A stretch of DNA of 42,856 nt from Hyphochytrium catenoides. Its lineage: Eukaryota > Protista > Hyphochytriomycota. Positions 1-42,856 of this stretch are shown here, piece after piece. The notes under the pieces are model-generated. The model did not search any database. It was not told the origin of the DNA and saw nothing but the letters and a program-made list of their open reading frames with translations. The stretch lies in contig FLMG01004224.1 in NCBI GenBank assembly GCA_900088475.1, positions 1 to 42,856 of the forward strand, read 5' to 3'. Each line of letters begins with the position of its first letter. Position 1 is the first letter of the stretch. A program made the translations under genes and the position numbers.

Positions 1-456
1 GGTAGAGCTCTCCTGATATTATTCCGCGTTGGTGACGCGAAGCTTCAACTGCCTTTCGAAGAGTCCGACCGCCTGACTCTTTTCTTCGTCTGAGAACAGG
101 GGGTTTAGACCGTCAAACTATTCAGAACAGTGAATAAATTGAGTTAAGTCAAACCGTACCATGCCACATAATGCATTTTGATACTTGGCCCTTGGTAAGA
201 CTTTCTGTACTTTTTTAAAGTGTGAAATGACGGTGTTTACTGTAGATGTATCAGGAATACCCTACGGTAGTACACTGCCTGTAGTGAACATGTCAGAACA
301 TCGACGACGGAATGCCTTCCTCTCTGAGCTCCGTTTTGTGCTAGAGCGGCTCTGCTACTTCTTCAACCACCAGGGCAAGATCGTATTGACCACTTTGGAA
401 ACTCAATAGTTGGAATACAAACTGTATTTAGCAAGAGCTTACTACTGTTTTAGAGG

Positions 457-487
457 CTAGGGTTAATTAGGGTTAGGGTTAGGGTTT
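457..487 (+). repeat. Interstitial telomere-type repeat (TTAGGG)3 with a degenerate upstream unit
   Basis: ctagggttaa-ttaggg-ttaggg-ttaggg-ttt; perfect units at 467-484. Confidence 0.8.
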
Positions 488-985
488 AAGGTGGCGGAGT
501 TCTCTGTCCTTCTCTTCTCCGATGATTTACACAGCAGAGACTTCTTCAAGCTATCATTCACACTCTGCTCTTCTCATCTTCCCACAGCAGAGTCCAGCTC
601 CTCCTCTAGATGTTGGCATGGCTAAAGTTCAGGAGGCGACCACCGCGAGAAGAAGAGCGTGTAGCGGAAGGAGAGGAGGATGAAGCGGTTTGACGGGGAG
701 GACGAAGGATAAACAGGAAAGAAGGAGGAGGAAGAGGAAAGAGATTTGTCGTTGATGGGCAAAATCTTTTTTTTTTTTGTGATGGCGAATTCCCCCTCAT
801 GTTCATAATGTGGTGCTACTCTCCTAGGCTTTTTATGGTGCTTCAGTCTCAGCTGTCGCCCCATAATATCTGATCTCTCTTACTTCTCTCCCTCTATTTC
901 TCTTCTCTCCTCCTCCTTTGAGCCTAATAATGCTAGGGCATGTTGTTGATGTGTTTCTAGGACTTCCCTCACCTATTATTATAGT

Positions 986-1507
986 CTAAGAAGGTATAAT
1001 ATCCAACACTCTTCCGCCGGGAGATCCTGCGTGCTGCGTCGAGGCAGTATCACTTACCCTGCTTGGTGCTGCAGCACCTGTGATTGGGAGCCAAGAGCTG
1101 GGACACGAGAACGCTCTGGCTGTTGTTCTTGTTATGGTCGTTATGTCTCTGAAAAAAGCCCCTGATGATGCGACGACGGTGGTGTGTCCCTCTTGTCGCG
1201 TCGCTGCTGGAGAATGTGGTTGCCTGCCTCGTTGACGAGCAGCCGGTGTGTGGCTCTTCACCTGTTGGGCTTCTCTTTCTTCCATCATACGTCGTGCTTC
1301 TGTCTTCTGTTGCTGTGCGAGGACGGATAGTAGTAAGGGGTGAAGAGGTGCACTACTCCTGCCGTAGGAACTACTTGGAGAAAAGGAATAGTACTGTATC
1401 ACTCTAGGACCAGACGACGAGGTTGCAGCTCCTAGACTAATGAACAAGCAACAGAGTAACAAAGAGGAGAGCCCTGCGGACTTGTTGGAGTCATAATGAA
1501 ATCTCAT
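986..1507 (-). CDS. Possible small secreted hypothetical protein (or decayed gene)
   Basis: First ATG at 1507 gives MRFHYDSNKSAGLSSLLLCCLFISLGAA, a signal-peptide-like start followed by low-complexity S/T/Q/R sequence. No recognisable domain. Confidence 0.25.
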   Translation of the reverse strand: MRFHYDSNKSAGLSSLLLCCLFISLGAATSSSGPRVIQYYSFSPSSSYGRSSAPLHPLLLSVLAQQQKTEARRMMEEREAQQVKSHTPAARQRGRQPHSPAATRQEGHTTVVASSGAFFRDITTITRTTARAFSCPSSWLPITGAAAPSRVSDTASTQHAGSPGGRVLDIIPS

Positions 1508-2544
1508 AATAGTCTGCCACGCCTCCTCTCTACTAATAAGGGAAAGCAACCGTTGCTGTCATGACAGAGAGCTGCTTCAAGCAGACCTTTTTTACAAGCA
1601 TGGAGAGGACAGTCATTTCTTTCCCTTTTGGGGGCGGAGAGAGTTCACCTTCACGATTAACTGGGTATTGAGTGCTCATACCTGCTGCTGATCATAAGGC
1701 GCTGTGCCCCACTTTCTCCGGATGATATGTGAAGCGAGAAAAAGAGCCCACCCAGAGGTTATCGGGATTTGCGCTAAGAACATAGAAAAAAACAGCTCGA
1801 GAGATGGAAGGCTTGCCCTTGCCAACCAGGGTGAGCAGATGTTAGGAGCTTTGCTGATCTTGTTCGATATTAGGAGACACTCTGCCTGCCGCAGGGCAGA
1901 CCATATACTCTTCTCGTGCAGCATCACGACTTCACTCTATCTTATATGCGTTACTCTGAAGGCTCCTCGAGCTGAGCTAATAAAGTAGAGGTATCTAGCT
2001 AGGCAGAACAGGGAGAATACATAGCAAGAAGTAATTTAACAAAAAAAGACAACCAAGAATGTGACGAAGGCGCAGGGTACGAGCATCAACATGCCCGAGT
2101 CCTCCTCGTTCAGGCGACGACGACATATACCGAGGAGTTGTCCCCGTGGAGCAGGATTTAACAGAACCCAACATTATTCTGTCCGTGGCTAGTCAGATTT
2201 CCTCTTGCTCACATCTTCTAGGGCGATGATCGTCAGGTAGAGCTTACCAAAATTGTCACCGAAGCTGCGCCGGGAGGCGGAGGACCGCAAGCGAATGGGA
2301 CTGATGAGCTGTACGATGCATAGTAGTGTGCGTCAGAGTGATGAGCAAGGGATAATGCCCGTGCCTGTGAGAGCCGCCAAGCAGGGACTAAGACATGTAA
2401 CGGCCTTCTCTGATTATTACTAAGTCTTCTATGGCTAGAGCTCTAGGATTGTATGTATATTACCACGGTCTGTGGGGCTGTTGGCGGGAGCGGTCTGATG
2501 TCTGTTGGGGTCACTTTCCTCTCAGTGGCCGAGAGAGGACACAT

Positions 2545-2700
2545 CTCTCAGTGAAGCTCTCTTCCTTCTCTCTTTCTCTCTCTCTCTCCCTCTCTCTCTT
2601 TCTCTCTTTCTCTCTCTCTCTCTCCTCTTTCCTTCTCCTTTCTCTTCTCTCCTCGGTCTCTCTCCTCTCCCTTCTATATATCTTCCTCCCTCCCTTATTG
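2545..2700. repeat. Imperfect (TC)n / polypyrimidine microsatellite
   Basis: Directly visible tctctc tract. Confidence 0.9.
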
Positions 2701-3188
2701 AACTCTTTCTAGGATAGGTGGTGGGAGTGGCCAGAAGACCGTAAGAGAAGAGCGGAGAGAGGAAGAAAAGAAGGCCGGGGGCCAAGAGTGGAGGAAACAG
2801 ATAGAAGGGGCAAGGGGTTACCAACAAGAGAGAGTCATCATGGCAGAGACGACGGACTAATTATGCGAATCATTGTTGTGGGGCAATGTAGGAGGATGAG
2901 AGGGAGAGTGGGGAAGAGAGGAAAGACAAACGCCACCATTTAGGGCGAGGAAGAAGAGAAGGAGTATTGAGAGAGATAGAGAAGCGCGAAGGAGAGCCGG
3001 GTAGAGGAAGAACAACCATTACGAAGATATCCTGTCTTATCAGCTCGCGCTCTGTTCTGTTGCCCGTCTGGTCCTCTGGATGGCGATGCTTGTTGTCTCA
3101 GGCCAGCAGGAGGTAGGCGGGCTGAAGGACTGAGAAGGACAAATCCCTTGCTCTCGCTTAGCTGCAGGACAGCCTTAGACTGATCATA

Positions 3189-4550
3189 ATGACGGGGATG
3201 GCGGTCCACGATGCTATCGCCATTAGCAAGGTAACAAGGCGAGCAACAGCCGCTGCCCTGGCGATTGATTGTCTCTGCTGGCCCCTTATTAAGCATCTCC
3301 AAGCCCAACCTGACGTCGATGATCCCTCAGCAGAGTGTCTTCTTAAGGCTAAACAGGCTATCGAGACAGTGCTTGATCGCCACCAAGCGCGAAAGGAGAT
3401 CCCAAAGAATGGAAATGAAGCTGCAGTTGGTGAGAAGCGAACCTTTCCGGTAGCCCCACTTCCAAGAGAAGATCTCTTCTGTTCTGCAGAAGGCAAACAA
3501 CCCATCGTCAGGGTATCGCCCTACCTCTCTCAACAGGTAGAGAGAAAGCGAGAAGATAAGGAGGAGATCCCTTTCCTTCCGTCTATAATGCGCACCACTC
3601 ATCCTGCGCAACGGAGAGTGGATAAGAAGGGGAAAGACGGCACATCAGTCAAAGAAGAAAGAGAAGTCCGATCGACCAAGAAAGCAATGATGCCTATACG
3701 TCCCTACACGGATCTCACTGATGAGGAGAGCAGACTGACGGTCATGGAGAGATTCTGGGGCAAGGGTGCCTACCTATGGTGCAAGCGGCTTGACACCAAG
3801 AGAGAGATCAGAGTGTCCATTTTCACTTTCTCTGTGGTGCTAAACACGCTGCTAGCCTCGCTTTATGTGTCGATGCCCTTGGGAACTATAGAGACAGGGG
3901 TCGTTATCTCTTGCATGATGCTCACAACTGCCCTCCAATTGTGCCTGTACGCGTATCTAGCCAACTTCTACCTCTTCGTAACGACTCTGTGGACCTTTGA
4001 AGCCTTGATGATCCTGATAGAGAGCTTACTCTTCACGGCGGCGCTGGCCGGCGTGTTCTGCTTCTCACTCTCTGGCTGGCTCTACGCCTTCACAGGATTC
4101 ATGCATATTGCCGCTACGTTCGGCTTCTATGATAGTTATCCTAGTGAGATAAGGAAAGATGGACGAGCAGGCTTCGCGATGCTCTGCCTCTTTGCTCTCT
4201 CTCTTATGATGGTTATTTACCTCCGTATCCCGCCGCATATGTGCCTCTACAGAGTGGACCTGGAGCAGGGACTGCAGGATGAGAACAATCCGGACTACGT
4301 TCCCTCTGTCTGGAGCCTGTCAGTGCTTGAGTTCTGCCTCAATAGAGGATTCAGTACGGGCATGCTACTGCTCAGACTGACGTACACAGTGCTAAAGTAT
4401 CCTCAAGACTGCGTGGTTATAAGGAGCAGAATTCGCATTCTAGAGGATGACAAGCGCTGCCAGACCTCATCACCAGCAAGTGATGGCGCCACTCTATTCT
4501 TAAAAGAGAGACAGTCGACGATGCCACCAGATAACCAGGCACTGAAATGA
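3189..4550 (+). CDS. Uncharacterised multi-pass (~6 TM) membrane protein, 453 aa, intronless; paralogue of 39108-40413
   Basis: Long uninterrupted ORF with a charged N-terminal half and hydrophobic segments in the C-terminal half. Shares motif blocks with the 39 kb ORF: TDLTDEESRLTVM/TELTTEESSMTVM, FYDSYP/FYDSFP, LYRVD/LYRLD, EFCLNRG/EFCLNQG, PQDCVVIRSR/PRDCVIIKSR. Confidence 0.85.
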   Translation: MTGMAVHDAIAISKVTRRATAAALAIDCLCWPLIKHLQAQPDVDDPSAECLLKAKQAIETVLDRHQARKEIPKNGNEAAVGEKRTFPVAPLPREDLFCSAEGKQPIVRVSPYLSQQVERKREDKEEIPFLPSIMRTTHPAQRRVDKKGKDGTSVKEEREVRSTKKAMMPIRPYTDLTDEESRLTVMERFWGKGAYLWCKRLDTKREIRVSIFTFSVVLNTLLASLYVSMPLGTIETGVVISCMMLTTALQLCLYAYLANFYLFVTTLWTFEALMILIESLLFTAALAGVFCFSLSGWLYAFTGFMHIAATFGFYDSYPSEIRKDGRAGFAMLCLFALSLMMVIYLRIPPHMCLYRVDLEQGLQDENNPDYVPSVWSLSVLEFCLNRGFSTGMLLLRLTYTVLKYPQDCVVIRSRIRILEDDKRCQTSSPASDGATLFLKERQSTMPPDNQALK

Positions 4551-4976
4551 CGAGAAGAAGAGGTCCGGTCGTGGCCTGTCCTAAGTATTGCTGCAGTTAG
4601 CGGTAGCGAGCCCTCTGAGAAGGGAGAGAGCAACTACTAATTTATGGGATGGGAAAGGCGTTCGCCATTGTCACGTCGCATGACGTCAGAGCTTAGTCTT
4701 ACTACGTTCCTCTGCCATTTTAGCGGCTACTTTTCCTTTCTCTCTCTCCTTTCTTGTCTCTCTCCTCTGACACATCTTTTCTGACACACTCTCTCTCTTT
4801 CTCTGAACACCGCTGCTTTTTCTTTGCATCTCTTCCGCATTCTTTTGCTTCCTATTCAAACAACTATAAGATGTAGTGGACAGCCTACTACGCGGTTCTG
4901 GTGGTCTCTAGCTGTAAGGCGCTTGTCGTACTGGAAGGGAGGTAGGCAGCAATAATGAGAGGAAAGCACTGCTCTG

Positions 4977-5813
4977 CTATCCTCCAGATGTTATCTTCAT
5001 CACACGTGCCACAGCGAATCCATCCCAGCCTTTAGTCCCCACGGTCTGCAGAGCTGTGGCCACTATCAGTCCGTCACGCTCGTAGTTCCGGAGCAGCTCA
5101 AACGTCTCGCTCACGCCTCTGGTGCTGCCATCCTGTGCCGCAAGCTCCTCACTAAGGATGTGTCCTTCCCGAACCACGTTATCTAGGACATTGAGACTAC
5201 CGATGCGAGAGAGGTGCTCGACGGTGGCTCTCAGATAATGCTTGTTGTTTGCTTTGTCGGCGTCAATGAAGATGAAGTCAAAGGGCTCGGCGTCTTGGTT
5301 CTTTATCTCTTCGGCCAGCGCCTCTAGAGAGTCCAGACCCTCTCCCCTTCGGACTTCTACGACCTCGGAAAGACCGGCCGTGGCGATGTTTAGCTGAGCA
5401 ATATCTGCATACCGCTCCTCGCGCTCTATAGTGATTAGCTGAGGCTTCAAAGCAGTGCTGTCGGTCATTAGTGCCGGCGTGGCAGTCGAAGAAAAACTTG
5501 ATGGAGGTGGAGATGAAGAAGGAGAAGGAAGAGAGAGAAGTGCTCTTGCGATCCAAATGGAGCTATAACCGCCTAGAGTGCCAACTTCCAGAGGCCGTCT
5601 GGCGCCAATACTCAGCGCCAAGATGTGCAAGAGCTTTCCCTGCGTAGGTGAGACTTGATGCTCCGGCAGAGAATGCTCCTTCGACAGCTTTAACGCTTCG
5701 GATAGAGCATGATCAGGCGATGCTAGGAAAGACTCGATGTAGGAGTCCACTTGTCTCCAGCCCTCTTCTTCCTTGATAATAGTTGGAGTCTGCATGTTGC
5801 CCGTGTGCTGCAT
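4977..5813 (-). CDS. SAM-dependent O-methyltransferase (Methyltransf_3, caffeoyl-CoA/catechol OMT-like), intronless
   Basis: Motifs VSPTQGKLL, LEVGTLGGYS (SAM-binding motif I), FDFIFIDADK, DNVVR (metal/substrate site) and LQTVGTKGWDGF. The ORF track starts at GTG 5822; the first ATG is 5813 (alternative 5795). Confidence 0.93.
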   Translation of the reverse strand: MQHTGNMQTPTIIKEEEGWRQVDSYIESFLASPDHALSEALKLSKEHSLPEHQVSPTQGKLLHILALSIGARRPLEVGTLGGYSSIWIARALLSLPSPSSSPPPSSFSSTATPALMTDSTALKPQLITIEREERYADIAQLNIATAGLSEVVEVRRGEGLDSLEALAEEIKNQDAEPFDFIFIDADKANNKHYLRATVEHLSRIGSLNVLDNVVREGHILSEELAAQDGSTRGVSETFELLRNYERDGLIVATALQTVGTKGWDGFAVARVMKITSGG

Positions 5814-8369
5814 GAAAGGCACAATAGCTTGTGGCTGGTAGCACTGGCCTTACGACAAACAGAAGGCTAGAGCTGACTGCTGCTGGGACAGGAATCTTCA
5901 TCGTTCCCCTGCGGTTCTGCAGGGTTACAATGAAGGCAGGAGAAGCCGCCGAACAGTGTATGACAAGGAGTCTCCCGACGGAAGAGAGTTGATAACATCT
6001 TGGCCGTCATTCATTCTGTCGAAAGCCTGTTGTTCCTAACTTACTCTACGTAGCTGGCACCTGGGAGAAGAGTGATGCTCCAAAACAAAGTTCTGATGCT
6101 CGTGAGAGCAGAGCAGGTTCAAGGACAAGCACTCACGTCAGAAAAACACTCTGACGAGCCCTGTCAAGGGTGAGTAATAAGTCGTCAGCGGAAGGAGAAA
6201 GGGTGAGAAGCGTCTCTTCTCCTGTGTCGAGCAGTAGACGTCGAGGAATGACAAGAAGAGGATGACGAGGAATCGAGAAAATCGGTGAGGCTTCGTTTCG
6301 TCGCCTTTACTGGCTCTCAACAAAGCAGATGGAATTGAGAAGAACGCTAGAGAACTCGAGACGCTGCTGCTGGAACAAGAGCGCCTCAGACGAGGCAGAA
6401 GAGAGCAGAGAGGTAAAGAAGAAAGGCTCAGAAGAGAGAGGAGAGGGAGCGAGAAAGAGGACGGCAGGAGAAGAGAAGCAATGAATGGTAGAGAGCAACA
6501 GGACCTAAGGCCTTACGATCTCATCATCCTGTTAGTGTGCCACTAGGAAGAAGAGCTAAAGATCTTTGCTCCCTCTTCTGCCTGCTTGTCTCAGAGATTT
6601 TCTCTTATCTTTGGCTCTGCCTCCTCTCTTCTCATGTTTGGTTGTCTCTCCTACTCTTCGTGAGAAAAGGAACCTGGGAGAGAAGACTGGTGTTCAGAGG
6701 AGGATACAAGGCAGTGCCCAAGAAGGCTAGAAAGGCGTTGATAAAGGTTTGATGTCAAGCTTGCTATGAAGTTCAAGATGTCAGGCTCTGTGTGCAGGAA
6801 GGATGAAGTGATGGAAGCGCCACAAGCCAGCCACCAAGCAATAGAGAGCATCAAAGCATCATCGCGAGGAGATGGTCGTCACCATCGTCCCAGGGCTGCA
6901 TCTCTTCTTCTCTCACTTCAGTTGGCTTGCTTCAACAAACTCCATCAGCCTACAGACCCCACGGCGAAGCAAAAGCCTGCAAATAACATGCCTCTTACTC
7001 GCAGTTATTATCTTTCTCTCTTCGTCTGGTGGGCTTGTGAGCGCTGTAGGATCGAACTTCATAGAAGCGAAGGAATGTCGGATCAACAATAACTCCCTCG
7101 TCTCTCTTCAAGCTCTTTCCCACTCTCTAGCTTTCTATCATGATGTACTGGAAGAAGCAGAGGAGTAACCCTGGCAGGTGAGAAACCAACATAGTGGTTG
7201 AGTTGCTACCGTGGAGAAAGAAGAAAGTAAGCTGCTACCATTATCTGCTTCTTTGTCTCGTTCCTTGTGTTCTCCCAACATAGAGGATGTTGCTCGAGGA
7301 TGTTGCTGGCGTCGTAATGGAAAGAAATGGAGGAGGACGGGGCTTCCCACAGACAACAATGAAAGACAGCAGGAAGATCTTCTCTGCTCCTTGGTAGATA
7401 GCTTGATGAGAAGCGGACGAGGTTCTGAGCTCTTATCCAGGCAAGCTGGCCGTTCACGACGTGCGAAGCAGGACAGTTCACCAATCCCCCGCGCTAGCGA
7501 GGGATGAGGTCAACAAGGTGAGAAAGCAGTACGCAGCAACCGCGTAGACGCCCCTCAACAGCCAGCCGCTTCGCCTTTTAATTTTCTCAGCTTCAATGTG
7601 CTGCCATCTTTCTGCCTCTACGACGTCTTCATCATGTTTCTTTGCCCACAACCGTGCGGCAGCATGTTCAAGAAGGAATTATCAAGTAGCGGGCAGGGCA
7701 TCATAGGCTCTCTTCTTCCAAGAGACGGACGGACCCTCATAGTTGGGAGCAGAGCGTCGAGGGTCTTTGTGTCGGAAAGCATAACGATGTCACTATCGCG
7801 AGGTTGTTAATAAGTCTCCATGAGATAACAGATCACGATCTCCCTGATGATGTTTGCTCTTTTCCCTTTTATTGACTGTTGCTGCAGCTGTGACGCTCCA
7901 TTGTTCCTGCTAATGATAGATAGAGGGCGAGACAGGTCCAATGGCAGGCATCTCTCGTGTCGTCCTCTCTCTCACACAGCCACATCTCCTTCTTATCATT
8001 TGCTGTCGTACCTTGGGAAAGAACGTGTACAAGCAGAAAGGAGACGACGAGAGGCACAATGAGAGAAGACTGCACATCATTTGCATAGTCGGTCAACCAC
8101 CAGCACATGCCAGAAACCTTCTTCCTTTGGCAGGTGCACCTTCGCCACTTCAACTTCCATTCTCCATCAATCAACATTCTTCCCACCGTACTACTTGCCA
8201 CAGGACTAAGACAGGGCGTCACTTTCAAGCTTTATCAGGGCTCACAGCCCAAGAACAGTGACAGTGTGCATTGAGAGAAGCTGAGGACGGTTATGCAGGA
8301 AACAGGTGTCACCATTTTATTTCAGCAGAGAGACGCAAGGACAAAGGGCAGTCCTCCTAGCTGCTACTC

Positions 8370-8378
8370 ATCTCTTCT

Positions 8379-8431
<53 letters not shown>

Positions 8432-8515
8432 TCCTTCTCTTCTCTCTCTCTCTCTCTCGTCTCTCTCTCTCTCCTCTCTCTCTCTCCTCTCTCTCTCTTG
8501 CTCCCTCTCTCTCTC

Positions 8516-8549
<34 letters not shown>

Positions 8550-8565
8550 TGCTCCCTCTCTCTTC
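8370..8565. repeat. Long (TC)n microsatellite with interruptions
   Basis: Directly visible; includes repeated ctctcttgctccctctc variants. Confidence 0.95.
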
Positions 8566-10540
8566 TTGGTACCTTGTCTAGGATTTCCGCTTTGTTTCGA
8601 CGTCTGTTTTCTGGCTCATGTGCTTTGCTTTCCCTCCCGAAGTATTGGTCTATCTCTCTGGGCAGCTCCCTGTAAATCGTTTGCCTGTACTAGGTCCTCA
8701 TAGTCTCCGCCTTCTAACGCGGCTGACGGCCCAGACTGGTGTCCCTTCCTCCACTTTTCTCGCTTCTCTTAGTGTTCTGGAGAACCGCCTGCTGTGTCTA
8801 CTAATCCTTTCGCTCGTGTCTCGCGGTTAGTCAAAGTTTGGGTTTAACTTGAGAAGCACCAAGAGGACATACGACGAGGAAGAGACAGGGCCAGCCTGAA
8901 AAGTCTTCAGGGTCTCGCACTTGTAGCTATTTTGCTGACGAGACCTCCTTGAAGTCACAGCAGCTTTGCCTCTACCACTCTCTTCTTATATAACCCTGCT
9001 ACCAGTATCTCCCAGTCATAAGGTTGACAGAATCCCTGCAAAAGAAGAAGAAGATGGATGGCGAAGAGGGGCCATTTGATGCACAAAGAACGCTACGGCT
9101 TTTAATTACTTCTTGATTGATGCACTTCTTTCGACAACCTTCTACTTAGCCTTACTCTTTATCACCTTGTTTGCCATTTTCATGCTAATACTAGAGGCCA
9201 AATTTTTTGCTGTCCATCTCCTGCTTCTAGAGATAGAAATAGAGAGGAAACTCAAGCTTGGTGGAGTCTCTTCGTCTTTGACGGGTACCGCTACCTTCCC
9301 TGGATGACGTTGCGCCCCACTATCTATCCCTGGATCTCTTTTCTTCCTCACGTGCTGCATCTCTCTCTCTCTTTCGCACTTAAAAAATATCTGCTATGGT
9401 GCTGCCGTGTTTGCCCGCTTTGAACTTCAAGCAGCCCAGACCATGTGCCACAGCCGATATCTCACGGGAGCAGAGTAGAGGTGACGGACTTCAAGCTCAC
9501 CAGAGAGCTCAAAGAACTGTGAAGACGACCACCAACATGCGGAAAGCAGAGCCATGAGGCAGGCTAAGAAGCAACCTGGTCAAGACAAGAGCATCTAAGT
9601 CTAACACTGGTTTTGCCAAGAGAAGAGCCATTTGAGAGGGGAGGAATCTGACCTTATTGGGCCCCATCAGCTTCAAGTTTCACCTATGATTGCTGCAGAT
9701 GCCCCTCAGCCGTAGACTCCTCCATGCTCCACGCCTCTTTGCCTTCCAGCAGGTCTTACGGCTGGTGGGCTATTGTCCCTGGGCCGAGGAGAGGAAACAG
9801 TCTTGTCCCTAGTCGCTATTTATGCATGGATAGTTTTTGTTCTGTGCCGAGGAGAAGAGACAGTCTTCTCCTCTAGTAATAGAGCCACTGTCAGCAGAGA
9901 TTTGGTCTCTGATACCTGGATCTTTTTTTCCATGCAAGGAACTTTTTTGGGCATCATGAAGAGCCAAGGAGGAGAAAGAGAAGAGAAGATGCACAAAGCA
10001 AAGCAGCAGCAGAGGAGACGAAAGACCTGACGTGCCATGAGATAATACTATTTCTTGTCTCCCTTGAATAACTCTAAGTCTAATGCTTCATCTCTGCCAC
10101 ATCTCCTGTTCCTCTTCTTCTCTCGCTCACACGGCACACGACCAACCCTTAACTCTTGTTCACCCCGCCCTCTCTCCTTCTTACATGACCGTCTTCAGGT
10201 CGGACTTGCCGTTCCTTCTGAGCTTCACAGCTACCGTCCGTCCATCTCCTTACATCCTTGCTCTAACTCCTCCTGTACTACTAACAAAGGCCTTGCTGCC
10301 TTGCCTCCTGCGGCGGGGACTCGACTTGCTCATTTTCCTCCCTTTCTTACACTTTCCTTGTCCTTCCTCCTTGCTAACGTCAGGGCGCGCGCCGCTCTGT
10401 CTTGGGCCGTGTCATCAGCAGCAGGAAGGAGAAGACAGTGCGGTCATCCAGGGATCAGAGAGATCTTTTGTCCATCAAGTTGACGAATGTTATCTATGGG
10501 ATTCCAGGACCGTCACTCCTGTCTCCTTCTGAGCCCTATA

Positions 10541-10670
10541 TATTATCTTAGAGCTTAGCACTTCATCCATCAAGGACGAGACGCTGTTATTATCTAAGGC
10601 TTACGAGTAGCACTTCATCCATCAGGGGCGAGACGCTGTTATTATCTAGGGATCTTACTTCGTCCATCAA
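10541..10670. repeat. 52-bp tandem repeat (2 full copies plus partial flanks)
   Basis: tagcacttcatccatca-(a/g)gg(a/g)cgagacgctgttattatcta begins at 10556 and again at 10608, followed by a partial cttcgtccatcaa. Confidence 0.9.
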
Positions 10671-12082
10671 TCTCACTCGTTTAGACCTGGGCTTATGCAG
10701 AAAACAGGGTACATACTATAGAGCTTTTAGATTTGTGGTAATGCAAAATGAAGCGGGCACTAATATAATATATAGAGCTTTTAGAACTTGTTTGCCCTCC
10801 TTTCTGTCTAGCTTTAGAAGTTGGTGTTGGCTCTTGTTTTTTGTCGTTTACCAAGTGGTAGCAAGGTAGCAGGTCCACTAAAGGCTCCTCTGTCCCACCT
10901 AAATTATTTGGGCTTATTTCTAGTCGGTTGGTTGGGGAAACTCTTTGCCCTCTTTTCTATACAGATTTAGGTTTAATTTCTAGATGCAGTAGAAGCCGGT
11001 GGACCACCATTGTAACCTTTCCTCAACTTCACTATCATTACGACAGGGCCACCTGAACAAAGGGTAGGAAGACAAGATTTAGGCTGACCTCATCTCTCCA
11101 CATCTCGCACTGCTCCTTCTGCTCTCTCTAACCTCCTCTGTCTCTAAATATAAGCTTTTATAATCTAACCCCCACATATCTAGCTTCATCTCTGTCTCCT
11201 GTAGAGGCTGTTCTCGCACTCGTCCTAGCCGCTTCACATTTGTCCCGTCATTTTGCGGTACAAGCTCCTTCCATGCCTGTCTTTTGGCTGTTGAGGTTGA
11301 AGCTTTTTGCCTATCTCTCCATCCCGACAGCAGCCATCCTTCTTTGAGTTAGATCATGGCCGTCTTCAGGCGGGCACGGCACTCTGTCTCGATCTGTCTT
11401 CCCCTTTGTCTGTCTTTTATTGCCTGGTGGCTGGCTGGTGGTGCTTTCTTTCCCATCACTTCATCCGTCACACAGACAGGCGCCTGACATCCTTGAACTG
11501 CCAAAGCTCAGTCATCGCCTTTCTTACCCGTGTGTCTTGCCTCCTCAGAGTCCTTTGGCTCATCACGAAGAAGAGTAGGAGAGGACTAGTATCAGGCCTG
11601 AAGAGAGAGGAGGAAGAGCCAGAAAAGAGCAAAAGTTTGACAACACGCAGAGGAGGAGGACAAAGATCTTTCCTCGGCGCTTCTTGCTAGTGGTGCAATC
11701 GTAGGATGGTGGGGCCGTAGGTTTCCTGTTCTCTGCCATTCGTTGCGTCTCCTCTCTTTCTTTCTTTGCTCTTTCCTCTCTCTCGCCCAGTCTTTCCTCC
11801 TTCTCCTCTGCTATGATCTCCTGCCTCAATCTCCTCCCTAGGCTGCAACTCGCACGTTCTCTAGCATTCTTCTCATTCTCTTTTTCTTTGAAAAAGACAC
11901 GAAGATACTCTCGATTCCTCATTGTCATCCTGCTGTCATTCCACAACTTCCACCGCACGGCACATCAACAGCCTCGGAACTAGGAGCTGGACTCTTTTCC
12001 TGGCCTACAATACAGGCACTACCTAAAAGGACAAGAAGGGGCAACCCTCGCCTTCAAAGCTTTGTCTCTGTCGTTCAACACG

Positions 12083-14044
12083 ATGATCACGGCCATCAAG
12101 AGCGTTTTCTTAGGGCTTGCGCTCGCCGCGATCCCAACGTTTTCCTCTCTGTCCCCGCATTCATCATCTGCCAGAGGCTTCGTGGAGGCCACTGCACCAG
12201 GCAACAAGGACACCATTGCCGTGCTTTTTGCCTGGGACTACGATGCAATCGCAAGAGAGTGTAACAGCACGTTGGGGCCCCTGGGCTACGGCTTTGTCCA
12301 GGTTTCCCCTGTACAGGAGCATATCCAGGGATCGGAGTGGTGGTAAGTCCTATTCATGTACCTATCCTCTTCTCTCTCTTCTCTCCCTTCCACTCTCTCT
12401 CTCTCTGTGTCCCTCTCTCTACCGCTCTGTGCCTCACCCTCTTCGGAGTTCGCGGCTTCCAATGAGAGCAGTATATCGTAGCAAAGCCCCTTCTGATGTG
12501 ATTTCTGCCTTCTTTGCAGGACTATGTACCAGCCTGTGAGCTATAAGATCGCTAGTCGTTTCGGAGACCGGGACTCCTTTTCCAAGATGGTCCAGTCTTG
12601 CAAGCGGTCAGGCGTAGAAGTCATTGTGGACGGTGTCATCAACCACATGTCCACCGGCAGAGGCAACATCGGTACCGGCGGCTCTTCCTACTCGAAGTAC
12701 AACTACCCGGGCAACTACCAGGACTGGGACTTCCACAGCTGCCGTCAGAAGATCCAAGGCGACGACTATAAGAAGGACAAGTGGCGTGTCCAGGAGTGCG
12801 AGCTTGAGACCCTCGCAGATCTCAAGACGGAGACCGACTATGTCCGAGGCAAGTTGGCTGGTTTCATGAACGATCTGCTCGACCTGGGAGTGGCTGGCTT
12901 CCGTGTGGATGCCAGCAAGCATATGCCTTCTGGAGATCTGGTGGCAATCAAGGCAAAGCTCAAGAACCCTAACATTTACTGGATTCAAGAGACAATCTAT
13001 GGCAAGGATGAGGTTGTTCAGCCCCAGGAATACTTGGCAACCGGCGAAGTCCAGGAGTTTCGTTATGCCACGAGCATGAAGGCCGTCTTCCAGAAGAACG
13101 ATAACCAGAAGCTGGCGTACTTGAGAAACTTCGGCGAGGGCTGGGCCTTCCTCAGCAGTGAGCAGGTCAACGTTTTCGTCACCAACCACGATACTGAGAG
13201 AAATGGGTGGACTTTGAACTACAGAGACAATGGCAGATACACCATTGCGCATGTCTTCATGCTGGCCTGGCCATACGGAACACCGTCAGTCCATTCAGGG
13301 TATGAGTTTCCCGATAGTGACCACGCTCAAGGACCACCTTTCGAAGGAGCAGTGAGGAAGTGCTATGAGGACGGCTGGAAATGCCAGCACTACTGGCGTC
13401 AGATCGGCAACATGGTGAAATTGCGCAACGCTGCTCGGGGCCAGCCAGTCACGAACTGGTGGGACAATGGAAACCACGCCATCGCCTTTGGCAGAGGAAA
13501 TAAGGCCTTCGTCGTCATTAATAATGAGGATTTCCCTATCAACCGCCAGTTCAGCACCGGCTTGCCTGCTGGAACCTACTGCGACGTTCAGCACGGAGAT
13601 ATCACTCCTGATGGAAAGTGTACTGGCCCAACTATCACTGTCAACAGCAACGGACAATTCTCTGCTAATGTCGGACCTCAGGACGCCGTGGCTATCTACC
13701 TCGCTGTTGGAGGCGGCGGCGATCCTACAACGAAGCCAACAGTCGAAGAGGGAGCTTCTTTCACTGTGAAGGCTGAGACGCAGCTTGGTCAGAACATCTA
13801 TGTCGTTGGAAACATCCCCGAGCTGGGCAGCTGGAACCCTGCTAACGCTCTTCTCATGTGCTCTGCCACCTACCCAGACTGGACGCGGGAGGTAGCGCTC
13901 AAAGCTGGCACTCAGTTTGAGTATAAGTACATCAGGAAGGAGGCGGACGGAAAGACTGTCACATGGGAGTCTGGCTCCAACAGAGTGGCTGCTGTGCCCA
14001 CGGACGGAGGCCGCGTGAATCTCAAGGACACCTGGCGCGCATAA
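12083..14044 (+). CDS. Secreted alpha-amylase, GH13 (Streptomyces/actinobacterial type, GH13_32-like), with C-terminal CBM20 starch-binding domain; 2 exons, ~594 aa
   Basis: join(12083..12342,12520..14044). The intron 12343-12519 (gtaagt...ttgcag) restores [18 protein letters not shown]. Has a signal peptide, DGVINHM, catalytic [10 protein letters not shown] (Asp), WIQE (Glu) and FVTNHD (Asp), an Aamy_C beta domain, and CBM20 ([18 protein letters not shown]...FEYKYIRK...WESGSNR). Confidence 0.97.
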
Positions 14045-17000
14045 ATAGGGGAAAGTGGACTCGGTCTTCCTCCTGCGGTGCTAACTCCTCCTCAACTACT
14101 TCTACTTCTACTCTGAACAAGCAAGGGGATGCTACGAGGGAACTGCACCTTTAAAAAGGAGAAGAAGCATCCCTCTTCTCTACTTACTAGTCGATGGTTG
14201 ACGGGCCTCGAGAAAGGGGCTAATCGTAGCTACTGCACTGCGCCTTACTCATGGTCCCCATCGCTGGATTTTCTAAGAACTGTTATTTGTTAATGTCATG
14301 AACAACTTATATGGAAAAGTGTAGAGCTCAACCTTCGCCAGCCAAGCCGTGTCTCTTTGGCTATCTCTGATACTTTACCTTTATTTGTCATCTTCCTCCG
14401 TCCTCACTGAGTCTTTATAATAGCTGCTTCGAGTCTTGGTCTATCCATTAGACACCAGCAAGTCCTCTGTGCACCCATAAGAGGCCCGCTTCCTTGCTTG
14501 CTGCCGTTGCCGACGCTATGCCTGATAGAGATACTAGTTAATAGAGCCTAGCACTACCGAGGACAAGAAGGGGCGATAAATAAGATAGCGAGGGTGAAAC
14601 CGAGGAGGGGAGCCTACTCAAACGATGAGGAGAAAGCAGCAGTTGGAGGCTACTAGTGCAGAATTGACAGCTTGCATCCTATAGGAATAACATCCAAGCA
14701 CGCCTCCGGTTGTTTGCTTGCTAAGGCATTACCTCTCTCACCTCTAAGACGCTCAGGACTATGACTTATCAGGTACTATTCGTTAAAAAAGCACTTCGCC
14801 AGCCTGATCTCTAGTTCTACGACTTGTGGACCTTCCGCTGAAGAGCCACCGTCTTAGAGCAGTGCCTCTAACTGGTGCAGTCGCGGTAACGTCCAGATCG
14901 TTGTGGAACCTAGGTGGTACCGTCAAACGTTGTTTGTTCTCTATCAAACGGATAAGTGTTTGGGCACGCAACCGTTCAGCATTATCATGGTGGCGAAGCC
15001 TTGGTAGGTGCTATCATGGTGATCAAGCTCTCACCACCCCAATAAGCCTCCAACGGCGGAGAAGTCCGCGGCGGTGGTGAGAGCTTGACTGCAAAGGTCC
15101 TTAAGGCCAACAGTGGGTGGGTGAACGTCATAACACTCTCATCTCCGTTCTAGTGCCCTAGATGCTCCTTCACGCAGAAGAAGCCGATAATGAGGAAGGC
15201 TGGTGGATCCTGCATGCTGGTCATCAAGAAGTGTCAACAAGAAGGCGCTGACTAAGGTGATGGTGACTTTAGCGCCGCGACGATCTCATATTTAACTCTG
15301 CGACAAACCATCAACCGTGAGTTGATCATGGCACGGTCGAGTCTTCTTCTCGTCCAACGACAAGGGATCTATTATAAGAAGAGCTCAGGAAATCCGTAGA
15401 CAACCTCTAGCCTTAGCTGGTATGGATAAAACCCATCAATCGCTAGTAAAAGCACACATCATCTTACACCTCATCATCACCACTTTCCTATTGACTTCAA
15501 AGTGTGCAAGCCGCTATGTAATCGTTAATTCAGACTCTGTCATGATGATGCCGGTGGTCAACTCTCACCTTGGTATGGCGGCTCTCAATTTGTCAACAAC
15601 GACATTGTCCCCATTCTGCCTGAGGACAACAAGAAGCAAGCGTCAACTCGCTTGAATCGCCCTCTTCTTCTGGAGCTCTCGCCAAACGCCAAGAAGAACG
15701 GCCAGTTGATATTATGGGCCTATCAGTAGAAGAGCCTTCTTCTGATGATCAAAGAGATTGTTGACCGGCCGAGGGCCTGTGTCATCGTGGCGTCAGCCAA
15801 CTGCTATCACCTCTACTACCAACAGTTCATCCTAACGGAGATCAGGCTGCATCATCAGCCAATGGTTCCCCTATCACAAATCTGCGCCTGATGCAGGAGG
15901 CTCGCAGGCCAGGCCGAAGAAGAAGGACCACCGCTGCTCCCTGTTCCCTGTCAGTCTACTGGCCAAAACCCTTTCATTTTGCCCAATCATAGACGACACT
16001 TCCGAGCCCTGGCGGATACATTGACCTCATAAGAGGTCTGCAGCTCGAACCACAATGTAATCACGAGGATAAACCGCAAGGACTTCATCGGCCAACAGCC
16101 CCAGCAGCTGACCAACAGAGTCTAGCTTCCAACCACTGCCAGCAAGCCGTCGAAGGCAGAGCTAGTAGAATCCTCTCTCCGCAGGGAAGGACAGTCCTTC
16201 CTTGCTCCTAATAATATAACCACCTCACGACCCGCCTGTCCATCTGATGTTTTTATTGGCCCAAAATGCCTCCTTTTTGCCCAATCACAGCCTACACGCC
16301 CAACATTATCTTAGGACTAGTACATAATGACAGGCAAGAGAGTCCACAACCTCGGCGATTCTCTTGCTGAGCTCTGCTGATTGGTGATGAGTGATCGATT
16401 TGATGTCCGCCCTGGCCAGTGTTCGATGATGGGCTGGGCCTCCTTTAGCTATTATCTAGATGAAGATCAGAAGAGTGATTGCTTCTTTCTTGGTCTGTCT
16501 GTCTATGGAGAAGGCGAGGGAAGTGATTGTCCGTCGGCAGAACAAGCAGCAAGAGACAAGCAGCATTGATGTTCTTCTTTCTTCTTCTTCAGACGACAGC
16601 ACCGTCATCCTAACTTGTTCTTCATGACGACGGCTGCTGCTTGATAGATAAGTCCCCTGTTAAGGACTGCAGCTGGTCTAATGTAACGCTGAGGAGGAGG
16701 GCGGAGCCGTCCTCAATGATAATGGACCTCTAGCTCCTCAAGGATAGCACTAATTGATGGAGGAGGGACGAGACTTCGATCAGTAGCGCTGATGACATGC
16801 CACCCAGACCACCAGTGGTGAGTCAAGAATGTCCTCCTCTAGTGAATCGTGCCCGCAATCAAGGCCTCCGTTACCCTCCGCTCCTCCTCCGATGAATAGC
16901 AGTAGCTTAACCCTCATAAAGGAAATTCCAACCTTGCTGATAGATCAGTTTGATATAAAGAGAGGCGGTGAACCTTCTGCTAGACACTCCGCCGCCGCTA

Positions 17001-17103
17001 CTTCTTGTCTTTCAGTAGCATTCCACCTGTCCTGAGGACCTGACCAGGAAGAAAGAAGGTGATACTGCCTTCCCGAAGAGCGTGGCAGATCTTTGCAAGC
17101 AGA

Positions 17104-17775
17104 ATGAATGGACTAAGAAGCAAGCTTAAGCAATCCTCCTGGGTTCTATTCCTTTGGCTGGGTTTGATGCCCGTATTGCTGACACCCCAACACGCGATGG
17201 CCGCGGGTGGGAGAGTAGCCAACAGAGAGCGCTTTCAGGACAAGGACTTCACCTTCGATTTCTTCAACGCCCCAAGAGCTGACGATAACCCTGGGGGAGG
17301 GAATATCATTCAGGCATCTTCTATCCAATTACCTGCCCTTGAAGGCCTAGGAATATCCTATAACATGGTCACGGTAGAGCCTTGCGGCGTCTCTCTTCCT
17401 CACGTACACCCACGGTCCACAGAGTTCTCCGTCATGGTAAAAGGCTCCAGCTTGCGCTTCGGGTTCGCTGAGGAGAACCCTAGTCGCCGCACTGTTATTT
17501 TTACGTTGAGACCTGGACAGGCGGCGTTTGTTCCCCAAGGGCTCATACACTTTGCTCAAAATCTTGGATGTGAAGAGGCAGTATTCTTTGCAGCGCAAAG
17601 CAGTGATGATCCCGGCACCGTCACAATCGCCTCCCACCTCTTTGACTTTCCGGATGATACCATTGGCGTCAGTCTCACTCTTGCGGACCCGGAGGTTAGC
17701 AGACTCAGGGGAACCCTGCCGGACAACCCTGCCAAAGGAAGAGACGAATGTAGGGCCAAATGCGGTCTCAAGTAG
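17104..17775 (+). CDS. Secreted germin-like / spherulin-1-like cupin (Mn-binding monocupin), intronless
   Basis: Germin box 1 PCGVSLPHVHPRSTE and box 2 FVPQGLIHFAQN supply the His/His/Glu/His metal ligands. N-terminal hydrophobic signal from ATG 17104. C-terminal ECRAKCG resembles spherulin-1-type proteins. Confidence 0.92.
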   Translation: MNGLRSKLKQSSWVLFLWLGLMPVLLTPQHAMAAGGRVANRERFQDKDFTFDFFNAPRADDNPGGGNIIQASSIQLPALEGLGISYNMVTVEPCGVSLPHVHPRSTEFSVMVKGSSLRFGFAEENPSRRTVIFTLRPGQAAFVPQGLIHFAQNLGCEEAVFFAAQSSDDPGTVTIASHLFDFPDDTIGVSLTLADPEVSRLRGTLPDNPAKGRDECRAKCGLK

Positions 17776-18724
17776 ATGACAAAGTCCCAAGCAGTTGACA
17801 AATGAGATAGGTCACACCCATAGAAGAACACTAAAGGTGGACAGAGAATAGTAAAAGTAGCGGAAGAGAGGATTGATGCTCTCGACAGTAAGACTTAATG
17901 CCAAGCATTCTATCGTTCCTTTTTTTATAAACAACCTTAGAGTCCATCATCGATGAAGCAATGAGAAATCTCAGACAAATCAATCGCTACTGCAGTTATT
18001 CAGCTCTTCTCTCCACCGACCATCCTTTTCAAAGTCCCTGAGAACGATACATGCTGCCCACTAGACCTGCATGAAGGGTGATCGCATTTGATGTCTCTGC
18101 CACTTGTCCCTGGCACTATGAACATCGCTCCAAGCTGCTGAAGGCAGAAGAAGTAGTAGTCCTCCAAAGACCATCCCTACTGCTCGACAAACACCAGGCA
18201 CCCTCCTCTTACGCGGCTCTCGCTCTAGATTCTCCTTCTTTCTTTCGCTGCAAAGGCTCGATCGTGAAAGAACATGATCCTAAGAAGACTGCCAAGAGAA
18301 TGGACTGCTTTCTTTCCCTCTTGCGTCTTGTGCCATTCTATCCTCCATTACCTCTGCGATAATGCCCTCATCCCGACCCTCGAGACCCCAGAGATCTATG
18401 CCTTGCGATGGCGACCAGTACGACGATGTCTTTTCTTTATAGCCTTAGGAATAGGTATCTAAAGCGTACTGCCAGCTACATGGTTCGGTTGACTACACCA
18501 ACCAATGTGTAGGCCAAGAAGGGTGCTTCTTGCTTTAACCAGACAAACGTGACACCCTTCATCTTCTTGTTGGCCAACTCATTGACAAAAGCCATCATAG
18601 TCCGGTGGTGTTGATGATGCATGTGGACAAACTTGCTCCCGTTTATCAGTCTCTATGCTTTTTGTCGCGATGATGCGACTGGCGACCCTCATTGCAGCAG
18701 CACAACATCGTTGAGTACAGCTGT

Positions 18725-19882
18725 TCAGCAGTCCTGCTTTTTATGATGAACCAAGAAGTCAGCAATCTCAATGGTGAAAGCTGGTGGAACGTCAAGTATG
18801 TGTCCGCCTCCACCCACGCTATACAGCATGACATCAATGCCTTCCGGACACTCAAGGAAGGTCACTGGCGTCGTTGCATTGCCCTTTCCTGGCTCGAAGA
18901 TAATTGGAGACTTGTAGACTGGAGTATCAGCGTCGTGGCAACGGTTGAGAGTCGCCCAACTCTTGACAGTATCTACGGCACCAGCGTAAGTTCCTCGATA
19001 ACTTTCTCCTCCTGTATACGATACGACGTCATCAGCTGTACCATGCACATAGAGAACGCTCAGAGGGCTGGTCGCGTTACACAGGCCACGATCAGCGTAC
19101 GTTCCTCCGGCGAACCCCACGATAGCAGCAATGCGATCAGAGTAGGTACAGGCCATAGCATGCGCCATAAAGCTCCCATTGGAAAGACCGATGATGTACA
19201 CTCTCTTCCTGTCAATGTTGAGTCTCGCTGAAATCTCTTCGATAAGGCCCATCAAGTATCCCAGGTCATCAACATTGGTGCCATTGATGTCGCAGCACAA
19301 GTGTGGCGCGTTCCAGAAGAGCTTGCCAGTGCCTTCCTCTGCAGTTCCAGAAGGAGCAACATAGACAAATCCTTCCGACTCTGCTGCAGGACCAAAGAAG
19401 TTGAGCCCGTTCTCAGGCACATCGGAGTATCCATGGAGAATGAGGAGTAGAGGGGATGGGCTAGAAGCGTTGTAGTAAGCTGCCGGGATGTACACTTCCG
19501 CCGGACGCTCTCCTCCAACGATAATAGTGCCTTTAGAAGGTAGTTCTTCGTCGTCCATGCTCTTTCCCTCTAATATCGGTGGTAGAGTTTCCTCTGCCTG
19601 GCAGATCCCAACCCCTCCTGGTTGTTGGATGTTCGTGAGACCATAGTTGGAATCAGAGAAGGCCATGAGCGCAATGATGAAGAGCCGATATAGCACAAAA
19701 ACTCTACGACGTCTGCTGGCTGCACCAGCCGTGCTGACACCACCATCACTAACAATAAGGATAGATGTCGAACTCATGCTCCTAGCACAACGGCTTGTAC
19801 CACGACGTTGCCCTTTGAAATTTTTGAAGCAGATGATAGAAGTGAGGGGAAAAGCTATCTGAGGCCTTTTCGTAGACGGCAT
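18725..19882 (-). CDS. Alpha/beta-hydrolase of the LpqC / PHB-depolymerase / CE1-like esterase family, intronless
   Basis: PLLLILHGY oxyanion region, nucleophile elbow GLSNG, HGTADDVV (Asp), GGGH (His) and WNxxxxCC...VDDLGYL. A hydrophobic signal/anchor VFVLYRLFIIALMAF follows RRRR. The true start may be a downstream Met. Confidence 0.9.
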   Translation of the reverse strand: MPSTKRPQIAFPLTSIICFKNFKGQRRGTSRCARSMSSTSILIVSDGGVSTAGAASRRRRVFVLYRLFIIALMAFSDSNYGLTNIQQPGGVGICQAEETLPPILEGKSMDDEELPSKGTIIVGGERPAEVYIPAAYYNASSPSPLLLILHGYSDVPENGLNFFGPAAESEGFVYVAPSGTAEEGTGKLFWNAPHLCCDINGTNVDDLGYLMGLIEEISARLNIDRKRVYIIGLSNGSFMAHAMACTYSDRIAAIVGFAGGTYADRGLCNATSPLSVLYVHGTADDVVSYTGGESYRGTYAGAVDTVKSWATLNRCHDADTPVYKSPIIFEPGKGNATTPVTFLECPEGIDVMLYSVGGGGHILDVPPAFTIEIADFLVHHKKQDC

Positions 19883-22142
19883 CTATCGGTGTAGGTGTCG
19901 ATGGCTTCTTCAAGCTCCTCCGCTCTCCTCATGACGGTGACGAGGAGCAAAGAGAAGAAGAGCGAAGATTATTATTGCTTGTGTCGTAAGCGGCGAAGGT
20001 GACCGTCGATGGTCGATGGCAGGAGCTGCGTAGTAACGCAAGATAAGATCTCCTCCTACTGGCTCCTCTACTGCGCGCGCCGCAAAGAAGGAAGACAAGC
20101 ATTCTTCATCACAAGATGCGAGGAGGAAGGCGCCACCAGCCAGATTATCACAATGTCGTTCTTCTCTCTGATCTCCGCCTGCCCTCATTGATGATCCGCT
20201 GCAGGAGGCGGTGCAAACGCTGGCAAGAAGGGCAACAAATCAGCGAATCGTTGACTCACTAAACCTCCTGGACCTCCTCGTCCTCCCCTTCCTTCTTCAG
20301 ACATAATCACCAACAACCATGTGCAGGCCTTCTTGCCAGTCCTAGCAGGCGTAACAACAATACCTTCCGTAAGCCGTCATGGGCTGTGGCACCTAGTCGT
20401 AACGTCACCAAAGGCGGAGAACAGGAAGAAGAGGCCAGGCATGCAGGTCCGTCATCACAACTCGAGGGTGTTGTGGTATCTCTTTTCTTCTGTTTGGGTT
20501 TATCTCTTAGGTAAGAATCCATCTTCGTCGTTGCGAGCTCCACTGCTACAGCACCGAACAGCAGCTCGTCTTCCTCGTTTGTGGTGCCAGTAAAGCAATC
20601 CAACTTGCTTTACAAGTCGTTAATAGTAGGAATGAACTAGTAAGAGACGACTCGACGGTAAGAAGATCCTTGGAGTACCACGGTCAGCGTCGTGTTTCGT
20701 CCCTAGGCGTGGCAGCATGGAGGAGAAGAAAGAGGTGTCCATCATGATACTGTCATTATTAGTATTAGTATTATTGGGAAGAAGTGCAAGGATGGTGGTG
20801 GTCGCCCCACGTAACGTGGTGGCGAGTGAGGGCTTCGAGCCTCAGAAAGTCTGTAAGATCCTCGATGTTACTGTCTCTGACACGCTGTAATCTAACACCT
20901 TACTCCACCACCATGCAGCGGCTCAGACAGGTTATTACGTCGCGGAGCATGCGCATAGTGGGAGGAGGGGAGTCGCCCTAACTATAGTACGCTGAGATGA
21001 TGAGGAGTGCGCCGAGCACAGCTACGGTTTTCGTCCCTTGGCGTGGGAGTCCTCTGGTGGTGCCACGGAGACGGTGGAAGAATGGCTTAGGACCATCACT
21101 GACACGAGGTGCGGGAGTAGTAGTAGTGTGGCTTGATGAGATGGCAGTGTTGGTTGGAAGCTCTTCTTTGTTATGGTGCAAATAGCAGAATGAGATTAAT
21201 GATGTTATGAGCTCGAGCAGAGCTCAATGAACTAATGATCCCTAAGTCCTATAAAGCCTAAGTATGCAAAGCTGTAAGAATGACATGCAAGAGAGAAAGC
21301 AGAGAGGAATGCTCTTAGCAACAGGAGAGAGTGGAGAGTGTTTGGAAATGATTGAATGGTCAGCAAGGGATCCATCGTCTCAGTGAAGAGAATCGGCAAT
21401 AGATTGGTGGCTAGAAGGAAGGGAAGAAGTAAAGTCGGAAAGAGAAATTTGTTCAAGAAGCAAGAACACATTTCTAAAGAAATCATAAGAAAGAAAGTAG
21501 GACAAGGAATAAAGAAGAAGAATATTCCTTGCTATAGAGACCCCTGAAGAAAAGGGTTCTCAACATGGCTCTCCCTCTCTCTACGACGCTTACTACTGCC
21601 ACGCACCACCACCTACAGACGGATCTTCTTCTCGGTCCTCCTCCAACGATGGAATGGTGAGATGGTTTTCCATCGACTGCCTCCTCAGCCAGTGCGGATC
21701 GAGAATGCGGTCCTGGGTCGTCAGCTTCCTGGAGCTGTTGCTGGAGGGCTTCTTCTCTCTTTTAGTCGTATTTGGGCGCCCACCACTTATACTTCTCAAC
21801 CGATACCTACTAGTAGTAGGAAATCAAATACAAGGAAGAAAGGGTCAATAGGTGGACAGCGCTGCCAGTGATAAGACAGGCGAGAAGAAGGTAAGATAAG
21901 GTCTACTACTACCCGCCGCTTGTAGGAAGGAGGAAGGCATTGTTATTGCTGGCCAACATCCTGCTTCTTCTTGCTTGGTGGGGAAAAGATCAGTAGAAGA
22001 TCAGTAGACAAGTTCATTACCGTCATTCGCCACCATCGGTTCGACCACTCATGCGCATCATCATTCGTCTTTCTTTCACCCACAGCAAGCTTCTTCCGGC
22101 ACAAACAATGAGGAAGAAGAAGAACAAGAACGGCGGCGGACC

Positions 22143-22206
22143 NNNNNNNNNNNNNNNNNNNNNNNNNNNNNNNNNNNNNNNNNNNNNNNNNNNNNNNNNN
22201 NNNNNN
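22143..22206. other. Assembly gap (N run)
   Basis: 64 Ns. Confidence 1.
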
Positions 22207-23025
22207 CGTAATTGCATCCTTTCCTGGCTGCACACACAGTGCTATTATTAGCAGAAAGTTCTCTTCTCTGCAGCACCATCTTTTTTTTAAGAATGATGCT
22301 CCCATGACATGATGCTGCATCGCCTCCTAAGAAGAGGCGGCATTTGTTGATACTCTGCCGCCGCCTTGCCGAGAAATCTGCTTCTTCTTGCCGTCCTTGC
22401 TGGTGGTGGTGGTCGACCTCTTGCCATAAAAGGAGCACTACTACAACTAGGCATCAAATAAACTAAGGCCACGGAGATGAAAGAGCGAAACATGGTGGTC
22501 GTGTGAGTCTGCCAAGCCGGCGGCGGTATCCCAGAGGGCCGATTATTTACTATTGAGAGATCCACGTTCGAGAAGGAAAGAGAATTCTGTGAAGAAGCTT
22601 CGTAGACTGGTGGTTTTACCATCATCACCGCATCTTTTCTGTTGTCATTATGATTGATGAGAAGAAGAGGAGCAGAAGAGGCGATCGCCTTCTCGATGAT
22701 GATTCAGCAGGAGGAGAAGGATGGCGCGCCACGACGGTTAATAATGATGATGGTTGTTGTTGGATGACTGATTGATGAAGTGCAGAACGAAGAAGTTGTT
22801 AGCGGGTTTTGAAGGGAAGAACAAGAACAAAGATGATCTCTGTTCGTTCATCGTCGAGCACCTTTCTTAGTTCTTAGCCTATACTACTAACAACGAAAGC
22901 AGCAGCACCAACCAATAACTCTTTCGCATTCTCTGTGAGGAGGAAGCAGACTGACGACACAAGGACGGACGGCGAAGATCGATGATGATGATGAAGTCGA
23001 AGATTTTTTTTTTGGTGCACTTCTC

Positions 23026-23443
23026 TAGAAGCGCCCGGCCACGAGTGGGTCATTGGGGAAATCGACATAACTTCTTGTCTATTTGGAAATTTTTGGTGCT
23101 CTAAACGCCATATTGAAGCCCTGGCTGAGAGCTTTCAAACGGTACCAGCGGATTGTTAATATCCTCCTTAGTTGCAGAGAAACTAATGAGTGGATTTATT
23201 AGAAAATGTATGGGATCCTTCCACGAGTGGGTCACTCTGCAACGAAAGTTTCACGGCTTGCCTGCAAATGCCCACAGCATTGATTTAAAAAGGCTCTTCA
23301 TTTTCCATACCGGCTTTTTTTCCCCATCCGCGTTGTGTACCTAATTATAAGTCGGAGGATTTGGAAAGGTAATGGTGTAGGAAAAATTAATTTTTTGACC
23401 CACTTGTGGCAGGAATTGACCCGGTCGTGGCCGGGCGCTTCTA
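23026..23443. mobile_element. Non-autonomous DNA transposon (MITE-like), 414 bp between TA dinucleotides
   Basis: Left end ta|gaagcgcccggccacgagtgggtca (23026-23052); right end tgacccggtcgtggccgggcgcttc|ta (23417-23443). TIRs are 25 bp with 2 mismatches. The interior is AT-richer, with further CCACRAGTGGGTCA copies at 23221 (direct) and 23396 (inverted). No transposase ORF. Confidence 0.85.
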
Positions 23444-23564
23444 CTTTGTCGTTTCGTCTGTCTCTTATTGTTTCTGATTGCGTTGTTTGTTGTAAGATGT
23501 ACGTTGCTGTGAAATCGTATTGACTCACCTTTTGTGTACACAGCGCTTCTTATCTGAGTAGGAT

Positions 23565-23634
23565 CCTTTTCTCTCTCTCTCTCTCTCTCTCNNNNNNNNN
23601 NNNNNNNNNNNNNNNNNNNNNNNNNNNNNNNNNN

Positions 23635-23670
<36 letters not shown>

Positions 23671-23780
23671 TCGCTTCTCTCTCTCTCTCTCTGGCTCTCT
23701 CTCTCTTTTCTCTCTTGCTCTCTCTGTGTCTCTTATCTCTCTCGTTCTCTTTTTCTCTCCTCCTTTTCTCCCTTTCTCTC
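23565..23780. repeat. (TC)n microsatellite containing an assembly gap (N 23592-23634)
   Basis: Directly visible. Confidence 0.95.
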
Positions 23781-23799
23781 CATCCTCAGTACATTCAAA

Positions 23800-24045
23800 G
23801 AAGAACTCGAGGAAGATACACCTTTACCTGCATACAACCTTTCGCTTCGCATTCCTATGAGCAATCCCTTCATCTTTCTCAAGTAAAGAGCCTTCCTCCT
23901 CCTCCTCAATAAGAAGAAAGGTTGGTTTGGGATTGCAGACCATCATTCTCTCGTCTCCCTCGTCGGTTTCCCCCTCAAGTTGGCTGCTCTTCTCATCTTC
24001 GCGCTCTTCTATGTGCGCCTGTCTTGACGAACTGAATGGTGACCG

Positions 24046-24083
<38 letters not shown>

Positions 24084-24407
24084 CCTCTTTCTCAGCCTCT
24101 CTCTCTCTCTGGTAAATCGTAGAACTAAGGACTGGTTACCTGTATACAACCTCGCTTGGCCTTCTTCACTCCTCCCGCATTCCTATTCTCCCTGTTCTCT
24201 CAATCTCTTCTCTATCGTTTTCCTTGGTGAATATAACAGCCTTCTCCTCGTGACCAAGTAGAAACGTTGGTTTGGGGATTGCACGACCATCATTCATCCT
24301 TCTCTTCTCCCCTCTTTACCTCCTTCTTCTTTACTCAGGTTGGCCGCTAGTCATCTTCGTCAGTCCCTCCACTGGTGTGCGGTCCTGTCTTGGCTGAACG
24401 GTGAGCG
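23800..24407. repeat. Diverged ~250-290 bp tandem duplication separated by a (TC)n tract
   Basis: Collinear shared blocks in ~23800-24045 and ~24120-24407: ttacctg(c/t)atacaacct, cgcattcctat, gttggtttggg(g)attgca(c)gaccatcattc, ctca(a/g)gttggc, tcatcttcg, cctgtcttg, ctgaa(t/c)ggtga. Confidence 0.8.
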
Positions 24408-24822
24408 AACGTTGTAGAGAATCGCTGACCTTCTACTTCTTCGCTTCCGTTTGAGCTATCTCTTATCTGTCGTCGATGAGAAGGGAAGAGTCTGCCTTTC
24501 ATCTGTCCTCTTCTTTTGTGCAGCTTGTTCCTTTCTTCTTCCTTCATCGGAAGCACTCATCGTCTAGGGGCTCATTGTGCGACTTTCCCGGTCCTTGGCA
24601 ACAAAAATACACAGAAGAAGTACCGTTGGTGCTTGTTGCTCTCAGATATCCCTAAGCGCTGCCCTTCCCTGGCTGGTTGGGAACAGTGAAACTGACTGGA
24701 CAACTGCAGTTGTCTACTATATTGCATAGCGATCCATCGACAAGGGCTACACGACGAGAAGCAGAGCCTGAGATCTTGAAGATCTGACAGCAGCGCCTGG
24801 AGAAGAGAAAAGAAAGCTAAGA

Positions 24823-26759
24823 ATGATGATGGTGACAAGAAGATCCGAGAGGGAGCAAGGGGGCTACCAGGAAGACCCCGCACCACTCTTTCAATCATCA
24901 ACAAACAGCGGAGAGCAAGAGTCTCTCGGCACCGATGAACAACAGAGCTCTCAGGCATCAGGTTCGGGCACTGTAAAGGTAATGAAGCGGGTATGGGGTC
25001 CTGCTCTTACCCCGGATGGGCACTGGGAGGTTGTTCCATTGTTTTTTCCTTTTTCGTCTTCTTCTTCTCTCTATCTCTGCCCCGTTCACCGTTTCTCTTC
25101 CCTGACCGTTGCTATCCAGCTCTCTACTATTACACCTCCGTGATCTGTCTCTGTTAAGTGTATCATCAAGTAGCGAGACTTAACACTGTTCCGTCCCTAG
25201 GGAAAACAAGCACCGTCGGGCTTGAGACACCTACCATCTGGTTCCGACTTCCTCACTATATCTCAACTGCTGCGTTACCTTCTCCGCATCAAGTTCTTTC
25301 GGTCTGCCGAGGAAGCTCTGGCTGCCGAGCAGGCAGCGCAAGCAACTGAGCAGCAGGGAGATGAAGAGGTAAGAAGGCTTCGGGTGAGAAGTAACCTAAT
25401 ATCTTACATTCTTCCCTCTCGCCGGGCCCTTTTTTCGCTACCTCTCTGTCTCCTCCTCCCAACGTGGCCATGAAAGTTTTTAGTTCCTCCTCTTATTAAC
25501 TTCGACCGTCGCCCACTACGTCTGTATCTCACTTCTCTTTGCGTCATTCATGTTCTCCGCCGCTCTTCGTACCACCGCAGACTACAGCTTTGAACCAAAC
25601 GACACTACACGCGTTGTCACTTCTTCCGAAACCCACACTGGACACGCTATCTCGCATCCATGCCGGCCATGCCTTAAACATCCCCTTTGAGAACTTGAGC
25701 CTTGCGCATCCCCGATATATCAATAGTAATACCGTGGATGGCCCCGTACGAGCTCCACGCATTGACCTACAGTCACTGTATGACAAGCTGGTCAGACAAC
25801 GGCGCGGTGGCTGGTGTTTTGAAATGAATCCGTTGTTCACGGCTGCCCTCCGCACCTTAGGCTTCTACTGCTACATGGGAACGGCGAGAGTAGTTATACT
25901 GAAGCCAGACCCAGAGGAAAAGGGCTTAGCTCCAGCTAATGGGGAGAACGGCGATAATCTGGCGCAAAGAAGGAGAGAGAAGCTTGACACCCCATCTTTC
26001 CCCACATCAGAGAATCCTGGAGATCTTTTGGAACTCACTTCTAGTACTCATCAGATCGTCTTTGTCCGGCTGCAAGAGGACAATGTTGAGGGCCCGACTT
26101 CAAAAGAACACGAGAAACAAGCCCCATTGCCCACCACAGAGAGTAGGCTCACAAAGGGTCAACTATATCTTTGTGATGTTGGCTTTGGCCGTCATGGCGC
26201 TCTGGTCAGACCTCTTCCTCTCAGGGCTTTCGATGAGGTCTTCTCTTCCTCCTCCTCCGTCCTACCACCAAACTCTCCTTCTTCTGCATGCTGGAGGCTA
26301 AGGAGAGGGCTGATTGGTAGTGCTGATGGTCTAACTGCCACAGACGTCAACGCTCATCCTGAGCGAGAGTCTCATGTCGGATGGTACTTCCAGTCACTGC
26401 TCTACAAGAAGAGCAAAGGGAGCTATGAATGGTGCGACCAGTACTACTTCACCACGCAGACAACCACAGTGGCCGACTCTGTGATGGCCAATTTCTACAC
26501 AGCGGCCCAGCATCCTCTTTTTACCGAGCACGTGGTCCTTACTATGCCTACAGATGATGTGGGAGGCCGCATCTCTCTGTTGGACTACACGCTCAAGACC
26601 CATCAAGGCTATTCTGGAGCCAGAAAAACGGCTTCTTCCTCTGCACAAGCGGAAGCGGACGACGCACCTCCTACAGTGGTTGAAAAGCTCTTGAAGTCTG
26701 AGGCGGACAGAGATAAGGTCTTGGAGAAATACTTTGGCCTTGGGCCCTTGGATACTTGA
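24823..26759 (+). CDS. Arylamine N-acetyltransferase family protein; 3 exons, ~500 aa
   Basis: Model join(24823..24978,25201..25368,25581..26759); both introns are phase-0 GT-AG. NAT motifs LLRYLLRI (exon 2), HALNIPFENL, RRGGWCFEMN (catalytic Cys), THQIVFV (His) and YLCDVGFG (Asp). Exon 1 is the least certain part. Confidence 0.92.
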
Positions 26760-27826
26760 TCCACCACCCGCACTCCTGCGAAGCCATGTTAAAGGATGAG
26801 GCGGTGAGCACCATTAGGGGACCCGAGGAGGTACCAATCAAGAAGGATGAGATATTCTAGTCTATTATCACCACGCCCACTCATCGAGCTAGTTAGACGA
26901 CAACGGAAGAGACTCTAATAAAAGGATTAGCCACATGAACAGCTGTCGACCTCCTTCAACTCTGGCATGGACGTTGTAAGTCGATTGCTCCTGCTAATGC
27001 TGTCTTTCTCGCCGCCACTACCATCACCCTCAGCAGCCTTTGCACCTCATAGCTTCAACTATTTATTGCCATGCGGGCCCAACGATAGCTCTCCTCTTCC
27101 TCCAGGCACACTTGTTGTCGGAAAAACAAGAACTCTCCGACAGCAACAACACGCAGCCGTCTGCTAGCTTCATTCATCGTTTATCCTGCTTTTATCATCA
27201 TAAAAAGGGCCTTACGCCTTGCAGCGAGGGAGATGCAGCCGCCAAACCTGCTGCTGCTTGCGTGTTAGCTCTATTATTGTTGGCGGCCTCTGCCAAAGAA
27301 GGCGGCAGCAGCCTGTCCTTGTGTTCTTTCTATGAGTCTATTTTTTATGAGCTTTATTACGCTTTTAGCTGTATTTATAAGAAGTAAGAGAAGACTGACC
27401 AATGAGAGATACCAAGGTTTTTGAAATCTGAATATATTCCTCCCTGTGAATATCTCTAAGAAGTCAGAGAAGCTGCTGGAAAGGTGGATGAGCCGAAAGG
27501 TCGCTAGTTTTTATAGTCATCATCATCTAGCAAATACGCCTAATAAATAATAAAGCTCGAGTGGGTGAAGGCCAGCCAGGCGGCGGCTTGAGCGTCCGTG
27601 CGATGATCTTCATGCTCCGAACTCGGTGCCCTGCTGATGGCATTTGTCCTCCTTGGAAAGAGACGTCTTGCCTCTTCGTTTCCGTCGTCCTGCCTTTCTC
27701 TCTCGCATCGCCACTAGCTATCTGTTCGCATCCACACGAGACTGATTCAATATAGGGCGACGGAGCGTTAGCTGGGTCAGAGATCTTTGGTTGGTTGGTG
27801 ACTTTGATCCCGACGTATCGACGAGG

Positions 27827-28849
27827 ATGTGGAACGTTATCAGATGGCAGAGAGCCTTCTTCAGGCTGTGCTGTCTAGCGGCGGCAAGCCTCATCCTTGC
27901 TGGAAGCACAGGTGTCTTCGCAGCAACTACTCATCACTCGCGTTTGTCAAAAGTGCCAGCCAAGTTCCATCAAGCTTCGTCCCTAGAGGAGGTCCTTCTG
28001 CAGGGGAGCAGGAGGGGCCGCCGTGGGAAACTAGAGCGACAGAAGGGCACGCTGAACCTCGAGACATATGGCACTGAGGCAAACTGCGCAGGGGACAGCT
28101 CTAAATGTGCGGCTGATGAGACCTGCGTGACCTTTCGTGAGGCCACAAACGGAGGCGATGACAGCATTAGCGTGTTCCGTTGTGTACAGACAGTAAAGAC
28201 CAACAATCTATGCCTTCGGACGAACAGGCAGAGCAATTTTGGGTATTGTCCTGAAGGCCGACTATGCAAGAATCATCTTGACCAAGAGATGCAGTGCAAC
28301 CCCGGTCCTGATTGCTTATATGGCTACAACCCCATCAAGCTGGTGGATAGATGTAACACTACGTTCAATGCGTGCTTTGCTAGAGGATGCGGGGCTGGAG
28401 GCTCTGGATGTCCGTCTGGCTACACCTGCCGTGCCTCTGCTGCCGGACAAGTGTGTGCCAGCCAGACCCTTCCTGTGCTCTGTCCCGTGGTCCCGACTAC
28501 TGCTAAGCCAGAGGTAGCGACAGAAGCTCCTACCACCACTTCACCGCCTATTGTACCAACGAGTAGTGCGCCTTCAACGGTGCCGGTAACAGCAGCAGCT
28601 CCTACTACCTCTACAGCTGTCACCACGACAGCTCCACCTCATTCCACTGGCCCCCCTTCTCCTACTGCTACGACTGGACACCCGACAACACCATCGACAC
28701 CTGCTGAGGATAAGGACAAGAACACAAAGACTACAAAAAATAACGCAGTTGGGACATCCGCAGGTCGCTCCTGGCTTCAGAGCCCCAGTCAACTAAACGT
28801 AGTCATGACAATGCTGCTGGCCACAGTTCTTGGCCTTGCCTGGATGTAA
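27827..28849 (+). CDS. Cys-rich secreted/surface protein with Thr/Pro mucin-like stalk and probable GPI-anchor signal, intronless
   Basis: ATG 27827 gives a signal peptide (...LCCLAAASLILAGSTGVFA), then a basic RRGRRGK site, a Cys-rich domain, a T/P/S-rich linker and small residues (NNAVG) before a hydrophobic C-terminal tail (VVMTMLLATVLGLAWM). Confidence 0.85.
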   Translation: MWNVIRWQRAFFRLCCLAAASLILAGSTGVFAATTHHSRLSKVPAKFHQASSLEEVLLQGSRRGRRGKLERQKGTLNLETYGTEANCAGDSSKCAADETCVTFREATNGGDDSISVFRCVQTVKTNNLCLRTNRQSNFGYCPEGRLCKNHLDQEMQCNPGPDCLYGYNPIKLVDRCNTTFNACFARGCGAGGSGCPSGYTCRASAAGQVCASQTLPVLCPVVPTTAKPEVATEAPTTTSPPIVPTSSAPSTVPVTAAAPTTSTAVTTTAPPHSTGPPSPTATTGHPTTPSTPAEDKDKNTKTTKNNAVGTSAGRSWLQSPSQLNVVMTMLLATVLGLAWM

Positions 28850-29774
28850 GGTTCAAGGTATGCTCGTCATGATGGACAGCTCAGGTACTTTACGTAATCT
28901 ATATCTCATGGAAAGCCTACATGGCAAGTCTGTGCTCGGTTGCATGCATAGATATCTGTTTAGTCAGACGCCACTTTGAGACCAGATGCTGGCTAAAAAG
29001 ATGACCTTGATAAACCCAGGAGAAGCTCGAATAAACGCGTGATGGGATCCAAAATGTGTGCATGTTCTTATCAGTCTTGACCTAGAATAGCAGTACGGCA
29101 CCTCTCCACACTCGTAGGGCCTCCGGTCAACGCCAAAGAGGCAATCTGTACTAATCAAATGAGAACGGCTTCAACCTATTACGAGGAGAATTAATGGTGA
29201 CAACCGACGACGACGATCTGCTAAAAGAGTGGGAGTGTCATCATCAACCATCAGCATAACTCTCTAGCTACTTTCTCCACCATCCAGCCGCAGACCTTCA
29301 GAGAGAAACCACACAGTTTTCCATGGTGGACTTGTCAGAGAGTCCAGATAGATTTGCAGACTGGCCAGGTTCAGACGAGGATCCACTTGCAGATTGATCG
29401 ATCAGCAGCTTGCTGCTGAAGAAAGCAGAGATTCTGCAGACACCTAACAAGAGACTGAGACGCTATTCTTCGGCCTCTGTTAGGGCAGCGTAACAAGTGG
29501 CTCTATCCAGAATAGAGGTATGTTTGGACGGCCAGTACGGTAATGTAACCTATGGTATCAGGAATGAATCTATTGTCCGCCACCTTTGGAAGCAGAAAAT
29601 TCCTGCTATCGTTCCACCCATCCTAATGGGTTTTGTATGGAAGTCTTACGGTAACTCCTGTTCTTTTACCATGGCCCACCCACCCTTAAAGCCACGTTGG
29701 GTTCACGTCGGTCTCTCGGGGTGCATGACTCCTACTTGCCACCATTACCCATAAATTAAAAAGGAGAGAGAGAG

Positions 29775-29955
29775 NNNNNNNNNNNNNNNNNNNNNNNNNN
29801 NNNNNNNNNNNNNNNNNNNNNNNNNNNNNNNNNNNNNNNNNNNNNNNNNNNNNNNNNNNNNNNNNNNNNNNNNNNNNNNNNNNNNNNNNNNNNNNNNNNN
29901 NNNNNNNNNNNNNNNNNNNNNNNNNNNNNNNNNNNNNNNNNNNNNNNNNNNNNNN
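29775..29955. other. Assembly gap (N run) adjoining a (GA)n tract
   Basis: 181 Ns. Confidence 1.
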
Positions 29956-30594
29956 TAGGGGAAGAGGAGCAAGAAAGCCAGCAAGGAAGACTGAGAGACT
30001 AGAGGAGAGAATGGAGAAATGAGTTGGGAGACAAGGAGAGACCAAGACAGAGTACTTACGAACGTGACAGAGAAGGTAGGAGTAGTGATGAACTGCACAG
30101 TGGAAGAGAGATGTCGCAGTTCACCAAGAGAGAGAAGGGAGGGAAGGCAATGCTTTTGGACTACCTGCGCGGCATCAGAGAAGTCGTGCGACAATGTGTG
30201 CATTTTCTCCGCGTTCACTTCCTCTTCTCGACGACCTCTGGAGCTCAATCGAAGGCCCAGAAAGTGAGACGGAACTGCCGCTGCTCTCTTTTGCTCGCTG
30301 TCACTGCAGCTGTCACTGCATAGCCACGCGAGGTGCACGTCACCACCAGGTTTTGCCCTTCTACTCCTCACTGCAACAGATGTCATGAGGATGAACTATC
30401 CTCAGTGCTCAAGAAGCGGATAGATGCGGCTTTCTTACTCTCTTCTCCTTTCTTCTTTTTAAGGTGCTCCTCCGTGTAGCTGTTGGAACAGAAAGAGAAG
30501 CTGATCCATTGATCAAGTTCCTCAGAACCTGAGACAACATTGTCCAGTCTATTGCGCTGTCATCGTTCCCTCTGAGCAAAGAGTATCTCAAGCT

Positions 30595-31383
30595 ATGGAT
30601 ATCAAGAGCCTCTGGACGCTCACAGCTGACCTGTGGCCATATTCTGAGGCTTCGTTCGTCCTTGTCGGCGGCTGGCTGGTCTATCTCGTAGGTTGGTGGC
30701 TCCCCAATGCCTTTATGGCGGCCGTGTATCACTTTGATCTCTTCCCGGAGTATAAGATCCAAGGAGGCAAGTGGCCAGATAGGAAGATGGTTCGCGCGGC
30801 ACTGATAGAGAATATTGTGGCGCACAATCTCTTGCATCCAGTGCTCTGGTATGGAGTGTATAAGGCTCTTTATGAGGGCAGAGTCTTTGCGCCTCTCCCA
30901 TCTCTATATACTTTCCTTTCGCACATCCTCTTCGCCTGGATCTGGGCGGATGGAAGCTTCTACTGGCTCCATCGCCTGAGCCATCATCGCCTGATCTACC
31001 GGCACATCCATAAAAAACACCACGAGTTCAAGCAGACCATTGGAATAGCATCCACATACGCTCATCCTCTAGAAGAGATCTTCGTCAACGGTGTATCAAC
31101 AGTGGCCTGGATCTTTCTACTGCCTTCTCCGCCTCATATCCTTACATTTTGGTGCTTCCTCCTGATGCGGTATCAGGAGACAGTCGAGGAGCATTGCGGA
31201 TATAACATCCCTTTCTCTCCCTGGGCCCTCTTGAGGGACAACAGTCACCACGACTTTCATCACTCGCACAATGTTGGCGCTTACGGAACGTTCCCTTTCT
31301 GGGACTGGCTCTGTGGGACGGACAAGGCATACAATGACTGGAAGGTGAAGACTGGAAAGGTTGCCAGCGGCAAGCTTAACTAA
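30595..31383 (+). CDS. Fatty acid hydroxylase/sterol desaturase superfamily enzyme, C-4 methylsterol oxidase (ERG25/SMO)-like, intronless
   Basis: Di-iron His boxes YWLHRLSHH, IHKKHHEF and HHDFHH, plus YKIQ, YAHPLE, EEHCGY and WDWLCGTD, with hydrophobic segments. Confidence 0.92.
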   Translation: MDIKSLWTLTADLWPYSEASFVLVGGWLVYLVGWWLPNAFMAAVYHFDLFPEYKIQGGKWPDRKMVRAALIENIVAHNLLHPVLWYGVYKALYEGRVFAPLPSLYTFLSHILFAWIWADGSFYWLHRLSHHRLIYRHIHKKHHEFKQTIGIASTYAHPLEEIFVNGVSTVAWIFLLPSPPHILTFWCFLLMRYQETVEEHCGYNIPFSPWALLRDNSHHDFHHSHNVGAYGTFPFWDWLCGTDKAYNDWKVKTGKVASGKLN

Positions 31384-32090
31384 TTTATCTGCAGGGTCTT
31401 CGGAGAAAACCCAAGAGGAAGAGAAGCAGTGACAAAATGGCTGGGAAACCAGTTAGAGACTGGGAAGGCGGGCGAAGAGAGAGAAATCAAAACCCTGCGT
31501 GTGGGACAGTTGTCTGCATAGGCAAGACAACGGTAGCCAAAAGAAGAGGCCAGAGAGAGACGACCGAACACAATTAGCTGGTCTCGTTCTAGGACAACTT
31601 GTCCTCCATAGTAAGAAAGAACAGCTAGAGAACAGCTACCTGCTGAAGCAGGCTGCCTTGATGGTTATGGTCGAGGTCGAGAAGGGCTCACAACGGAGTC
31701 ATGATAACCTTAATGTTTGGCAGTTTTTATAAATTAATAGACATAGTAGAATGACAAAACCAGGTTGACTCTGTTGCCTGTCTCTTTCTCTTTCTTGCCA
31801 CACCAACATGAAAAGCTGGCAGGATGGCTGCAGCGCCAAGCCTATTCTTGACTGGCCCTGGCGCTCACATGGGCGATCTTAATCGAAAGCGTCTTTCTCT
31901 TCTTCTCTGTGACGATAGCCCATGCTTGGCACAAAAATAATGGCGTAAGGAAGGTGGAGACAGCAGCGTTTTAAGCAAGTGCCCAACATCCGAACCCGAT
32001 CGACCATGAGTGTGATGGCAATCCTTCTAGCGTCGTTGTCTCCCTATAAATAGAACATTTTGTGGGTAGTGTTTGGCCCGGGTTGTCTTC

Positions 32091-35000
32091 TCATGGTCGA
32101 CCTCTCTCTCCCACCATCGTTGGCAGTGTCTGAAGGCCAGCAGCAGGTATCGGACAGCGCTTTTCTAGTGGCGAACTTGTAACTCTATCCCCCTTTCCCT
32201 CGGCGGCCCCAAAGACAAACACTTTCCTTTCACTATCCTCCTGGCTTGGCGCCCTTGGCATCAGCAGCAGGTGATACCGAGCTCTGTTATGTCTCCGACG
32301 GGAGCTACGGGTGATTTTCCGTCTTCTCTCTTTCATCAGACAGGAGGGCTCATCCTGACTCTTCACTTCGGTCAGAACAGCTTTCGTAGGCCCTGGGCTC
32401 CTTGCCATCTTCTTCGCGATCCCGTAGACCATTAGACTGATCCCGAGGCTTAGTGAAATGAGCACTGCGAGAGTCACTCCAGCTTTGACTGTGACGATGA
32501 TGCGATCAAACTGCACAATATCCGTCTGGAGGAATGGAGCCACATAAAAGAGTTGTGAGGCATCCGGAAAACGGTGTAAAGGCTGGTATTTCTTACCCTA
32601 ATCCTCCTGGTCTCCTTCAATGCCTCTTCGAGCGCTTCACGATATAGCTGCTCTTGCTCCAAGAGCCTCTCATTCTGAGACAGCATGTGACTCTCCTATG
32701 GACGGGCCAGATACAAGGATTATGTTACAAAGGGCCATCGTTCAATAAGAACGACACAAAGAAGTGACTGATAGGACTGGTTAACTAGACGGAAGAAGTG
32801 GAGATGCCATACCAAACGCTCCAGACGACTGAGAGCCGCCATTTGCTCCTTTTGCATCTCCAGTAAAATGGCTGTGTACCGGACATTGATATCCTCGAGG
32901 TAGCGGTCAATCACCGACTGATTAAACTCCAAAGACTTGACTGTGAAGAGATAAAACAGAACATGAATCGAAATGCACAAGTAAAAGTGTGGAACAGTTG
33001 GTAGACCCAAGTGGATGACAGAAGATGAGGCAAACTTCTAGACCAAGGAGGGCACTACCTTCACAGCCAAGACAAGTTGTGAGGACAACGGACGAGTGCG
33101 AATAGTGAAAGAAACCTCGTCGAACGACGGGAAAGACACAAACTGAACCGCCGTATTACGACATGCGGCGTTAATAGGCAAGGGGAAAGCAAGAGTCTTA
33201 GAACATTACTCACTCTTCTTGGTCAGAATTCTAAAGATGCTCTCGTAGCCGCCCGAAGTCTTGACTTGGAGAGCTTTCAGGTGCCGCCCGGTCTCGGCCG
33301 ACGTACTTTGGTGTGGCGGCGTCGGCCCTCCTTTCTTCTTCCCTCCCTCTCCCTCGCCCCCTTCTAGGGCTGGGTCTTGAGAATGGGAACCTGAGGTATC
33401 TATTGCGTTGTGATCGTGTGCCGTGTCATCTGCGTGCCCTTTCTGCTTGGCCTGCGCCAGTCTGTCCATCATGTCAGACGCTAGGCGTGATATCATGGTT
33501 CTCAAATCCGTCCCGGAGGTATTCTTCTGCTCCGGAGAATCAGGAGAAGCCGCCTTCTCTTGTTCTAGTGTGGTGGAGTTCGTCATGTTACACTCTACGG
33601 AGTGCTGATGCAGCACTTTATTCGCCTGGCGAGGTTCCCCGCGTGGCGTCAGAGGAGAAGGTCCAGTAATCGCTGCCTCTCGAGACAAAGGTGCTCCAGT
33701 GGTCGAAGATGCTCCAGTGGTCGAAGGTGCTCCAGGAGTTGCGCAAGTAAAATAGCTGAATTGATATATACTTTGCTTTGGCCGACAAGAGCTAAGAGAC
33801 TGAGAGCCACGAATTGGAGCTGAAGCTGCTGCACTCTTGGTTGTGGCTGTGACGGTATGGTTGACGTTAATAGCTACTTGGCCGCCCTTGCTTAACTCGT
33901 TCTCAGGTTCCTTGTCACTCTCGCTAGTGGGGGCTGTCTCTTCAGCTTGTGGAACGGTATGATTCTTGGTAACCGAACCGTCGGAAGGAGATGCCACAGG
34001 ACGGATAAACTCTGAGGCAGAAGTCGCAGTGCCACGCTCTGTCTCGTGCGCAGTTGCAGAAGATAAGGCAGTGTTCGCTTCCACTCCTATATTCTCGCTG
34101 TCTTCTTGTACCGAAGTACCAAGAGATGAGTGACTTGCCTCTTGATGATGCGGAGACGGTGAAAACTCCACTTTTTCGACAGAGGTTCCTCCGTCTTGTT
34201 TGTTGCCTTCTTTCTCCTCCAGATTGACCGCGGGAAAGGACTTCTCTTTCTTCTCGTCGGGCTCCTTGGCGGTCGTTCCTGTCTTATTTACAGGTGCAAC
34301 GAGATCTGTTCCTGGAGGGGTAAAATTGACCTTCTGACTTTCACTCTGGTCACTCAAACCACTACTCGAGCCGTCTTTGGACTTCCATCCAGAGTCTTCT
34401 ACCAAATACTGCGCAGATTCCTTCTCCAAGTCCGAGACCGCTCGTTGTGAATCCTCTCCAAACTCTAACTCCAGGACTTCAGCCATCGTGGACCCGAACA
34501 CACTGTCCAAAATAGGGTAGATGAAATGCTTTAGAGAGACAACTCAAGAAATAAGATGACAGCAAAAAGAGCCACTTAGATGAACCTCTTCTAATGCCAC
34601 CACCTGGCAGCTTACATAACGATTGGAGAGAGAGGACAAAGTGATAGCCGTGACAAGAGGAGTAGGCCAAGAAGGTATGGAATCTTTACCTGATTTGGCT
34701 GACGGTGCAGTAGAACTCGCCTCCATAATGAGTAATAAAGCGGAACTTCAAGAATCGCACTTGATGGTGTCTACCATTCACCTTAAATTCCTGCTGACCA
34801 GACGCACGTTTGGCGTGGAAGGTACCAAGAAGTACCCATTTGTCGGTAGGAAACTGCCGACTGCCCAACACCTGAGAACAGGGGTACGACATCGGGTGAA
34901 CATGGCAGCGGCAAAAACCAAAATGTTAATAGACATCGCTATCAAGGCTATTCGATGCTGACAAAGATCATGCAAAGCCAATGAACTCCTCATAGGACTA

Positions 35001-36793
35001 TGAGCAGTTCAACCTCACCTGAAAGTCCTTCACAGACGACGAATACTTCTCAAAGTTCGCTAATCGGACAGTGTCGACCTCGATCTGACAAGGAAGAATA
35101 ACGTTAGAGCATTTGGCGAAGCAGGAGCGAATGCCAATGGCAGCTACATACTTATGTAAAGGCACAAGCGAAAGAGAGCCAGAAGAGACGGTTGCAAGTA
35201 TAAGAAAGCTTACATCTTCGGAAAGAGAGATAACCACCCATTTCTTCTCTGAGCAAGGACTGAGCATGTAGCGGTCCTGGTCGCCTCGCAGCAAATCCGC
35301 TGCGCCTTTGACGTATTTAGGAGCCGCAATGATCATTGCTCCCGCATCCGTGGAGGCATAGTTCTTCCTGCTCCCAGTAAGGCCAGGAAATTGGTGCGAA
35401 TGAGATGTTAGCGGAGTGTGAGGCAGCCAACGACAAAAATAAGCGTGAACAGTCGAAGAACAGAGCTAAAGAAGCGGCAAAGAAGCAGCTAGACACTAGA
35501 GAAAGTCAGACAGAATGCTGGAGGAAGAGAGTATCCCTTCAACTTCCAAGAAAGCAGCTTCTCAGCTATTCGTTTGTTACCTTGCTGTAGAGACACTTTC
35601 TAGCTCTCCGTCGTCGCTGAGTTGCATCTGCGATGCGCCCTGAGCACCCCATCCGTCATCCTCATCTTCAGGCTCAAAGCCGCCAATCCATTTATTTTTC
35701 TCCTCTAGTGCCTGCTTGCGTAAAGTTTCTTTGAACTCCCCGAGAGACGGAATCTTCTCCTTTGTTTCCTGGCGAACAGGAGCTACCTTGTCGATGACCA
35801 GGGGAGCAGGAGGAGGAGGAGACTGGGAAGAAGAGACAGGGACATCGGGAACGCTGGGCTCCATTGTAGATTCTTCTAGTCTCGTGGGGACACTTTCGTC
35901 CACTTCGAATGCCTTAACAGCTTCGTGAATAACGTTACTCTCTTCAGCTGGCAACGCAGAAGATGAATCTTCCCGGGTCTCCTCAATCTTCTCGCTCGAA
36001 GTGTTAGCCCGCACGGCAGCTGGACCCACTTGCGTATCACCTTCTAACCCTAACCCTAAGCTCTCCAGTGAAGCATTCACCTTACTGTCTGCTGGGGTGG
36101 TATCGTTCACTGACGTCTCCTCGGAAGAGGTTGAAGCATAGGTAGCATTGGGAATGGCAAGTGATGGTTGAGCCTTGAGAACGACATTTTCATCTTTCAG
36201 CTCTTCAGAATCTGCATTGAGTGCAGCGTTAGCAATCTTCGAGAGGCATACTGTCTTTGCCTCTGGCCCTCGCTCTCTCCAAGCATGTCTATCTAAAATG
36301 ATCCCTTTCGGACAGTGCTTTGCATATACTACCCCTTTATCGCCTCCCACTCTGGCCTTTCCGGCCCTCGGTAAAGCTAGTACGTACCAGAAGGCTTACC
36401 CGCTTCATCTAGGTCTGTAAGAGACTCGACGGTCTCCATAACAGCCAACGGGACGCTTGCGGTGCTATTGAACGATGGGAGAACGTCAATAGAATCTTCA
36501 GCAGCATCCTCAAAGGAGGTGGAGTTCTTGGCATCCTGAAGGTTGATCTCAATGCCAGAGTCCCTGCCGCGATCTTCTTCTTTGTCTGAAGTCACGAGAG
36601 AAGTCTCCTTATCAGGTCCCTCTTCGCCTTCTGGCTCTATCGAGGCCGTCGATGCAACTAGCATCGCTGCATCAGGCGCAACAGAAGAGAGCACTACGAA
36701 ATCTTTCGCAGAATCCTCATCCTCCACTTCTGGAGCTCCAAGCACCGCAAACAATGCCAAACTTATGGCCCAGAGGACCCAGCGAGGTTTCAT
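32091..36793 (-). CDS. SLP1: Mid-SUN domain protein (Slp1/SUCO-like ER membrane protein); 9 exons, ~1125 aa
   Basis: Exons (minus strand) 36793-36400, 36211-35581, 35367-35214, 35084-35019, 34871-34690, 34502-33214, 32940-32813, 32695-32597 and 32525-32091. All introns are GT-AG with consistent phases. Signal peptide; SUN domain RKNYASTDAGA...DRYMLSPC..KWVVISLSEDIEVDTVRLANFEKYSS...HYGGEFYCTVSQISVFG; coiled coil ESIFRILTKKIKSLEFNQS...YLEDIN; C-terminal TM helix. Confidence 0.93.
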
Positions 36794-39107
36794 CCTTACG
36801 GGGGCTCTGAAGCACCTGACGGTGTATCACTCCAAGAAAGAATCTCGTCTACCTCTGATGGAGCCCAGGCAATCCATCTCTAGAACTGTATAAGTAGTCC
36901 TAGGTCATGGCGGAAGTATCTGGTCCTCTGTGACAGACTACAGGCCTCCGCGAAAGCCACGGACGACACCTTTGGTGGAAGTACTTTGGCAAACTTTCTT
37001 CTCTTCCGTCGCCAATCAGCTTCTAATAGCCGTTCTCATAACCGCCTCATCTGGGAGGTTGTCTTCAAAGCTCTAACGGTGTGCTGCAGTGCTCCATGTG
37101 CCGCTGCCAGGCCTTCTCTTTACTTTCTGTCTCTCCTCCAGCCGATAAATGGACAACCTGCCCGCAGGCCTTGGGCGGCGCGGCCGGTCGGTTGAAGAAG
37201 TTCGTCGCTGCTGCTCTCTCCTCCTTGTACAGGACACTTGGACCTTCTCCAGGACACGCCTGTCTCTCGATGTCTCTCCAGTGCACAGTGTACTAGCTCT
37301 TTTATGTCTGTCTCCCATGCTCACTGTTCTCCCCTAGCTTCATAAGTATCATTCTCCTGCACTTGTCATCTCTAGTGTCTCTTTCTGCGCTGGACCGTCA
37401 TTCTGTCTCGCGAATGAGGGAGGTTGGTTATGTCTGTACACGTAATTCTGTAGAGAAAGAGCCAAGAATTTGTCTCATACACAGCCCGCACCATCACAGT
37501 CCTCACAGACCAACACGTTGTAGTTGTACAAGGTACAGGTGGCGTGAATACGCAGACTCGGGTTTGTAAGTGACTCGAGACTGTTGAGGAACTCGAGTCT
37601 CCCTTCACGAACCCGGGTCCCGTTACGCCTTCCTACAAGTAGTCCTTTATGTAGTTGAAGGTAGTTTGGCGATCTTCGAGCCGATGATGCCGCAAGGAAG
37701 AAGAAAAGACGAGAAGCGAAGCAGTGCGGACACAGCAGAAGAAGAGAGCAGCATGTGTAGATGGGGAGGAAGGCGATCAGAGATGATGAGGCGGCCACTA
37801 TCATTGCTTCTAGAGAATCTACTCATTATGCTATATGGCCGCCTCCTACCTGCAAGGCAATCAGACTCGATCTGCTGCTCCGACCGACCTGCGCTTCTTG
37901 CGCCAGTACTGTCTGTGACTCATCATCTCTCAGCGGTGGTAGATCCTTAGATTGTTACGGAGGAGGAGTGGGGTGCTGCTCTTCGACTACGGGTGCACCA
38001 AAGATAGTGATGAGGTAGTTCCACCATATGGCAGAAGAAGAAAACAGGAGGGGGATTGCTTCTTCATGATATCATGTTATTAGTGCAGAAGACGACTACT
38101 ACTACGACGCTGAACAATTGATGAGCTATTATTAGACAGACAGGATAGCTCCCTCCTGTTTTCCTGTCACCTCTTTCTCTGCCTGCAGCCCTTTTGTTAG
38201 AAGAACAATTATCGCTCTACGCAAGCTCTTCAAAAATGTCGCCACATCATTCCGAGGGCTGATGAATAGTAGTACACCTACTTGTGATTGTCGTCCGGAG
38301 GAGTATTCCTCCTGTCGTCCGCGTCGTCGTCGAAAGAGTGCAATAAATACTGAACAGGATAACATCATCGCTCTCTCTTCAGAATAAGCAGGATCTAAGT
38401 AGTTACCTCTGACATGTTATTAAGGATTGGCTTCAATGAACGCGCACGCGTCCACCACATAGTAGAGGTGATAGGATATGACCAAAGAGAGATGTGATGA
38501 CCAAAAAAGATGTTTTAAGGGAGAAGGGGCCCAAGACGGACGAAGAGGCAAACAAGAAGAGTAAGACAAAAAGCGGATGATGAACGATGACAGCTCCATA
38601 CATTGAGGAGGCCGTAGTACCGGCATCAGAGGGCCAGCATACCTACCAGTCGAGGACGTACGAAAGTCTCACACCAGCAAGAATAGCATCAGCTTCACAG
38701 TCAGTGCAATGTTAATTACTTGTGGAACAACAGAAGCAGAAAAAGCCCCCTTTCTCTCTCTGAAACTATGATTGCCTTCTTCGATCAATGGACCACAACA
38801 GCAATACCTTAAATGGACACCAACAGACTGCTCATGTCTAGCTTCTTACTGATAATGTTATCCATCATCGCGGTGAATAGATGCACCTCCAAAGAAGTCG
38901 CCCATCTATCTATTACCTCCGACTCCGGCAGTGGAGAACAAAGATGCTCAGTCAACGGTAGGGCGGATGTAGACACTCGTTTTTTATACTGACAAGCTGG
39001 CTAAGTGCTAAGTCTCGCCGATCGCTCCAGCTTCCATTGCTTCTTTTACCCTCCGATCCTGTGTCCCCCAAAGAAATGACCATTTTGTACCTTTGGCGTG
39101 AAAGATC

Positions 39108-40413
39108 TCACTTCATGCGGCCTTGGTGAGGTTCAGAGAGACAACTTTTGGTGGCTAGAACCGCTGCTATCAAACCTGCACTTTGCGCAGGCCGTGCGTC
39201 ATTTATATCTAGATCTCTCGTCAGTTCGTCCACACGGACTCTGCTCTTGATAATGACACAATCTCGAGGATGGTGGAAAGCATAATAAAGAAGCTTCAGC
39301 ATCAGAACCGATAGAGTAATGCCTTGGTTGAGACAGAACTCACGAGTTGAGATACTTAGTCGGGAAGGTAAGTCATCATCGGTGGCAGAGCTGGTCCATT
39401 TCTTATCTTCCTGCTCCGTGTGAAGGCCGTAATAGTCAAGTCTGTACAACTGTATTCGATCTCCAGCGCGGAAGAAGACACAGCCCATTAGAATGAAGAA
39501 CATAATGGAGTTGAAGAGTAGTGAGTACCGCAACCGCTTCCTATCAAGCAGCGGGAAACTGTCATAGAACAGATAGACGCAGCAGAATCCGGCCCAGATG
39601 CCTGATGCAACAATCAAGCCATCCGCCTGAGATCCAAAAAGAATGAAGAGAGAGGCTGCGCATAAGAACATCTCCAGCGTAAAGATGGATGTCTCATAGG
39701 TCCTTGCACAGCGAAGCGCAACGGCGAGGTTCATCACCGAAAGGAAGTAGAGGCAAAGCCAGAGCAAGGAAATAGAGAAGATAAGCCCAATGGCAGTCTT
39801 CATGCCTGTCTCTTTGACCAAAGAGGTAGGACCAAAAAACGTAACGAAGCAGGTCGCCCACGCCACGATGTTGGCGGTCCACTTGCCAAAGACTATAACG
39901 GCAGCCCATCGTTGCCACCACCGGTCAAAGTTTGGTCCACAGAGCTTGGCCATGACTGTCATGGAGCTCTCTTCTGTCGTCAGCTCTGTACGGGTCAGGA
40001 TTGGCAAGAGGACAATTTTCTTGTTACACCTCAACGATTTATCCTTGTCCCTGTACTCGAGCGGTCCAGTGGTGGTCTGCCCTTGGACAAGGATCCTCCT
40101 TTTGCCATTCTTGGTCGTCACGTCCAATGCGTTCGAGACAGAGGAGCCAACAACTGTGAGGCCTCGCTAAAGCTCTCACTCTTCTCTTTGTTGGACGTTA
40201 GGAGAGGCCCCAAGAAGTCAAAGCGCTGCATTGCTTCGTCGTACTCTCTCCTCTAGTCAGAAAGGCATCAATGTCGGAATTGAGATCGGTGAGACACCTC
40301 CTAACAACATCATCGTCTGCCTGCAAATTAGACTTCAGGTAGAGCCGTAGAGGCTGGCAGAGGCTATCCAACAGGAGTACGCAGCTATTGCTGTTGCTGT
40401 TGCTGTCAATCAT
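39108..40413 (-). CDS. Uncharacterised ~6-TM membrane protein, paralogue of 3189-4550; N-terminus in a different frame (unresolved intron, frameshift or pseudogene)
   Basis: The main ORF 39108-40127 has only a TTG start and an in-frame TAG just upstream. An upstream frame from ATG 40413 encodes LLLDSLCQPL...DD...CL...IDAFLTR, matching LAIDCLCWPL...DD...CL...IETVLDR of the 3 kb paralogue. Confidence 0.75.
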
Positions 40414-41883
40414 AATAATAAGACTTCGCCAAAGCACAACTAGGAGCTTCAATTTGTGCCTAAGAAATGCAGCTTTCTCGATCAGGTGAAGACCACCGTG
40501 CTCATGCCCAACGTCTACCAGTACTTGAAAAGGATTACAAATTCCTTCTTATCACCCTGATGGTTGGAGGCCGGTTCTTCTACCCGCTATGACAACATAA
40601 CTGGGTTGGAGAGACAACGAGAGATTGTTTCTGGGCCACGCTGAAGGCCAACAACTGCGCTATAAGGATGGCAGTGGACTAAGAAATGGCGATATAGCTA
40701 ATATTAGATGGATGGATTGTTCTCCTTACGAGGCCACGTGACATGCACTATAATATAAAAAAATGAGCCCAATAAATAATGAGCCCATCTGTCGCTACTA
40801 TGAGCTACATGGACTGCCAGCTGCTGCCTCCTGTTTCTATTGTCTTCCGGATGATGCAACAAGCATCCTCTGTCTTAATACAAGCATGCAGGCGGCCGCA
40901 GCTAATCCGGGTTGTTTACGCAGCCTGAGGAACGGATTGTAACCGCTTTGATGACGCTGATCATCAGAAGCACCATCATCTCGATCATCAAATCGGGAAC
41001 ATAAAGGAAGAAAGCAAGTAGGAGAAAAGAAGGGAGTTGATGACAGCAAAGAGCGGAAGACGATGAAGAAAGAGAAAGAGCAGGAGAAGGTTCGTTCAGC
41101 TACATTCTTCTGCGTGGGTGCTTGTCTTCTTATTATAACAGCCTTCTTCGCACCCTTCTTGAATCCATCCTCCTCCTCCCATCGCCTTCTTCTTTTCACA
41201 CTCCTCTCTTTCTGTCACTACTTTTAATTATTGATAATGATGACTACCAGGAATGCTCTTTATGAAAGCAACAAGGAGGAGCCAGCACAAACAGTGTCAT
41301 CCAGACCCGCGCCAGTGCAAAGTCATCCAGTAGACATAATACAAGGCTTTCGTCTGAACAACTTGGCAACGGCCAAACGAGAAGAAGGTCACAAAAGGTC
41401 ACCACAGGAAGTCCTGAAGTCTTCATCGTCATGAGGAGACCCACTGAGAGAGCATGAGAGGAGGAAAGAAAGGTGTATGCAGGCAGTAATAAAGCAATAA
41501 CAACAAGGAATCAAGAAACTCTCTGTTATTAGAAGAGGAGCTGTTGGTGAAGAACGGCATCTGGCTTTGTTTACCAATGGTGTTACACGGAAGAGCGCTA
41601 GCTTGAGGCATTTCCTCCTGCTTGTCTCATGTCCGTTACATGCCGGACCGCTGGGCCTCCTCTTCACCAACGGTTACGGCGCTTCTTGCACCAGCCTAGA
41701 AAGATGTTATTTACCTAATGTAACATCTCCGCTGGCGGGCTTATCTGATCTTGTTCCTGCGCTAATTATAAGATGCCCGTTTGTAGATAATCTTGAGCGT
41801 AGTAGGAGGATCAGGACATAGCGGTGGATGTCTTTGTTAACCGCCAGAAGATAGCTACCCACCACAAGGAGACTAGACGACTA

Positions 41884-41931
41884 GAAAAGTTAAGGCAAGG
41901 TCTTCATGAAAAGTTAAGGCAAGGTCTTCAT
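41884..41931. repeat. Perfect 24-bp tandem duplication
   Basis: gaaaagttaaggcaaggtcttcat x2. Confidence 0.95.
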
Positions 41932-42856
41932 AAAATCACAGGCGGCACGAAAGAGAGCGACATTCATAGTCAGTGCGCCCCTTGTAAAGTGCGGTAACTT
42001 AACACTGAACAGCGATCGAGGAGGACATAATACTTCTAGGAAGCAACACCATCATCATGGTACGCAAGCAGAGGAAGCTGGTCGCGGCGGTAGTAAAGTG
42101 CAACAGCCTGCTGTTAGGACTTGAAAGTATGCTTCAGTAATAATGCTGCACTGCATAGGCAACCATCTTGATGATGCTGTCGTCACTTGCATATTGTAAC
42201 CTTGGTTTGGTCTGACTGCATTATTCAGAAGGTATTGATCCTCAGCTCCCTCCGTTTCATACACTCCCTGGAGAATCTAAAGTATTATGGCCCCCAAATG
42301 AGACTACTTCATCTTGAAGAGGGGCTACTACGTCGCCGCTGAAGTGTCATACGGGAAACTTCGCCGACCCACCAAGACTCCTCTGTCAAGCAAGTGTTGA
42401 CAACCTTCAAAATTCACAAGCGACAGAGTACATCTATCTGGCAATGCAGCCTGGAGGACGAGGAGTCAGATGAGTGGCCAGTTAAGAAGTTGTTGGACGT
42501 GTAAATTTCCTCATTCTGCATGCCTTTGCTTTGAGGAAAGAGCGCTACTTACGGTCTGCTACTGTCCAGCAGATTATCAAAAGGTTGCCGCAAATAATCC
42601 ATTTACTGACTCTACTATGGACCTTCGGCATGGAAATGAAATAAATCCCGTCGTTGTCTTGAGCACTTGATTATCTGTTGCTGGGATGTTAGAGAAAGTC
42701 CAGAAGCAGCACATGCAGTGTTTGTGAATACATTAGCCTGTCTGCATTCACTGTCATAGTGAGGCAATTGTGACCTTCTTGCTTCCTTTCCCAGTACTTC
42801 AGAGTGTAGGGAAAGGAGACAGAAGAGAGCGCAGGGGAGAAGGAGGAAGAGTTGAA

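Follow-up and report, generated by a model that had tools for sequence, protein, structure and literature searches.

An intron-bearing raw-starch amylase gene of probable actinomycete descent in the hyphochytrid stramenopile Hyphochytrium catenoides

Contig FLMG01004224.1 of the hyphochytrid Hyphochytrium catenoides carries, at 12083-14044 (+), a two-exon gene, as read from the sequence, for an alpha-amylase whose closest relatives are secreted amylases of actinomycetes. Positions refer to the window, that is, the whole stretch of 42,856 nucleotides that was analysed. We consider it highly probable that the gene is nuclear and belongs to a diploid, intron-rich protist, that it descends from a raw-starch alpha-amylase secreted by an actinomycete (GH13_32 core, domain C and CBM20), and that it was modified after the transfer. 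The enzyme family, its architecture and the type of event, in which an actinobacterial GH13_32 gene passes into a eukaryote and then gains introns, have been published before. What is new here is a recipient that is a non-fungal, fungus-like stramenopile, an acquisition independent of the fungal event, and evidence for a joint arrival of the CBM20 module with the core. No link between Hyphochytrium and amylase was found in the literature searched. The gene is not discussed in Leonard 2018 or in the 2026 osmotrophy paper, and Misner et al. 2014 only counted secreted GH13 proteins.

Exon 1 (12083-12342, +) starts with the ATG at 12083 and holds 86 codons followed by TG, the first two bases of a split Trp codon. 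A phase 2 GT-AG intron of 177 nt follows (12343-12519, +), after which exon 2 (12520-14044, +) supplies the G that completes the Trp codon, 507 further codons and a TAA stop at 14042-14044. The 1,785 coding bases of the gene contain no stop and no frameshift, and the unspliced reading meets a stop immediately, the TAA at 12344-12346. Products of exon 1 and exon 2 were searched separately, with the split Trp codon omitted from the protein queries. Residues 36-86 of exon 1 align by BLASTP with residues 42-92 of the Micromonospora protein P0003 at 69% identity, and exon 2 aligns with the same protein at 61% identity over 511 columns. The exon 1 match ends at P0003 residue 92 and the exon 2 match begins at residue 94, so that the split codon alone separates them, with zero residues lost or gained. 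Exon 2 is otherwise colinear with the bacterial protein throughout, with indels of no more than five residues, and the gene therefore has a single intron.

Most of the catalytic domain and all of the accessory domains lie in exon 2, while exon 1 contributes the first strands of the GH13 barrel and matches the bacterial N-terminal part. The exon 2 part of the (beta/alpha)8 barrel, together with domain B, occupies 12542-13402 (+) and is recognised by the Pfam model PF00128, Alpha-amylase (E = 1.5e-19, 71 bits, cut-off 22). It is followed by the all-beta domain C at 13460-13699 (+), recognised by PF02806, Alpha-amylase_C (E = 5.2e-17, 62 bits, cut-off 21.2). A linker rich in Gly, Pro and Thr (13700-13756, +), delimited from the translation and the alignment to P0003, leads to a CBM20 starch-binding module at 13757-14008 (+), which PF00686, CBM_20, places at exon 2 residues 413-496 (E = 1.4e-28, 98.9 bits, cut-off 23.3). 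Alignment to the structure 1aqh shows that the GH13 triad of nucleophile Asp, donor Glu and stabiliser Asp, in conserved regions II, III and IV, is present. The first Asp (12908-12910, +) lies in the motif GFRVD opposite D174, the Glu (12989-12991, +) in the motif QE opposite E200, and the second Asp (13190-13192, +) in the motif NHD opposite D264. With this Asp/Glu/Asp machinery the protein would act as an endo-amylase that cuts internal alpha-1,4 bonds, and the CBM20 would provide putative binding to starch granules.

The N-terminal segment formed by residues 1-35 (12083-12187, +) is variable and does not resemble the bacterial N-terminus; the BLASTP alignment opens only at residue 36. It contains one Lys, an uncharged hydrophobic run of 12 residues (residues 7-18) and then a Ser-rich stretch. 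Judged by eye, it would be a eukaryotic, host-style signal peptide followed by a Ser-rich pro-segment or linker, and the product is most likely secreted.

The best 120 of 4,296 word-search matches are all Actinomycetota or metagenome proteins with 51-61% identity and mostly full coverage, Micromonosporaceae, Streptomyces and Actinoalloteichus among them, and these best 120 include no eukaryote. An exhaustive search against representatives clustered at 50% identity returned one close cluster, which is actinobacterial (59% identity, E = 1e-178), the other clusters having identities of 47% or lower. Among the 30 representatives named, Bifidobacterium, Microbacterium, Jonesia, Actinomyces and Marinactinospora are the bacterial outgroups, and the more distant eukaryotes are Mycena/Roridomyces, Tulasnella, Meredithblackwellia, the amoebozoan Planoprotostelium and Rhodelphis. 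With the Roridomyces protein as the query, a further search gave more than 100 proteins with GH13_32 and CBM20 from Agaricomycotina. No stramenopile relative appears among the named matches of the word search, the cluster search and the metagenome scan. The metagenome scan was likewise negative for environmental eukaryotic orthologues, as it gave only intron-less, high-GC bacterial loci with at most 59% identity.

Phylogenetic trees place the gene with the same bacteria. In a FastTree tree of 174 rows it groups with 51 core actinobacterial rows at a support of 100. An IQ-TREE analysis under LG+G4 (47 rows, 498 columns) unites it with 15 core actinobacterial rows (98/99) and nests it within this core, beside a subgroup of Actinoalloteichus and Streptomyces (84/95), while 14 fungal rows and Planoprotostelium form a separate clade (97/96). 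A quick tree of 26 rows under LG+C20+F+G4 again recovers the grouping of the gene with the core actinobacterial rows (SH-aLRT 95). The branch leading to the gene is long, at 0.45-0.6 substitutions per site. In AU tests, the data are compatible with a sister relationship between the gene and the entire core clade (p = 0.49 and p = 0.31). Because the sister and the nested placements are both compatible, we name the donor as Actinomycetota, without a family. The protein groups with actinobacterial amylases of GH13_32, and its best solved relatives are 1aqh, also GH13_32, and animal amylases (subfamily labels are those of PMC8467227). Treated alone, the CBM20 has 52-65% identity to actinobacterial CBM20s vs. 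34-55% to those of basidiomycetes. Since its nearest relatives are the same as those of the core and the two proteins are colinear from end to end, this indicates that the module probably arrived with the core in one transfer.

These results bear on an earlier, sequence-only reading of the same DNA, which had described a protein that follows the actinobacterial secreted-amylase layout from end to end and had proposed horizontal transfer from Actinobacteria. The layout is as described, both exons being colinear with actinobacterial amylases and every motif quoted in that reading being found. The proposed transfer agrees with closest matches of 56-61% identity that are Actinomycetota and with maximum-likelihood trees that concur under LG+G4 and LG+C20. 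The label "Streptomyces-type" is too narrow, as Micromonosporaceae are at least as close.

The intron begins with GTAAGT and ends with TTGCAG. Pyrimidines make up 71% of it, with a CT-rich tract at 12357-12423, and a branch-point-like CTGAT at 12493-12497 has its A 23 nt upstream of the 3' splice site. Boundaries, a pyrimidine-rich 3' part, a branch-point-like motif and an excision that mends the frame, the features of a U2-type GT-AG intron, are thus all present in the DNA. They match the 177-nt GT-AG intron with a (TC) tract that the sequence-only reading had placed across a conserved Trp codon. The intron lies within genomic DNA, where a single assembled contig (X1 contig record 6, 12184-13221) covers exon 1, intron and exon 2, and we infer that it is removed from the transcript. 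An introner or transposon as the source of the intron was considered and rejected, as its similarities within the window are CT-rich low-complexity tracts only and give no mobile-element evidence. Rfam gave no match at E <= 1 that would point to a non-coding RNA within the intron.

The gene is physically integrated in a eukaryotic genome. Contigs from three DNA runs of one study cover the locus, and at many sites in two of the runs a second base is present at roughly half depth (e.g., 14/36 and 217/438), the pattern of two haplotypes of a diploid. H. catenoides has been described as diploid, with an SNP frequency of about 0.0275, and as having introns with a mean length of 208 bp at 3.64 per gene (PMC5795050); ploidy, SNP level and intron size at the locus are consistent with this description. 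A fatty-acid hydroxylase gene in the adjacent region (30595-31383) has relatives that are all eukaryotic or from metatranscriptomes. Within the mature region of the amylase the two alleles differ by 11 synonymous and 3 non-synonymous changes (pS = 0.030, pN/pS = 0.076), a departure from neutrality with a binomial p = 1e-5, to be read with the small SNP counts, taken from contigs, in mind. In the signal and linker segment (12083-12187), 4 of the 5 changes are non-synonymous and 1 is synonymous.

Two other histories were weighed. In one, the gene is a member of the basidiomycete GH13_32 lineage that came to the protist by way of a fungus and not straight from a bacterium. Basidiomycete enzymes do share the GH13_32 and CBM20 layout, fungus-to-pseudofungus transfers are well documented (PMC4447370), and an AU test with five fungal rows only left a joint clade of the gene and the fungi standing (p = 0.12). 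However, when the 14 fungal rows and Planoprotostelium were used, the joint clade was rejected (delta lnL 88, AU p = 0.0004), and the product has 40-47% identity to basidiomycete GH13_32 proteins vs. 56-61% to core Actinomycetota. Introns give no better case for a fungal source: the nearest Roridomyces intron lies just six codons upstream of the intron site of the gene, but the positions differ, and with 14 introns in 581 codons an intron this near should turn up about one time in three. A fungal source is thus very unlikely. Trees that include fungal and protist GH13_32 members, as the sequence-only reading had proposed, do contain a widespread eukaryotic (basidiomycete) clade. Membership of the gene in such a clade would have refuted that reading, and this membership is rejected. 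Joining the gene to Rhodelphis gave an AU p = 0.024. The other history reverses the direction, from a eukaryote to Actinomycetota, or makes the gene an ancient eukaryotic one inherited vertically. The sister position to the whole core clade, which passes the AU test, would suit it, and so would a eukaryote-to-bacterium transfer that was reportedly proposed for animal-like amylases in older literature of Da Lage and Janecek. Against it stand a single eukaryotic row facing thousands of actinobacterial ones, successive outgroups that are again Actinomycetota (the five genera listed above), a best maximum-likelihood tree with the gene inside the actinobacterial clade, and named matches that lack any stramenopile. 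We see little chance that the transfer ran in this direction or that descent was vertical.

Contamination and recent pseudogenisation are both unlikely. A bacterial contaminant or an assembly chimera would fit the exclusively bacterial or metagenomic character of the best 120 of 4,296 matches, and the published H. catenoides assembly does have nine small uncleared scaffolds, some with bacterial-like amylase or amylosucrase genes. The gene, however, sits mid-window in 42.9 kb, with one neighbour gene that has only eukaryotic relatives. Its GC is 0.55 and its GC3 0.67. For 11 bacterial relatives taken from metagenomes GC3 is 0.76-0.98, and for the ORFs around the gene it is 0.46-0.63; a comparison with the genome was put forward in the sequence-only reading. 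The intron could not be removed in a bacterium, and the exon-intron-exon boundaries are crossed by contigs of separate runs, in which both haplotypes occur at similar depth. Taken together, the intron, the host-like GC, the diploid variant pattern and the eukaryotic gene nearby exclude contamination, to which we assign a very small probability; the same reading had argued for this from transfer followed by intron gain, and the independent contigs, haplotypes, composition and neighbour now bear it out. Pseudogenisation, by which the 177-nt intron-like insertion broke a transferred amylase, so that the locus could yield no more than a peptide of 87 residues or a protein shortened at its N-terminus, is improbable, if less so than contamination. 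The three runs that cover the locus are DNA runs and show no splice joints, the unspliced frame terminates immediately, and the insert is largely CT-rich low-complexity DNA of a sort common in the non-coding regions of the window. On the other side, the ends are canonical, GTAAGT and a pyrimidine-rich CAG, with CTGAT placed 23 nt upstream of the 3' site; excision gives an exact residue-for-residue alignment; the coding bases are free of stops and frameshifts; and the allelic pN/pS of the mature region speaks for continuing constraint.

Descent from an actinomycete amylase by transfer is thus the reading that we prefer, and the following history would account for the gene. A complete bacterial gene with its whole architecture would have been transferred in one piece. 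Its bacterial export signal may then have been exchanged for a eukaryotic signal peptide, its base composition may have ameliorated toward host values, and one spliceosomal intron, made of host-type CT-rich DNA, would have been inserted into the conserved Trp codon. Purifying selection would have maintained the gene since. In this scheme the secreted endo-amylase would dock on starch granules through its CBM20 and free malto-oligosaccharides for uptake by the osmotroph. H. catenoides has been cultured on starch medium, and its respiration rises with dextrin and with cyclodextrins (PMC5795050).

Compared with the actinomycete GH13_32 and CBM20 amylases (Micromonospora, Actinoplanes, Salinispora, Streptomyces), the protein has the same order of barrel, domain B, domain C, Gly-rich linker, CBM20 and terminal DTWR, with 56-61% identity over 506 residues and the Asp/Glu/Asp triad kept. 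Unlike theirs, the H. catenoides gene has a putative eukaryotic-style signal peptide, an intron in a Trp codon, a lower GC3, a long branch and a location on a diploid eukaryotic chromosome. A closer parallel to its history exists in fungi, where an actinobacterial amylase gene entered the Agaricomycotina ancestor and then gained 8-22 introns (Da Lage et al. 2013, BMC Evol Biol 13:40, PMC3584928). In both cases an osmotrophic eukaryote took up an actinobacterial GH13_32 gene that later gained introns, and many of the Agaricomycotina proteins also have a CBM20. The two differ in other respects: the Agaricomycotina sequences form a separate clade (the one whose union with the gene the AU test rejects) at 40-47% identity, the recipient here is not a fungus, and the H. 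catenoides gene has one intron, differently placed, in contrast to 8-22. For the Agaricomycotina the authors were without evidence that the CBM20 arrived with the core (PMC3584928), unlike the present case, in which the module is colinear with the bacterial one and closest to it. Judged from these comparisons, the acquisition is independent of the published transfer into Basidiomycetes; several independent transfers of this kind had already been argued (Da Lage et al. 2013, PMC3584928).

To the evidence that gene capture supplied part of the feeding toolkit of osmotrophic "pseudofungi", the gene adds a well-supported bacterium-to-protist transfer of a nutritional secreted enzyme; set beside the transfer into Basidiomycetes, it amounts to a convergent acquisition. 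Because the bacterial ancestor was intron-less, the single intron is a dated gain, and the gene could help in studying how fast and by what means introns are gained, and how foreign genes come by eukaryotic signal peptides. A wider proposal is that mushroom-forming fungi and a hyphochytrid stramenopile separately captured the same actinomycete raw-starch amylase, and that the hyphochytrid copy then grew into a small family with varying intron numbers. We advance this tentatively, at slightly below even confidence. If the double capture is real, it would be a concrete example of convergent gene capture beneath a convergent lifestyle, and if the family expansion is real, it would offer a second, younger natural experiment on the speed at which introns and signal peptides are added. 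The finding also suggests that, in the published assembly, some scaffolds set apart as "possible contaminant" because of doubtful origin, those that carry bacterial-like alpha-glucan enzymes, should be re-examined.

Among solved structures, the closest are 8cqf, a 450-residue alpha-amylase, and 1aqh, followed by mammalian and insect amylases; E values for 1aqh and the animal enzymes are about 1e-97 to 1e-83. The H. catenoides protein shares the conserved regions and the catalytic residues with 1aqh (Pseudoalteromonas haloplanktis) and with the mammalian and insect amylases (GH13_24, GH13_15). In those enzymes chloride is bound by Arg, Asn and Lys or Arg. Here the Arg and the Asn are kept, whereas the third position (K300 in 1aqh) is Ser. 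Most GH13_32 enzymes of actinomycetes and all those of fungi also lack the third ligand (PMC8467227), and chloride independence is accordingly predicted for the H. catenoides enzyme. 1aqh and the animal amylases have no CBM20. The H. catenoides protein has one, and it also matches the module of this family in structures of cyclodextrin glucanotransferases.

The intron of the window amylase can be placed on the gene map of a fungal homologue from Roridomyces roridus (P0137), which aligns to the R. roridus locus L001 at 501-3864 as 15 exon segments, with 14 introns. One of these splits codon 72, and the homologous position of the window amylase's intron lies six codons downstream. A second homologue, the 1293-residue amylase P0164, comes from Planoprotostelium fungivorum, an amoeba that feeds on fungi. 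In the tree, P0164 is placed within the basidiomycete GH13_32 clade, where it groups with Meredithblackwellia, Stereum and Mycena (support 90/88), a position that is unsure because the branch is long. A transfer from a fungus to the amoeba is possible.

According to Table S9 of Leonard et al. (2018; PMC5795050, supplement 11), the H. catenoides assembly retains nine small scaffolds as 'possible contamination', and three of the nine carry bacterial-like alpha-glucan enzymes, namely two amylosucrases and a Psychromonas-like alpha-amylase. Given the window amylase gene, these enzymes on doubted scaffolds may be genuine transfers rather than contaminants.

Near the amylase, long ORFs at 4977-5822 (-), 17059-17775 (+), 18725-19882 (-) and 25539-26759 (+) contain O-methyltransferase family 3, cupin_1, alpha/beta hydrolase and arylamine N-acetyltransferase domains, all of which are frequent among bacteria; these ORFs may be either native to the host or additional transfers. 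An intronless gene resembling fatty-acid hydroxylases and methylsterol oxidases lies at 30595-31383 (+). Its relatives are nearly all metatranscriptome contigs of ~1 kb, together with a few protists, and the closest is just 58% identical. Five further long ORFs of 257-453 residues, at 3189-4550 (+), 27791-28849 (+), 33206-34510 (-), 35577-36350 (-) and 39108-40127 (-), gave no Pfam match at E ≤ 0.001.

The CT-rich tract inside the amylase intron has ~80-85% identity to long CT-rich low-complexity tracts elsewhere on the plus strand of the window, at 2552-2699, 8360-8575, 11739-11812, 23631-23792 and 24039-24113. CT-rich sequence also codes for the c-region of the putative amylase signal peptide (~12138-12160). 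An AAA insertion at 12055, in the 5' untranslated region and with the start codon 28 nt downstream, is present in one haplotype and is seen at approximately half depth in two sequencing runs.
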